Shown: piece by piece, positions 1 through 64,000 of the stretch
Numbering within the stretch: position 1 is the stretch's first letter
Layout of the letters: every line of letters begins with the position of its first letter
Origin: Owenia fusiformis
Taxonomy: Eukaryota
NCBI GenBank assembly: GCA_903813345.2
Contig: CAIIXF020000001.1
Location: forward strand, 7,006,001 to 7,070,000
Length of the DNA stretch: 64,000 nucleotides
Direction of reading: 5' to 3'
Made by a program: the position numbers and the translations under genes
The notes under the pieces: model-generated
Told to the model about the DNA's origin: nothing
What the model saw: only the letters and a program-made list of their open reading frames with translations
Database searches by the model: none

Positions 1-974
1 GCTTATAAAGTATCTCGCATCCAATCATGGGTTTATAGTACATGAAGTTAGAATGTCGATTATAATTCAATTGAATTCCTCTTGGTTGCTAATCATTTTA
101 GAATATCAAAATTTTTTGTCCTGCATTTACCATTTTTGAAATATACATAACCTTGTTATTGAAAAAATAATGAAAATCTTATGTAGTACTTATAAGAATA
201 TTTATTGTACTCTTTAGACATTAAAAACTTTTTGTTTTTGGAAATCAAACACTTCAGATTATGAGGTGAGTTGATTGATCATTTGACAAAGAACATTACA
301 TTTTAATGGATGCACTTTCAATTTATTTCAGTTTAAAAAGGAATTTAGACATCTGGAGTACATTGTTCGAAATTTAAAGTAGAAAATTCCTAATTTTATT
401 ATCTATGTATGCCATCATAGTCTCCGTGGTAACAACAGCCAGTTAAGAACTTTGGTAGCAAATAATGTTTTGATAAAGTCCCCATGCCAGGAGGGTAACC
501 ATGATCTAAAGTCTGACAATGCAAAAGTTGAGAATATCAAAAAGATAAAAGAAGTTCTTGCTACCTTTACAAAACTTTAGTTGAAAAAGTATGTTTCTGT
601 AAAATTCTGAATAACCATGAAACATTTCTGTTGTTGATTTCGTAGAATACTTTGAAATTACTATAAATCATTTGTGTTGTTGTTTATGATTTGTAGTATA
701 ATTTGCAATTACTATAAAACAATCGTGTGATTGTTTATAATTTGTAATATATTTTGAAATTACCATCAAAACATTTGTGTTCATGTTCATGTTTTGGTGT
801 TGTTTTTAGCTCACATGTTTTATATTGACTTAGCATTTTTGCACTGCATTTCAATTTGTTGCACACTAGGACCAAGACTTTATATGCATGACACTGTTTT
901 TAGCTCATTTATGTTATGTTGTATTATGTTGTGTAGTTTGATGTAACTGTTTTGTAGTGTACTCTAATTTGTAG

Positions 975-3900
975 TGTACTAGGAGACTCTAAGTGTGTGA
1001 AGCTGTTGCCTTTGGATGCTTTGCTACATTGCTGCTTCTTCATATTTAGCATGTTAAGGGTAGATATTCTATTAGTTATGTTATATATGGAGGTTTTTAA
1101 TGGGAGGGATGGAATATGAATTTTATTCTGAGGGAAAATATGATATTGGTCAAGAAAAATATCATATTGAGCGAGGGTGATAGCCCGAGTGTCAGTATGA
1201 TATTTTCAGAGGTCTACATCTTATCCCCCTCAGTCTATATCATATCGCCCTCGGTCAATTTGATAATTTCCTTGGCCAATATAATATTTTCCCTCAGAAT
1301 AAAATTCATTCCACCCCTCCCATTAAATAAACTCTATTTATTTTTTGTTATTTGTTTCTACTTTAGTTATAATTTACTGTGTACACTTTTTATTTGTATC
1401 ATATAAAAAGTGATAGCCCCTTGTTCAAAGGCCTCTAAACTATTCATTTGACACTTTTTACATTTTTTACATTTTACATTACTGTGTTGCAATTATTTGT
1501 ATGTTAAATTAGACATTAGCTTGTCATAAACTTTACCTTTCAAACATTTCAAAAGTTGAAACTCAATGTATATTATATTTGGTAAAACTGTAGTACTATA
1601 AAAGGAAAGCAGTTTTCAATGTTGTTGCCTATCATGCACTCTATATAATATCTAGTGACTGTTTATGCTCATTGAAGGTGGTGAAACAAACAAAATGGAA
1701 ATTTTCATGTTGACCCTTTTCATCAAAGAAGACCACATCATGATCTACAGTTGCTGGAATAAGAGAGTGTCAATTATCTTTGTGTGATAAAATATATCTA
1801 CATGTATCATGGAGTATTTCCCATGATACATGAAATTAATGTACTATGAAATTAATTTATTTAAAAAACAGAATTCACTCCTTTAGTAAATATACTGCTC
1901 TAAAAATAGGAAAAGTCACCTTCATAAAGCATGGAACTAGACATTTATATAGAATGTATCTTATTCTCATGAAATGAACATTATCCTTGCTTGTAAACAT
2001 CATATCACTTCATGTAGGACTTCTCAATTCTTTGTTATAGAGCCTGGTTACTATAGCTTTTATGTCACCACCACAGATCACAAGTGGTGACATATTGTTA
2101 TAGTCTCCTTAGTAACCTTTTGTGCATTTTAAGTTTGGAAACGGAATATTGAATATGAATACTAGAAAGGGCTAGGGAATATGAAGACAAACATATGGAA
2201 GAATATAAAATCCTACCACCCATGCTGCCCCTCTTAGTCCCCCCCATGGAAACAACCCTGAATGCCTAAGCAATTTCTGTTTCAGTTTGGAGTGTGTAAG
2301 AATGGCCTTATGTTCTGGTCATCACTGAGCACCATTGTTGACATCTTCACCATTCCACAACCTTTCATTGCAATCTATCTGGGCAGAAACTGGCTTGGTA
2401 AGTGGCATGATTTTCACTTCTTTTTTCATTGTTTGATTGAATCATTTAATATAATATCTTGAGAAAAAATTAGATGAAATCAGTATCAGTATTTGGTTAT
2501 TTATTTTATCTGGTAAATTACCAATTGTGTTTCGTCAGTTTGAAGTGTAAATAGAGTCAATTTTTCTTTTCTGAAAATATAAATCTTTTTTATTCTAATT
2601 TTTTCTACATGTGACATATACCTAATGTAGCACCTTATCAAATAACTTTGACCACTGTTATACTTAAAAAGGCCCCCCCAATGGCAGATTGAGTCAATGA
2701 GTGCATAACATGTGTAGTATATGATGGTCACAATGTCTGTTCACATATCTGTTCACATTAATGTTCCCTCAGCAGTGGGTGTATTGCTAATCCTATTAGT
2801 GTGATGCACCATGCATTAATCTTGTACAAATGAAGGAAAATACAAACCTGGGATATGGACATTTTCCAAATATGTCAAGGCTAAAATAGTTATGAAATTA
2901 ATTTTATTCAGCTTAAATATTTTCATCCCAATTAATAAGGTTCAGTATGGGTAAAGCAGTCAAGCCAGCTGTCCATTGTTCTATTTATTGTTATACATGA
3001 AGTAAAACCTCTGTATAGTGAACACCTATAGAGCCACAAAATAGTGTTCACTGTAGGTAGGTGTTCCCTGCAGAGGATTTTTAAACAGGAGTCAATGTGG
3101 TGCGTGTCTTGAAGTGGTTTTCACTAAACACAGGTGTTCACAAGAGAGAGGTGTTCACATGTATTATGTGGCAAATATGTCATCGTATATTTGGTATTAT
3201 AAATGGGAGTCACTTTTTATGTGTTTCAATCAAACCCCAAAGTTAGCAATCAAAGAAACACAGTACATTAGTATATGGAAAAATGCTTCAAATTTTTGGT
3301 TCGAGTCTTGTATATTTCAGATAGATTAGTTTTATGTACAGTTACCATTTGGCCTCTTGTAATTTAGGGATTTTTATCCATAATACTTTTTTCAAAAATA
3401 ACATGTCATGTTTTCATATAATTAAAATGTAATTTATTAAGTATTCTGTTTTTTCTTCATCAATTTATAAAGTTTATCAACATTTTAATTTTTGAGTACT
3501 ATTTTATCACTCATGATATATGAATTATATAATAATATATGATAATAAATTAGTACTCTTAATATGAGCGCTCAATGAGTAATGAAAAATCAATGAAATT
3601 AGTGCTATTTCATCCCTCATGATATGTGTACTCATTTAGTACTAAAACATGCACTAATTAGTACTCATAGAATGAGTGCTCATTGAGTAATGAAAAATCA
3701 ATGAAATTAGCGCTATTTTATCACTCATCATATGAGTACTCATTTAGTACTAAAACATGCAATAAATCAGTACTCATGTCATTACTGCTCATTTAGTACT
3801 AATATTTACTGAACTGAGTACTAAAATGCCATGAGTACTATTTTAGTACTCGGTAAATCTCCCTGTGTACCTGTCCTTTAATATTTTTGACATTTGATTG

Positions 3901-6900
3901 TAGGTCTTAGATTTCTGAGGGCCTTAAATCTGATAATGGTTGCTGAAATATTACAGCTTCTTGGCTGGTTGAGGTCAAGGAACAGTATCAGAATGACTAC
4001 TCTAGCAATGATCTTTACTGGGGTCTGGCTCTCAACATCAGGATTTGTACATCTTGTAAGTAAAGAACATGAAATGTTTGTATTTTGACACTCAAACTTG
4101 GTTCTTGTAGTAACTATAATAAAGCACTAATATATTTAGTTTATATTTGTATATAGCACTGTTCTTCTCAAGTTTACAAATATATCAGTGATTTTTTTAT
4201 GTTCATATGAAACCAAGTTAAATTGCAATTTAATTAGCTAAATGCCTTCCTCTGTATGAGTTTGTGCATTTCTTTTATAGTCTATAGATTGGTTTTGATT
4301 CTTTGAATGATTTCTTTATATTATATCCTTACATGGTTGTAATTTAGGTAGAAAACACTGGGGATCCCTTTTATGAGTACAACAATGGTCAAAGCCTCAC
4401 ATATTGGGATTCAGTCTACTACATGTTGGTTACTATGTCTACTGTTGGCTTTGGAGACATCAGCTGTGTAACTGTAACAGGAAAGATCTTCATAACTGCA
4501 TTTATTATAGGATCTTACGTGAGTAGTTTAATGCATCAATTATGTTTTAACCAATCTGCTTTCAAAGTAATATGTTCGAACCAATTTTGTTTCAAAATGC
4601 AAATTCTAACAACCACACATCAGGATATGATTTTGCCTATCCTAAACCAAGATATGTTTTTCTTCAATATTTGTTTGTATTTTCATTTTGAAAAAGGTTG
4701 TGTCAGCTTTGGATATACTGGTCGCTAGATACAATGTATAGACTGTGGACTGATTTAACAGCATGATAATATGCTTGAGTGATTTCTGAACCACAAGCCT
4801 ATGAAATAACATTTTACGTGTGCACAAAATAGATTTCATATAAAAATCAAAATGTGTGTCTATGCTGTAAGCCTTACATAAAGTAAATCACTTACATAGT
4901 GGTCACTTACAAGCTTACTGGCACTTACTCACTCGCCTTCCTTAAATGTCCTTAAATGTTGTTTTATGTATAACTTGAAATGCTAGCCTATAATGCAAAG
5001 TGCGCTAGGCAGCAACTACTGTAATTACTGTATACCTTTGAATTGAATAAATATATAATGAAATGAACGTAGTGGTCACTATGGTGGTTGCTTATGTTTT
5101 AGGTGATGTTTGGTAACATCATATCAGAAGTGATTTCATCAATGGCTACTAGCTCCAGACGCATGTACAGGAATTGCGATCACATCTATACTAGAAAGTA
5201 AATATGCTATTCTTACATCTGTACATCTATTCTGTTTGAAATCATGAAATAGGCATGTCATATTGTTGATACATTACAGTATTTTACTGTCAACAATCTT
5301 TTCAATTTTAAAACTTTTATATGGCTCTTTGGTGATATATTTTAATGGTAGTACAAAATACCCCAAAGATGAATAAAGAAAAATTACCCTAAGCTGTCAA
5401 AAACTTCCATTTTTCACCTTCATAATGTCAATGGGTTTGTGTAGACATCATTTATTAAAGCGAAAATTTAAAAGAATATTTTATTTTTATTGTGAATCAT
5501 ATGACTTTTGAACAATTTAACACTCATGTGATTTAAATTTGTCAAACAATATGCACTTTTCTTAACGACATATATATTTTCCAGGTTTGTAATAGTATGT
5601 GGACACATCACCTGCCATTCTGTCACTTCATTTCTGAAAGATTACTTGCAGAGAGATACACACATACAAGGCATAAGAGTGATATTTGTGCACAAGTAAG
5701 AGATACACAATACACATACATAGGCTTGCATACATCACTCTCTTTTTATGTCACCCCCAAAAATTGAATTTATTTTTCAAAACCATTTATGAGTTCTCAG
5801 AAGTTCAAATCTGACTATACATTTGAGATTTGACCTTCGATGACCTTCTCAAGGTCAAAAAAAGGTCAAAGGGTATTTTTCATATTGTTTCAAATTGACC
5901 AATTTTTTCAAAATCATCTACAAGTACTCAGAAATTCAAATCTGTCATAAGATTTGAGATTTGACCTTCAATGACATTCTCAAGGTAAACAAGGCCAAAA
6001 GGTCTTTTTACAAGCTGCTCAAAATTGCCCAAGTTTAATTTTCAAAATATCTAAATTGACATGAAACATGACTACTACAGTGATCATCAATTTGGCATGT
6101 TTTATAATGTTTAACTTTTAGCAAAATCTGGTACATATTATGAGACTTGTGCTTACATTTAACTTTTGATCACTCTAGTTAGCTAAATACAGTATTGTGT
6201 GAAATTAGGTGGTAAGTGACATTTTTTCATGTTTTAACATTAAAATGCCTTGTCACCTTTCTGTCAACACAAACACAATGCTATTACTATGTTGTATCTA
6301 AAGTTGCTAGTATTTGCAGGGATCCCCCAGGTGAGGAGCTGGAACTAGTCATAAAGACGAACTTCACTCAGGTGCGATACTTCCAAGGTTCAGTCCTCAA
6401 TGATGCAGACCTTCAAGCCATGCATGTAAGTACATAGGTAGTCTAATGCACAGCCTAAACAAATACCACAATTTGAGGCAATCCTCTCCATGGATCTGTT
6501 TTCTTAGTGTCTCGCGTCTTGTTTTCTGAGAGTACATTAAGGTCATTAAATTCATTTTTGGTCAAAATCATATGATGAAAGCAAATGTTTTAGATTGTTT
6601 AATAGATTCTGCCTGTAGCTCATATTTGAGCATGTATCCTGGCCAGAGAGAGAAAACTGTCTGTTTTCGTCAAATACCATTTATAGATAAAATGACTGTA
6701 AACCTAATTCAGCTACAAGACAAGGAACAAGGAATGTTTTATTTTCAGACATATAAGAAGTCCATTCTTACTCTATTTTACTCAAAGTTATACATTTGCA
6801 TGTTTATCACTTTTTCAATACTTTTCATTGTACTAAGTTGTCAATTTCATCTCCAGATGAGCTCAGCAGATGCATGTCTGATTCTATCAAACAAGTGTAC

Positions 6901-9900
6901 ACCAGAGCCCTATGAGGAGGATGTTGCCAACATTATGAGGTGTACAAGTGTTAAGACATTCAGGCCAAATATCAGAGTCATCATGCAAGTCTTACAGTAT
7001 AGAAACAAGGTTAGTGGTTCAACAATGTATGCAATGTATGTAACACATTTCAATATGTCAGTTTCAAGTAAACTGAAGGTTTTGGGGAATTAGGATATTG
7101 TCGCGTTCCAGACTTTTGCCTATAGTCTGGAAGCGATGAGTAATTTTCTACCTTATACTTCTTTGTGGGCCCAGTCCTGGTTTGGTGGACTGGATGAAAC
7201 GACAGTCACAAATGGCTTCAAATTTAATACATATATTTTAACACACACTAACTATACAAGAAAATAACACACTTTAATGCTCATAGACTAAAATGTCACT
7301 TTGATCTCTCTTTATAAGCTTGGTAGTGGCCGTTACTGCTTTCTTACTGCTTCCTATGGCTCTTAAGCTCTTTACTCGGCTCCTCTGCCTCTTTATGGCT
7401 CGTAATTTTGGCTCAGCTCCTCTGGCTCTTCGTTCAGCTCCTCTGGCTCTTGAGCTTGGCTCTTCTGGCTCTTAAGCTTGGCTCCTCTGGCTCCTGAACG
7501 TGGCTCCTCTGGCTCTTCGTTCAGCTCTCTTTGGCTCTTTAGCCTGGCTCCTCTTGAGCTTGGCTCTTCTGGCTCCTGAACTTGGCTCCTCTAGCTCCTC
7601 GTTCAGCTCTTTGGCTCTTTAGCCTGGCTCCTCTTGAGCTTGGCTCTTCTGGCTCCTGAACTTGGCTCTTCTAGCTCCTCGTTCAGCTCTTCTGGCTCTT
7701 GAGCTTGGCTGCTCTGGCTCTTCGTTCAGCTCTCTGGCTCTTTAGCCTGGCTCCTCTTGAGCTTGGCTCTTCTGGCTCTTAAGCTTGGCTCCTCTGGCTC
7801 CTGAACGTGGCTCCTCTGGCTCTTCGTTCAGCTCTCTTTGGCTCTTGACTTTTCCAGGGAGGCTCCTCACTGCTCGATGCGATGGAAGTCTTCCTGGAAC
7901 TACTTCTGTCAGCGGTGAAACCAACTGACAAAATACTTCTCTGTGTTGGGAAGTTTCTCAATTGCACCTTACAGCTAGTGGTGGAACCGAACTAACTGTA
8001 ATGCAAGGTTGCTTCCAGAATGTTCCTTGCTGCTTCCTCAAGGACAACACTGAGCTCTGAATCTCTTTACAGCACTCTTAAGAATGGAAGTATGAAGCTA
8101 TTCTTGCTTTCAATTAAATCTAACAAATATCTCACTAACTTAGAAAGCCTGGGACACAAAATGGCGACACACAGTAGATCTGGATACCTAATGAACTAGA
8201 AATTACGATCAGTCAGAGGCATCTCAGTAGCATGCTGATCATAAAGTCACAAATTCTGGTACACTTGAAATTCAAAGTTATAGTCAGTCAGAGGCATCTA
8301 GTAGCATGCTGGCCATAAAATCACATAAACAAAAAGGAAAAATCTCACCCGAATCAGTGCTGCTTTCTCTTAGGCCCAAAAATTCGAGTTTCCTCTCCTG
8401 TTTCTCCTTCTAAAACGTCCTGGTGTGTCTTCCCGCTTTATTCTTCTTAACTAATCCCAAATCACTGGCTGATGGCTACTCCAAAGCACGATAATTGTAG
8501 ATTTTCTTCCAAACCTCAATTCACACTGCTTCATTCAAGATGGCGACCTTCCTTTTTTCTCACGTGATGGCATGAGTCATAGGCACAGGTTATCACTATT
8601 TAAAATCAGGGGCACTGCATTGCAGCAATTGAGGGGAATCCCCTTCCTATCTTGGAATACCCACTTGTGAGCAGGGGTTTTCCTATCCCTTGCATAAATG
8701 GACTAATAACCATAAAACTGCACCAGTGGGAAAATTAAAAAGGATAAACACAAAAAATGAAATTTTCCCACAATATCATATTTTTATTTTCTTGTTGTTA
8801 TGTTTTTGAATTGTGCAAATTTTCAGATGTCCTTTTATACCTGATACTCCTCAATTTAAAGGCTTAATAGCTATACATATTTTTGGGGCCTTGAAGACGC
8901 TTGATAGCTATAAAGAGATTACTCATACTTGTCAATATGTTGTGTATTCTTATTTTCTCAATGTTGCTATTTGTGCACATTTTATCTAAACATACATGTT
9001 GACACTCTATGTGTTACTTTCAGCAAAGGTTGAAGAATGTTCCACATTGGAATCCAACAAGGGGTGATGAGGTTATATGTGTTACTGAGCTCACCCTCAA
9101 CCTGATGGGTCAACATTGCATCAGTCCATGTCTGCCAACCCTAGTTGCTAACATCATCAGGCCATACTCATCTGTGGCTAAACATAAGGTGCAGATTTTG
9201 CCTCACTTTTGGAATTATGTTGTGGTACTAAGATTGTTATTATGTAAAGTTGCTGTCACATGGGGGATACATGTATCTTGTTTTAAATCTGTTTGTTTTG
9301 CACCATGTATCCATCATGTATGCCGTGCCCCACTGTAAACCCAAAAGTATTCATACAGTGGCAAACGGTGCGCACACACAGTTTAAGGGGAGGCATCAAA
9401 AGTTCGATGTCGGATAGAAAACTAAATAAATCTAGTTAGGGGGAGGGGGCTCAAACCCATATCATATCAGTTTGCTATCCGACAAATTTCAACATTTCAA
9501 ATTTTGGGCAATTTTGACTCAGAATGCCTTGGAATGGTTTAAAAATAAAGGTTTTACCTGATGCTTTCTTCGTCAAGATCATTCTAATAGACTCTATTCT
9601 ATCAATAATTGTTAAAAGCCGCAAATAACGATAGGAATTAACAAAAACTAGATCATGTTTAGCAATAATTTTTCAAATTCTCAAACCGGAAGTCCAATAT
9701 CAACTTTCATGGTATTTAGTTTTGAGGGGGAGGAGGGGGGGTCAAAGTCAAAACTGGATTTATTTAGTTTCCGATCCGACATTGAACTTTTGATGCCTCC
9801 CCTAAGTGTGACAGCTCCATATATAACTATAGAGAGTAAGTTATGATATGACCTATTCGCTCAAGATATTTTGGCACAGCCCCAGGAACATGTATAAAAA

Positions 9901-12900
9901 ATCGAGTCATCATCTGAATAAGTAATACAGATGTCGACTCGATATTTGTATACATGTTCCCTGGGCCTATGGCTGTATTTAAGATTGTAAGATGTATGGT
10001 GTTTATTTCAGATCTACAAACTTGAGAGCTGGGAGAAGTCTTATCATGAAGGTCTCAAAATGGAGGTCTATAATGTTGCATTACACAGAAGTTTCAATGG
10101 CATGCCATTTAGTGAGGCCGCAAAGTAATACATTATTGCATTATTGTTTTCTGAAGCCATGCTACAGAGGCATCGGTGACATACTAGTTAAATCAAGAAT
10201 AACAAATTAAAATGAAATTCTAGAAAACAAACAAGTAGCTTATTTGATAAATAACATCACGGGATAAACAGAGCAATTGAATTCAAGGTATCTAATAGTA
10301 CATGGGCAGTGCCTGAGCCCTGCAATACTCGTCTGGTCTTTAAACATAAAATTGGTATTCATATATTATTGTGCCGTAATTCTCAATCTTTATTCCTTAA
10401 ATAGAAATGGTCCTTATATTTTTGTAGAATATGTTACTGTGAACTGGATGTGCTCCTCATTGCCTTGTATACACCTGCTTCTCAGGGTGAAGATCCTTCA
10501 GATGTTTGTAGCACATTTCTAGTCAACCCGTCTGAGGACTCAGTACACAGTAGAAGTGTAGGGGTCTGCATAGCATCTTCTGCTGCTACAGCTAAACAGT
10601 ACGTACATATACATGACAGTTGGTGTTTGGTGGTTGGTGCTCGGCGTCTGTAACAAGTGGCAGGTGGTGACATTTTGCATGTTAATGCCTTGTTATCCAA
10701 TACTATGGAGAGGTATAATTTTGATGGTTAATTAAATAACATCCATACTCATCATGTTCCATCACCATTCTGATTCTTTATGATATCATAATACGAGATG
10801 AATTCATCCTTAAACAATATTAATTGGCTTGTTCAATACATCGCTTGTTCAATAGTCAAAACTATTGACCACTCATTGACCAATCAGAGTTGAGTATTTT
10901 GACTAAGTTAGTAATAAAATGAATAGTACATGGTAGTTTTTTAGCTCACATGGTGAGCTTTTGCAATCGCTCACTTATCCATCTGTCTGTCCGTCCGTCC
11001 GTCTGTCTGTCCGTCCGTCAACAATAGTGGCACGTTTTAAAACCTCTGTCGATAGGATTCCTGTTTTAAGTTATTTCTGTTCAACATCAATACAGAAAAC
11101 TCCCCTATGACTCCTGGTTAAAAAGCTCGCCTATTTTCAAAATGGCCGCCATTTTTGTCTCGCGAAATTCACTTTTGACTGGCACGTTTTAAAACCTCTG
11201 TCCATAGGATTCCTGTTTTAAGTTATTTCTGTTCAACATCAATACTGAAAACTCCCTTATGACTCCTGGCTCAAAAGCTCGCCTATTTTCAAAAAGGCCG
11301 CCATTTTTGTCTCGCGAAATTCACTTTTGACCTATTTCCTACCTTTACAAATAATTTCAAGTGTCCTACATTGTAAAAATCCATGTCAATGTAAAGAGTA
11401 GATGTATGAAATAATTTTGTTACGAAAAATCAGCAAAAAATTATATCCATTTTTTTTATTTTCAGCCATTTTAGTTAACATTGATTTGTCCATCTGTCTT
11501 GCAAAATCCACTTTTGGACCATTTGCCTTAAACCCTCTGTCGATAGAATTCCTGTTTAAGTTAATTTTGTTCAACATCAATACAAAAAAACTCTCCTATG
11601 AGTATGACTCTTGGTTCAAAAGCTCGCCTATTTTCAAAATGGTCACCATTCTTGTCTCGCGAAATTCACTTTTGGCCCATTTCCTAGCTTTACAAATAAT
11701 TTCAGCTGTCCTGCATTGTAAAAAGCCATGTCACTGTAAAGAGTAGTTGTATGAAATAATTTTGTTACAAAAAGTCGGCAAAATATTATATCAGTTTTTT
11801 TTTTTCAGCCATTTTAGTTAACATTGATTCGTCCATCTGTCTCTCAGTCAGTCCAAAAAAGTGGCAAGTTTTAAACCTCTGTCAACACTTTTTAAATCCT
11901 CTGTAGATAGGATTCCCGATTTAAAATAATTTTGTTCAACATCAATAAAGAAAAAAAAACTGTGACTCCTGCTTCAAAATATCGCCTAATTTCAAAGGCC
12001 ACCATTTTTGTCTCGGGAAATTCACTTTTGGCCCATTTCCTAGCTTTACAAATAAGTTCAGGTGTCCTGCATTGTAAAAAGCCATGTCTTTGTAAAGAGT
12101 AGTTGTATGAAATAATTTTGTCATAAAAAATCTGCAAAAAATTATACCCGTCTTTTTTATTTTCACTTTTGAGCAACACCATGTGAGCCCAGTACCCACG
12201 GTACTAATTTTGTATTAAATGTCTCGTTCAATATACAATAAATTGACCTGAAGATGTAGTCATTTAAATCTACATATAATCATCTTCACTCTTCAGTAAT
12301 CGAGCTGTGTGTCATTAGTAAATCATATTTTAAAAAATGTGATAATATTCAAAACTTTAAAATACAACATAATTGCATGGTTGTTGTTCAAGCTTTAATG
12401 GTTTCTTAGGTATGTTCATCGTCTGTGCCAGAATATAATTGTATGGTGGGTGTTCTAGCTAGCTCTAAGAGTTGACAATAATTGCATGGTTAGTTTTCTT
12501 GCTCTAGGATATTAACATTGTCTGTTGTTTAAGTTAGATAGTTTCATGGTTTATCTGTTAATCTATTCAATAGTTGTATATTATAACTGCATGTATATTG
12601 AAATAAAGGTCACACAACATTATCATACATATACGTGTATACATATGTATTTCTAATTTTATTTATGAAAATTCATTATAGAGTGTCAACTTGGTGTACA
12701 CAATGTCTTCATCACCATGGTGACCATGACTGTTTCGCAGACCAGCCAACCAAATCAGTCAGCAAAAAAGGTACATTTCATTTCAAAATATGAGACAGGG
12801 GGTAGAAACAAATACAGTGAATGCATAATGGCATGTTCTTAATGCATTTAGGTTATGAACATTTCCAATGAATTGTGGGTTATGTTGTAGCAATCATCAA

Positions 12901-15900
12901 ATTAGTTTTGACACTAAGTGCAACAAGACTTGGCAATTTCACATGCCTCGAAAGAACACTAATTGTGATGTCTGATTTCCTGTTGGTTTTCTATTATGGT
13001 TTATGATTTCCCATTACTTTTTTTTTTTAGAATACACACTGGTTTACAATATATTGCCACAGCCCCCAAGGCATCTTAACTCCACCACAAGTCATTTGTT
13101 ACCAGATCAGTGCAGAACTGAATCTAATGGAGCTGTGAAAAATTATGAAGAAGCTATATGGGTTTCAAGGCCAGCACCTACTTTAAGGTATTTTCATTGT
13201 TCAATCAGTGAGATTATGATTTAAAAATTCAATGTAATTTATTCTTTAAGGTAAATAATAAGCAACTCTATGGTTTACATCTATCTAGCTCTTATACTGT
13301 ACTTCTACCTGTATTGCCATGGAGTATGCTCATGTTATCATGCCTAACCATCGACAATGTACTGTGGCAAAATATATGGTTGTACACTTTAACTGTACAT
13401 TGTCATATTTGTATCAAAAATTATGATGTTTTAAAAGATTAATTTAAGGAATATTAAGTAGAATTTCATGTTTAATTTTATATACATGCTCTTCGCAAGA
13501 CTTTTAACTTTCTCAATACTTTAATAGATTCTCGAGCAATACTCAAATTTTTTCTCGATAATTCCACCCACATAGTTGACCAGTTCAAAAATGTTGGTTA
13601 TATTCACATGGATATGGGTGGAATTACCTAGAGAAAATTTGTGCTCTGCTTGAGAATCTGTTAACGTAATTAAAAAATTCTTGCCAAGAGCATGCACATT
13701 AAACATGAATTGAACATGAAATACTCAAACATATTCCTCAGATAAATATTTTAAAACCTACATCACAATTTTTACTTCAAATTACTACTTTTTGTCACTG
13801 TATGTTGTCAATGGCTAGGCGTGACGTTATAAGCTTGGTAATATTTAAAGGAATAACAATTAACTACAGTACATGTACGTGCCGATGCCCATATATCCCC
13901 CTTATGTTTCCAAGATGTACAACCTGTAATCAATTAATGTATTACTGTATTTTTTTATTTTCATAGGGACAATATACCTTTACTTACTGTTGAAACAAGG
14001 AAGGCCAGCATATGTAAGAGACCACAATGTAAACAGAGTGTGACATCACCAACTACATCTAGATCTTACTACTGGACAAGGCAACACTCAGTCGAAGATG
14101 CAATACTTGTAATACATTTTTACATATTTATTGAATTGTTGATTCAAATTGTTGATGAAAAACTAGCTGCATAGGTCTATTGACATAGGGTCAGAATCGG
14201 CTTTGGCATGAGTTAGAAACCTGTCGACATCACAATTAATCACAGTACAGTTTAATGCAGAAATGCAAGAAAATATAGAGCACACCACCTTACTCTGTTT
14301 CAGACTATAAGCTCTGTGAATCTAGAAAGTAAAACACAAGTTTGATTAGAGTTCTCTTAAGTTTTTCCCAAATGAACATTTACTATTTTAACACTACATT
14401 CCTTGGTGTTCAGATCTTCTTTTCTTCTTCCAAACTGCTAATCTCCATTAAATATATGCTTCTTTAAATTATTTTCCAGACTTCCAAAATGGATGACAAA
14501 AAGTGTGCTATATTACAGAAGCATATAATCGCCATAGTGATAGCCAGTGGAACTGATCCAATTATTCAGCTTGAAAACTTTGTTAAACCCTTGAGGACAA
14601 TAGATAAAGACTATGATGATTTGAGGCCAATAGTTCTTGTTGGTGACAGATATTACCTGGAGAGGGAGTGGGCTAGTTTACAACATTATCCAAAGATTTA
14701 TATTCATGAAGTAAGATCATCACTGGAATAACTATTAGTATAATTCATGTGTTTCAGGTATAAATATCATCTAGTAATCCAAGTATATTCAAACATAAAG
14801 CCTTATATTCCATGTAATAATTGGGTACGAATTGCAAATTGACCATACACATATATTGGTTGTATAATGCCATTTTTCAGTTCCAAACGACCCAAACAAC
14901 AGATAAGGTCCTTGACTTCAAAATGTTTAAGTACCTGATATCCATATTTTTCAGAGTTACCCCATTTTACCTCAAGTTTTAGAAGACGTGAATATTAGAC
15001 AAGCGTCATCCTGTGTCATCCTTTCTGCTGCTAGAGGGAGCTGTTCACACCCAGAATTACGGGACAAGGATGTTGTCATGTGTGCCTTGGAAGTGCAGTC
15101 CCTACTTAGAGAAAACCTGGATTGCAGAATGGTGAATTATGCAGGTGCATCAAATCCAGGTTAGACATAATTAATATAAGGAAAGGAACTACTTTTATAT
15201 GTAGATATGGTACTAGCCCACCAGAAAATATCAGTGTTCATTCATATTTCAAGTTTTTCTCAAAAAGTGTAAATGAACTGCTTGAATTTTGGTGTTTATA
15301 CAAGTTTGATAGTTGACGTCATGCCTGTTTATCAAATGGCAGATAGTTACATTATACTGCAAACCATTTAAATTTGTACGTGCATAATGTATGGTACTAA
15401 ATTGGGTGGATTCTAAAAGATTTGTTTGCCTCATGTTACTTCAGAATACACTGTGCAATCATCAGACTACAACTTTTCTCCAACACCAACTAAGACAAAC
15501 CTTCTAGTCGAGACAGCCAATGATTCCAGCGTGCAGTATCTAGGCAGAGAAAGCACACTGTCCATAGCCATCATGGATTCACTCGTTGTGTCAGTGAGTA
15601 TAATCATACTAGATTGTATACAACACTCACAATTGCATGTCAAACACTGCTTATGGACCCATATGTCCATAGAGGGAAAAGAATGTTTCAAACAACATTC
15701 ATTTCAACATATCCAAAACTTAAAACTTTTAATTTTTTTTTAATTTTTAAACCTTTGAAACTTTCCCGGGAGCAGGATATATTGTATCTGCCTGGAGCGG
15801 GACATATACAATATATCCTGCCCGCTCCTTAGATATGATGTATATTCCCAGGTGATATCTACCCCGAACCCACTCAAGTATGAGATACTGGTTGATATTT

Positions 15901-16916
15901 TCTAGACATATTACTCCCCCTGTGTATCCATGGTGGTTAATACTTTGTCCAGTGGTAGCAGTAGTGATGTAGCATCATTCACAAATCACAAAGGGGAGCA
16001 GACCAGTAGGAATCAAGTCACAACAATAACACTTGAGGATGGAGAATATTCTGAGTATAAGGTATACAGTATTGAATAATAGATCATTTCATTTAAGTTT
16101 TAAAGTGAAGATGAACCATGTTGTCACTTGAAATAACATGTTGTTTGATCTTTTCTGTGACATAATAACATTGTAATATGACCTTAAAATCAGTTGTGGT
16201 GAAAGTAACTTTCAAAGGCAATTTACATAAAAATATGTGTCTGAGCGTTGGCAATGTTTACTTTCAATTTCAACAACTTATTCTTTTATATTCAGAATGG
16301 TTACTATGGGGATCTATTTTCCCATGCACTAGTGACCAATGGTGTGTTGTGTCTGGGAGTACGGAGAAAGTGCAGCCAAACCTTTGGGCAGGAAAACAGG
16401 AGAGTCATCACAAATCCACAAAGCAGTTTTAGACTGAATTCTTCTGACAGTGTAAGAAAATGAACGATCTGATACAAAAATCTGGATCCTTAATTTTTGA
16501 TTACATATACTTTTAATTGCCACTATTGTTTGATTAATATTGTATTTTGATATAGTATTTTTGTGTATTTACACTTGTATTTTCTGGACCATGATTCTTA
16601 TTTATTTATTAACCATCAATGAAGATGACTTGGACATTTTGAAACAAAGTGAAATTTATGAGCAAAAATATAGTAGACATATTTTATTAACTTGTTCAGC
16701 ATCAGGTCTGGGAACCCCTCCCTCCCTCTGACCCTCCCCATCTACATGTACATGGCTTTCCCTCTTGGAGTGGTTAGTAGGGAGGGGGGGGGGACTGGGG
16801 CAATGGTATTGAACTAAAATATTGAAGTAATTGCTCTCTATTTTCAGGTATATTGTTTGTTGCCTCAAGAAAACCCAATGCAGGACAATGGGAACATTAC
16901 CATATCTGAAATATGA
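975..16916 (+). CDS. Divergent Slo1/BK (KCNMA1/KCNU1-family) potassium channel alpha subunit; 5' end (S0-S1) not identified in window
   Basis: Phase-consistent GT-AG exons: 975(or 958)-1059, 2286-2397, 3904-4055, 4348-4518, 5103-5197, 5585-5695, 6320-6425, 6857-7009, 9024-9188, 10012-10124, 10428-10598, 12682-12770, 13031-13187, 13967-14108, 14480-14710, 14955-15159(or 15144), 15445-15593, 15906-16061, 16296-16451, 16848-16916 (TGA). The translation is collinear with BK: S2 LPLDALLHCCFFIFSMLR, S3 IVDIFTIPQPFIAIYLGRNWLG, S4 LRFLRALNL, pore VTMSTVGFGD, RCK1 VCGHIT..FLKD/FTQV.YFQGSVLN/ADACLILSNK/EDVANIMR, RCK2 NFVKPLR/YLEREW/CVILSA/YGDLF/VITNP. No in-frame stops. Confidence 0.92.
1087..1337. repeat. 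Palindromic (foldback) MITE-like repeat
   Basis: ~90-bp inverted arms (taatgggagggatggaatatgaattttattctgagggaaaat / attttccctcagaataaaattcat..cctcccatta). Relatives at 58750-58912, 58995-59145, 38385-38572 and 15765-15888. Confidence 0.8.
3490..3870. repeat. AGTACT-rich ~109-bp tandem repeat / MITE remnant
   Basis: Repeated gagtaatgaaaaatcaatgaaattag and multiple GAGTACT/AGTACTC palindromes. Confidence 0.7.
7099..8772. mobile_element. Probable solo LTR (1674 bp) with internal GGCTC(C/T)TCT-rich tandem array
   Basis: TGT...ACA termini, flanked by ATAT on both sides (7095-7098, 8773-8776). Higher GC than the host intron. No coding domain. Confidence 0.65.
7355..7850. repeat. GC-rich degenerate tandem repeat (GGCTCCTCT/GGCTCTT subunits)
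   Basis: Repeated ctggctcttcgttcagctc / gagcttggctcttctggctc units visible directly. Confidence 0.9.
9387..9802. mobile_element. PIF/Harbinger-like MITE
   Basis: TAA|GGGGAGGCATCAAAAGTTC...GAACTTTTGATGCCTCCCC|TAA, ~50-bp TIRs. Confidence 0.8.
10938..12210 (+). mobile_element. HINE-like element (second family)
   Basis: TTTTTAGCTCACATGGTGAGC, (GTCC/GTCT)n microsatellite, internal tandem repeats, and 3' CCATGTGAGC + AGTACCcacGGTACT hairpin + T-run. Confidence 0.75.
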
Positions 16917-17186
16917 TCAAGATCACAATCTGTGGTGTGAAACAGTGGCAGGATTTAGTGGAAATGCTTATTGGAATAACATGTTAGATTTGAAACTTTG
17001 CTAATGTATATATCATCGAATGGGATTTTAGGTCTGCATTGTATTGTATTTTCGTTACCGCCATATTTTGGCGAGCAGTACCTCATTGGTATATTCCATA
17101 TTTTACTTACGAGAACATGTATTTACACTCGAAGACAGAGCCAGTAACCCCTCCTAGGAGGAGCCCTGTGTTCTATGTGCTCCAAA

Positions 17187-17340
17187 TACACAGACATACA
17201 AGGACACACAACAGCCTTTTTAAAGTTGTGGGTCAAACACCCTGAATTACAAAATGCACAAATTTGTCTGAATCGGGAATCGAATGTGGGTCAGCAACAG
17301 TGGTAACCTTGGCTCTGCCAATGAGCCATAGTAGATGGAC
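17187..17340 (-). mobile_element. tRNA-derived SINE copy
   Basis: Shares tacacagacatacaag, aaatttgtctgaa, agtggtaacct and ccaatgagccatag with the 27-kb copy. B-box-like TTCGATTCCC. Confidence 0.65.
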
Positions 17341-17666
17341 TAAAAAGGAATTAAGGACAGTTATGGTTAAATGTTTGATTTGGTATTGATCAGTAAAGCT
17401 GAATTTACTATTGGAGTTGTTGCCACAAAATTACTAAACTATAGACATACACAGGACTCTTGCTGGAGAATTTTAAATAAATGTAGCTTCAGAACTAAAG
17501 TACCATATATCTCCAAATAAAAATGCTTTCTACGTGCCTGAATATCATAATTACTCCATATTTATATACAAAATGTAAATATACTTATTAATTAAATGTT
17601 TTTCATTTAGGAGACTATATGTAGCATATATATATATAAATTATTCATAAATCTTTTGAAGAATAA

Positions 17667-17900
17667 GGAAGCATCTCAAAAGTTCAATGTTTGATGGATT
17701 ACTAACTGTATTTGAACAGTTAATCTGTGACTCCTCCTCCCCCTTATAACTTTGTTTGGGAAATGTTGATTTCGTTGGTCACACTATATATTATAATTAT
17801 TCACTGTCAGTAAGATGATTTTTAATGTTATTAACCCCCTTCCCCCTATAACTGTTCAAATACACTTAATTTTCTGACACCGATATTTTGAAATGCTCCC
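17667..17900. mobile_element. Harbinger-like MITE (older, termini similar to the 9387 element)
   Basis: TAA|GGAAGCATCTCAAAA...TTTTGAAATGCTCCC|TAA. Confidence 0.6.
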
Positions 17901-19212
17901 TAAAGTGATTCCCTGTTATATAACATACATGATCATACCGATGTTGACTTTGTGGTTAATAAATCAAACAATAGAATTAATATTTATTAGTTTCAAATAT
18001 ATCTGTATTTCCCCTCATATATACAATGTTTCCACCCTCTTATATTATGTACAAACTTAAAATACATGATATTGAACAGCCAATTACAAAAAGATTTTCT
18101 TCATAGTTATAAACTGAAGTGAAGTTGATGTAATCCCAGGGTCTCATCTTCTCAAAGTTTGTAATTTCTGGAAAGTTGGCTTAGTTTTGTGAAAATATCA
18201 TAGTTCACATTGTAAATTCATTGAGACAACTGATATTTGTCCACAAATCAGTTTATGGACGACTCAGAGTCTTTGACTAGTTATTCTCGTAGAATTAGGT
18301 AAGCCATGATTGTAAGCTTGCAAACTGACCTCTTGTAAGACTAAATCTAATACATTTAATCTTATTAATATATTTTCCATTGTATCCAGGTCTCCCCCAG
18401 TACTTTCCAACATAAGCTATAAATAAAAACTTGCAATAATTTCAATACATTATCAACTGAAAACATATGTAACCTTGTCATTGTATCTTTCAACAATCAC
18501 CTTCAACAACCTTCACAAGTCCATATGCTTCAAGAACAACACGTCGGCATGGTTACTGGACTAACATACATCCAATGTTTAAATTTTCAAAAGCGATTTC
18601 AAAATGTCTGCCATATTAAATACTGTAGTAATAATAATGATTATCTACAACTTTTTGCATACACATACTTTGTATGTACAAATGCTATAATTTAATAATA
18701 AAAACAACACCTATTATGAATTTATCAAAAAGGTTACAAAATAGGCAAACAAAAAGTGCACTAATCATAAAACAACAATTATATGCATTTGATACTTTAA
18801 GGCTGATTATTATGTTGCACTCTGTATTATACGATGAGTTAATACAAAACATGTTCACGTACATGGGATCAAAAACAGTTGGAATGACAATTCACTATTT
18901 AAATTAACATTAATTTAGTTTACAACAGTCATCTTAAATAAAATACAGTAAACCTGACATTGTGATTCAAAACAGGCATATGTACATGTTCATTATGGCA
19001 ACATTTCAAACTGCATTGAATCCAGTAGATACATATTATGTATCATGTCATGTATTGGTCTTCTGTAAACAAGCTTAACAGTCCCAAGAGAGGAATATAA
19101 TGTATAATTTTTCAACGATGTTATACAGTGTGGTATTGAAAACCAAGCATTACTTTTGAACTCCTCAAATACAAGACATTTAGTGAATGGATCTTGAGTC
19201 ACAGGATGTTCA

Positions 19213-19540
19213 ATACTATAAGTTATAGAATGATTTGAAGTGCAATACAGGTTATATTCTGCTCGAGAAATTCCGTATTGGAACGAGACAAAGTCGAGTG
19301 CCAATACAGAATATTGAGACAGAATACTAGTATATCCTGTATTGCACTTCAAATCATTCAATAACGTTTTTATCGGGTGATCCTCTGTATTGCTAGTGAG
19401 ATTGTCCCCTCCGTACCAATATTTTCTGTATTGCAACGGAGATGATCAACGGGGACAGTCTCAGTAGCAATACAGGTTGGTACAGCACAAGAACTGACCA
19501 ACAATCAGAAGGCTTCAATTTACAGATCATACGATAAATG
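19213..19540 (+). repeat. Dispersed double-hairpin repeat, copy 1
   Basis: Reverse complement of 31699-32017. Internal inverted arms gaatgatttgaagtgcaatacagg / cctgtattgcacttcaaatcattc. Confidence 0.85.
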
Positions 19541-21021
19541 CCTTTATTGCTCTAAATTGAACTGATGAAACAGTTTGAAATTCACATCATTTGGAGACCT
19601 AAGTGTCAACAATATATTAATATTCTTATCAGCCATTCTATAGCAGAATATGGTTTAGATGAGGAAGCATCTTTAATCGATTTAAATTTTCTAACATTTT
19701 ATTAACAGGAGAAAAATCAAAGATGATCTCTCGTGGAATGGTGTCTATTACTCCCGATGTGCAGGAGATCTTCAACAGTTCTAAATTGGACAGTCCAAAA
19801 GTCAATTTGCCATATTGTAGTACAAACATAATCTGAGACTGGAAAATCATATTATCTAAAAATCTTATGGCACAAAGTGAAACTTCTGGATTACGAGTTT
19901 GTTCACAATAAATCAACTGGCACCTTATACCTAATTAATCCACTATTTCACCTTTATATAACATTGCATAATAACACTACAATACTGCATGTTTGTCTAC
20001 CTCAATGGCTCAAGAACTTTTCTTTTTCTTATTTGGTTAATACAGTTAGATGTTGAATTAAACGCTGATGCCATGTATACCTCAGCTTCTATATTGTGGG
20101 GAATCAGCGTTCAGGTATAATTCACTAAGAACCCTTAGACAGCTCAATCCATTCAGTTCAAATTGATCGAACAAGTGTATGATTTACTTTAAGAACCCCT
20201 AACTGTCTAGTCCGTATAATTTGGACCAGTGAGTATATAATATTTTAAGAATCCTCAAACTGCTCAGTCCATATTGATTGGATGAGAGCGACACAATGAG
20301 AATGACAATAAGTCAATAATATATATTATCTACATAGGTTTTCCATTGTGTTACTTTAATTTGGAATGTAACTTGTTTTATCTACATTGTTGATGTCCTA
20401 GATATAGTTCATTTTAAGTATTATGCAGCAAGGCTAGACTAAGATACACATTATTTAGGGGAAATATATAAGTATACACTCATACACCAGCACTCTTAAA
20501 AATGTGTACCCCAACCTCCCCATTATTGGTAAAAACATATACCATTTAAATGTACTGGTATATTTAATATGTGAGCTGTAATACTGTACTTAATATATAC
20601 TTAATATGTATGTACTATCATTTGGTGCCATTTGCAACATTTTCCATTTTAAGTCAAAGAACTTCTTCCTAATGATAATCATCCTCCAAACGCATCCTCC
20701 ATACATCAACCACTACGTTCCTTCCTTTTTCTGGAAGAACGAGGTCCAAGTTCTGGAAGCCTGCGTTTGGAGGATAAATGATAATGAAAATAAGCATTTT
20801 GCTACGGTCAAAGCTATTGCTTTCTGTGTAAATTTTAGGTTTGATGTTGTTCATTTGTTAAGATCTTGTCATGTTACATCGTTCATCTTTGTCCAAAACA
20901 TGATGAAATTCCTCACTATGATCAATAATAAATATATCAGATCCCTCATAACACTATCCATAACATATTTTTATGTATCTATATAACTTCATATCACATT
21001 AGGTATGTCTCACATAATTGG

Positions 21022-24000
21022 TTACCTTCTCAAATTTTTTGGATGACTAATTTTTTCTTTTACTTCTTCCGCCATAGGCTTTAATTTCTCAACATAGTCC
21101 CCATGTCTTTTCTCAGATATTGTAGCTAAAAGTCCCCCTTCACATTTAGGCTTGTTACCATCTGAATAGTCTATATAGCTACCATCCAGTGTTGTCATTT
21201 TGCCTTTTATGGCATTTAATATTGCATTTCCTGCACATATATCCCATTTCTTAATGAGTGTTGTATGAACATAGGCATCAACGTTACCCAGGGCAACTTC
21301 TATAGATTTAAACCCTGAAAATATTGAGATAATAGAATGTTATTTTACAACTATAGTTAAATACAATTTGTCTCTTTGTCATGCTTCAAGCCGCATCAAG
21401 CAAATATCAAATCACATATCATATCAAAATTCTTCAATAGGTCCATCACAAAAAAACAAATTAAATATCTTATTTTTAAATTAAGAATTTATCATCATTT
21501 ATATTGTGAAACTCTTGTCATGTGTTAATGAAAAGGTAGTACAGTATAACCAACCATGCAATTTGGTACAGTAAACCCTGTTACACTAAAAGGTGTTTGG
21601 TGTTCCATTTATAAAGGTTTGATCAATATTAATCGGTGTGTCACAGAATGTGAACTGGTTTCATTTTACAAAGGTGTTCTGCAGGGTGAGCCAAAAAACA
21701 GTAACCAAAACATTAAAATTTGTTTGGTCTTTTTTGACTCACCCTGTACTTTACTGATTTAACTGAATTTTAGTCCTGTCTCTCACAATTATTCTTTGAA
21801 ATCTTACCTGCTCCACCTGCTGGGACAACTTTGGTTTTCTCACCAAATGTTTTCTTTGCAATACTTTCCACTTCACCAGCATGTGACCTAGAGACTATAA
21901 TCTTGTATTCGTTCCCCTCTTTCTCTTTATCCTGGTCTTCTGGCACTATAAGATTCTTGGAGTGGCCATAGCCTTCCCATGCCCATACTGCAAGTAGTCA
22001 ATTACAATGGTGATGGGTGGTCAAAATATATTATATGACAATACTCCAGAATCTGGGTTTTTACTGAAATATTGCAGTTGAGTTTATACAAACATTTTGT
22101 CTTTCTCAAAAATTTACTACACACATCATTGCCATTGATTTCATAAGGCTGCAAATGTCAGCAAACCTTTTTAACTGCTACAACAACAACTCTAGGGTAT
22201 GGTAAATTCCATCATACAATTTTGTCAAGCTTATTTACATTTTCTTGATCTTTTTTATATGACACATACCAGGTCGTTCAATAAGTTCACGGAAAAATGC
22301 TCTCATTTCAAAGATTCTTGATATTTTCCCATAAAATTTTCACACAATGTGCAAAAAATACTTTCTCATCGATTCCTAAAATATCAGCATCTCATATTTG
22401 ATTGGTCAAAAACAAGGGTTACTATGGTAATTTGACTTTTGGGTAGGCGGGGCACTTTTTACGTCACACTATTTACCATTACAGATATCTATCAATATGT
22501 GCAAATGAAGGATCCCTATTTTTTATTTGTTCTTATTTATATTACAAATGTTCTGAGGGAAAATTGATGTTCATTGTTATCACGAACATTTCTGAAATCA
22601 TGCTAGTCAATGCTGTACCAGTGGACCAGAAAATCAACAAAGAGTAATGCTATGGAAAGTTGATTAAAACTTAACCATCCAGCCAAACTCTAACTTTTTC
22701 CATCGGGATAATGCAGCCGATCACACTGCTAATATTGTGCAGGAAACCATCACAATTAATTGGCAAAATAGATGGCAAAGCTGCCCCAAGCTACATAATC
22801 TCCAGATGAGATAATCCTTGATTTTGCTGTTTTCACGAGGATGAAGGATCAGCTAAGAAGTGCACTTTATGGAACAATGAAACAACTTTCGACTGTAGTC
22901 AAGATTGCCTTTTAAACAAGTTTTCCAGATGGCTTCAGAGCACTGTATCGTCAATAGGCTAAATGCAAGCGACTGTGCATTAAACATGAGGCGGGAGAAT
23001 ATTTCTGAAACCTTATGGGACAATAGTTGTAACTATTACATTAAGTTATATCATGTACAAGTAGAAGAGGAAATTCATGTGATATGTATACTCACAAATT
23101 GCCTACTATTCTTTTGTTTTTCTAATAAATAATCAATGTGACGTAAAAAGTGCCCCGCCTACCCAAAAGTCAAGTTACCATAGTAACCATTATTTTTGAC
23201 CAATCAAATAAGAGATGCTGATATTTTAATATTCAATCAGAAAGTATTTTTTATTCATTGTGTGAACATTTCATTAGAAATTATCAAAAATCTTTGAAAT
23301 GAGAGCATTTTTCCGTGAATTTATTGAACGACCTGGTAGTCATGTTTATTACTCCAAGGGATATCAAATTATTGCTAAAATCATGGTATGTCCCTTTAAT
23401 ATATAATATTAGGCAAAGGTTATGAAATCTTGTGTTTAACATTATAATTTTGAGTTGCAGAAGAATGAATGATTTTTTTATTTCTTTAGTACCTTTATAT
23501 CTATGTATAATCAAACATAAAGTACACTAGTTTTGGTATGCTAGGATAATGGTCTATTTTATATCATTAATGGACATAATCAACAGAAGTTTGAAATGAA
23601 TAAGCTGAGACATGCTAAACATTATTTTCATTTACCTTTGCCTTTTATGTATTCAATTATAACCTACTTGTTTCTCCCTCCCCTTTCTGAGCGAAGGGTT
23701 TGTGTATGATCCCCATGACAGGACGTCCCCTCAATGCTACACATGTCATCACAGTAACATACTCTGTAAGCTTTTCTAAAATGAAACACATCAAAGGAAT
23801 TAAAAAAATACAGAATGATTTTCATGATCCTAGAGATTTTGAACATGAAAATTACACAGCTTTTTTTGATTTTTTTCCTGACAAATCTAATTTTAACATA
23901 AAATGACAGAAATGCTTTAAAATGCAATAATGGCAATTTTGAAGTGATAATATTAAAGTTTGTTTCAAGACCGCATATCGTGAAATAACTTCAGTATTTG

Positions 24001-27000
24001 AGTACTTAATTCCTTTCTAATTGGACATATTTTAATTTTGGTATTTTTGGTGTCATACAATTCCTTGAACAGATCTGGGAGTACTTATTCAAGGTTATTC
24101 AAAATCTGTACTACCTGTGCACATTTTGTGTAATTTGCATTCATAAGAACAGGACAAAATACTTAGGTCCTCGCATATAAATCATTTAGGCCAAGAAAAA
24201 TACTCTCATTCCTGGTCAACAAGCTTCAAAATTAACACCTTCCTGCCGGACTAATTTTTTTCCTTGAACCTTTGCCGCCAAACTCTTATCACAAAACTTC
24301 CTTGGCCAATACTCTGCGATTTTACTCTCACTTTAATAATCATCAAAATATGTAAGATAACATTCTCACATGTTTTAAAAACAGACATAATGTTGCCTTA
24401 CAGGTGATACTATTGAATGGGCATTTAATTTGAATTATTGATCTTAACCAACAGCTTCATCCAACAATTCATCATAAATTACCATTTGAAGTACTTCACA
24501 CAAGTACAAGCTTTACATGTAAGCATATGTTTTGGTAATAAACAAGTATTGATTCGCAGCATGTATGAAAATACCATTTTTAGAAATTATAGAAGAAGGT
24601 TTTTAGCAATAATTATAGATTTTTACATGACTAAGGGTTTAACACAGTGAAACCTGTAAAGGTGAACACTTCTACAAATGGGACACTTCAATAAGGAAAA
24701 CTTTAAAGGTGCCAAAGGTGTTTCGCTTATACAGGTTTTACTTCTTGTATTCACTTTTATCATTGACTTGTAAAGGAAAAACTGTAAAAAATTTCCTAAT
24801 CATCATTTTCCCAATCGAATTTTTCCCAATCACCATTTCAGTTTATAATGTGTTTATGGACTGGGATTTTGAACCAAATGATATATAGATATGTTAGTTA
24901 GAGTATTCATGTAAAATTACATCAATATTTTGATCTGGTCCCTTTGTTAGAAAGAAATCAATATCTCACTACATGTTGATTCAGGAGTAAAAACATTAAA
25001 TAACCTGTTACATTGAAAGAAATACATTACTTCATGGCTGTGTAAATATAGAATAACAGCATAGAATAAGATTTCTGAGAAACACTTTTCTAAAATAAAC
25101 ATTAATATTAAACTATCAAAAAATTAAAATGTTCAAAATCCTGTGATGCCATTGCTGTACAATGCAAGAAAGGAGATGTAGTTTGTCACCCTTGTCTTTC
25201 CAATCAAGATCTATCAATTATTTCGCATTTGAAAGAGCCTATGGATTGGCATTCAGAGTTTTAGTGGATTTTGAGTGGACCAACATGAAAAAAAGTTCAG
25301 CAGTCCAATGCGGACATTCCTGAAGTCAACCATGTGCATCCTGAAGTTAATGTACATAATCTCATGCATTATGTTTTGTATCATGAGACCTTGTGTGATG
25401 CCGTTAAGTTCTGCTATTCTGTGTGACATTCCAAAAAGTCTCAGAATAATTAAAACTTTGAACAGCGAAAATAAATTCTTTTGTACATTTGCATTTGTGA
25501 TGCATCTTATTTGTCTTGAATACTCAAATATAATTGGTTACTATTTCTGAATTTTTCTTTTTGAGCCAATCAGAACACTTATAACAAAACATGACAAAGC
25601 TTTTAAGAAGAGAGTAGTATCTAACATTGGACTATCTTAATAATTTCATTTCTTTCTTTCTGGTTTGATAGGTCAAAAAAACAATTTAGAGGCAATTCAA
25701 ATTACAGGAAACCAAAAGCTAGCTATCATTTAATTCAAAGTCTTCAAAAAGTCAATGTCAGAGTCTAGAAAAAGCAACTTAAAGTAAGCTATATTAATGG
25801 GACCATCTTTATGTTCTTTATGATTAGATTTTGATGAGTAACATGCAACGTGAAAACGTCTTGCCACCTGACAAAACCCCCTTTCTATAGGACCCTGAAA
25901 GGGCTGGCATGATTTTGAAAAGCATACCATTTGTATCTTTCTTGATATTAGAGTATGACATTCTGGAATATAACAGAAATCAAATCTGTTGAACTTACAC
26001 CCATATTCCAAAATAAATGTCAAAAAACAAAAACATTATCATCCGATGCACCTACTAGAAAACTATGGACGGCAACTAAAACATCAATGTATAATAAATT
26101 CAAACCTGTGTATTCTTGTGTTGCATCTAAGGGGTCCATCCAGACTGTGACATCATCTAGGGCTACTTGGCTATCAGAATTTGTCCTATCCAGTACCTCA
26201 GCAAGACGTTTACTGACTGTTGGAATTGATTTAAAGTCAGCTGGTTCATGTTCATGCTCTTCAGAGACAACCTGTATGAATGCAATTCATAATGTAAACT
26301 TATAAAAACTTATATAAAAACACCACAGTAATAGCCTTTGATGGGACGATATGCAGGAAATAGGTCGGGAAATCTATCATGCCAGGGGCATGCCAGGTTC
26401 ATTTTTTTGGTTTGCTCTTTCATGAATGTGCAAAAGTGAATAAACTTAACTCTATTCCTTAACGAAGAGCTAGTAGTTTGAAACGCTCGCAGAATTTACT
26501 GACTCAAGAAGCAAAATGAACATATGACCTCTGCAATTTGAGATAACTGGAACTTTTGTGACTTTGACAGAACATAGGGAATGAATGTTAGCATCTATTG
26601 AAGTAAACAAGATAATCCAGTGAAAACTGATCTACTTTTTATGAAAGAAAAAGGCCATGAACAAAGCAACATGTTAATTTATATGACATCATAGATTAAT
26701 ATAGAATCAATATTGATGTACATGTATGTGATGTTAAGATTATCTGTTTGTTTAGTTGTCGCTGGGGAAACATGTGACTGATGTCATAATTGATGTGATA
26801 TTTCATATCTTCGAATCACAACCTCATCATATGACGACTTGATAGTTGCCTTACCAACTCGCCATATAAGCTAATAAAGACGGGCTTACTGAACTGGAAG
26901 TCCCATGAAGGGTTCAAGCCTGATCCATAGAAAGGATGCTCCACCCAATCCGTGTAGGCCTTCGTAAAAATGGGTGTATGCACTGATACACAGACATACA

Positions 27001-27688
27001 AGTATACACTGCAGCCTTTTATACAAGCTGTGGACCACTCAGTCAAACACCCAGAATGAGATAACGCACCAAAAAATTTGTCTGAACTGGGAATCAAACC
27101 CGGGCCAAGCGATAGTGGTAACCTAGCCTCTCCCAATGAGCCATAGCGAGTGGACCGAAAGTATAGACTTTTGAAAAATAAGTGGCTTAATGAGACGTCT
27201 AAATTAGTGAATAACATAAGGTAAATGTAAGTCTATATATCTATCTATGTCTAGGCCTATAGCTATTCCCGTACATGTAATGTAGCTATTATTCTATTGA
27301 ATAAATTTTGAATTTATCAAGTTTTAATCTACATGACACAATTTTTAGCTCTATTGATACTTACATTTATGCCTGGAAAGGATTTGAAGTATCCATAGTA
27401 TATAGCTCGATGTGATTCCATATCACCACTTGTGACATACTCATTTTTACCCTGTTGAGTTTTTCCCTTGACTTTTTCTGCCAAGTTGTCATCATTTCTG
27501 ATTTCCCTCACTCTTTCACCGCCTCTTTTTGCAAGTTCAATGCTGACTGACAATAGTTCTCTCATGCTAATAGTTTCCCGCCTTTTAAATATATCTATTC
27601 CACCTAATAAGTAGAAGACAACACTGCCAAACAAGACTAGAATCAGGACAATCCCGATAGGGTTTACCTTGACACTTACTGCAGCCAT
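21022..27688 (-). CDS. IMPAD1: Golgi-resident PAP 3'-phosphatase / inositol monophosphatase domain protein (IMPAD1/BPNT2), ~356 aa
   Basis: Exons 27688-27365, 26271-26106, 23775-23668, 21987-21808, 21314-21022 (TAA). N-terminal TM ([19 protein letters not shown]). Motifs [53 protein letters not shown]. Upstream in-frame ATGs extend to 27745, so the start codon is uncertain. Confidence 0.93.
22269..23336 (+). mobile_element. Decayed, internally deleted mariner transposon with ~200-bp TIRs
   Basis: TA|CCAGGTCGTTCAATAA...TTATTGAACGACCTGG|TA. Internal remnants [10 protein letters not shown] (22701), [12 protein letters not shown] and [10 protein letters not shown] resemble mariner HDNA..H, YSPDL..DF and C-terminal GEYF motifs. 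Contains stops and a frameshift. Confidence 0.85.
26987..27156 (-). mobile_element. tRNA-derived SINE copy
   Basis: Minus-strand A box TGGCTCATTGG (27143-27133) and B box GGTTTGATTCCC (27100-27089). Homologous to 17187-17340. Confidence 0.7.
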
Positions 27689-27905
27689 TCTGAATCTCAT
27701 CCTACGTTGGAGATCCACGCTATCGTAAATTCTCCTCAACATCATTCCTCATTGAACTTGCAAGAAGTTGGATTATGTAGGCTTTATATAATTCTTGAAG
27801 TATTTTTCTGCTATTGTTAAAGCAGATTAAAGATCTATTGTTACCTAATACGGTTTGTGGCATTTCAATATTTTATACGAAACTTCGGTCAATGTAATCA
27901 GTACA
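27689..27905. promoter_or_regulatory. Putative compact bidirectional promoter between IMPAD1 and UBE2W
   Basis: Only ~217 bp lie between the divergent presumed start codons. Confidence 0.6.
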
Positions 27906-30900
27906 ATGGAGGTATGGAAAAATATTTTTTCTCTCTTTTCCCCACTCAAGGCTTCAATGCGAAGATGTATTGCATAACGATGCTTCTATGACATTTCATC
28001 TATTTTATCTTATCAATTTACTTCGCAACACCATTGAAAACAATTACTGATGCAGATTATTTTTGATGTTTTTTTCCTGTCAAATTTTCCTTCTTCTTGT
28101 TCTTCCATGGGGTTTCAACTAGATCTAGAATCTAGTTGAAAGCCCATGGTTCTTCCAACCTGTATCTATTGCAAGACTTATGCCTTGTACAACCGTCACC
28201 ATGTTATAAAGTGTTTTTAAGTTCCGCAAGGATTCTGCCATGACCGCGGTAGTGTAATCCTGAAAGCCGAGTAGTCTATAACCGTGACAATGCAATATTA
28301 TATTGCAATGCAAGGCCTGTCATGACCGACCGTGGTTAGTAAGCCTTATAGTGTAGTATAGTAGTAGTAGTCTAGATTTACATATTTAAGGTAGTTAAAC
28401 GATGAAATATTTCATTACGGTATTCTCATGCTACTAAAGGTCAGTTAATATACCGATTGTCACGGTCACATCGTGCTTTAACATTACCACAGTCATGACA
28501 GGCCTTGCAACCATTGTCACGGTCATATCAGGCCTTAACATTAGGCTTTAACATTATCAGACTTTAACATTACCACAGTCATGACAGCCCTTGCAACCAC
28601 TGTCGTGGTCAAATCAGGTTTTAACATTAGGCTTTAACATTATCAGGCTTTAATATTAACTGGGTCTTGACAGGCCTTGCAACCATTGTCACAGTCATAT
28701 CAGACTTTAATATTACCACGGTCATGACAGGCCTTGCAATATAATACAACATTGTCACGGTTATACCAGGCTTTCACGATGACACTACCACTGTCATGGC
28801 AGGATCCTTGCGCAACTTAAAAACACTTAATAACATGGTCACGGTGTGCCAGGCATAAGTTTTGCAACAGATAGGGTCTCCTTCTTCCTCAGAGTGGTAA
28901 CCGGTCATCTCAACCCCAAGTCAAGTCAACCCCAATAAAACTCAACCCCAAGTCAAGTCAACCCTGTAAAACTCAAACCCAGTAAAATTCAACCCTATTC
29001 ATTTTTGCGATGTCTGTATAATTTAATTTTACAATGAGTAATTTACATCTATGCCCAGAAAGTACTCATGGTGAAAGATATGACTGTCTAAAATCACTTG
29101 CCATACTGCACATGGACCTTTATTGTCAATAATCTTGTTAATTTGTAGTTGTTTTTTATCATGAAAAATCATTCCAAACTTTGATATTCTTTAGAGACGA
29201 CTGCAGAAAGAATTAGCAGCACTACAAAAAGATCCACCAGTAGGAGTTCACATTGACGCAGATGATATAGGCAAAAATCTTACAGAGTGAGACTTATTTT
29301 ATTACCTACATGTATTTGTGATAATTTTCCATTTTTCTTTACCTTATCAATTTAGGTATCAATTGTTCCATGTTTGCTTATTTTGCAACGAAATAACAGT
29401 TGTTTGATAATTTTCTACATTGTCTAGTAAATATTGTTTTCTTTAGATGGAATGTGAATCTAGATGGAGCTCCAGGATCTCTTTATGAGGGAGAAAAATA
29501 TGTATTACTCTTCAAGTTTGGCAATAAATATCCATTTGATTCTCCTCAGGTAAGTTATCATATTGTTTTGTTTCAACAATCCACCATGTTGTTGTGTTTT
29601 AATAATCTACCATGTTGTGTTTCAGCAATCCACCATGTGGTTGTGTTTCAACAATCCACCATGTGATTGTGTTTTAATAGTCTACCATGTAGTTGTATTT
29701 TAATAATCCACCATGTGGTTGTGTTTCAGTAATTCACCATGTGGTTGTATTTTAATAATTCACCATATGGTTGTGCTTCAATAATCCACAATGTGATTGT
29801 GTTTTAATAGTCTACCATGTGGTTGTATTTTAACAATCCACCATGTGGTTGTGCTCCAATAATTCAGCATGTGGTTGTATTTTAATAATTCACCATATGG
29901 TTGTGCTTCAATAATTTACCACGTGGTTGTGCTTCAATAATTCACCCTATGGTTGTGCTTCAATAATTCACCATGTGGTTATGTTTCATTAATCCACCAT
30001 GTGGTTGTGTTTCAATAAGTCACCATGTGGTTGTATTTTAATAATCCACCATATGGTTGTGTTTCAATAGTGTACCATGTGATTGTGCTAATGTGCTTCA
30101 ATTATCCACCATATGGTTGTGTTTTAATAACGTTACCATATGGTTGTGCCTCAATAATCCTGAACACTATGGATTGCTACTGTTCTTATTAATTGATGCG
30201 TGTGACAACTTTTCATTTTGAATAAAAAAAATTAACATTTTTGGTATCCCTGGGAAAGACAACAATAAGACAAAGCACTTTAAACTTTACACGGGGCCTT
30301 TAACATATTCAACACTCTAGGGAGAGTGGTACTAATGTAAGATCACCTGTAAACTCATGTCACAATAGTGGGTCCCATGATACTCCATACTGACTTTTAT
30401 TAAATAATTTCAGGTGATGTTTACAGGCTCAAGTATTCCAGTGCACCCCCATGTATACAGTAATGGCCACATATGCCTTTCAATCCTCACTGAAGATTGG
30501 TCACCAGCTCTTTCTGTACAAGCAGTATGTCTTAGTATTGTCAGTATGCTGAGTAGCTGTAAAGAGAAGGTATGCATACATTCTTAAAATATGACTCAAT
30601 CTCTTATTCTGCTCCTGAAGTACTCCAGATTTTTGAAAAGCATAGTCATGTGATTTATAACTACATGTAGTACCATCATCATCATCACATTTTCTCTAAA
30701 TATCAATCCTTGAACAAATTGCTCACTTAGTCGATAAATAGCACAAGTAAGAGTAAGAGGCTGGTATACTTTTGGTGGAGTATTTTAAGGTTGAGTCACC
30801 TTAGGGATGTTACAACTTAAGGTAACTCTCTTTTCAGTTACACAAAGTGATAACCTCTATGCCATTTTTTCTAAGGGCTGCACACGAGACGAAGCACAGA

Positions 30901-32071
30901 TATTTTATCTAAAAAGATCTTGGATTTTTAGATTAAGTATACAGTAGATTACATTTTAGTTTAATTCACTACTGAAACTACAGTTCAATTTATTCAGTTG
31001 AAATACAGTTGACAACGGTTTGCATTTAGATGTTGATCCTCATCACTGCAGTTTTAGATTCTACCCTTATCATTTATAGTCCTAATTTATGCTTTCAGAA
31101 ACGTCCTCCAGATAACATGTTTTACGTGAAAACTTGCAGTAAAAATCCAAAGAAAACCAAATGGTGGTATCATGGTAGGATTTATCTCATTTTGTATTGC
31201 TATAAATTATGCACTCTCTCAGTTGTAACTGTTATATATGATATGTATTTAAACTTGTCCTCCTTCAAATCAATAACAATTTCAACCAAGATTGTTTGAA
31301 ATGATCTGTCTAATATCAGATATTGATATATGATTTGTCAGATTCATCAATAATTAGTCTTGATCAAATGTTGTCATTCTCTCTATTGAGGTCTCATATA
31401 CATTGATAGCAACACTATAGTTTTGGTCTGGCCAGTATTCTATTCTTTCATTTGGAGAAACTGATATTCTACTCTATTTCTTTATTGATGAAATATTTGA
31501 TTTGATCAATGCATCAACTCCATTAGAATGTAATTAGAAGATCTTTTTGACACACAGATTGTGACTCAACCTTACAATTGTGATCCTGAAAGGAATTATT
31601 CCAAGACGTTTTCCAATTTACTGTTGTAACCATGGCAATCACAATGAGGAATGAATATGAAATTCCCAAATGTCATGGCTAATATCTTTCAATACGTACA
31701 TTTATCGTATGATCTGTAAAATGAAGCCTTCTGATTGGTCAGTTCTTGTGCTGTACCAATCTGTATTGCTGCTGAGATTGTCCCCATTGATCATCTCCGT
31801 AGCATTACAGAAAATATTGGTACGGAGGGAACATTCTCAGTAGCAATACAGAGGATCACACAATAAAAACGTTACAGAATGATTTGAAGTGCAATACAGG
31901 ATAGATTCTGCTCTCGATATTCTGTATTGGCACTCAACTTCGTCTCATTTCAATACGGAATTTAACGAGCAAAATATATCCTGTATTGCACTTCAAATCA
32001 TTCAATAACTTATAGTATATTGTCTTGATTAATAATTTGATTATTTCAAATTTATAGATGATGCAGTATGA
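27906..32071 (+). CDS. UBE2W: Ubiquitin-conjugating enzyme E2 W, ~148 aa
   Basis: Exons 27906-27911 (ATG GAG|GT, tentative), 29195-29286 (RRLQKEL..DPPVG), 29447-29549 ([17 protein letters not shown]), 30414-30569 ([25 protein letters not shown]), 31099-31174 ([23 protein letters not shown]), 32058-32071 (DDAV*). HPH in place of HPN and the KWWYHDD tail are UBE2W hallmarks. Confidence 0.95.
28158..28877. mobile_element. Foldback element with ~170-bp inverted arms and internal tandem repeats (UBE2W intron 1)
   Basis: Arms 28158-28330 and 28720-28877 are reverse-complementary. Internal gtcatgacaggccttgcaacc repeats. Confidence 0.7.
29570..30160. repeat. ~22-bp minisatellite (aatccaccatgtggttgtgtttc)
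   Basis: Visible tandem units in UBE2W intron 3. Confidence 0.9.
31699..32017 (-). repeat. Dispersed double-hairpin repeat, copy 2 (last UBE2W intron)
   Basis: Near-identical inverted copy of 19213-19540. Confidence 0.85.
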
Positions 32072-32489
32072 TGCTTGTTGTATCTGAAGAGGAACAGTGT
32101 ACATACCATATTGAAACCCACCATCCTACAAAAACAAGTTGGCTAAGGTGAGCTGTAGCTAAGGAAACAATGCAATACAATATGCTATACTAACATTATG
32201 TACTGTATAAACAGTACTTGTATAATACAGATTGCATGGTTGGGGCGACATCAAGTTTCAATATAATTTATGATGACTTTTGAATTAAGATTTAACAATG
32301 CTCTGCTTAAGTTATCCCATCATGGGATTTGCTGTTTCTTGTTATGTTAATTCACTGTGTATATTTAAGGTAGACAGTTAATTAAGATTTAAGATGTTGA
32401 TGTATTTATTGCTGTTGAGGATTGATGTGGTCCCTCCTGTACTGTATGGACATGTTATGAGGAGACAATGAGGTGATTTAGGAGGAGAA

Positions 32490-33022
32490 TATACATGTAT
32501 ATACATGTAAAGTGCTTCATATTATAATTCAGCTTGATTATGTGATATTGCACTCAAGGTTACATTGAAGATAATTTCACTGTATGCATTAAAGATGCAT
32601 TGAGAATAATTTCAGAATTTCAGGAGGGAAATACATGTAAAGTGAGATGCTTAATGTTATAATTCAGCTTGATTACATGTATCGTATTTAAAATCGCAAT
32701 AAAGATACAGTGAGGATATTTTCAGGAGGGAAAATACATGTAAAATGAGATGCTTAATGTTATAATTCAGCTTGATTACATGTATTGTATTTAAAATCGC
32801 AATAAAGATACAGTGAGGATATTTTCAGGAGGGAAAATACATGTAAAGTGAGATGCTTAATGTTATAATTTAGCTTGATTACATGTATTGTATTGCAATA
32901 AGGATACATTGAAGATAACTTCACTGTTTGCATTAAGGATGCATTGAGGATAATTTCAGGAAAGAAAATACATGTAAAGTGAGATGCTTAACGTTAAAAT
33001 GCTATAATTCAGCTTGATTACA
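32490..33022. repeat. ~100-bp tandem repeat downstream of UBE2W stop
   Basis: Repeated aaatacatgtaaagtgagatgcttaatgttataattcagcttgattac. Confidence 0.85.
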
Positions 33023-35659
33023 TAATGTTATTTTAAATATTACAGTTACTATACTGTACAATTGACATCATTTTTTCACAAGTCTTGACAGAGAGATAAA
33101 CTGTATATATCACATATCTTTTGACTTAGAATGCTCGTACATGCATACCGTGAATAATGTCAGATAGATTTATAGATCACTATGAATGCTAATGAAGATT
33201 AAATAATGTAAATCACAATTTCATAAATATCAAACCAGATCAAATTGAGATAATGGTTAACATGTGGCTCTGCTCTGGGGTTTGATCATAAAATCTATAT
33301 GGATCAATAAATGTAATTCTTAATATTTCGACTAATTTCTCCTACTTTTATTAATAATTTTTATTTAGAGAATTCAGATTGTTAAAACAAAGTGAATGAC
33401 TTTTTGCCCAGTTCCACTAAATATAATAAATTCCTCTCTTGGTTGACAGGTGTTTTGAGTTGACCCCCTATATTACATGTATAGGCTTTAAAACTAATTG
33501 CAGTCATCAGTTTGTCGGTAAAATGAGTTCCATTTACACTAAAAGTCTAAAAATGAACCCTGGTTTATTTGATAAGAGTCATGTGGCCATATCTAACCAA
33601 TTGCACGAGAGAATGTAATGATACACTGGTGGCTTGTTTCTGGTCATGTAAATGTGCTTCCATGGTATTTGGCTTGAGACATGGTCAATAATTTTTTAAT
33701 TTGGCTGCTCACTATTCAAAATGGCTGCTGTTAATTGGTATTCATTTTTAGCTGTTTTTTTTTGCATTGAGAGGACCCATGGTCTGAAAAATGGCCCAGT
33801 CTCTAGCTTTGACCCTAAAATGTTTCAGAAATTGTAATAGTCTGCAAAGTGTACCTTCAATGTGTCGCTTTGAAAGAAACCATTTCTGCAAATATTACAA
33901 AGATTGCTAATCTAGTAAGTGGTATTTTTATGCATTTTATAGAATCAGAGATAGAGACTGATCTGAGTCACTAGAAATTTATGTAAGTAGAGTGTGACTG
34001 TTTGCGCATTGTATTACAATGCTAGCCTACAGCCCTACATGTAAAGGGTCAAAATCAATTGGCGGTATTATTTATTCCACTCTGCCTAGCTTAAGACGAG
34101 CACATAGTTTCTACTGTATAGGTGCAATCATTTAGAATAAATCCAGATAGTATAACATGGAAAATGAATTAGAAATTAGGAAATATAATTCAAGTAGATG
34201 TAGTTTATTAAAACAATGTTCGCTATTATCAGTATTCATGCCAAGATGTCACATTTGTAGTAAATATTATAAAAATTGTTTGGCATAAATATTTATTATT
34301 CTAATAAATAAATTATTATTATTAATTCATTTTTTAGTTTATTATTTATTAATTTTTTCAAACTTTTATTATTATTAATTATATTATAAAGTTGTTTTCT
34401 TTATATGAAAATCCAATGTAGGTGAGCAAACAAGAAGAAATGATGCAATTTTTAAATGCAAGAGTGGTAGCTTTTGAGATCTGGTCTGCTTAAGGAGGTT
34501 CACGAGTTATAAAGTTGTCTAATTAAAACCATTTCATTTTAGTGAATTACTAGTTTATTTGAAAACATAATTTTTGAAGAATTCCAAAAGCAATGATTTC
34601 AAACTTATTTGTAAAATATTTTAGTATAATAAATGAAGGAGCCTATGAATTTATGCTTATTATTTTGATTGAAAATTGAAATGTACCTTAATATTGTAAA
34701 CCATAATTTTGTTAACCTCGTTAGGTAATACAGTACCTATAAATATTTCCCCAGAACAACTGCATCTTTGGTGAGAGGGTTGATTAATTCAAATGTTGTG
34801 GGATTTCATTGATTGTACTGTGTATTTCCAAAATATCTTACAAATTATTGCTTGGATTTGCTCCATAGTTCAACCTGTATACACCTGGGATGGTATGAGT
34901 GGCATTTACTGAAAGTAAAATGTGTCAAAATGATACAGACTAGAAAATGGGTGTTTTTGTCAATTTATTTTTTACTGACTTTTGTTGTTGTTGTTACACC
35001 ATTCTTTTTTACCTAATCAAAATCAATTTTACTGAAAAATAAATGAATTTAATAAACCTTTTTCAATTTTCTGTCTTGCTGTTAAAAGTAATTGACTTAT
35101 GCCAAAATTGCCCCTATTCATATAAGCACGATTTAAGCAACTTTGTACACATCAGAATTCTGTATTGGTATTACATCTTTATTCCTGACACACCAAAGTG
35201 TTTTTTTGGAAACAAGATTCATGCAATTCAATGAGAAAGATGTCTCTACAATAGGTTGAAAAATGTGCAAAATTACAAGCTTGGGAATCTTTAAAGGCTG
35301 CACCCAGTTGGCTTATCAACTGTGACATGAAAGATATATGTGTTTGTATTGTGGTAATGCTCATATCATTGATGTCATAGGGAATTTTCTGGAGTGTTTC
35401 AATGCTTAAAGTTTGGTTTAGTTATAGATCAAACTGAAGTTGCAGAATCATACTAAGCATATATTTATAGTCAAATTATATGTTAATCATATTACTGTAT
35501 GTTGACCTAGACTGGTTTGATTTTTTCAGACTGCTTTGATTTTTCATCATCCCCTTAAACATATTGTTATTTCCTCAGTCTGGTATGATGTGGTTTCAAT
35601 TTCAATCTGGATCCAGAAGACCATGTATTTTGGAACTCTTATATCTCAATATACCTCTC

Positions 35660-35858
35660 CATGGGCGTAGCGCCTGGTACGCTGGGTACGCACGCACAGG
35701 CGTACCAGATGGTTGCAAATGCACTCCAAATACAACCAAATTTCAAATTTCTCCTGGGGAAGAACCCCAGACCCCCCTAAATGCTCATTTTTTGATTCAC
35801 TCAGCTCTTTTTCCCGTGGTGGCGGCATACTACTTAGAAAAATAGCGCTACGCCCATG
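35660..35858. mobile_element. Short MITE
   Basis: CTCTC|CATGGGCGTAGCGC...GCGCTACGCCCATG|CTCTC. Confidence 0.7.
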
Positions 35859-38800
35859 CTCTCATTGGTTATTATTACCTACCTAAGAATGGATCTACTC
35901 CTACTTCCATCTTAGTAATTGTCTCGGAACAGTTAATTGAATTACCTTAGAGCCATAAGCATCTTCTATACCAAGGGGAATTAGAATGAACCCATCATGT
36001 TTTATTTTTATTCATAGGGGCTTTAAATGGGATTCTAAAAGCTATTAGCAGTGTGATGGATGGGCGTCCTAAACCTACATCGGACAATGGATGGGTTCCG
36101 TCAAGGAGATTACTGGTGTACTGCATAATTCACTGTAGATATCATGGCTGTCTAATATTGCAACTGGGGTCTCATTAGTAATGATCAAAATATTTTTGAA
36201 TTGTATGCTACTCTTAAACATGATTTGTAGAATAGTGTATCCTTTTAATGTTGGGAAATTATTTGGAGGGAGAGATTTTCCTATCCTCTGAGGAATATTG
36301 GAAATGAGGGCATTAACCTCCATGTTATCTTTATGATAACCAAAGACCCATGAATATGTGACTGAAGCCTATGTCAAAAGTTATCAATTTTTAATCCATT
36401 ATCTTACTGTCTTAATGGGAGTGTATACTTGTAGACATTCGGCACAAGACAAAACAACCATCCTTGTTTTTATATAATTTTAATTGTTAAATGTGAAAAA
36501 TAATGTATTTTACAAAATGAAATACAATTTTAACAAATCAAACAACATAGTTTAACATATTGTAAAACACAGTCTGTACCTTATTGTAGAGCACAGTCTG
36601 TAGCATACTGTAGAACACAGTCTATATATAACATATTGTAGAAAACAGTCTATACCATATTGTATAACACAGTCTATACCATATTATAGAACACAGTCTA
36701 TAAGATATTGCAGGCTACTGTCTATATCATGTTTCTGAATACAGTCATTGCCTTTGTAGTTATCCTACCAAACGAAGTTCAGGAGGGATATAAAGAAACT
36801 ATCCATCTAATCCATTCATCTGTCCATTATTATGTTTGTCTGTCCGAGCATTGACTCAAATACTGGTTGACAGATTGTATAAATTGATGCTTATGGGCAT
36901 AGGTCCTCTTCTCCAAGAAGGATTTCTAATATGGCTGCTCAATTCCAAATTTTCTAAGAAATGTAATCTTTGATAACTCAAATATCAATTAACAGACTTT
37001 GTTCAAATGTTATATACTGATGCCTCTGGGACATAAGACCTCTGCTTAGAAAGGCATTTTCAAGATGTCTGCTGAATTCAAAATGGCCACTGAATTTAAA
37101 AATAGGTGGGTTAATAAGGGTGTCTTTCAGATCTCTCCCAGAAACTAATGAAACAACAATGTTTAGTTATCTCTGTTGTTCAGAGTCACTTTAAGGCTTC
37201 TATACTAAAATTCTGACATCTCATCTGAGATGTATTCAATCATTAATAAGGCTTGGCATGCTACTAATAGTTCATTAATATTGCACATCTAATGTACACA
37301 ATTATGTGCACCTTTAAGATTGTTTACTGAGCCAAAGTGATTCCATTTGAAGTATTCTAGACTAGTAGTCAAATACTACTTCCTCTTCCAATATTAAATA
37401 ACTGTCCTGTGTCTAATAATAGTAAAGAATGGAGAATAGAATAACACTTTATTAAATATTCTAGTAAGTGAAACCCCAAATGACCTCTAATAGTTCATCA
37501 ATCATCTAAAACTCGTATTATATGGCCTATTCTAATGATTGTTCTTATAATCTATATAAATGTTTCTCAGATTTTAATGTAACGTAAACATACACATATG
37601 TACAGTATGTAAATTGTGAAAAAGTGAATCACATTTTCGACATAAAGTAAGAAAATAGTTGAGAAATATTTACATTCTTTAACAAGTTTTAACTTTCAAA
37701 GTTAAGTTGCTTTGGGAAACTCTGGTATATGCAATAAACAGTGAAAAGCATGTTAAAATGAAATGTGTATGCCGTATGGAGAATATAGTAAGCATTAAAG
37801 AGGCATACCTTTTTTGAAACATACCCAGTAACAAATATTGACTAAAACTTGCACAATACTTCCTTTACAAAATGAATTAAATGTGGACCCCATGTGACAA
37901 TTTGATTGTCAATTTCAAGGTCATGATTTTTGCATGTACATGCATACTCATTTTATTTTTGAAACAACTTTATTTTTGGAATTTTCATGATTATCAGCCA
38001 TCAATTTTTCATTGCATCCTATTCATTAGGACGGTTTGCCTATTTAACATTTACTTATTCAAGGCTATTACAACTGGTAAGGTAAAGAAAACACAAAGTA
38101 TGCAATTGAACATATATGTTGATATAGAAATAATCAGACATACACTTCATGGTTTTATGAAAAATTACTCATTTAACATCATTCATCTCTTCATAAAGCT
38201 CGGAATGTACATAACATAAGATTATAAAGAAGGAGTGATTTAAAGAGATATTTTTCTTCATAAATGACCAAGTTGTCATCATAAAATATGAATAAGAAGA
38301 GTTTGGCTGAGGTGAAGCATCTCAGAGGAATAATTGAATTTAAAATAATCTAATGATCAATCAAGAAGAGGTGATATAATGTTGTATCTCATACTTGAGT
38401 GGGTTTGGGGTAGATATCACCCGGGAATATATATCATATCTAGATATAGGGTATATCCCTCGGGAAATATTTATATCTCCCCTTGGTCCCTTCAGTCCCT
38501 CGGGTTGATATAAATATATTCCTCAGTATATAACCTATATCCAAAACCTCCCAGTACATAACCCTCATATATCCACTGTTTTTTGACTCGGCATTGGCAG
38601 TTGGTGGCTGTAATAGGTTGTTACACATGTGTAACTATATGAGGTGATAGCATTGTGTCCTGTAACGCCTTTAATATTGTATTCATTTGTTTAGGTACTA
38701 TTTCGAGTTCTATACATATTTGAGAAATTCCAAATCATTGTACTTATATCAATTATGAATAAAATATTCTTAAAATCACCCCTTGTCGTTTACAATTAAG

Positions 38801-39391
38801 CACCTTAATGAATAATTAAAACATCATTATTGGACAATAAATGTCGTAACAATATAATTGAGCAGTGAAAGGTTGCAACACATTTTAATAAAAAATCAAC
38901 AATAATTTATTGTTTATACATGAAATTCAGAATGCACAGGTGATCCAATGCTCCATTCACATTGTGATACTTCATATACAGTACAAGTGTATCCCATGTA
39001 TGTGTAACCTTGTAGTTCATGTATATTTCATGTATAGTACTATGCACTAAAGTAGTTCATGTATTTCATAAATATATTAGTAGATGTAGCCCATGTATAT
39101 TTCAAGTTTGTGTACTCTAGTAGTCCATGTATAGTTCATATATATGCCATCTAGTAGTCCATGTGGAGAAATATGTTTCGGGAGCGAGTAAATGGTGGTG
39201 TGAAACTGACGATTTCACATTTGCAATGAGAGAATCATGGTTCGAGCGCAAGGAATGTAGTTCACGAGCTCAGAACTGATGTTCATGTTGGCCTGTGTAT
39301 AGTCATTGAATGTCATTGTATTGAACGTATAGTCTATGGCTGTCACATTGTATGGACTGTGTACATGTAGTATATGGGAGTCGCATTGTAA

Positions 39392-39881
39392 CACCCCAGT
39401 CACATTTGTCGTACGGAGGCCGTGCGTCGACCGCAGATCAATTAAATTAGTATATTTCTGCGGCGAGCGTAGTAAAAGTATGCTCGCCTTGCGGCCTCCG
39501 TACGGCGTATCCAGTTTTTTACAGGCCGCAAGGTCGCCGTAGAAATTATAACTCGGAGTTATAATTTTTGTTCATTTCTGAGGTCCCCGTAGAAATCAAC
39601 TGGCTCAACAAGATTGAATCATTATTTGTCAATGTTTCACGATCACTTTTCATTTGATATTACATCCTAGCACTACGAATAACATTTATAAATTGTCCCG
39701 ATGTAAATAAAATGAAAAAAGTATTATTTATCAACAGAAATTTAATATTTACCGTGCGGCTGCCGTGGGAAATGTGACTGCAAAAGTATGAGAGCGCAGA
39801 AATTCCACGGCGAGCGTAGAAATGTTACTGGCCGCAGAAATGATAGACCGCAAGGTCGCCGTAGGAAATGTGACTGGGGTG
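39392..39881. mobile_element. PIF/Harbinger-like MITE
   Basis: TAA|CACCCCAGTCACATTT...AAATGTGACTGGGGTG|TAA, with CpG-rich subterminal repeats. Confidence 0.8.
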
Positions 39882-42699
39882 TAAGGTGTATTAAGTCAAT
39901 GAATGTCATATTGTATCGGTGTCACTTTATATAGGTGAAAAGTTGAGAGTGTAATATTGAGTTAGAGGGCCGTTCTGTCTGTACAGTATGATACTGTATG
40001 ACATATAATGGGTGTTTTGTGCGGTACATATGCGATTACATTCATCAAACCCCCCCCCCTGGCTACACCTATGTACATGTACATGTGTAATAAGAGTGCT
40101 CCGAGACTGTACCTACCAGGTGGCATAGAACAATCGGATTACCACAATTCATGAATTGGAACATTGTCCACTCCAATGCAAAACTGAATTAAATTATACA
40201 TTAATAAAAGGACTAGTTACATAAGATTGATAAGTTACATTGGACTGACTAGTTACATGTGATTGATTAGTTACATTGGACTGACTAGTTACATGAGACT
40301 ATCTATAAAACAAGAAATAATACAAAAACATGTTTTATGTAATGTTCTATATGGGATCAAATCTAGCAGTACACTCTTAAAATGCATATTACTATATTAT
40401 ACATATATAACTTATGCAGAAGTTAGATAAATTAATCTGCTATATGTACAAAGCCTAAACAGTCTATTAACAGATCTATGAAGTTTAAGTACATGTATGG
40501 TAAAATCTGTAAATTGGAAACATCAGTAAGTAGAACACCTCTGTAAGTCAAACACCTCCTTGAATGGAACACATTATAAAATCTTCCTTCCCTCTTAGAG
40601 GAAGATCTCCCCAGTAGAACATTACTTTGGGGTACCAGAAAGGCATTTCACTCACACAGGTTTTACTCAACTTCATTTTTACTATATATACATTATGTTT
40701 TCTTATGATGAATTTCTCCTTGTAATTAACCCTCATTGTTATGAATACCTCCTTGTTGATAGCAGTAGATACACCTCATTACTATTTTTCTCTACTAAAC
40801 ACCTCATTGTGCTGAATACCTCTCTGTATATAATACTCTTTATTATTAGTACCTCATTGTATATAACGCCTCATTGATGTAAATACCTCACTGTACTTCC
40901 TCTTTGTACTTGATACCTAATACCTCTTTTGTAAATACCTCTTTGTAGTTAACACCTCATTGTTCTGAATACCCCTTTGTAGTGAACATACTTTTATGAA
41001 TATATACAGGTTCATGGGATTATAACTTTAGCCTATGTACATGATAAAACAGTTGAATTGTTAAGTATGTAACAGCTGAAGTTTATAATATACATGTATG
41101 TACATGAATAAGGGATATAACAGTTGAAACTCATAGTCTATATACTATATATAGTATGTATTATAATGAAGATCGTTGGTTGTGTGCATATTTCATCATG
41201 GTGCATTATTTTAATATCATCATCTTTGCAAGTGTTTTATTTTTCATTGAACACATCTTTAAATGATGGCTAGACTGACAAGACAGTTTCCTCCGTGATA
41301 CACTAAATTGCGATATACAGCAATTTTTACGCCAAGTGCCTCCTACACATTTTTTCACTCATCTGTAGGTTTTCACTTCCAATAGAGAGTGTATTATGGC
41401 ACGTAGCTCAATACACAATGATTTGAGAATATTTCATTTCCAGACAGATATATTCATTTAAATATTTTTCACCACTTTTTGTTTCCATCTCTTGTTGCCT
41501 TGACCTGGGTAACTCGCTCTGATATATCTAAGTATTGTGAAAGGATCTACATGTATCTATTTCGATACTCAGACTTCTATGAAATCTCTGTCACATACTT
41601 ATAACGAACCTTCAGTATAACTGTATGCACAGTAGCTATTGTGAGAATCGGGAAGACTAGGAACACACTATCGCTTAAATAGTTGGCATCCAGGATAATT
41701 TTTATCTGAAAATAAAAATAGATAATGATAAATTATTGTACTATAAAGTATGAGGAGGATTGATGATCCCTTGAGTTTTCATAATTTTACAATGAAAGAT
41801 CACCAAATGAAGAGGTTTGATTGGTCACTATAAGTCACATGATTCAATTCTCAAGATAAGCAGCCAGACATTCTGAGTAATGGTGCAAATAAATCCCATA
41901 AGGAGACAAGTCCCATAGCACAAGTTATCAATATTCCTGACCAGTGTGATCTTTATGATTGATCATCTCATGTGTGATCATCCAGAAACATCTTGGAAAC
42001 ATAAACAGAAACATAATGGAGTAGTTTTGAATAATTTAACATTAAAAGTCTGGGGCCTTGTCTTGTCATTGCCCTTGCACCAATAATATGATTGATGTTA
42101 GTTATATAGTCATTAGCTTGTACACTGGGATGGCCACCATTATTAATATTTTGAGAGTATCTGAGTTTAGTCAGACTGGCAAATTGATATTTTGAAAGGA
42201 AAATCTTGCTACCATGCAAAAATAGCCTGCAAATATCAGTATCTGGGCTAATACACTAAAATAATATTATTATTATAATTTTATAGATGTTATTTGTTGG
42301 AGAGGGGTTTCTTAATAAGTAGCAGAAGCTGTTTTCTACACTTGTATTCTCCACTAAAAAATCTATGGTTGAAACTCAAATATTTTTACAATATTTTGAA
42401 TACCACAGACCATACCTCTACATATAATTCGCATAATCCAAAAAAAACTAAGGCACATTGAAGTATATTGATTTATGTAGGCGTTCCTCTGACATAAATA
42501 TCTCCATGTGATTTATGGACTACTGTATGAGCTGATAGGCTGCAGGTTAAAACAGTCCATTATTCTGGTATACCTTTATTAGAAGATAAGCAAGATCAAT
42601 ATACACAATGTCTCCTCCATAGCGGATAATTATAATGATGTAGAAACAGAGTTTTAAACCTCCTATTGAAGATACAGGATGAAAGCTCATTTGAAATTA

Positions 42700-43786
42700 T
42701 AACATATATCATAATTCTTTGAATAATATTGTTGATAAATTATTTTGCATTCAGTATATTGTATATTTATTAAAATGTTAACATACCGGTATATCATAAT
42801 TCTTTGAATAATATTGTTGGTAAATAGTAATTATTTTTGCATTCAATATGTTGTATATTTATTAAAATGTTGACATATATCATAATTCTTTGAATAATAT
42901 TGTTGATTAATAATAATTATTTTGCATTCAATATATTGTATATGTATGAAAATGTTAACATATATCAATGCTTTGAATAATATTGTTGATAAATAATAAT
43001 TATTTTGCATTCAATATGTTGTATATTTATTAAAATGTTAACATATATCATAATTCTTTGAATAATATCGTTGATTAATAATAATTATTTTGCATTCAAT
43101 ATATTGTATATTTATTAAAATGTTAACATACCGGTATATCATAATTCTTTGAATAATATTGTTGGTAAATAGTAATTATTTTGCATTCAATGTATCGTAT
43201 ATTTATTAAAATGTTAACATATATCATAATGCTTTGAATAATATTGTTGATTAATAATAATTATTTTGCATTCAGTATATTGTATATTTATTAAAATGTT
43301 AACATACCGGTATATCATAATTCTTTGAATAATATTGTTGGTAAATAGTAATTATTTTGCATTCAGTATATTGTATATTTATTAAAATGTTAACATACCG
43401 GTATATCATAATTCTTTGAATAATATTGTTGGTAAATAGTAATTATTTTGCATTCAATATATTACATATTTATTAAAATGTTGACATATATCAATGCTTT
43501 GAATAATATTGTTGATTAATAATAATTATTTTGCATTCAATATATTGTATATTTATTAAAATGTTGACATATATCATAATTCTTTGAATAATATTGTTGA
43601 TTATTAATAATTATTTTGCATTCAATATATTTTATATTTATTAAGATGTTAACACTATCATAATGCTTTGAATAATATTGTTGATTAATAATAATTATTT
43701 TGCATTCAATATTTTGTTTATTTATTAAAATGTTAACAGATATCATAATGCTTTGAATAATATTGTTGATTAATAATAATTATTTT
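42700..43786. repeat. Very AT-rich ~80-85-bp tandem repeat
   Basis: Repeated tatcataattctttgaataatattgttg...ttttgcattcaatatattgtatatttattaaaatgttaac. Confidence 0.9.
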
Positions 43787-43829
43787 GGTGTTCACTTTTC
43801 AAGGTTCCTTAATACATGTATATGAGTCA

Positions 43830-44612
43830 TTATCCCAACGAACGTTCGTTAGGGATATAGTGAAGCCCTCCGTCCGTCCGTCTGTCCGTCAGTCTGTCAG
43901 TCCGTCAGTCAGTCAGTCAGTCCGTCCGTCTGTCCGGAAGATAACTCAAATACTAGTTGACAGATTTTCTTCATATTTAGTGGAAAGATGTATATTGGTG
44001 AATAGTTTTACGCAAAAAAAAAAATTTTCAAGATGGCAGCCGCTTTAAAAATGACGGGACTTTTTCGCAAAAATCATAAATTTTTCATTCTAAACCAAAG
44101 TAATTAATATTATTGTTTGAAATTTTGGTAGTGTATTTACAACATTTATCTATTTCACATATATTCTGTGTTTTTCATCCTGACCCCTGTATGGACAGGA
44201 AAACAGAAATTTTCGCTAATTTTTAGATCTTTCTGAAGTATAGCTTTATTATACTCAAATTAAAGGCAATTAAGAGTGGATTGCAAATATTGTATCTTTT
44301 TTCTGATTCGAGCCTCGTAAAATTCAAAATGGCCGTCTAATGTACGATTTCGCAATAATTTTTACGATCCCTTCAAAGTATGGCTATATTATACTCAAAT
44401 TGAAGGAATTTTGGAGTAGATCACAATTATGGTATTATTTTTCAGATTTGTACCTCAGAAAATTCAAAATGGGTGCTTTGCAGGAATTCGCAATTCTAAA
44501 ATCTAATTTTTTCATTTTCAACCAAAGTAATGAGTATAATTGATTGGAATTCGGTAATTGATATTTTGTTCGTTGGGATTCGCTACTCCGCGGAGTTGCC
44601 GTTATCTAGTTC
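43830..44612 (+). mobile_element. HINE-like element (third family)
   Basis: ATCCCAACGAA..GGGAT, (CCGT/CAGT)n, and 3' TTCGTTGGGAT + ACTCCGCGGAGT hairpin. A decayed relative lies at ~36760-36850. Confidence 0.7.
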
Positions 44613-46163
44613 GAGAGGTGTTCAGATTAGTTCTACTGTACCTGTCACTGCAAACTTTAGGCATGTCATTTTTGCATATTTTGCATTATATTTATATAAT
44701 TTGACATCCCAGACCTACCTGTAAAATGTAAAATGTCTGATATCTTAAAATGCCATTTATTTACTTTGACCACCTTATAGTAGAATAGAATTAGGAATAA
44801 CAATTTTATACATCATATTATAATATAAAGCATGATTATTGTTCAATGTGGAGCATAAATTAATAGATGAAATGAAGATCTTGTGTTGGAAGTTAGGGTC
44901 AATATTTGCTTTTGTCATAATCTGTCGATCTTTAATGAAGTTTGCATCATCTCCAATAACCAGTTCTTTTATACAGAATGTATGAACATAAGTGATAATT
45001 TTATCACATACAAAATACAATCAGTCAATTTACATGTTGATCCATGGTGTAAGTCAAAATACATCATTATCAATGCTAAATAAAGCGTGTCACACAAGGT
45101 GAAGACCTACAAGCTCAAATGGATACATGATTGGTTTGGGTGTAACTTGCTCTCATTAAAAAACAATGGCAAATGCAAAATCAATATATTGGTAGAACTC
45201 AATTTTTTGCAAATCTGAATAACCTCAATGAATTTGCATGTATGCTACACAAAATGTGTGTTTCTATAACTACAGAATACATAATTTATACATACAAAAA
45301 TATTTTTCTTTGAGAGTTGAGGATATTATGAAACACTCTCATTTTTATCTGTTAATGCCTTTGGTGAGTACATAGTCAAACAAAACTATTTCAAATAGCC
45401 TTGCATAAAGATGATATTTATGGTATTCCTGCTTTGCAAGTTGTCAAGATCTTCTCGTTTATTGCCAAAGCGAAGGCGAAAATAAAATATCCCATTGACA
45501 GTAATGAAGTCTTTTGTATTCCCAGAAAAAGAAGGTCTGAATATATTGATCTTGCATGTGTGTTATAAAAATAGTGTACTATTTTCTAACTTCAAAATGA
45601 CACATCTCCTACGATTAGGGCATTTATGATTTTATTAATTCAGGAAATGATAAGGGTAATGAGTTTTTTTGAACTGTCAAAACATTTTAGTGTAAAGGGT
45701 CACAGGCTTTGATCAACCTTATGGTTTGCTAGTTAGCAAAGCAGATATTTGTTCTAACCATGGGCATTCAAACTATAGAAAGCCCATGTTCTAACTTAGC
45801 AGGAGTGGGCTATGTCATCATTCACATATTCACCTATATGTTATTTATGAGTTTCAATTAGCTCGCCCTTCATTTCTTGTTCCCAAAGTAGTCATAAGTA
45901 ATCACTCTTGACAGAGGGATTCAAATAGAGTTAAAATTGTAGTTTTAGTCCTGTCAGTATTATTGCAAGTATTTGCGTGTTATCATAACGCACCTTGGGG
46001 TTTCCAGAAATTATTAAGAAGCAATCGTTTTAGTTGCAGTCTCCAAATTTGCTGAGATTTGTTTGACAAATATGAAATGTAATATTAAAGAACAGAGTTT
46101 AAAACCTATGAAATTGTTTAAATAAACCTCACCTGTGTTATGTACATGTCCAACTGCTATCTG

Positions 46164-46708
46164 CTAGCCTGTTTTAGACTCCAAAGTGTCATCTATATAA
46201 TCTATACTGGGATGTAGAGTCAAAATTGTAGGTTTCTCATAGTCCTTCATCATTTCTTTATCTCTGTCAGACTCAGGGGAGTCACAATTACAATCTTTAG
46301 GAGAAATGTCCTCCTCACGTTCAGTATTATTTTCCATAGTATGGTCTTGATTGTCTGAACTGCCACTGTCTCTTAATGATTCTTCACTTTTTGACATTTT
46401 TGCCCCTTTTTTCGAGTTAGGCCTACTGGTTTTAACACCATTGTCATTGCTATTTGACCTTGGCCCTATGTGCCTATTTCCTTTTTTCTTTAACTTCGGA
46501 GAATGTCCCTTTTTCTCACAATTTTTTGTATTATCGTGAATGTTATTACCATTGAAGTGGGTATCATTGGGTTCTTTGTTCGAATCATTTAATAACTTTT
46601 CCGTTTCTTCTTGATTCATTGCATCTTTTTTAGTAAGGAATTTTTTATCCCTGATGATGGGTGTTTTATCTTGGTGACCAGTGGATGGTTTGTCAGCAGT
46701 CATCGGGA
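46164..46708 (-). CDS. Kv2/Shab terminal coding exon (inferred)
   Basis: Phase-1 CAG acceptor matches the 48283 donor. Open, charged, disorder-like frame VPMTADKPS...LESKTG ends at TAG 46166-46164. Confidence 0.72.
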
Positions 46709-47270
46709 CTGGAATCAAACATAAAATACATACTGTATACTCTGACTTACACATAGCACACATGTAATACACAACAAAACATGATGATTTTATTTACATG
46801 TTAAATTTGTAATTTGGTGATGGTCTCATATTATTTATAATTGAATTTTATCATTTTACTTTTGATATGCAACGGAGAAAATTCTGAAATTGTAAATCTA
46901 TCACAAAGACACTTGAAATTCTTAATTTTTGCATGCTTGGATTAAATTTAGTAGTACAATTTGATATAATATATATTCATATCTCACATTGAAATATAAA
47001 ATTAAGCTCTAAAATATATTAACAAATATATCTTTAAAGTGTTTATGTACCTTACAAACCTAAGTACATGTAAATAATAACATGTACAGTTTCACCCAAA
47101 TAATATGTACAGTTTAACCCAAAGAACCTGTATAATTTCACCCAAGTTCTTTGAAGCAAAATGCCAAATTAAGCTGGCAAAGCAAGAGAAAAGTTAAAAG
47201 GTTAATTCTGTCATGGAACTCTGAATGCGATATAGAGATTCCTATTTCTGTATCTATTAAAGTTTAAAAG

Positions 47271-47591
47271 CTAAGCAATGTAAATGTCTTCAATAGCAGA
47301 AATAGCAAGTTTGTCATCATTACATTGAAGAGTTATATTAGCCAATTTGTTCCAAGATTCATAAGAGTGTGCAATGAAGACACAAATAAAAGAAGCAATG
47401 GTGGAAAAGATAAGCAGTAAAATTGCAGAGCAAACTAAGCTAACAAAATTCAAGGCAGATGCACCTGTAGTATTAACAGTTAGAAAATCTAGAAAGTGCT
47501 AAAAGTTGAAAAAAATAAAAATGATCATACATTACTGTATATACCTCACCAGGGGCCTTGCTGTTCTTATCATATTCAGGGCTATTTAATT
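47271..47591 (-). CDS. Candidate alternative Kv2 exons: 42-nt cassette (47591-47550) and hydrophobic alternative terminal exon (47464-47271)
   Basis: The cassette is phase 1-1 (ELNSPEYDKNSKAP) with donor G|GTGAGG. The second exon has a CTAAC branch motif plus TACAG acceptor in phase 1, encoding ASALNFVSLVCSAILLLIFSTIASFICVFIAHSYESW...IYIA*. Confidence 0.35.
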
Positions 47592-47867
47592 CTAAACCTC
47601 ATGATGTTCTCAAGTGAATAAAAATTGATATTCAAAGCTCACCAGATAAATAACATAATTTAAGTTGGTCATACAATAAAAATTCACACTTAACATGTAC
47701 TTATAAAAAAACTGACTGAATTCTGTATTTGTGTAAACTGTGTGTGATTGACTCAATCTTTTGTTTGTGCCAAGTTTACATTTTGAGTGAGTTACTTTTG
47801 GGTGAATCTTGTGAAAATAAAAAAAGAATAGAATTGCCATGACATTTATTTTTATAAAGATCACCGA

Positions 47868-48172
47868 CAAGGAGGATTGGCTCCCAGGATCGAAACTCGA
47901 TATTTTCCAACAATGAAAACGTCGAAATGTCGTTATTTTCTGAAATTAAAACCGACTATAAATTCAAAATAAACAGTTCAAAAGATTCGAACCAATATCT
48001 CGATCGTTTCTTGTGAGTTTTGGAATTTTTCGTTTGGAAATAAGACCAAAATTCACGATTTAAATGTTGAAGTGAACAAAATGGCGGCTGTTTGAATTCG
48101 AATTTTGTATTACGACATACCCATATATGGGACAGAATATCGGTGGTGCACTCTGGGAGCCAATCCTCCTTG
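47868..48172. mobile_element. MITE with perfect 20-bp TIRs and 9-bp target duplication
   Basis: GATCACCGA|CAAGGAGGATTGGCTCCCAG...CTGGGAGCCAATCCTCCTTG|GATCACCGA. Confidence 0.85.
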
Positions 48173-48282
48173 GATCACCGAGGCAAAACATATGCACTAG
48201 AATTGGCAAGAGCTTTATAGCTTTTTCTGACAAGTTGGTTGCCATAGTAACAAATTGCGAAGTTGCCATGGCAACCACATAC

Positions 48283-48955
48283 CTGGCTTTGGAGATTTTT
48301 GTTGGTAGCTGGCGAGCTTTTTGCCTGTATTAGGACTTGCATGGTGCTGCCTTCTGCCAGACAAAGGGGGCTTTCTGATGCAATCCCTGTGTTTGCCTGA
48401 ACTTTCCTGGTGTGTGAGAGATTCATTGGAAGTATGACTGTGTAAACCATCAGCTTCAATGTCAGCAAAGCGTGCTTTATGCTTGCCAAAACCAGCAGAC
48501 TTAGTCTTGCGTAAAACATGCGGATGAAGATGGGAATGAAGACAGTTTGGTGCCCCTCCACCATTATTTCCCAGACTTTCCCTGAACTCTGATCTTTGGT
48601 ACAGCATATTGGGATTAACTGATGGTTGCTTATGCCAAGTAGTGCTTAAACCATCAGGTAACCTCTGTACTACCTGATCAGATACCTTTTTACATGGTCT
48701 TGTGAACTTCCCAGGACATTCTAATGGTAAAATAGGCAGTACATTGCTAAGTATAGGAATTGGCTGATCCAGTGGATTAATGTATACATTTTGTGGTGGG
48801 CATTTTGAGGGGTAATTAGGAGGGGAGGGTGTATTTGCATAATTAGGGGGGCTTTTAGAGCTACCTGTAGTGACAGGCTGCAGTTCATAGAGCTCTTCTC
48901 CTCCAGATCTGCCATTGCTATCATCTCCCTCGTTGTTGTACGTATTACTGGCATC
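48283..48955 (-). CDS. Kv2/Shab distal C-terminal exon (inferred)
   Basis: 673-nt open frame after a TTTAG acceptor. It starts in phase 0, matching the 59292 donor (DASNTYNNEGDD...MLYQRSEF...KSPKP), and ends G|GTATGT in phase 1. Ser/Pro-rich, low complexity. Confidence 0.75.
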
Positions 48956-49149
48956 CTAAAATAATATAAGGTTGTATAAAAATAGCAAAAGCTTACAATA
49001 TTTGTGATCAAAATTCTTGTATTATTACACAACTTTATAGTTTACAAACCATTTATTCAGAAAGTAAGTGACACTTGTGCTGAAAATAGCATTGATGGAT
49101 GTAAAATGTAATGGTTCATCCCTTAACTGCATAAACCTTCTGATTTATA

Positions 49150-50435
49150 CAGGGTTGGCCAAAAAAACAAATACCCAAGTTTAAATACTGTCATATGATA
49201 CAGTATATGTTAAACCATGCCATGTATTATATATCATTTAAAAGTAAATCATTTGCTAACAAAATAACACCATCCAATTGCTTTCTCGTGGAGATTAAAT
49301 TGACACCAGGGGTGTCATGAGCGGCCAAAAATCAAAAAATGAAAATTCCCAAATTTCCATCCATATTGCAGTCACAGTTGCACTCTATATGCTTGAAGAA
49401 TCATCATAAAGGAGCATGCAATTCTAACTTGGATTATGAATATTTTCTGATCATGAACATGGGTGTATCTTTTAGATCCATGCATTATCTTCAAGAAAAG
49501 TATATATATGGATAATTTAGTTAATCAGACCTAAGTGATATTGAAGGGGCAATGGACCAATCAGCATACTTTTTCAAAAATGTTGACCTAATTTTCACCA
49601 AATATGCAACCTTTTATTATATTGTTGAATGCATAATTAGAATGTGCTTTGAGACATGTTTGATTTCCTAAAAGGAAAAGTTGATTGCTCCAGGGACTTT
49701 AAAGATACTGAATTTGGATGACCAAAATGAACTGAAACCAATGGATAGCATGAGCTTTTTCAATGGAGAAATAACATGGGGAACACTTATCTTAAAGCAA
49801 TTAAGTTTTTCTTTCAAGAACTATTTGATACATCAAAATAGAGAATAGTAATGCATTTAACATTGTAAAAAATGATTGCATTTTTGGTGGAAATGGGGTC
49901 AACATCTTTGAAAAGTGTGTTGATGGGTTTATTGCTAGTTAAATATCTCCGTGTTTGTTTGATTTTATTATTACTGTATATAATTTTCTTTGAGATAATG
50001 AATTGATCTAAAAGATAAACCTGTCTTCATTGTCAGAAAATAGTCATAATCCAAGACACAACCTTCTGAAATTGTTTGCGATAACCTACGTGCTCCATTT
50101 ATTTAAGAGTAAGACAGAATTGATAATTAATTCAAAATATATATGTATTATTGCTGAATTTTGCACTATATTTGTATAAATGTACCTCTTTTGAAGGTGC
50201 CAAAGTTTTCCATTTTCCACAATTTGGAAATCCGCAGTGAATAATTTTTTGGTCATTCATGATACCCCTGGTGTTTATTTTAGGTTCTTACTCCATTATG
50301 AAACAACAATTTTTCAATCAGATGGTGTCATATTGTTAAGAAAAGATTTATCTTTAAAATGATATATAATACATGGCACAGTTTAATACATATTATATGA
50401 ATCATTCATCTTTAAACTTTTTTTGGCCCACCCTG
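49150..50435. mobile_element. Tc1/mariner-type non-autonomous element with long imperfect TIRs
   Basis: TA|CAGGGTTGGCCAAAAAAA...TTTTTGGCCCACCCTG|TA, with further inverted matches inward (e.g. gacaccaggggtgtcatga / tcatgatacccctggtgt). Confidence 0.75.
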
Positions 50436-53400
50436 TATAAACAGATTTATTACAAATTATTAACTTTTGCCATACTTAATCAATCACCACTAAATGATGC
50501 TACTTCATTTTGACCGCATACATGTACAATATATATAAGAAAAACAATTATGTGTCTTATCTAATGCCTTTTGATTCTTAAGATTAGACCTCTATGAACG
50601 TTATAAACTTTGCATCAACACCAGACATGGCTATCCATAAATCCCGTTCCGGCATAATCCTATCTATATATTTCATATACACAAGGGATCCACTGACATT
50701 TAAGTTCCACTTTTTGAGCACACTATAAAACCTTAGGGATTTCTCACTCAAATAAAACATCATGGGCCAAATATCCACTGGCGCATCTATCAAGTTTTTC
50801 TCTTCAAGAACCCTCTTACTATAATGGCCATTATTTCCCAGTCCCCAGTTATAATATCTTCATTTTTTATGTTGCAATTGTAATTGGTGAGATGGATATG
50901 CAAGGCTGAAGTAACCAAAAAGCTCTATTACTACAGCTATCAATTCATCAATAAGCTCAATTTGTGTGCATTATATTAAACTTAGAATGGAAATGATGGC
51001 AAAATAATATTATGTAAAATTTATTCAGCTCTGTGGTGATGTTAACCATTTTTGCAACCACAGAAAATGAAGTAGTATCTGAGTCATAACCTTCTTAAGG
51101 GAGTGTTTTATCTTTTTTTTTTATTTAGGAATATCAATAAATTTAATGTTGGCTGATCTTAAATGCTGTTTCTCATATACTACCCAAACTACTCTAGCTT
51201 GAAAGGGTAATTAGGTTTGTGGAATCATCAGAATTTTTTGGAGGCACAGACATTCTATTAAAGCATGGAAAACATATCTCAAATTGGTTCATATTTGACT
51301 GGATGTACTGAACTGGTTCATGTGGAATCATCAGATTTTTTGGAGGCACAGGCATGAAAAACATTCCAAATTGGTTCATATTTGACTGGATGTACTAAAC
51401 TGGTGCATCTAAGACAAGCACAGGTTGATTGCTATGAATTAGTATGTGCTTTGACAGAGCTAAGGCCTACTAGTAAAGCAATTTACATTAAGGCAAGAGG
51501 TCTCATTTTCATAAAATCAATAGCATAACACACGGTTTGGCATCAAGTAACACTTCAAATTGCCAACAACACAACATGGGCATTATGAGGTCTAACCACT
51601 GACCTAATCAGTGATATATTTTCTTTCCTTATTCCCTACATGCATTAATTTTCTTCTGGATAAGGTTTGACAGCCTATCAATTCAAAACGATTCTTCAAC
51701 TATAGATAGTTTTGCTGATGAACTGTACGGTTGTAATAGATTAATGGCCTTGTATACAGTTACGGTAATGTATGTTTTGTGCAGAGAATATTAAACAATG
51801 AATGTCTATTTTTATACACAGGACTCCAAGAATCAATTTAGAATAATCAGATAAGCAAAATTAAGTAAAGATATCTCAATTAATTTGGTCAAAATCACAA
51901 TCATTCTAGTAAATTCCCTTTTTGCAAAATGTCACTTATTAAAGGAAGAAGTAATGATTAAGTTTACTATTCATTTATATTGGAAATATTCTTGTCAGAA
52001 AGCATACCAATGTTAATTCATAAAATATGTTATGTCTGATCAGATATTGAAATTATTGAAGATGTACATGTATGGTGCAAAAATGTCCAAATTCATTAGA
52101 GTATAATGGGGGAATTCCCCCAAATAGATATAAATCAGAGAATTATCCAGAAATACGGGTCAGAACTGCCTGTTTTAGGAAATATGCATGACAGAACTAT
52201 GAGAGCAAAAAATTCTATTCCTTTTCTTTCTATTCCTTTCTGATCCCTCACTTATATCCTTTTGTTGATGGGCTAGGTATAAATACCACATAATTCAAAA
52301 TTTCACATTTGTTGGGCAAAACTCAATTATTTGCTAAGATTTAAAAACTCAGCAGAAATATCACTCCCTTTAGACACAATCAGTCACTTTCCCCTAGAAG
52401 TTAAAAATACATTGGCGGGTGGCAAAAATTCCAAAACCATTCATAAAAGAATTACTTCACTTAGACATGTCCATGATGGCCAAGCATATATCAATGAATT
52501 TCAGGCTTAATAGATATTTTTGCAGTTTTTTTTAGTTCAGAATTGGTTACTATTCATGAAGATTGTGGAAGAAATTGCCTAAAGCTACAATATTAAATTT
52601 GTCATTGTTGCAAACCCAATTAGTGAAACCCAGAGAGTTACATAATGTGTCCCATGGTAGTGAAGTAATCTCATTAGATATTTAATAACAATGTTATGGG
52701 CCAAGGAGGAATTCTATCTTATTTTTCTTGCTTGTATACTATCAAGCTAAATTATACTTTAGATGATGACTTGAGCAAAAAGTCCAGGACCACGATAGTA
52801 GTGGCACAATCAAGTAGGGTATACTCGATATGCATTTTCCTAAGTTTGAAGATTTTGTGAAATGGCTAAGTGTGGTTGTCATGGTAGACAGAAATCTGTT
52901 TGTTATAATGACTGATATATGAGCTATAGTGCTATCAAGATTTAAAGAAAACAAAGGAATATTTTTAAAACCCATAATTATTGGACAATATGTCAGCGCT
53001 GTCCCAAATTTGAGCTCTCACCAATGCCTCGTGTCATGTTCTTGTCTTTGAGAAGCAACTTAATGTGCCTATACATTTACAGTATATACACTATATATAG
53101 AGGTTAACAAATTTCCAAAATGATAAATGGTAATTATCTCAAGATCCGGTTACTTTGTTGGAGAGTTCAATAATTTTGTCATTTATTTGTGTCTGTACAA
53201 ATATGGTAACAAGAGATTAGTGTGGCCTAAAGTCATATCAAATGAGTAATTTTAGATAACAAATGATAGCATTTACTGGAATATAATTTGAATTTCCGGA
53301 AAAGCAAATTGAAAATGTCTCCTAATTGGGCTTGTGATGATTGAAGATGAAATGAGTGCTTCAAGTGCATTTGAAACCAAAATTCCCTTTATTTATACAT

Positions 53401-54704
53401 TTTGAAAAAAATGTAATATTTTTTCCTCTCAGATTGGCCAATTTCCATGTTTTATGCTCAAAGCCAAAATTGGCTGTGCAGCACGTACCTACCCAAATTA
53501 TTTGGAGTGAACCCCTTGGGTAATATATTTGACAATATGGGGCATAATGATTGTACAAACCAGTGTTAAATTACTTATCTAAGAAATAAAAGGTTTCATA
53601 GAATGCTTTTGGAAAGGACATTTATCAAGAGGAAAATACTTTACTTTAATGAACAATCAACCTGTTGAAGATGTAAACCCTATTATTGAACATTCAACAT
53701 ATTGTATAGATACGCCATTGATTTATTAATTGGCCATTTTCAGTTAGCTAGATTTTAATTGTTTTATTTACTGAATTTGTTGCTATGCATTTCTTCTATA
53801 TAATGGTATGCCATTATGCTAGTAGACTGACATGATAATAACACGAGCTGCAACATGCATGATTGCAAATTGATAAATTCACTATCAATTATTTATTGCT
53901 CTTAGTTCCAAATAGCAGAGCAAATGAGAGCTTCAAAGTATGTTCGTTAATGAAAAATAAATGACACAATTTGTTCTCAGGTTCTAATATACCATTTGAA
54001 AGATGAGTATGTCTGCTTTAAGGCTCTGATGATTTCACATTTGAAATTGAACTGCTTCATCATTGCCACAACAAAAATATTTGTACACAAGGATAAACCT
54101 GTTGTTGACTTGTATCTGGATAAAATCTGGACCATAGTGTACTTGTTGCATTTTAAAAGGGCAGCATCAGTACTTCTGGTCTTAAACCACTCCCAACATG
54201 TTTTTAAAACAATGACCTGTATAACTTGCATTAATAGACTTAATGTAATGTAAACATTATTGTTTGTAAACATCTTGACAAAAATTGTTCACTTAGTAAA
54301 CAGCTTGACAAGTCAAAAACAGAAAGGTACATGTGCAGTATGGCAAGTGATTTCAGACAGTTATATCTTTCACCATGAGTACTTTCTGGGCATAAAAACA
54401 ATTTGTTTTCTTTCAATTGAAGTCCCCATGATGATAAAAATATCAATCAAACAATTTGAAAAATTATAAATAGGGACCCCACGTCAACAATTTTTTCAAA
54501 ATGTTGAACTTATTTGCTCAAAAGAGGATCTTCTTTTTCTATTTTATATTGCATGATAAGATTATTTAACAAGGGGTCTAAAACATCTTCAAAAGTAGAA
54601 TGGTATTGAAAGTCTAGTTTTGAAGATATCAATTTTCGATGACCAAAATCATGCTGAAAATAATATGAGTTTTCCCTATGGAAAAAAAAACTAGGGAAAT
54701 ATGG

Positions 54705-57412
54705 TTTTTATGTCACCACCAAAAAGTGGTGACATATTGTTATGGTCTCCGTTTTTTTTATGTCACCACCAAAAAGTGGTGACATATTGTTATGGTCTCC
54801 GTTTTTTTTGCGACGGCGGTTGGTGGTTGGCGTCCGGCGTCTGGCGTCCGGCGTCTGGCGTCTGGCGTCCGGCGTCCGGCGTCTGTAACAATTTCTTACA
54901 ACTTCCTATAACTTAACAAATACTGTTTAGACTGACTTCAATTTTTTTCTAAATCATCTACATCTTCTCAGAAGTTCAAATCTGACTTTAGATTTGACAT
55001 TTGACCTTCAATGACCTTCTCAAGGTCAAAAAGGTCTTGTTTCAACTTGCTTCACATTGACTAAATTTTTTTTCAAAATCATCTACATGTTCTCAGAAAT
55101 TCAAATCTGACTTTAGATTTGACATTTGACCTTCAAATCTGACTTTAAATTTGACATTTGACCTTCAATGACCTTCTCAAGGTCAAAAAGGTCTTTTTTC
55201 AACTTGCTTCACATTGACTAAATTTTTTTTCAAAATCATATACATGTTCTCAGAAATTCAAATCTGACTTTAGATTTGACATTTGACCTTCAAATCTGAC
55301 TTTAGATTTGACATTTGACCTTCAATGACCTTCTCAAGGTCAAAAAAGGTCAAAAAGGTCTGTTTTCAACTTGCTTCAAATTGACTAAATTTTTTTTTCA
55401 AAATCATCTACTTGTTCTCAGAAATTCAAATCTGACTTAAGATTTGACATTTGACCTTCAATGACCTTCTCAAGGTCAAAAAGGTCTTTTTTCAACTTGC
55501 TTCACATTGACTAATTTTTTTTTCAAAATCATCTACATGTTCTCAGAAATTCAAATCTGACTTTAGATTTGACATTTGACCTTCAAATCTGACTTTAGAT
55601 TTGACATTTGACCTTCAATGACCTTCTCAAGGTCAAAAAGGTCTTTTTTCAACTTGCTTCACATTGACTAAATTTTTTTTCAAAATCATCTACATGTTCT
55701 CAGAAATTCAAATCTGACTTTAGATTTGACATTTGACCTTCAAATCTGACTGTAAATTTGACATTTGACCTTCAATGACCTTCTCAAGGTCAAAAAGGTC
55801 TTTTTTCAACTTGCTTCACATTGACTAAATTTTTTTTCAAAATCATATACATGTTCTCAGAAATTCAAATCTGACTTTAGATTTGACATTTGACCTTCAA
55901 ATCTGACTTTAGATTTGACATTTGACCTTCAATGACCTTCTCAAGGTCAAAAAAGGTCAAAAAGGTCTGTTTTCAACTTGCTTCAAATTGACTAAAAATT
56001 TTTTTCAAAATCATCTACTTGTTCTCAGAAATTCAAATCTGACTTAAGATTTGACATTTGACCTTCAATGACCTTCTCAAGGTGAAAAAGGTCTTTTTTC
56101 AACTTGCTTCACATTGACTAATTTTTTTTTCAAAATCATCTACATGTTCTCAGAAATTCAAATCTGACTTTAGATTTGACATTTGACCTTCAAATCTGAC
56201 TTTAGATTTGACATTTGACCTTCAATGACCTTCTCAAGGTCAAAAAAGGTCAAAAAGGTCTGTTTTCAACTTGCTTCAAATTGACTTAATTTTTTTTTCA
56301 AAATCATCTACGTGTTCTCAGAAATTCAAATCTGACTTAAGATTTGACATTTGACCTTCAATGACCTTCTCAAGGTCAAAAAAGGTAAAAAAGGTCTGTT
56401 TTCAACTATTTTCGAATTGACTAAAAAAAATTTTCAAAATCATCTACGTGTTCTCAGAAATTCAAATCTGACTTTAGATTTGACTTAAGATTTGACATTT
56501 GACCTTCAATGACCTTCTCAAAGTCAAAAAAGGTCAAAAAGGTCTTTTTTCAACTTGCTTCAAATTGACTAAATTTTTTTTTCAAAATCATCTACATGTT
56601 CTCAGAAATTCAAATCTGACTTTAGATTTAACATTTGACCTTCAATGACCTTCTCAATGTCAAAAAAGGTCAAAAAGGTATTTTTTCATCTTGTTTCAAA
56701 TTGACTAATTTTTTTTTTCAAAATCATCTACGTGTTCTCAGAAATTCAAATCTGACTTTAGATTTGACTTAAGATTTGACATTTGACCTTCAATGACCTT
56801 CTCAAAGTCAAAAAAGGTCAAAAAGGTCTTTTTTCAACTTGCTTCAAATTGACTAAATTTTTTTTTCAAAATCATCTACATGTTCTCAGAAATTCAAATC
56901 TGACTTTAGATTTGACATTTGACCTTCAATGACCTTCTCAGTGTCAAAAAAGGTCAAAAAGGTATTTTTTCATCTTGCTTCAAATTGACTAAATTTTTTT
57001 TTCAAAATCATCTACATGTTCTCAGAAATTTAAATATGACTTTAGATTTGACTTTAGATTTGACATTTGACCTTCTCAAGGTCAAAAAAGGTCAAAAAGG
57101 TCTGTTTTCAACTTGCTTCAAATTGACCAATTTTTTTTTTCAAAATCATCTACATCTTTTCAGAAGCTCAAATTTGACTTTACAAGTTCTCAGAAGTTCA
57201 AATCTGACTTTAGATTTGACCTTTGACCTTCAATGACCTTCTCAAGGTCAAAAAGGTCTTTTTTCAACTTGCTTCAAATTGACTAATTTTTTTTTCAAAA
57301 TCATCTACATGTTCTCAGAAGTTCTTCTTAAGGTCAAAAGGTATTTTTCAACTTGCTTTAAATTGACCAAATTGTTTTAGGTGGTGACATTTTGTCATGT
57401 TAATGCCTTGTT
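54705..57412 (+). mobile_element. Helentron-type non-autonomous (HINE/DINE-1-like) element carrying a ~2.4-kb tandem array
   Basis: T-run, then subTIR TGTCACCACC with a nearby inverted copy (5' ~50 bp duplicated), GGCGTCC/GGCGTCT microsatellite, ~145-170-bp tandem units (tttgaccttcaatgaccttctcaaggtcaaaa), and 3' GGTGGTGACA + catgttaatg tail. Fragments of the same family at ~2060-2108, ~5745-6230 and ~10620-10695. Confidence 0.75.
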
Positions 57413-57485
57413 AACTTTGTTGCATTTCAATACCCATTCCCTTTTCAGAAGTTATTAATATAGTGGAGAAGAAACTTTTGATATA

Positions 57486-57924
57486 CTGTAAAACGGGTAA
57501 TTTTGTCACCGGAAAATTTTAGCGATTTTTCAATCTTAAGGGGTTTTAGCGCGGGAAATATTAGCGAAATGAAGATTAATCTTTAAAAAATCAAATTAGC
57601 GAAATGCATTAGAAATTTTATCATTTATGGCAGAAGAATGAATAACGGACATGACAGAGGAATTATCAAAATGTAAGACTTCTAACGCACATGGTATTGG
57701 TCCAAACTACTGTAATCTCATCTGACTAATCACAAAATCACGGTAGCATTTAAAATATTGAAAGAAACATACGATTTAAAAATATTTACCTTTATCAAAT
57801 TACAAACCGGAAGTCGAGCACTGAACGAAAAGGTTTATTTTAGCGAATTGAATTTTTAGTGAAACTATAGCGATCGCCAACAATCGCTAACAATTACCCC
57901 TCGCTAACAATACCCGTTTTACAG
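57486..57924. mobile_element. Tc1/pogo-like MITE
   Basis: TA|CTGTAAAACGGGTA...TACCCGTTTTACAG|TA. Confidence 0.8.
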
Positions 57925-59291
57925 TATTCAAATTGAGGAAAACAAGATCCTCTTTTTAGAAAATACACCTTACATTTTTAAAAAAGTGACAAGGTTGGGT
58001 CTTAAAGGCAGAATCTGATCTATAGGGGGTGACAAAATTACAAGCAACATGTATATTTGACCTACCAATCTATTCCTTACAATATCAAATACAATATCTC
58101 CCAAAAGATTCACAATATGTTATAAATTGGTGAAGTTATTAATGATTCAAACAGTGCAAAAATGAGTGAAAAATGTTTAAATTCTCCCAAATAATAAGAA
58201 TGGTAACCATTCTTATAGAAAAATAATACATTATTGTAAAAATCTTTAGTTTACCTGGAAGAAAGTATGCACTTCTAAAATTGAATTAATTTTTTGTTTA
58301 GCCTGCTCGCTATATCTGATTCTCTCTTTAATCCATAATTTTTCAGAGAGTTGGATTGATATTTTACTATCATGGGGACTTCACTTTAAAGAAAACATAT
58401 TGTTTTAATGAAAACCACTGTATTTATACCCAGAAAGTACTTATGGTGAATGATATGACTGTCTTAAATCACTTGCCATACTGCACACGGACCCTTATGC
58501 TCTCACAATTTTGAATTATATATAAGATCCTGTATCAGCCAAAATCCTGTATCAGAACTATCAGAAAATTTCATGAGACTTAATATTGTGTTATTATGGT
58601 ATATTATGAACCATATTAGTATTAAAAATTATTTCTATTTTACAATTTGTTAAAATTTGAAAATGTGATTCGATAAATTAGATTGTATCATTTATGACAC
58701 CATCATTGGGTGACGACATACAGAACAAGTTTCAGAAAAATATTATGGAATAGATAGGTTATTGATGGAATATGAATTTTTCCTCAAGAAAATATGATAT
58801 TGGCCTCGAAAAATATCATATTAACACTCGGGCTGTCACCCTCGGTCAATATGATATTTTCCCTCGAAATAAAATTCATATTTCATCCCTCCCATTAAAT
58901 AACCTCTATATATCCCGCTGTATCTCCCACTCAGCAATTCCTGGGAATTTTTTTCAGTGCATGTTCTCATAATCTACTAAGTATAGGATTAATCAGTTAT
59001 TTAATGCTCGGTTTGCATACAGGGTTTAAGCCTCGGGAAATACAATGTATATAGCCTCTGTCCCTGTGGTCGCTAGGGTTCATATATTATATTTCCCTCA
59101 GGATATATCCTGTATCCAAAACTTCCCATTAAATAACCCTCATAGTCATATAGATATTGATGATGCGAATTACAGGTCATTAGGCCTAAGTTTAAATATT
59201 TTTGGTTGATTTTAGAATCAGAATTCCAGAAACGTCAATTTAAATTTAACAGTTGACCTTTAATATACTGTTCATACCCTTCTGTACGTAC

Positions 59292-60392
59292 CTTATTGAG
59301 CATAGGTTGAGATTGCGTCATCCTGTCTAGTGATTCTTGGTCAACTGCCAGTAGATTGTTGAAGCTAGGGTTGTTCTCTGGTAAGCTCTGTGTATCAGGG
59401 CATCCTCCCTTTCCTTCGTTGGTTTTACACTCACTGGGTGTGTTAATGTCCTTTATAGCAAGGGCATATGTGGCAGCTGGGGGGCGATTGGCCTGAGGTT
59501 TGAAATCAATGTGTTTGTTGATTTGTTGATTGAGGTTGTTCCTGCTGTCTGAGACGACATCAACAAGACTGAGTTCAACGCTACGTGCGAATGCATCTCT
59601 TAAGTTTGATGAGTGGTTAAAACTCAGTATGCTTCCATTGCGTTTGGCTTGTGCTAATGCCTCACGACGTTTCAGTGCTTTTTCACGCCGCATCTGATCT
59701 TTGTAGAACTCAGCAAAATTGTTAACTATAATTGGAATAGGCAGGGCAATAACTAATACCCCACATATACAACACACTGCACCAACTACCTTACCCAGAG
59801 CTGTCTTAGGGTAGACATCACCATAACCTACTGTCGTCATTGTAATAGCTGCCCACCAAAACGTCTGAGGAATACTGATGTATTTGGGATTTTCGTCTTT
59901 TTCAGCAAAATATGCTAAACTTGAAAACATGAGTATGCCTATAGCTAAGAACATCATGAGCAAACCAAGCTCTTTGTATGATCTTTGTAATGTATAGCCC
60001 AATGACTGCAATCCTGTGGAGTGGCGGGCAAGTTTCAGAATCCTTAATATCCTCATAATACGAAAGATTTGGACAACTCTTCTGACATTATGGAATTGTT
60101 CCGTACTTCTGTTTGACTCAACCAACCCCAAGGAGATAAAATATGGTAGGATTGCTAGTAAATCTATTATATTTAAAGGTGCTTTGAAGAACTTCCATTT
60201 ATTTGGTGCTGCCCAAAATCGGGCTAAATACTCCAATGTGAACCAAGCTATACAGACTGCTTCTACTAATGCCAGCTTCTCATTATCAGTTGGCTGGTCA
60301 TCTTTGTCACGTCCCTGTATTGATGGCATAGTATTTAATGTTAGGGCAATTGTGGATAGGACTATGAATAGTACTGACACTACCGCTACTAC
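59292..60392 (-). CDS. Shab: Kv2/Shab voltage-gated K+ channel, large exon encoding S1-S6 and proximal C-terminus; T1 exon(s) lie beyond the window
   Basis: CAG acceptor at 60395-60393. S4 [23 protein letters not shown], pore [10 protein letters not shown]6 [13 protein letters not shown], Kv2-type C-terminus [27 protein letters not shown]. Donor AAG|GTACGT at 59292/59291; the unspliced frame runs on to a stop at 59235. Confidence 0.95.
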
Positions 60393-60496
60393 CTGCAAGC
60401 ATACATAAGCATATGGTCAAATCAAATCAAAATAAGTTGTTCATAATAAAAGTATAAGTTCAGTTTTCTACAAAAATGAATGAAGAAAATATATGT

Positions 60497-62358
60497 CATA
60501 CCTGCCAACCTACCGTATTTTTACGGGAATCTACCGTAAATTTTTCATTTTTCCGTAAAAAAATGACAAACTTCCGTAAAAAAATACCATGTTTTTCCCG
60601 TAAAAACGCCCGTAAAAAAATCTACCGTATTTTTTTCGAAATCTACCGTAAATTTATTTTTTAAAAACTCGTTTCTTCCATGAGAACGGCCGTAAAATCT
60701 ACCGTAAATTTTTGAAAATCTACCGTAAATTTTCGAAAATCTACCGTACATTTTCGAAAATCTACCGTAAATTTTCGAAAATCGACCGTATTTCTGCTAA
60801 AATCAACAGTATTCTTGTTCAAACTACCGGAAAATTTCCCGTTATTGTTGGGAAATGCTGAAAAATTGAAGTCATTGATATCATGAGAGACTTGCGAGTA
60901 AACAAATCAATTTTCAATACCATATGATTTCAATGTTATATGAACATTATGTCTGTCATTTCAATTCGTTAAAGTGATAGATCATCTAAGATGGTGAGTA
61001 AAAACGTGTAAAATCCATATTTTGTATTTCAGTAAATGTTTCATTAGTATTTCCAAACATCGTGATATCTTATGAACTGGTTAGAAGGTGAATAAAAGTG
61101 GAGATATGAATATTGTGTTCTATTTTGAATCAATCTAGATTTATTGTAAAAGAGTTGTAGAAAAGTTCTGATCAACATACCACTTACATGGACATACAAA
61201 TTTGCGAACCAACCAGCATGAGGATTATGGAATTTTTTCCGCATCTTTATTCTATTTTCACACTTTTGGATTTGATTACAACCATTCGATATTCCACTCT
61301 ATTAAAATGGTTTGAAACACGTAATAAATTCGTTTGTTTTTACACATTTATATTTGATTTATGTAACTATATATGTGATAAATGCACTTGTGTATGCGGT
61401 TCATGTTATTCAGTGTTTGGTAAAATGTCACATATTTAAGTAACGAACAAAGGCGGTTGACACATAATATATTTAGAACACACATCAAATACAAATATAC
61501 TTTAGAACCAAACAATGTTCATTTACCGAACAATCATAGAGTACCAAATAGCACGGACATATAGTGACTTACCCCACATAATTAATGACATATTGCACAT
61601 AAAATGATGTGGGGTAGGTCAAATTCTTCCACAAAACTAGTTATTTTAAAATGTACCGCAAAAACTCCCGCATTTTTTCCAAATTTACCGAAAAGTACCG
61701 CATTTTTGGCAAATCTTCCGCAAAAGTACCGGTTTTTCAAAAAATTACCAAAATCTACCGTAAAACTACCGCATTTTTGGCAAATCTTCCGCAAAAGTAC
61801 CGGTTTTTTCAAAAAATTACCGTAAAAACTACAGCAATTTTCAGAATCTTCCGCAAAACTACCGCTTTTTCAAAAAACTACCGTGAAAACTACCGCATTT
61901 TTTCAAAATCTACCGTAAAACTCCCGCATTTTTTCAGAATCTTTCGCAAAACTACCGCTTTTTCAAAAAACTACCGTAAAAACTACTGCATTTTTTAAAA
62001 TCTACCGTAAAACTACCGCATTTTTCTAAATCTTCCGCAAAACTACCGCTTTTTTCGAATTTCTACCGTAAAATTACATTATTTTCAAAAATCTACCCCA
62101 AACCTCTGAAACTACAGTATTTTTTTAAAATCTACCGCAAAAACTACCGTTTATTTTATAAATCTACCGTAAAAACTACCTTTTTTTAAAAAATCTACCG
62201 CAAAAACTACCGTTTTTTCTAAAATCTACCGCAAAAACTACCGCAATTTTGTTGAAAAATACCGCAAAAACTACCGTATTTTGAAAAAATCTATCGCAAA
62301 AATACAGCAATTTTAAAAAAATCTACCGCAAAATTTTGGTCTTAGGTTGGCAGGTATG
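60497..62358. mobile_element. Non-autonomous DNA transposon with 5-bp TSD and subterminal CTACCG tandem arrays
   Basis: TATGT|CATACCTGCCAACCT...AGGTTGGCAGGTATG|TATGT. Arrays at ~60510-60830 and ~61650-62335. Confidence 0.8.
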
Positions 62359-64000
62359 TATGTTTTCCCTGAAACAAAAAGAAACATTCTAAATTAATAA
62401 AATCGGAAGCAAAACATGATATTAACCTAACGCTGAGTTGACCTCTACATATAATTGCTATTTAGTGACTACAACTGAAAATCAAATATAATGTATAAGA
62501 AGTAAGATCAACTGAATATGTGCAATATAATATAGGTATATGATGCATATATACCTTCTATTGACTCTCTGATGTCATATCAATGACATATTTGTTTGTA
62601 ACTTAACTATGTACAGTAATATACAAAACTAAACAAGAACTACCGTAGGCTAAACTATACAAAATACAAAAATACTAGTCAATTGTAAATATGTAGCATG
62701 ATAAAATGTAAAGATATGTGACGTATCATCTACACAATGTCAATCCAATTTTTCGAATTACATCTGTGTTTTTTTATGAGACATCATTTTTTTAATACTA
62801 CTGATTGCCTAATTGTTAAACAAAAAGTGATCAATGATTTTGTATAGTTGTCCAAAAAGTCTTGAAATTTTTGCTTTAACTTTCTAGATTATTCCTTAAT
62901 TCAGCTAAAATTTTGTGTATACTGCAATTGAAGTGTTATCCTACATTAATGTTAAGTCTTAAAATGGTTGCTATAGCAACGCAGGGCCATGGGATGGGCA
63001 GGGCAAACTCAAACTCAGCCATGGTCAAGAAATTGCAAAATGGATGCAATTCTCCAACCTGATAGGACATGTAGGAAGTCATTAGATTCATACTTTACTT
63101 GGACTTACAGCCACACAAACTCATGCTACCATGATGAAATTACTATACACCATGTATTACTTGGTGGTTGAAGGGATTTAAATTGATAATTGGACCTTTA
63201 ATGACAATTCCAAACCAGGGAGGCTAAAAACTCCAAACCTGGGAGGCCAAAGACCCCATGAGTCACGGCTGAAAAAATTGCCTAGACTGGGTAAGAAGCC
63301 ATCAACTGTGCATTACTTGGCAAGGCCAATATTTTGAAATTGTGAATGGGACAATGTGTTTAGTATACATCAACTAAATCTAAAATCTGCTCATAGTAAT
63401 TTACTTTAGTAACTTACTATAAATATATTTATAAGTAATGCATGAATAGGATGTGGCCCTAAATTCAAAATTTTGGATGATTTTATACTCATACTCTTGC
63501 AATGCTCATAAAAATAAAACCATGCAGTGTAATTCCTTCAAACTTTAAAAAGTGAACAAAAAATGTTCAAAGCTCGTCCATGTGAAATATGAGGCCAAAA
63601 GAATAAAAATTGATAATATGAGAGCAACAATTTCAAAACTTTTTGGACAACCCTCGTACACTTTAGAATATTTTTCAATCTAATTATTCCAGTGACAAAT
63701 GCAATTGATCTGATTTGAGAACCCATACTGTTATGACATGACCCATTCATTAACCTGTATATAATGTACTGATTATAAAAATCAATGTTCTCTCATTGTA
63801 TTGAATAATTCTACATGTGAATATAGTGAAACATGACAATAAATAGAGGTCCTTGACACTGCTAGTTCAGAATACAGTTTTCTATATAAGGAGGTAGTCT
63901 CACAAACAGGTGGGAAGAACAGATGCAGAGAAAAAATTTCTTCAAACTTAAAGATTTTGAAGATCAAGTTAACAGTTTTGATTTTGTCAATTACAATGGA

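Follow-up and report, generated by a model that had tools for sequence, protein, structure and literature searches.

In the study of how sensors for voltage and ligands act on a pore, BK channels serve as one of the main models. The locus described here lies in a 64-kb stretch of DNA, referred to as the window, and raises the question whether a gene of this family that departs from BK at many functionally important positions simultaneously still encodes a working channel and, if so, to which kind of channel it belongs. With a probability of roughly 70%, it encodes most of a working, strongly diverged Slo1/BK-family K+ channel alpha subunit. The gene is a naturally occurring and unusual version of a familiar channel and not a new kind of gene. 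The initial annotation of this DNA had described an intact, fast-evolving Slo1 paralog with, among other changes, an altered calcium bowl and altered E374 and E399. An intact, transcribed and constrained gene of the Slo1/BK lineage that has diverged fast and has lost the calcium bowl and Mg2+ residues is supported; the labels "Ca2+-insensitive" and "Slo3-like" are not.

A hand-curated model of 20 exons on the forward strand (975-16594; Table 1), with AG before and GT after each exon, yields 907 codons without internal stop. About 928 codons had been counted for 20 exons before; a 21-exon version that includes 16848-16916, apparently the end point of that earlier count, gives 924. From S2 up to its C-terminus, the predicted protein runs collinear with Slo1/BK, and the collinearity proposed up to the end of RCK2 was recovered both in alignments, in which the fold-defining motifs are conserved, and by tblastn, where the queries P0091 (a fish BK) and P0076 (a sea-urchin Slo1) gave collinear forward-strand matches at 2274-16454 with E values down to 5e-15. 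The Pfam domains Slo-like_RCK, BK_channel_a and Slowpoke_C were found in three of the six exon-bearing ORFs tested, and all three models (PF22614, PF03493, PF21014) exceeded their cut-offs, as expected for the tandem RCK1-RCK2 gating ring of a Slo1/BK alpha subunit. Slo1/BK (Aplysia 5tj6, human BK 6v22) is also the top PDB match of every exon that matches anything; exon 10 taken alone had no PDB match. Positions 1-974 of the window contain no match to S0 or S1, and the 5' exons for these segments, together with D99, lie upstream of it. A Kv2-like gene at 59235-60416, which matches human KCNB1 with E 3e-135, is the only neighbour identified in the window.

Table 1. Exons of the Slo1/BK-like gene. 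Residue numbers mostly follow human BK chains; in exon 5, numbers past 311 are counted on from the match of the filter exon.
Feature	Content	Position	Strand	Evidence	Residues
Exon 1	End of S1-S2 linker, S2	975..1059	+	Inferred from splice/frame compatibility, AG/GT and weak protein match	
Exon 2	S2 end to S3	2286..2397	+	tblastn E 2.7e-6 and 2e-8	R167 kept, N172->K, D186 kept
Exon 3	S4, S4-S5	3904..4055	+	Ungapped vs human BK 206-255; tblastn E 1.6e-12	R207, R210, E219 kept, R213->N
Exon 4	S5 end, pore helix, TVGFGD filter, S6 start	4348..4518	+	Best PDB match Aplysia BK, 63.5 bits; human BK 256-311	
Exon 5	S6, S6-RCK1 linker	5103..5197	+	Alignment	P320->S, E321 kept, E324->S, one additional residue
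Exon 6	RCK1 start	5585..5695	+	Match to human BK 345-379	D362, D367 kept, H365->Q, E374->R
Exon 7	RCK1	6320..6425	+	Match to human BK 383-412	H394->N, Q397 kept, E399->R
Exon 8	RCK1 core	6857..7009	+	Human BK 417-466, 50.6-51.5 bits	N449->T
Exon 9	RCK1	9024..9188	+	tblastn E 1.6e-7; Pfam BK_channel_a E 7e-8	M513->P, R514->Y
Exon 10	RCK1	10012..10124	+	tblastn E 0.01; alignments	E535 kept
Exon 11	RCK1 end	10428..10598	+	tblastn E 5.8e-4	
Exon 12	Cys/His-rich start of RCK1-RCK2 linker	12682..12770	+	Borders; X5 record 17: 95 letters precede its match to exon 13	
Exon 13	Linker	13031..13187	+	X5 record 17 = 13029-13167, after 95 letters located elsewhere	
Exon 14	Linker end, RCK2 start	14000..14108	+	Borders, frame, alignment	
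Exon 15	RCK2	14480..14710	+	X5 record 18 piece 14480-14710; Pfam Slo-like_RCK E 5.6e-11; Aplysia BK 50 bits (PDB)	
Exon 16	RCK2	14955..15159	+	X5 record 18 piece 14955-15156; 3-base offset is an ambiguous CAG at the joint	
Exon 17	Calcium-bowl location, then next helix	15445..15593	+	X5 record 18 piece 15442-15593	18 residues absent
Exon 18	RCK2	15906..16061	+	X5 record 18 piece 15906-16059	
Exon 19	C-terminal TrkA_C-like part	16296..16451	+	X5 record 18 piece 16294-16451; Pfam Slowpoke_C E 2.1e-10	
Exon 20	TGA end unless spliced further	16556..16594	+	Phase 0 AG acceptor; conserved C-terminal motif match	
Candidate alternative last exon	Needs exon 20 cut at 16576	16848..16916	+	GT at 16577, AG before 16848, stop 16914-16916	

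The joints listed for the sequencing run X5 connect exons 12-13 and 15-19, and none among these rows concerns exons 1 to 11. One contig of 1148 letters (record 18) joins 14480-14710, 14955-15156, 15442-15593, 15906-16059 and 16294-16451, which correspond to the predicted exons 15 to 19; the lack of spliced transcripts that the initial annotation had named as evidence against its own reading was not encountered in these RNA-like data. Because the RNA label of run X5 is a guess, these data could in principle also stem from a processed DNA copy. X5 depth was zero in seven of 30 bins (1-584, 1169-1752, 2337-2920, 4089-4672, 7009-8760), mostly in introns and upstream sequence. Among the best-supported 40 of 275 variant rows, all ten exonic variants are synonymous and the remaining 30 are intronic; with a neutral expectation of 22-33% synonymous changes, the probability of such an outcome is about 3e-7 to 2e-5. 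Within the species, purifying selection acts on the coding sequence, which implies that the gene does something. It is a working gene, intact, spliced and constrained, and not a pseudogene.

In the membrane part, S2 to S6 match BK and the pore carries a TVGFGD filter, as is the case for Slo1/BK alpha subunits. The GFG had been counted among the altered determinants; it is present as described but is no alteration relative to invertebrate BK, since the filter is shared by Aplysia BK, which is calcium-activated and of solved structure, and by seven of the 12 Slo-like pore exons examined on metagenome contigs. Its occurrence in a canonical BK means that GFG is no mark of Slo3. The functionally significant S6 residues P320 and E324 are lost, and this could alter conductance or gating. 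The earlier claim of a changed R213 was correct: this residue, the primary S4 gating charge of BK according to the available part of PMC5677106, is Asn in an ungapped alignment with human BK, while its partners R167 and D186 are kept. D153 also seems to be kept, in the weakly aligned exon 1, and most voltage-sensor countercharges are retained. The same part of PMC5677106 states that neutralisation of R213 abolishes activation both by Mg2+ and by the Q397R mutation.

The calcium bowl, already suspected to be altered, is absent from the predicted protein. An 18-residue alignment gap coincides exactly with the acidic loop plus the segment that follows, at a place where the exon borders are backed by the spliced X5 contig; across all 64 kb of the window, none of the six frames contains a run of at least five D/E, and the exon 17 ORF alone has no BK match. 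The deletion exceeds the acidic loop and might disturb the folding of RCK2. In addition, N449, the bowl ligand provided by the neighbouring subunit, is replaced by Thr. At the Mg2+ site, three of the four ligands are replaced, namely N172 by Lys and, on human BK chains and in line with the initial annotation, E374 and E399 by Arg, and the fourth, D99, is outside the window; mutating one of these four residues is enough to abolish Mg2+ sensitivity, as stated in the accessible portion of PMC5677106. The RCK1 calcium site, formed by D367 and E535 according to the same portion, retains both side-chain ligands, and nearby M513 is changed to Pro and R514 to Tyr. Both R514 and E535 had been reported as altered, which is true for the former in an ungapped alignment but not for the latter, as Glu is retained in the alignments. 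With D367 and E535 both in place, the proposed insensitivity to calcium does not follow.

Taken as a strongly diverged Slo1/BK subunit, the protein would form a K+-selective tetramer with a gating ring, in which activation by Mg2+ would be absent and each subunit would possess at most one calcium site, so that calcium sensitivity would be weaker or absent. Voltage sensor and gating ring are predicted to meet at a remodelled interface: fixed positive charges would occupy the place of the Mg2+ of BK, and the S4 arginine that such charges would repel is absent. Given such an interface, voltage dependence would be expected to be shallower and shifted.

A more far-reaching proposal, which we put forward tentatively, is that invertebrates possess a so far undescribed class of channels derived from Slo1, exemplified by this gene, that is maintained by selection, operates without divalent-cation gating, is opened by another signal and converges on vertebrate Slo3. 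The calcium bowl would then have been excised, the arginines at the Mg2+ ligand places would serve as a built-in cation where voltage sensor and gating ring meet, and the S4 arginine that senses this cation would have been removed; opening might be achieved for instance by pH, another ligand or a partner protein. If this were true, a Slo-like gene on the metagenome contig L006 would constitute a second lineage (R213Y, E399R), and such remodelling would have occurred more than once. The L006 gene shares the GFG filter, the loss of R213 (Tyr) and the Arg at E399 with the window's protein, and with 48-50% identity it is also well apart from canonical Slo1. It differs by an Asp at 374, by a separate grouping in the trees and by an identity of only 40% to the window's protein (162/407 columns); the contig does not include its calcium-bowl exon. 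The exon-8 group P0002, P0010, P0041, P0116 and P0122 was counted with L006 among the nearest systems.

The description of the gene as BK-derived and fast-evolving is supported by an identity of 38-39% to the two Slo1 proteins, compared with 70% between the sea-urchin and the fish Slo1, and by the trees, in which the end branch of the protein measures 1.6-2.5 changes per column, the median being 0.2-0.3. RCK2 is the most diverged part (31-32% identity). The protein has in common with Slo1/BK the order of S2-S6, RCK1 and RCK2, the GFG of Aplysia BK and the residues R167, D186, R207, R210, E219, D362, D367, Q397 and E535, and differs by the bowl deletion and by E374R, E399R, N172K, R213N, N449T, M513P, R514Y, H365Q and H394N. 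The phylogeny that the initial annotation had called for confirmed the long branch but not a placement among the Slo families: a tree without the long rows gave the protein no resolved position, and no orthologue of it was found in our comparisons.

A functional analogue of vertebrate Slo3 (KCNU1; PDB 4hpf for the human gating ring) with its own, independent origin by Slo1 duplication, i.e. a calcium-independent, sperm-expressed channel gated by alkalinisation and voltage, appears unlikely. Like Slo3, the protein is derived from Slo1, evolves fast (for Slo3, see the available part of PMC10342799) and lacks the calcium bowl. The absence of the bowl is one of three Slo3 criteria in the available text of PMC5337896, grouping with the Slo3 clade being another; within the same text, Slo3 is reported from vertebrates only, and six invertebrates searched gave Slo1 only. 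One tree pairs the window's protein with a bird Slo3 fragment (P0009; support 86/87, unstarred), and both have a short exon 8 motif in common. Human Slo3 does not have this motif, however, and both partners of the pair are long branches, which is a setting for false attraction. Exons 8 and 15 score higher with BK (51.5 bits, and 50.0 bits with Aplysia BK) than with human Slo3 (36.8 and 37.2 bits), and the GFG filter is not specific to Slo3. H365 and H394, the proton-sensor histidines of BK, are Q and N. Furthermore, R213 is conserved in Slo3 according to the available part of PMC5677106, but is Asn in the window's protein. The loss of the calcium bowl is therefore the sole remaining basis for the term "Slo3-like". 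Slo2 (KCNT, Slack/Slick) was rejected as an identity, because exon 8 reaches only 20.1 bits with the Slo2.2 gating ring and exon 15 had no Slo2 match in the PDB search.

It is likewise improbable that the gene is the organism's only Slo1 orthologue in a strongly diverged lineage without a paralog. The trees, which give the protein no placement, would agree with this, but canonical Slo1 is strongly conserved from nematodes to humans (PMC10342799, in the part available), as is also seen in the 70% identity between sea urchin and fish, and the good conservation of the Kv2-like neighbour indicates that fast evolution is not a general property of the genome. A second gene of the Slo1 type in an invertebrate lineage is known from the Slo-1.2 paralogs of trichocephalid nematodes, an exception to the rule of one slo-1 gene per animal stated in the accessible part of PMC4270693. 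According to this part, the nematode paralogs adjoin each other tail to tail and are sisters in their grouping, whereas tblastn with the fish BK and the sea-urchin Slo1 detected no second Slo gene in the 64-kb window.

A modulatory or silent subunit, which conducts only in heterotetramers with canonical Slo1 and tunes their calcium and Mg2+ sensitivity, would account for a tetramer-forming architecture that is retained while the ligand sites are gone, and for a function under purifying selection. We consider this quite improbable, because the assembly interface itself is changed: N449T and the bowl deletion lie in the RCK1-RCK2 contact between subunits. A decaying duplicate or transcribed pseudogene with a leftover open frame, as the many simultaneous changes of functionally important residues and the deletion of a conserved segment might suggest, is highly improbable in view of the 907 open codons in 20 exons with intact splice sites, the synonymous nature of all ten exonic variants among the best-supported 40 of 275 rows, the conserved fold-defining motifs and the correct splicing in the X5 contig.

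Almost every animal is described as having one, highly conserved Slo1 gene (available parts of PMC4270693 and PMC10342799), and Slo3, the only known derivative of Slo1 without a calcium bowl, is reported solely from vertebrates (available part of PMC5337896). An invertebrate gene that is transcribed and under selection, has its bowl deleted and keeps its RCK1 site represents a natural dissection of the three divalent-cation sites, and the charges at the Mg2+/R213 interface have been exchanged on either side in a protein that is a product of evolution and no point mutant. This bears on whether a gating ring that lacks the bowl remains able to gate, on whether fixed charges at 374 and 399 can replace Mg2+, and on which other inputs might drive a Slo pore. 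Should orthologues be present across a phylum, the invertebrate Slo family would be larger than the current Slo1/Slo2 picture.

Many short open frames resembling BK channels are found on the plus strand between positions 975 and 16916 of the window, which is AT-rich throughout (GC 0.25-0.41 in 2-kb bins), a base composition that makes an invertebrate source plausible. Two reference proteins taken from the exhaustive exon-8 library search, the BK channel of a goby (P0091) and a Slo1-like protein of Lytechinus (P0076), gave collinear tblastn matches on this strand from 2274 to 16454, with E values as low as 5e-15. Exon junctions were set by eye and by script, and the resulting gene model consists of 20 exons, with AG/GT at every one, and 907 codons ending with a TGA stop at 16594. 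With exon 20 shortened to end at 16576 and 16848-16916 added, 924 codons are obtained and the frame is still open; either end, 16594 or 16916, is a candidate 3' end of the gene. The 20 exons and approximately 928 codons reported in the initial annotation evidently correspond to the 924-codon version. Exon 1 (975-1059) is weakly similar to S2, and no S0 or S1 exon was found in positions 1-974; the gene therefore starts upstream of the window.

The two reference proteins match only one other place in the window: an unrelated Kv channel near 60 kb on the minus strand, where a 393-codon open frame (59235-60416) codes for the S1-S6 core, together with C-terminal sequence, of a K+ channel of the Kv2/Shab type (Pfam Ion_trans, E 8e-56; best PDB match human KCNB1, E 3e-135). 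A further minus-strand frame (27329-27748) weakly resembles the inositol monophosphatase family, at a score below the threshold (17.2 bits with a cut-off of 27; E 0.0038). Within the introns of the Slo-like gene, a 108-base unit is tandemly repeated in intron 2 (3544-3798; 2.3 copies, 85% matches), and a GC-richer minisatellite in intron 8 (7416-7846), whose periods (about 22, 80 and 123 bases) are nested and which has up to 19.7 copies, gives rise to extended but spurious open frames on each strand.

Four sequencing runs were aligned to the window. No indexed run is recorded as RNA, and the RNA label of run X5 is a guess of the tool. X1 and X2 are DNA-like, with contigs that cross exon-intron borders (e.g. 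6703-7033 and 12583-12796). X5 is RNA-like: its depth is zero in 7 of 30 bins, chiefly in introns and upstream sequence, and a contig of 1148 letters aligns in separate pieces (14480-14710, 14955-15156, 15442-15593, 15906-16059 and 16294-16451) that correspond to exons 15-19 of the model, the offsets of 2-3 bases being letters that fit on either side of the joint. With X5 taken as RNA, splicing at the predicted borders is borne out, as the intact gene proposed in the initial annotation would lead one to expect. In a second X5 contig, 95 letters placed elsewhere are followed by 13029-13167; we infer that these letters comprise exon 12 (89 bases) and the end of exon 11. X5 behaves like RNA, and a processed DNA copy is a formal alternative. 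Over exons 15-19, the X5 sequence and the window disagree at 16 letters and in one indel of 3 letters. In the raw-read run X17, depth is below 1 across the unique exons and thus insufficient for any conclusion.

In all four aligned runs, depth is very high over 10640-12200 in intron 11 (reaching about 70,000 for contig runs and 231 for raw RNA reads). This region contains repeated 152- and 203-base units about 350 apart; a short stretch at 2075-2108 belongs with it, and many joints connect 2108 with 10646-10673. The pattern suggests an interspersed repeat that is transcribed and present in many copies; a search of positions 1-17500 for tRNA-like elements found none.

Selection on the coding sequence was assessed from the 40 best-supported of 275 variant rows, of which 30 are intronic and 10 exonic (exons 4, 7, 8 and 10). 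All 10 exonic variants are synonymous. In this coding sequence, a single-base change is synonymous in 22% of cases, and a transition in 33%; such an outcome is therefore improbable under neutrality (P of about 3e-7 to 2e-5). Together, the spliced contig and the exclusively synonymous exonic variants exclude a relaxed pseudogene.

The encoded protein is distant from known Slo channels. In 428 shared alignment columns, its identity is 38% with sea-urchin Slo1 and 39% with fish Slo1, a pair whose mutual identity is 70%. Compared with full-length Diadema Slo1 and fish BK, identity is 43% and 45% in the voltage sensor, 38% and 39% in the pore, 42% and 42% in RCK1, and 31% and 32% in RCK2, while the two references share 64-71% across the same four domains. 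BK is the closest PDB match for every exon that has one; exon 8 scores 51.5 bits with BK but 36.8 with human Slo3 and 20.1 with Slo2, and exon 15 scores 50.0 bits with Aplysia BK and 37.2 with Slo3. No PDB match was obtained for the exon-17 open frame or for exon 10 alone. The best-matching species varies, and a mollusc affinity was rejected, because Aplysia BK is best for two exons (4 and 15) and human BK for four (3, 6, 7 and 8).

Searches for an orthologue found none among the sequences inspected. Word-index searches gave 18 candidates, none significant, for the pore exon (against longer proteins) and no candidate for exon 15 (against proteins of similar length). With the scaffolded exon alignment, 2038 of 8000 candidates matched, and the 120 matches listed are two sea-urchin Slo1 proteins and fish BK isoforms, with no orthologue among them. 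The exhaustive exon-8 search, counted to E 1e-3, yielded 338 matches, mostly single-exon fragments; identity was 61-62% at best, and no near-identical sequence appeared. In metagenomes, a scan with exon 15 produced 277 pattern matches and no relatives, and a scan with the pore exon produced 127 relatives, 80 of them retained; the 12 loci among these that were inspected (L001-L012) include no orthologue.

In a tree of exon 8 (62 rows, 51 columns), the window's exon lies in a polytomy. A 14-row, 565-column tree pairs the protein with P0009 (86/87, unstarred), a hypothetical protein of Colinus virginianus that is a bird Slo3 fragment and has human KCNU1 as its best PDB match. Their branches are 1.57 and 1.31 long, compared with a median of 0.31, and this is a classic setting for false long-branch attraction. 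P0009 and exon 8 (6857-7009) also have in common a short motif containing Pro and Tyr, at a place taken by an acidic loop in Slo1. The motif does not occur in human Slo3; it was therefore rejected as a Slo3 signature and is probably due to convergence or chance. After removal of P0009 and the library protein P0021 (12 rows), the protein stands alone on a branch 2.2-2.5 changes per column long, joined to an unresolved set of canonical Slo1 sequences. Only the long branch is solid in these trees; its position among Slo channels is tentative, and the independently derived paralog proposed initially is a candidate reading.

Residue numbers are those of human BK and were checked against chain indices from the PDB searches.

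Residues of the window's protein at functional positions of human BK, with the basis of each assignment
Human BK residue	Window's protein	Basis
R167, D186	kept	BK segment 163-202 numbering and alignment
N172	Lys	BK segment 163-202 numbering and alignment
R207, R210, E219	kept	exon 3, ungapped map to BK 206-255
R213	Asn	exon 3 map to BK 206-255
Y290	Phe (GFG filter)	exon 4 map to BK 256-311
D362, D367	kept	exon 6 map to BK 345-379
H365	Gln	exon 6 map to BK 345-379
E374	Arg	exon 6 map to BK 345-379
H394	Asn	exon 7 map to BK 383-412
Q397	kept	exon 7 map to BK 383-412
E399	Arg	exon 7 map to BK 383-412
N449	Thr	exon 8 map to BK 417-466
M513, R514	Pro, Tyr	gapless count onward from K466
E535	kept	alignment; exon 10 alone without PDB match, strongly diverged

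In addition, the alignment places Ser at P320 and E324 in S6, with E321 kept, and one extra residue in the S6-RCK1 linker. In RCK2, an 18-residue alignment gap takes out the acidic loop of the calcium bowl together with the following segment; the next helix is recognisable, and the exon borders flanking the gap are those confirmed by the spliced X5 contig. Runs of five or more Asp/Glu residues are absent from every frame of the whole 64-kb window, and therefore no alternative calcium-bowl exon is hidden there.

Since the calcium bowl and the cross-subunit ligand N449 are gone, the channel would bind calcium at the RCK1 site at most. The Ca2+ insensitivity proposed in the initial annotation is not established, because the RCK1 site retains both carboxylate ligands, D367 and E535, the latter having been listed as altered. 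Mg2+ sensitivity of BK is abolished by mutating any one of D99, N172, E374 and E399, the main gating charge of S4 is R213, and Q397R, which adds a positive charge beside the Mg2+ site, activates via R213; neutralising R213 eliminates the effects of both Mg2+ and Q397R (PMC5677106). In the window's protein, three of the four Mg2+ ligands differ, with Arg at two, and Asn takes the place of R213. On this basis, Mg2+ activation is predicted to be absent and the electrostatic coupling of the voltage sensor to the gating ring to be rebuilt or abandoned, and voltage dependence may be shallower and shifted.

Two further changes bear on the comparison with Slo3. The loss of R213 is real, but this residue is common to mammalian Slo1, Aplysia Slo1 and Slo3 (PMC5677106), and so its absence sets the protein apart from Slo3 too. 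The GFG filter does not indicate Slo3 either: Aplysia BK, whose structure is solved and which is calcium-activated, also has TVGFGD, and 7 of 12 metagenome Slo-like pore exons encode GFG. Overall, the underlying sequence observation was largely right, and the Slo3-like, Ca2+-insensitive reading is only partly supported.

Several other non-canonical groups appeared in the exon-8 search, mostly among unnamed fragments. A compact divergent Slo-like gene occupies 486-9356 of a 9.5-kb metagenome contig (L006), which stops before the calcium-bowl exon. It has a GFG filter, Tyr at 213, Asp at 374 and Arg at 399, and its exon-8 signature is that of a group of library proteins (P0002, P0010, P0041, P0116 and P0122). 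L006 is 48-50% identical to canonical Slo1 and 40% to the window's protein, and the two do not group in the 14- or 12-row trees. At least one further lineage has therefore remodelled the R213/Mg2+ interface. The loci L005 and L007-L012 look like canonical Slo1 genes; on each contig, two or three alternative pore exons lie in tandem, with GYG in some and GFG in others; with both exons in one gene, the choice between Tyr and Phe in the filter is possible by alternative splicing.

According to the literature, slo-1 is single-copy in almost every animal, with teleosts and trichocephalid nematodes as exceptions (PMC4270693), and only Slo1 was found in six invertebrate genomes, with Slo3 defined by clade membership, absence of a calcium bowl and synteny (PMC5337896). 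Slo1 is described as highly conserved and Slo3 as fast-evolving (PMC10342799). In a full-text literature search, invertebrate Slo1-like genes devoid of a calcium bowl were not encountered; supplementary material may list some. Because purifying selection has preserved both the pore signature and the RCK folds, the product is most likely a conducting K+ channel, and the gene is worth expressing.

Follow-up and report, generated by a model that had tools for sequence, protein, structure and literature searches.

Gene structure

The window, that is, the whole 64-kb stretch of DNA that was analysed, carries at positions 2274-16916 of the (+) strand what, judged from its sequence, is most of an animal gene of invertebrate type for a potassium-channel alpha subunit, a Slo1/BK paralogue that has diverged very far. 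Pfam matches fall on successive (+) exons in the order Ion_trans_2, Slo-like_RCK (RCK1 and RCK2), BK_channel_a, and Slowpoke_C, giving the combination by which the Slo family is recognized, a K+ pore with a pair of RCK domains behind it in a single chain, and the same domain order, on successive exons, as in Slo1/BK (KCNMA1, slowpoke; human 6v22, Aplysia 5tj6). BK is the best PDB match in all five exon searches that returned any relevant match. When aligned, the RCK2 domain of the gene shares 27-31% identity with canonical Slo1, whereas canonical Slo1 sequences from different phyla share 65-68% with one another.

All of the exons described here lie on the (+) strand. The S2-S3 exon (2274..2397) was located by tblastn with residues 156-197 of the canonical Slo1 reference L105 (47.6% identity); its start is not fixed, and its donor, GTAAGT after position 2397, is placed by homology and consensus. 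The S4-S5 exon (3904..4055) aligns with residues 204-258 of human BK in the PDB (E 4e-12), with splice sites set by homology, and the pore exon (4348..4518), which encodes the filter TVGFGD, is identified by Ion_trans_2 (1.1e-12) and by 55% identity to L105. An exon at 5103..5197, covering the last part of S6 and the stretch that links it to RCK1, comes from a spliced-model search against L105, by homology alone and weakly. No S0-S1 segment or start codon was found in the window, residues 1-155 of L105 having no tblastn match, and the missing 5' exons (S0 and the N-terminus) presumably lie outside the window or have diverged too far for detection.

RCK1 begins with exons at 5585..5695 (PDB alignment to human BK 342-379; Pfam Slo-like_RCK), 6320..6425 (PDB alignments to Drosophila Slowpoke 392-430 and human BK 382-415; Pfam), and 6857..7009 (PDB alignment to human BK 414-467, E 2e-13, with Slo3 at 3e-9 and Slo2 at 1e-3). 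These are followed by an exon at 9024..9188, whose donor is at 9173 or 9188 (Pfam BK_channel_a, tblastn, and spliced model), one at 10012..10124, whose acceptor is at 10012 or 10027 (BK_channel_a; tblastn with L105 514-548), and one at 10428..10605, whose 3' end is not fixed (tblastn, 28% identity, E 0.11; model). Among the best 150 of 370 matches in a representative search with an RCK1 exon, all were exon-sized fragments of 57-332 aa and none reached RCK2. No exons for the RCK1-RCK2 linker were identified between 10606 and 13966.

The RCK2 half is defined largely by spliced RNA, namely an assembled contig from run X10 and reads from the raw RNA run X23. The exon preceding RCK2 (13967..14108) follows an AG at 13965-13966 and is covered by the ninth record of the X10 RNA, which spans 13965-14095; its GT..AG joint to the next exon, 14108|14480, occurs in the X10 contig and in one X23 read. 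RCK2 exon 1 (14480..14710) is bounded by this joint and by 14710|14955, and matches Slo-like_RCK at 5.6e-11. RCK2 exon 2 (14955..15159) is bounded by X10 joints, the second of which is recorded as 15156 to 15442, 'cut +3', and aligns with human BK 788-832 in the PDB. After the bowl-less exon (15445..15593), which has X10 joints on both sides in addition to its alignment, RCK2 exon 4 (15906..16061) is placed by joint 15593|15906 and by alignment, its donor at 16062 by consensus alone; a PDB search with this exon returned nothing beyond chance similarity to antibody light chains. It also contains a second RCK2 gap, of 13 residues relative to canonical Slo1. The RCK2 C-lobe exon (16296..16451; Pfam Slowpoke_C, 2.1e-10) is connected by joint 16451|16848, seen in four X23 reads, to the final coding exon (16848..16916), which ends with a stop codon at 16914-16916. 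Homology and consensus sites alone define joint 16061|16296 and every exon that precedes 13967. The spliced RCK2 coding sequence of 966 nt is open throughout, with the stop codon at its end.

The bowl exon

The exon at 15445-15593 lies between an AG at 15443-15444 and a GTGAGT at 15594-15599 and translates in frame as YTVQSSDYNFSPTPTKTNLLVETANDSSVQYLGRESTLSIAIMDSLVVS, its bowl region reading VQYL-GRE-STLSIAIMDSLVVS. Canonical Slo1 references were bowl exons from metagenome contigs found in a scan with the published bowl motif, which yielded 116 loci, 100 of them with a Slo-type bowl and 94 with the full canonical stretch through DSLMS[T/A]. In MAFFT alignments with the references L105, L109, L111, and L038 (L100 being added in one run), the exon shows one 18-column gap, with VQYLGRE on one side and STLS on the other, which takes out DQDDDDDPD and the residues next to it. 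Both flanks align, with invariant columns N25, D26, V29, Q30, L32, D44, S45, and L46, and are bridged by the three residues GRE. Moreover, GT directly follows DSLMS[T/A] in 79/79 genomic-type canonical loci, and the bowl-less exon ends at this same intron position. The poly-Asp RCK2 loop that constitutes the Ca2+ bowl of Slo1/BK, with the side chains of D895 and D897, is absent. What has been lost in frame, within one exon, is the Ca2+ bowl together with the start of the next strand, 18 residues in all. The alignment thus bears out the original prediction that both flanks match Slo1 and that some 18 residues, including every bowl aspartate, are missing, and we regard the deletion as virtually certain to be real.

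Searches for a bowl elsewhere were negative. No 9-residue window with at least six D/E residues exists in any (+) frame of 2000-17500, and tblastn of the 64-kb window with three canonical bowl exons returned only the first half of the bowl-less exon itself and noise. Intron letters 15605-15646 (frame 1) were considered as a relic of the second half of the bowl and rejected as a chance match, given that 26 of 1989 shuffles reach the score; an equal or higher score is reached at two further places in the window. A local repeat search revealed no local duplication that would explain the deletion. Whole or trimmed, the bowl exon has no match in the PDB, and a published print of the downstream bowl flank was not found in CC-licensed PMC papers and bioRxiv. 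The bowl and pore exons likewise found nothing in a word-index protein collection, which seemingly holds no full animal Slo proteins and so does not speak to novelty.

Transcription, read support, and selective constraint

Two DNA contigs from separate studies, one from run X1 (14949-15812) and one from run X3 (15440-15676), contain the bowl-less exon with no inserted or missing letters, and the exon therefore has the same length in the DNA of other individuals. Run X3, labelled 'RNA?', is DNA-like since it covers introns. The spliced X10 RNA contig carries the direct GT..AG joints 14710|14955, 15159|15445, and 15593|15906 and contains 15445-15593 (recorded as 15442-15593) with 0 letters that differ from the window. 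None of the three contigs is a copy of the assembly, because each has its own single-letter differences. The bowl-less exon is thus spliced into mRNA, the RNA support being one assembled contig from one run at a depth of 7.7. Joining of the exon to both neighbours in RNA also upholds the earlier contention that the gap lies inside a single exon and is no artefact of exon calling, and the DNA contigs answer the concern that reads might expose an assembly deletion. An alternative acidic exon, the other circumstance that might have overturned the prediction, is seen neither in the single spliced RNA contig nor in the scan of all (+) frames. Reads of run X23 reach a depth of 0 in the two bins that span the bowl-less exon, against about 0.5-5 for neighbouring exons, a coverage too thin for exon skipping to be called but one that lends the exon no support either.

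Differences between individuals point to constraint on this sequence. Synonymous changes account for 12 of the 14 coding differences listed, compared to an expected fraction of 0.22 (binomial p 7e-7), where the counts refer to the best-supported rows listed, with 43 more rows beyond these. All three of the listed differences within exon 15445-15593 are synonymous, and a CAA indel behind 15986, in exon 15906..16061, keeps the frame. Purifying selection acts on the coding sequence of RCK2.

Pore, voltage-sensor, and ion-site residues

The selectivity filter of the pore exon reads TVGFGD, placing GFG where Slo1 has GYG. Although the motif differs from that of Slo1, the GFG triplet, too, marks K+ channels (PMC4749565), and K+ selectivity is therefore likely. 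The voltage sensor is altered: the R167 equivalent is Q in exon 2274..2397, which keeps D186, and in the S4-S5 exon the alignment with human BK shows R213 replaced by N, with R207, R210, and E219 kept. D153 was not found in the window, and the Slo1/BK set of voltage-sensing residues (D153, R167, D186, R213) is not intact. According to excerpts of PMC4319557, R167, D186, and R213 are voltage-sensing residues and E374 and E399 are Mg2+ ligands. Both of the latter have become R (E374 in RCK1 exon 5585..5695, E399 in exon 6320..6425), and the ligand set of the Slo1/BK Mg2+ site is accordingly not retained; Q397 is kept in the second of these exons. Of the two residues that the voltage sensor adds to this site, D99 and N172, the N172 position is K, with A in canonical L105, and the exon for D99 was not found in the window. 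N449, a ligand that the neighbouring subunit contributes to the bowl (bioRxiv 10.1101/2022.12.15.520511, excerpt), has T as its equivalent in exon 6857..7009.

Retention is seen at the RCK1 Ca2+ site, which in BK comprises D367, the backbone of R514, and E535, the bowl residues being D895 and D897 (PMC4319557, excerpt). D367 and E535 are both kept, as in Slo1/BK, and so are D362 and the R514 equivalent. Because a PDB search with the exon carrying E535 (10012..10124) gave no match at E 0.01 or below, this residue was mapped through L105, which was tied to Aplysia and human BK numbering; the gene reads KMEVY against GMEMY. The equivalent of M513, in exon 9024..9188, is I and stands beside a 2-residue gap, which makes the geometry of the site uncertain. 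Since M513I lowers the Ca2+ sensitivity of BK (PMC2151482, excerpt), the RCK1 site may be impaired as well.

With N449, the Mg2+ site, and two arginines of the voltage sensor changed as well, the loss of the bowl is part of a wider retooling. The original reading stands as far as loss of the bowl is concerned, but the gene is no BK gene with a single lesion; it is a highly divergent Slo1-type paralogue with other sensor sites altered.

Relation to known Slo channels

The gene has in common with Slo1/BK the residues D362, D367, E535, Q397, D186, and E219 and the intron position after the bowl exon, and differs from it in lacking the 18-residue bowl, in the changes E374R, E399R, N449T, R167Q, and R213N, and in having GFG for GYG. 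By published account the bowl sequence hardly varies between nematode and human (PMC2217328). Slo3 (KCNU1) is a pH-gated sperm channel. Like the present gene, it is a Slo1-derived paralogue without a poly-Asp bowl, and it is reported only from vertebrates (PMC5337896, excerpt). A tree of a 51-residue exon pairs the gene with fragment P0031 at a support of 0.79, the alignment being short and prone to long-branch attraction. P0031 looks like vertebrate Slo3. A PEPY motif is common to the gene and P0031. The filter of Slo3 is GFG, and Slo3 probably retains a non-acidic loop of similar length where in the present gene the loop is removed. Slo2 (KCNT), which is activated by Na+ and Cl-, also has a tandem-RCK ring and no Ca2+ bowl; with RCK1 exon 6857..7009, however, Slo2 chains score E 1e-3 to 3e-3 compared to 1e-13 for BK, and the RCK domains of the gene are not closest to those of Slo2.

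Engineered BK bowl mutants (5D5N and the D965/D966 deletion) resemble the gene in having lost bowl carboxylates while the RCK1 site remains, and they retain part of the Ca2+ response (PMC2151482, excerpt; PMC2151572; PMC2229562). Those mutants depart from the wild type only by substitutions of individual residues or by the deletion of two, whereas here the whole loop is gone and many sensor residues differ. Slo-1.2 of trichocephalid nematodes, compared here by description only, is likewise a second Slo1-type gene in an invertebrate, and bowl loss is not among the features reported for it in the excerpts of PMC4270693. According to the same excerpts, extra invertebrate Slo1 genes are rare and most animals have a single Slo1 gene. 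A description of a bowl-less invertebrate Slo1 paralogue was not found in CC-licensed PMC papers and bioRxiv.

Proposed function and alternative explanations

Our preferred explanation, to which we assign a probability of about 0.6 as a whole, including its mechanism, is that the gene encodes a working K+ channel without a bowl, in which Ca2+ sensing, if any, takes place through RCK1. That the gene is functional is, from its sequence, highly probable. The protein would still assemble into a K+-selective tetramer that has a gating ring. The Ca2+ site of RCK2 would be gone, as would the site for Mg2+, and the intrinsic voltage dependence of the channel would be weaker. Any Ca2+ activation would arise from the RCK1 site alone, with a sensitivity below that of BK. 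This last step is proposed because the engineered bowl mutants likewise keep a partial Ca2+ response; in BK, 5D5N, D367A, and M513I each take away only part of the Ca2+ sensitivity (PMC2151482, excerpt). Gating by Ca2+ via RCK1 only might be given nearly even odds, and gating by another signal, or insensitivity to Ca2+, is a tentative alternative on this point.

The same gene and deletion might instead belong to a channel that is no longer gated by Ca2+ and resembles Slo3, by convergence or by relationship, being opened by pH, for example, and possibly acting in germ cells. Compatible with this idea are the disappearance of two gating charges and of N449 along with that of the bowl and the Mg2+ site, the altered M513 equivalent, and the pairing with P0031 (0.79) and shared PEPY motif; absence of the poly-Asp bowl is a character used to recognize Slo3 in excerpts of PMC5337896. 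Nevertheless, a channel for which Ca2+ binding had no importance would not be expected to retain D367, D362, and E535, BK outscores human Slo3 (4hpf) in 3/3 exon searches in which both occur, and the 51-residue tree is weak and prone to long-branch attraction. Only Slo1 was recovered from six invertebrate genomes (PMC5337896, excerpt), and we consider a channel of this kind rather unlikely. Less probable still is that the short link is ancestral, with no deletion, the gene descending from an old Slo lineage that branched off when the bowl had yet to appear. The very low RCK2 identity to canonical Slo1 (27-31%) and the failure to find a close orthologue in word-index protein searches with the bowl and pore exons would fit such an origin, but the bowl flanks and adjoining intron position are common to the gene and canonical Slo1, the exons tested are nearer to BK than to Slo2, and the bowl is reported to be conserved from nematode to human (PMC2217328).

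Decay has also to be considered, in the form of a transcribed duplicate (an incipient pseudogene) without channel function, as many normally conserved functional residues are altered, RCK2 has two internal deletions, and no 5' end came to light in the window. The ratio of 12 synonymous to 2 non-synonymous among the listed differences (p 7e-7), the open frame and GT..AG splice sites through the RCK2 half, the homology-defined upstream exons free of stops and frameshifts, and the retained K+ filter and RCK fold signatures make this highly improbable. Slo genes are known for alternative exons, and a minor splice form might use another exon or splice site to bring in an acidic bowl, given that the contigs display the main form only and raw RNA coverage is too thin. 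The absence of an acidic stretch in the (+) frames of 2000-17500 and of a second bowl-like exon in the 64 kb, together with the fact that skipping of the 149-nt exon would shift the frame, leaves very little room for such a form. Loss of 54 bases from the exon through an assembly error can be practically dismissed, as contigs from three studies, two of DNA (X1 and X3) and one of RNA (X10), agree on exon length, and nothing was found in its favour.

Implications

Because the loop has been lost while the RNA is spliced and selection is maintained, the gene represents a natural test of calcium sensing in the Slo family. It allows one to ask whether a gating ring can assemble and function without the bowl loop, which lies at a subunit assembly interface, and how far the RCK1 site alone can support Ca2+ gating in a protein that evolved in this form. 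A further testable point is whether losses of the bowl, the Mg2+ site, and R213 co-occur with GFG, as they apparently do in Slo3. It is doubtful, and we rate it well below the preferred bowl-less channel, that the gene is an invertebrate counterpart of Slo3, of convergent or shared pre-vertebrate origin, encoding a Ca2+-independent (perhaps pH-gated) K+ channel that may serve the gametes of a broadcast spawner. Were this so, a channel derived from Slo1 would have acquired a GFG pore while losing its bowl, its Mg2+ site, and some of its gating charge. If related species carry the gene, it would constitute an extra branch of the Slo family outside the vertebrates.

Loss of the Ca2+ bowl from the RCK2 exon

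The exon at 15445-15593 (+) of the Slo1-type K+ channel paralogue (2274-16916, +) lies between AG at 15443-15444 and GTGAGT at 15594-15599 and reads YTVQSSDYNFSPTPTKTNLLVETANDSSVQYLGRESTLSIAIMDSLVVS; coordinates and frame agree with the original prediction that about 18 residues, including every aspartate of the Ca2+ bowl (the poly-Asp Ca2+-binding loop of RCK2), are missing in frame between flanks that still align. When the RCK2 exons of the window are joined by their coordinates and the product is aligned with five canonical Slo1 sequences, VQYLGRE and STLS are separated by one gap, exactly 18 columns long, which is reproduced when the bowl exon is aligned alone. Facing this gap are ten canonical residues followed by [L/M]TQPFACG, and the GRE of the window exon faces the first DQD of the canonical acidic run. 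No aspartate of that run is left in the window exon in alignment with canonical Slo1, and those missing include D895 and D897, the side-chain ligands within it in the numbering of PMC4319557 (excerpt). N25, D26, V29, Q30, L32, D44, S45 and L46 are invariant in all five rows of the exon alignment, and the 3' end of the exon is the intron position of 79 of 79 genomic canonical loci. The alignment and the common intron position together mark the flanks as homologous and place the missing piece within a single exon. The deletion is thus confirmed, and its first reading is supported.

The canonical references were drawn from metagenome contigs; protein collections gave no full-length animal Slo. 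The mouse bowl stretch is printed from residue 883 and is conserved from nematode to human except for one residue (PMC2217328, excerpt), its acidic run is numbered 892-902 (PMC10163825, excerpt), and the same motif is printed in excerpts of PMC2229562 and PMC2151572. The 9-residue motif was back-translated and then used to scan metagenome contigs, yielding 116 loci, 100 with a Slo-type bowl and 94 with the complete canonical sequence up to and including DSLMS[T/A]; 15 of the latter continue as spliced, cDNA-like sequence, and in 79 a GT comes next, marking the exon end. The open frames of L105, L109 and L111 (1118, 1110 and 1123 residues) extend over Slo1 from its S0 region as far as the C-terminal end, and a 66-residue piece of L105 aligns with Aplysia BK 492-557 without gaps at ~88% identity (counted by hand from the alignment). 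Three further contigs (L011, L017 and L093) contain a Slo-like bowl exon with an intact acidic run and flanks unlike canonical Slo1, and may represent another divergent Slo paralogue that kept its bowl. Two to four partial bowl-exon copies stand in tandem within 1.5-3 kb in contigs L026, L047, L068 and L078, where the exon appears to have been duplicated locally in at least one animal genome.

Read and transcript support

Four sequencing runs (X1, X3, X10 and X23) were compared with window positions 13900-17900. Contigs from X1 (14949-15812) and X3 (15440-15676) span the bowl exon plus intron sequence without an indel, and the comparison lists no insertion or deletion from 14905 to 15986 in these runs, which argues against an assembly deletion. 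Neither X1 nor X3 is a copy of the assembly, because each carries single-letter differences of its own; X3, labelled 'RNA?', behaves as DNA, since introns are also covered. The X10 contig (757 nt, depth 7.7) joins 14108|14480, 14710|14955, 15159|15445 (listed as 15156|15442, 'cut +3') and 15593|15906, all at GT..AG, and is therefore spliced RNA; it contains the bowl exon with 0 other letters, in keeping with the claim that the gap sits inside a single exon and is not an exon-calling artefact. Only ~12% of the raw RNA run X23 was read, in which 4 reads cross the joint 16451|16848 and two further joints are crossed by one read each; its depth is 0 in the two bins holding the bowl exon versus ~0.5-5 on other exons, coverage too thin to interpret. 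Skipping of the 149-nt exon would shift the frame. An alternative exon supplying an acidic bowl was likewise not found: the three + frames of 2000-17500 hold no 9-residue window with at least six D/E, three canonical bowl exons used as tblastn queries returned only the first half of the bowl exon itself and noise, and the X10 spliced contig has no such exon.

Directly after the donor, intron positions 15605-15646 (frame 1) encode 14 residues resembling the second half of the canonical loop (7/14 identical). This score is reached by 26 of 1989 shuffles and is equalled or exceeded at two other window positions, so we reject the stretch as a bowl relic; the likeness is probably chance.

The RNA-supported and consensus exons of 14480-16916 form a 966-nt open frame ending in a stop codon. 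Among the best 34 single-letter rows of 77 differences between runs and window, 14 fall in these exons, and 12 of the 14 listed are synonymous (3/3 inside the bowl exon), against a fraction of 0.22 expected for random changes (binomial p 7e-7). The only coding indel, an extra CAA behind 15986 in X1, X3 and X10, is in frame and absent from the window. The gene is expressed and constrained.

Gene structure and genomic surroundings

Pfam matches on successive + exons run Ion_trans_2 (pore), Slo-like_RCK (RCK1; three exons, profile positions 2-119), BK_channel_a (two exons), Slo-like_RCK (RCK2) and Slowpoke_C. In PDB sequence searches with nine window exons or pieces, BK/Slo1 chains were best in five and four had no BK match; the RCK1 exon scored E 1e-13 with BK, 3e-9 with human Slo3 and 1e-3 with Slo2, and human Slo3 fell below BK on all three window exons where both appear. 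Identity between the RCK2 product and the five canonical sequences is 27-31%, and the canonical sequences are 65-68% identical to L105; identity to L105 per exon ranges from 28% to 55%. Exon 15906-16061 has a second gap relative to canonical Slo1, of 13 residues. Upstream exons, modelled on L105 by homology only, are open in frame and bounded by consensus splice sites; L105 residues 1-155 (S0-S1) have no match in the 64-kb window, and no RCK1-RCK2 linker exons were identified between 10606 and 13966, leaving the reconstructed frame incomplete.

The window has a G+C content of ~33%, and introns are short with GT..AG borders. The intron after the bowl exon contains a very high-copy short element (15772-15909; summed X1 contig depth ~276,000 versus 60-74 in unique flanks) with inverted arms at 15772-15790 and 15803-15821 and many read ends at 15790 and 15888, which looks like a MITE. 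High-copy repeats also lie downstream of the stop codon (16982-17383 and 17652-17785; X1 depth up to ~29,000), one Slo intron is repetitive at 7300-7990 with leucine/serine/alanine-rich open frames in all + frames, and another repeats one unit several times (10900-12200). Neighbouring genes comprise inositol monophosphatase-family exons (21022-27748, -), a ubiquitin-conjugating enzyme exon (29397-29666, +) and a single 393-aa open frame with a Kv-type voltage-gated K+ channel core and GYG pore (59235-60416, -; Pfam Ion_trans 8e-56).

Sensor residues and predicted gating

Site residues, in human numbering, were taken from PDB alignments. The Ca2+ sites of BK comprise D367/R514/E535 and bowl residues, its Mg2+ site D99/N172/E374/E399, and its voltage-sensing residues D153, R167, D186 and R213, whose neutralisation at R213 abolishes Mg2+ sensitivity (PMC4319557, excerpt). 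RCK1 N449 is a ligand of the Ca2+ bound in the neighbouring subunit's bowl, and sensitivity to Ca2+ is reduced by N449A (bioRxiv 10.1101/2022.12.15.520511, excerpt); 5D5N, D367A or M513I, each alone, removes part of that sensitivity, and sensing of low millimolar Mg2+ is abolished in E374A:E399N (PMC2151482, excerpt). In the predicted product the loop and its partner ligand are both gone (N449 to T) and the Mg2+-site carboxylates are arginines (E374 to R, E399 to R, Q397 kept). The RCK1 carboxylates remain: D362, D367 and the E535 and R514 equivalents are kept, and the M513 equivalent is isoleucine adjoining a 2-residue gap. Two positive gating residues are neutral, R213 (to N; R207, R210 and E219 kept in S4) and R167 (to Q; D186 kept in S2-S3, human sequence from the S4 PDB alignment). 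The pore reads TVGFGD versus TVGYGD in L105.

The product would be a K+ channel, GFG being another of the K+-channel signatures (PMC4749565), built on a tandem-RCK ring that lacks both the RCK2 Ca2+ site and the Mg2+ site, and with weaker intrinsic voltage sensing. We tentatively favour residual Ca2+ activation via RCK1 alone (probability roughly 0.45), since D367 and E535 have been kept under selection. Losing the bowl, N449 and M513 together would also suit a Ca2+-insensitive channel gated by another signal, a reading that we rate only somewhat lower, in view of those same two carboxylates. That E374, E399 and R213 are lost together is consistent with the electrostatic coupling of bound Mg2+ to R213 described for BK (PMC4319557, excerpt), and one might speculate that the two arginines mimic a bound cation.

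Relation to other Slo channels

Judged from its sequence, the gene probably derives from Slo1 and would work like it. Of the BK-defining features examined, three are lost in it: the bowl, the site for Mg2+ and the gating arginines. We accordingly class it within the Slo family as a paralogue derived from Slo1, not a BK channel proper. In Slo3 the loop persists in a non-acidic form, and the filter is GFG. The poly-Asp run is absent from Slo3 as from the window gene, and its lack is a criterion for Slo3 in the excerpt of PMC5337896, which reports Slo1 alone in amphioxus, Ciona, sea urchin, Saccoglossus, fly and worm. In a tree of the 51-residue RCK1 exon, which is weak evidence, the window gene pairs with P0031 (support 0.79) within 11 divergent fragments; this public protein fragment looks like vertebrate Slo3 and has a PEPY motif in common with the window gene. 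A single slo-1 gene is stated to be the rule in almost all animals, and trichocephalid nematodes are reported to have extra paralogues (PMC4270693, excerpt). RCK1-exon fragments of other divergent Slo1-like genes (P0005, P0014, P0056 and P0031) share some of the unusual residues of the window's RCK1 exon, e.g. QYRNK and MRxT, and comparable paralogues may exist in other animals. Literature searches, some of them poorly targeted and all within CC-licensed PMC papers and bioRxiv, turned up no account of an invertebrate paralogue with its bowl deleted; quite possibly the gene is already present, without comment, in a public annotation. Interest is tempered by the fact that bowl-less Slo channels, Slo2 and Slo3, are already known; what the Owenia gene offers is a nearly invariant sensor loop removed cleanly by nature in a gene still under selection.
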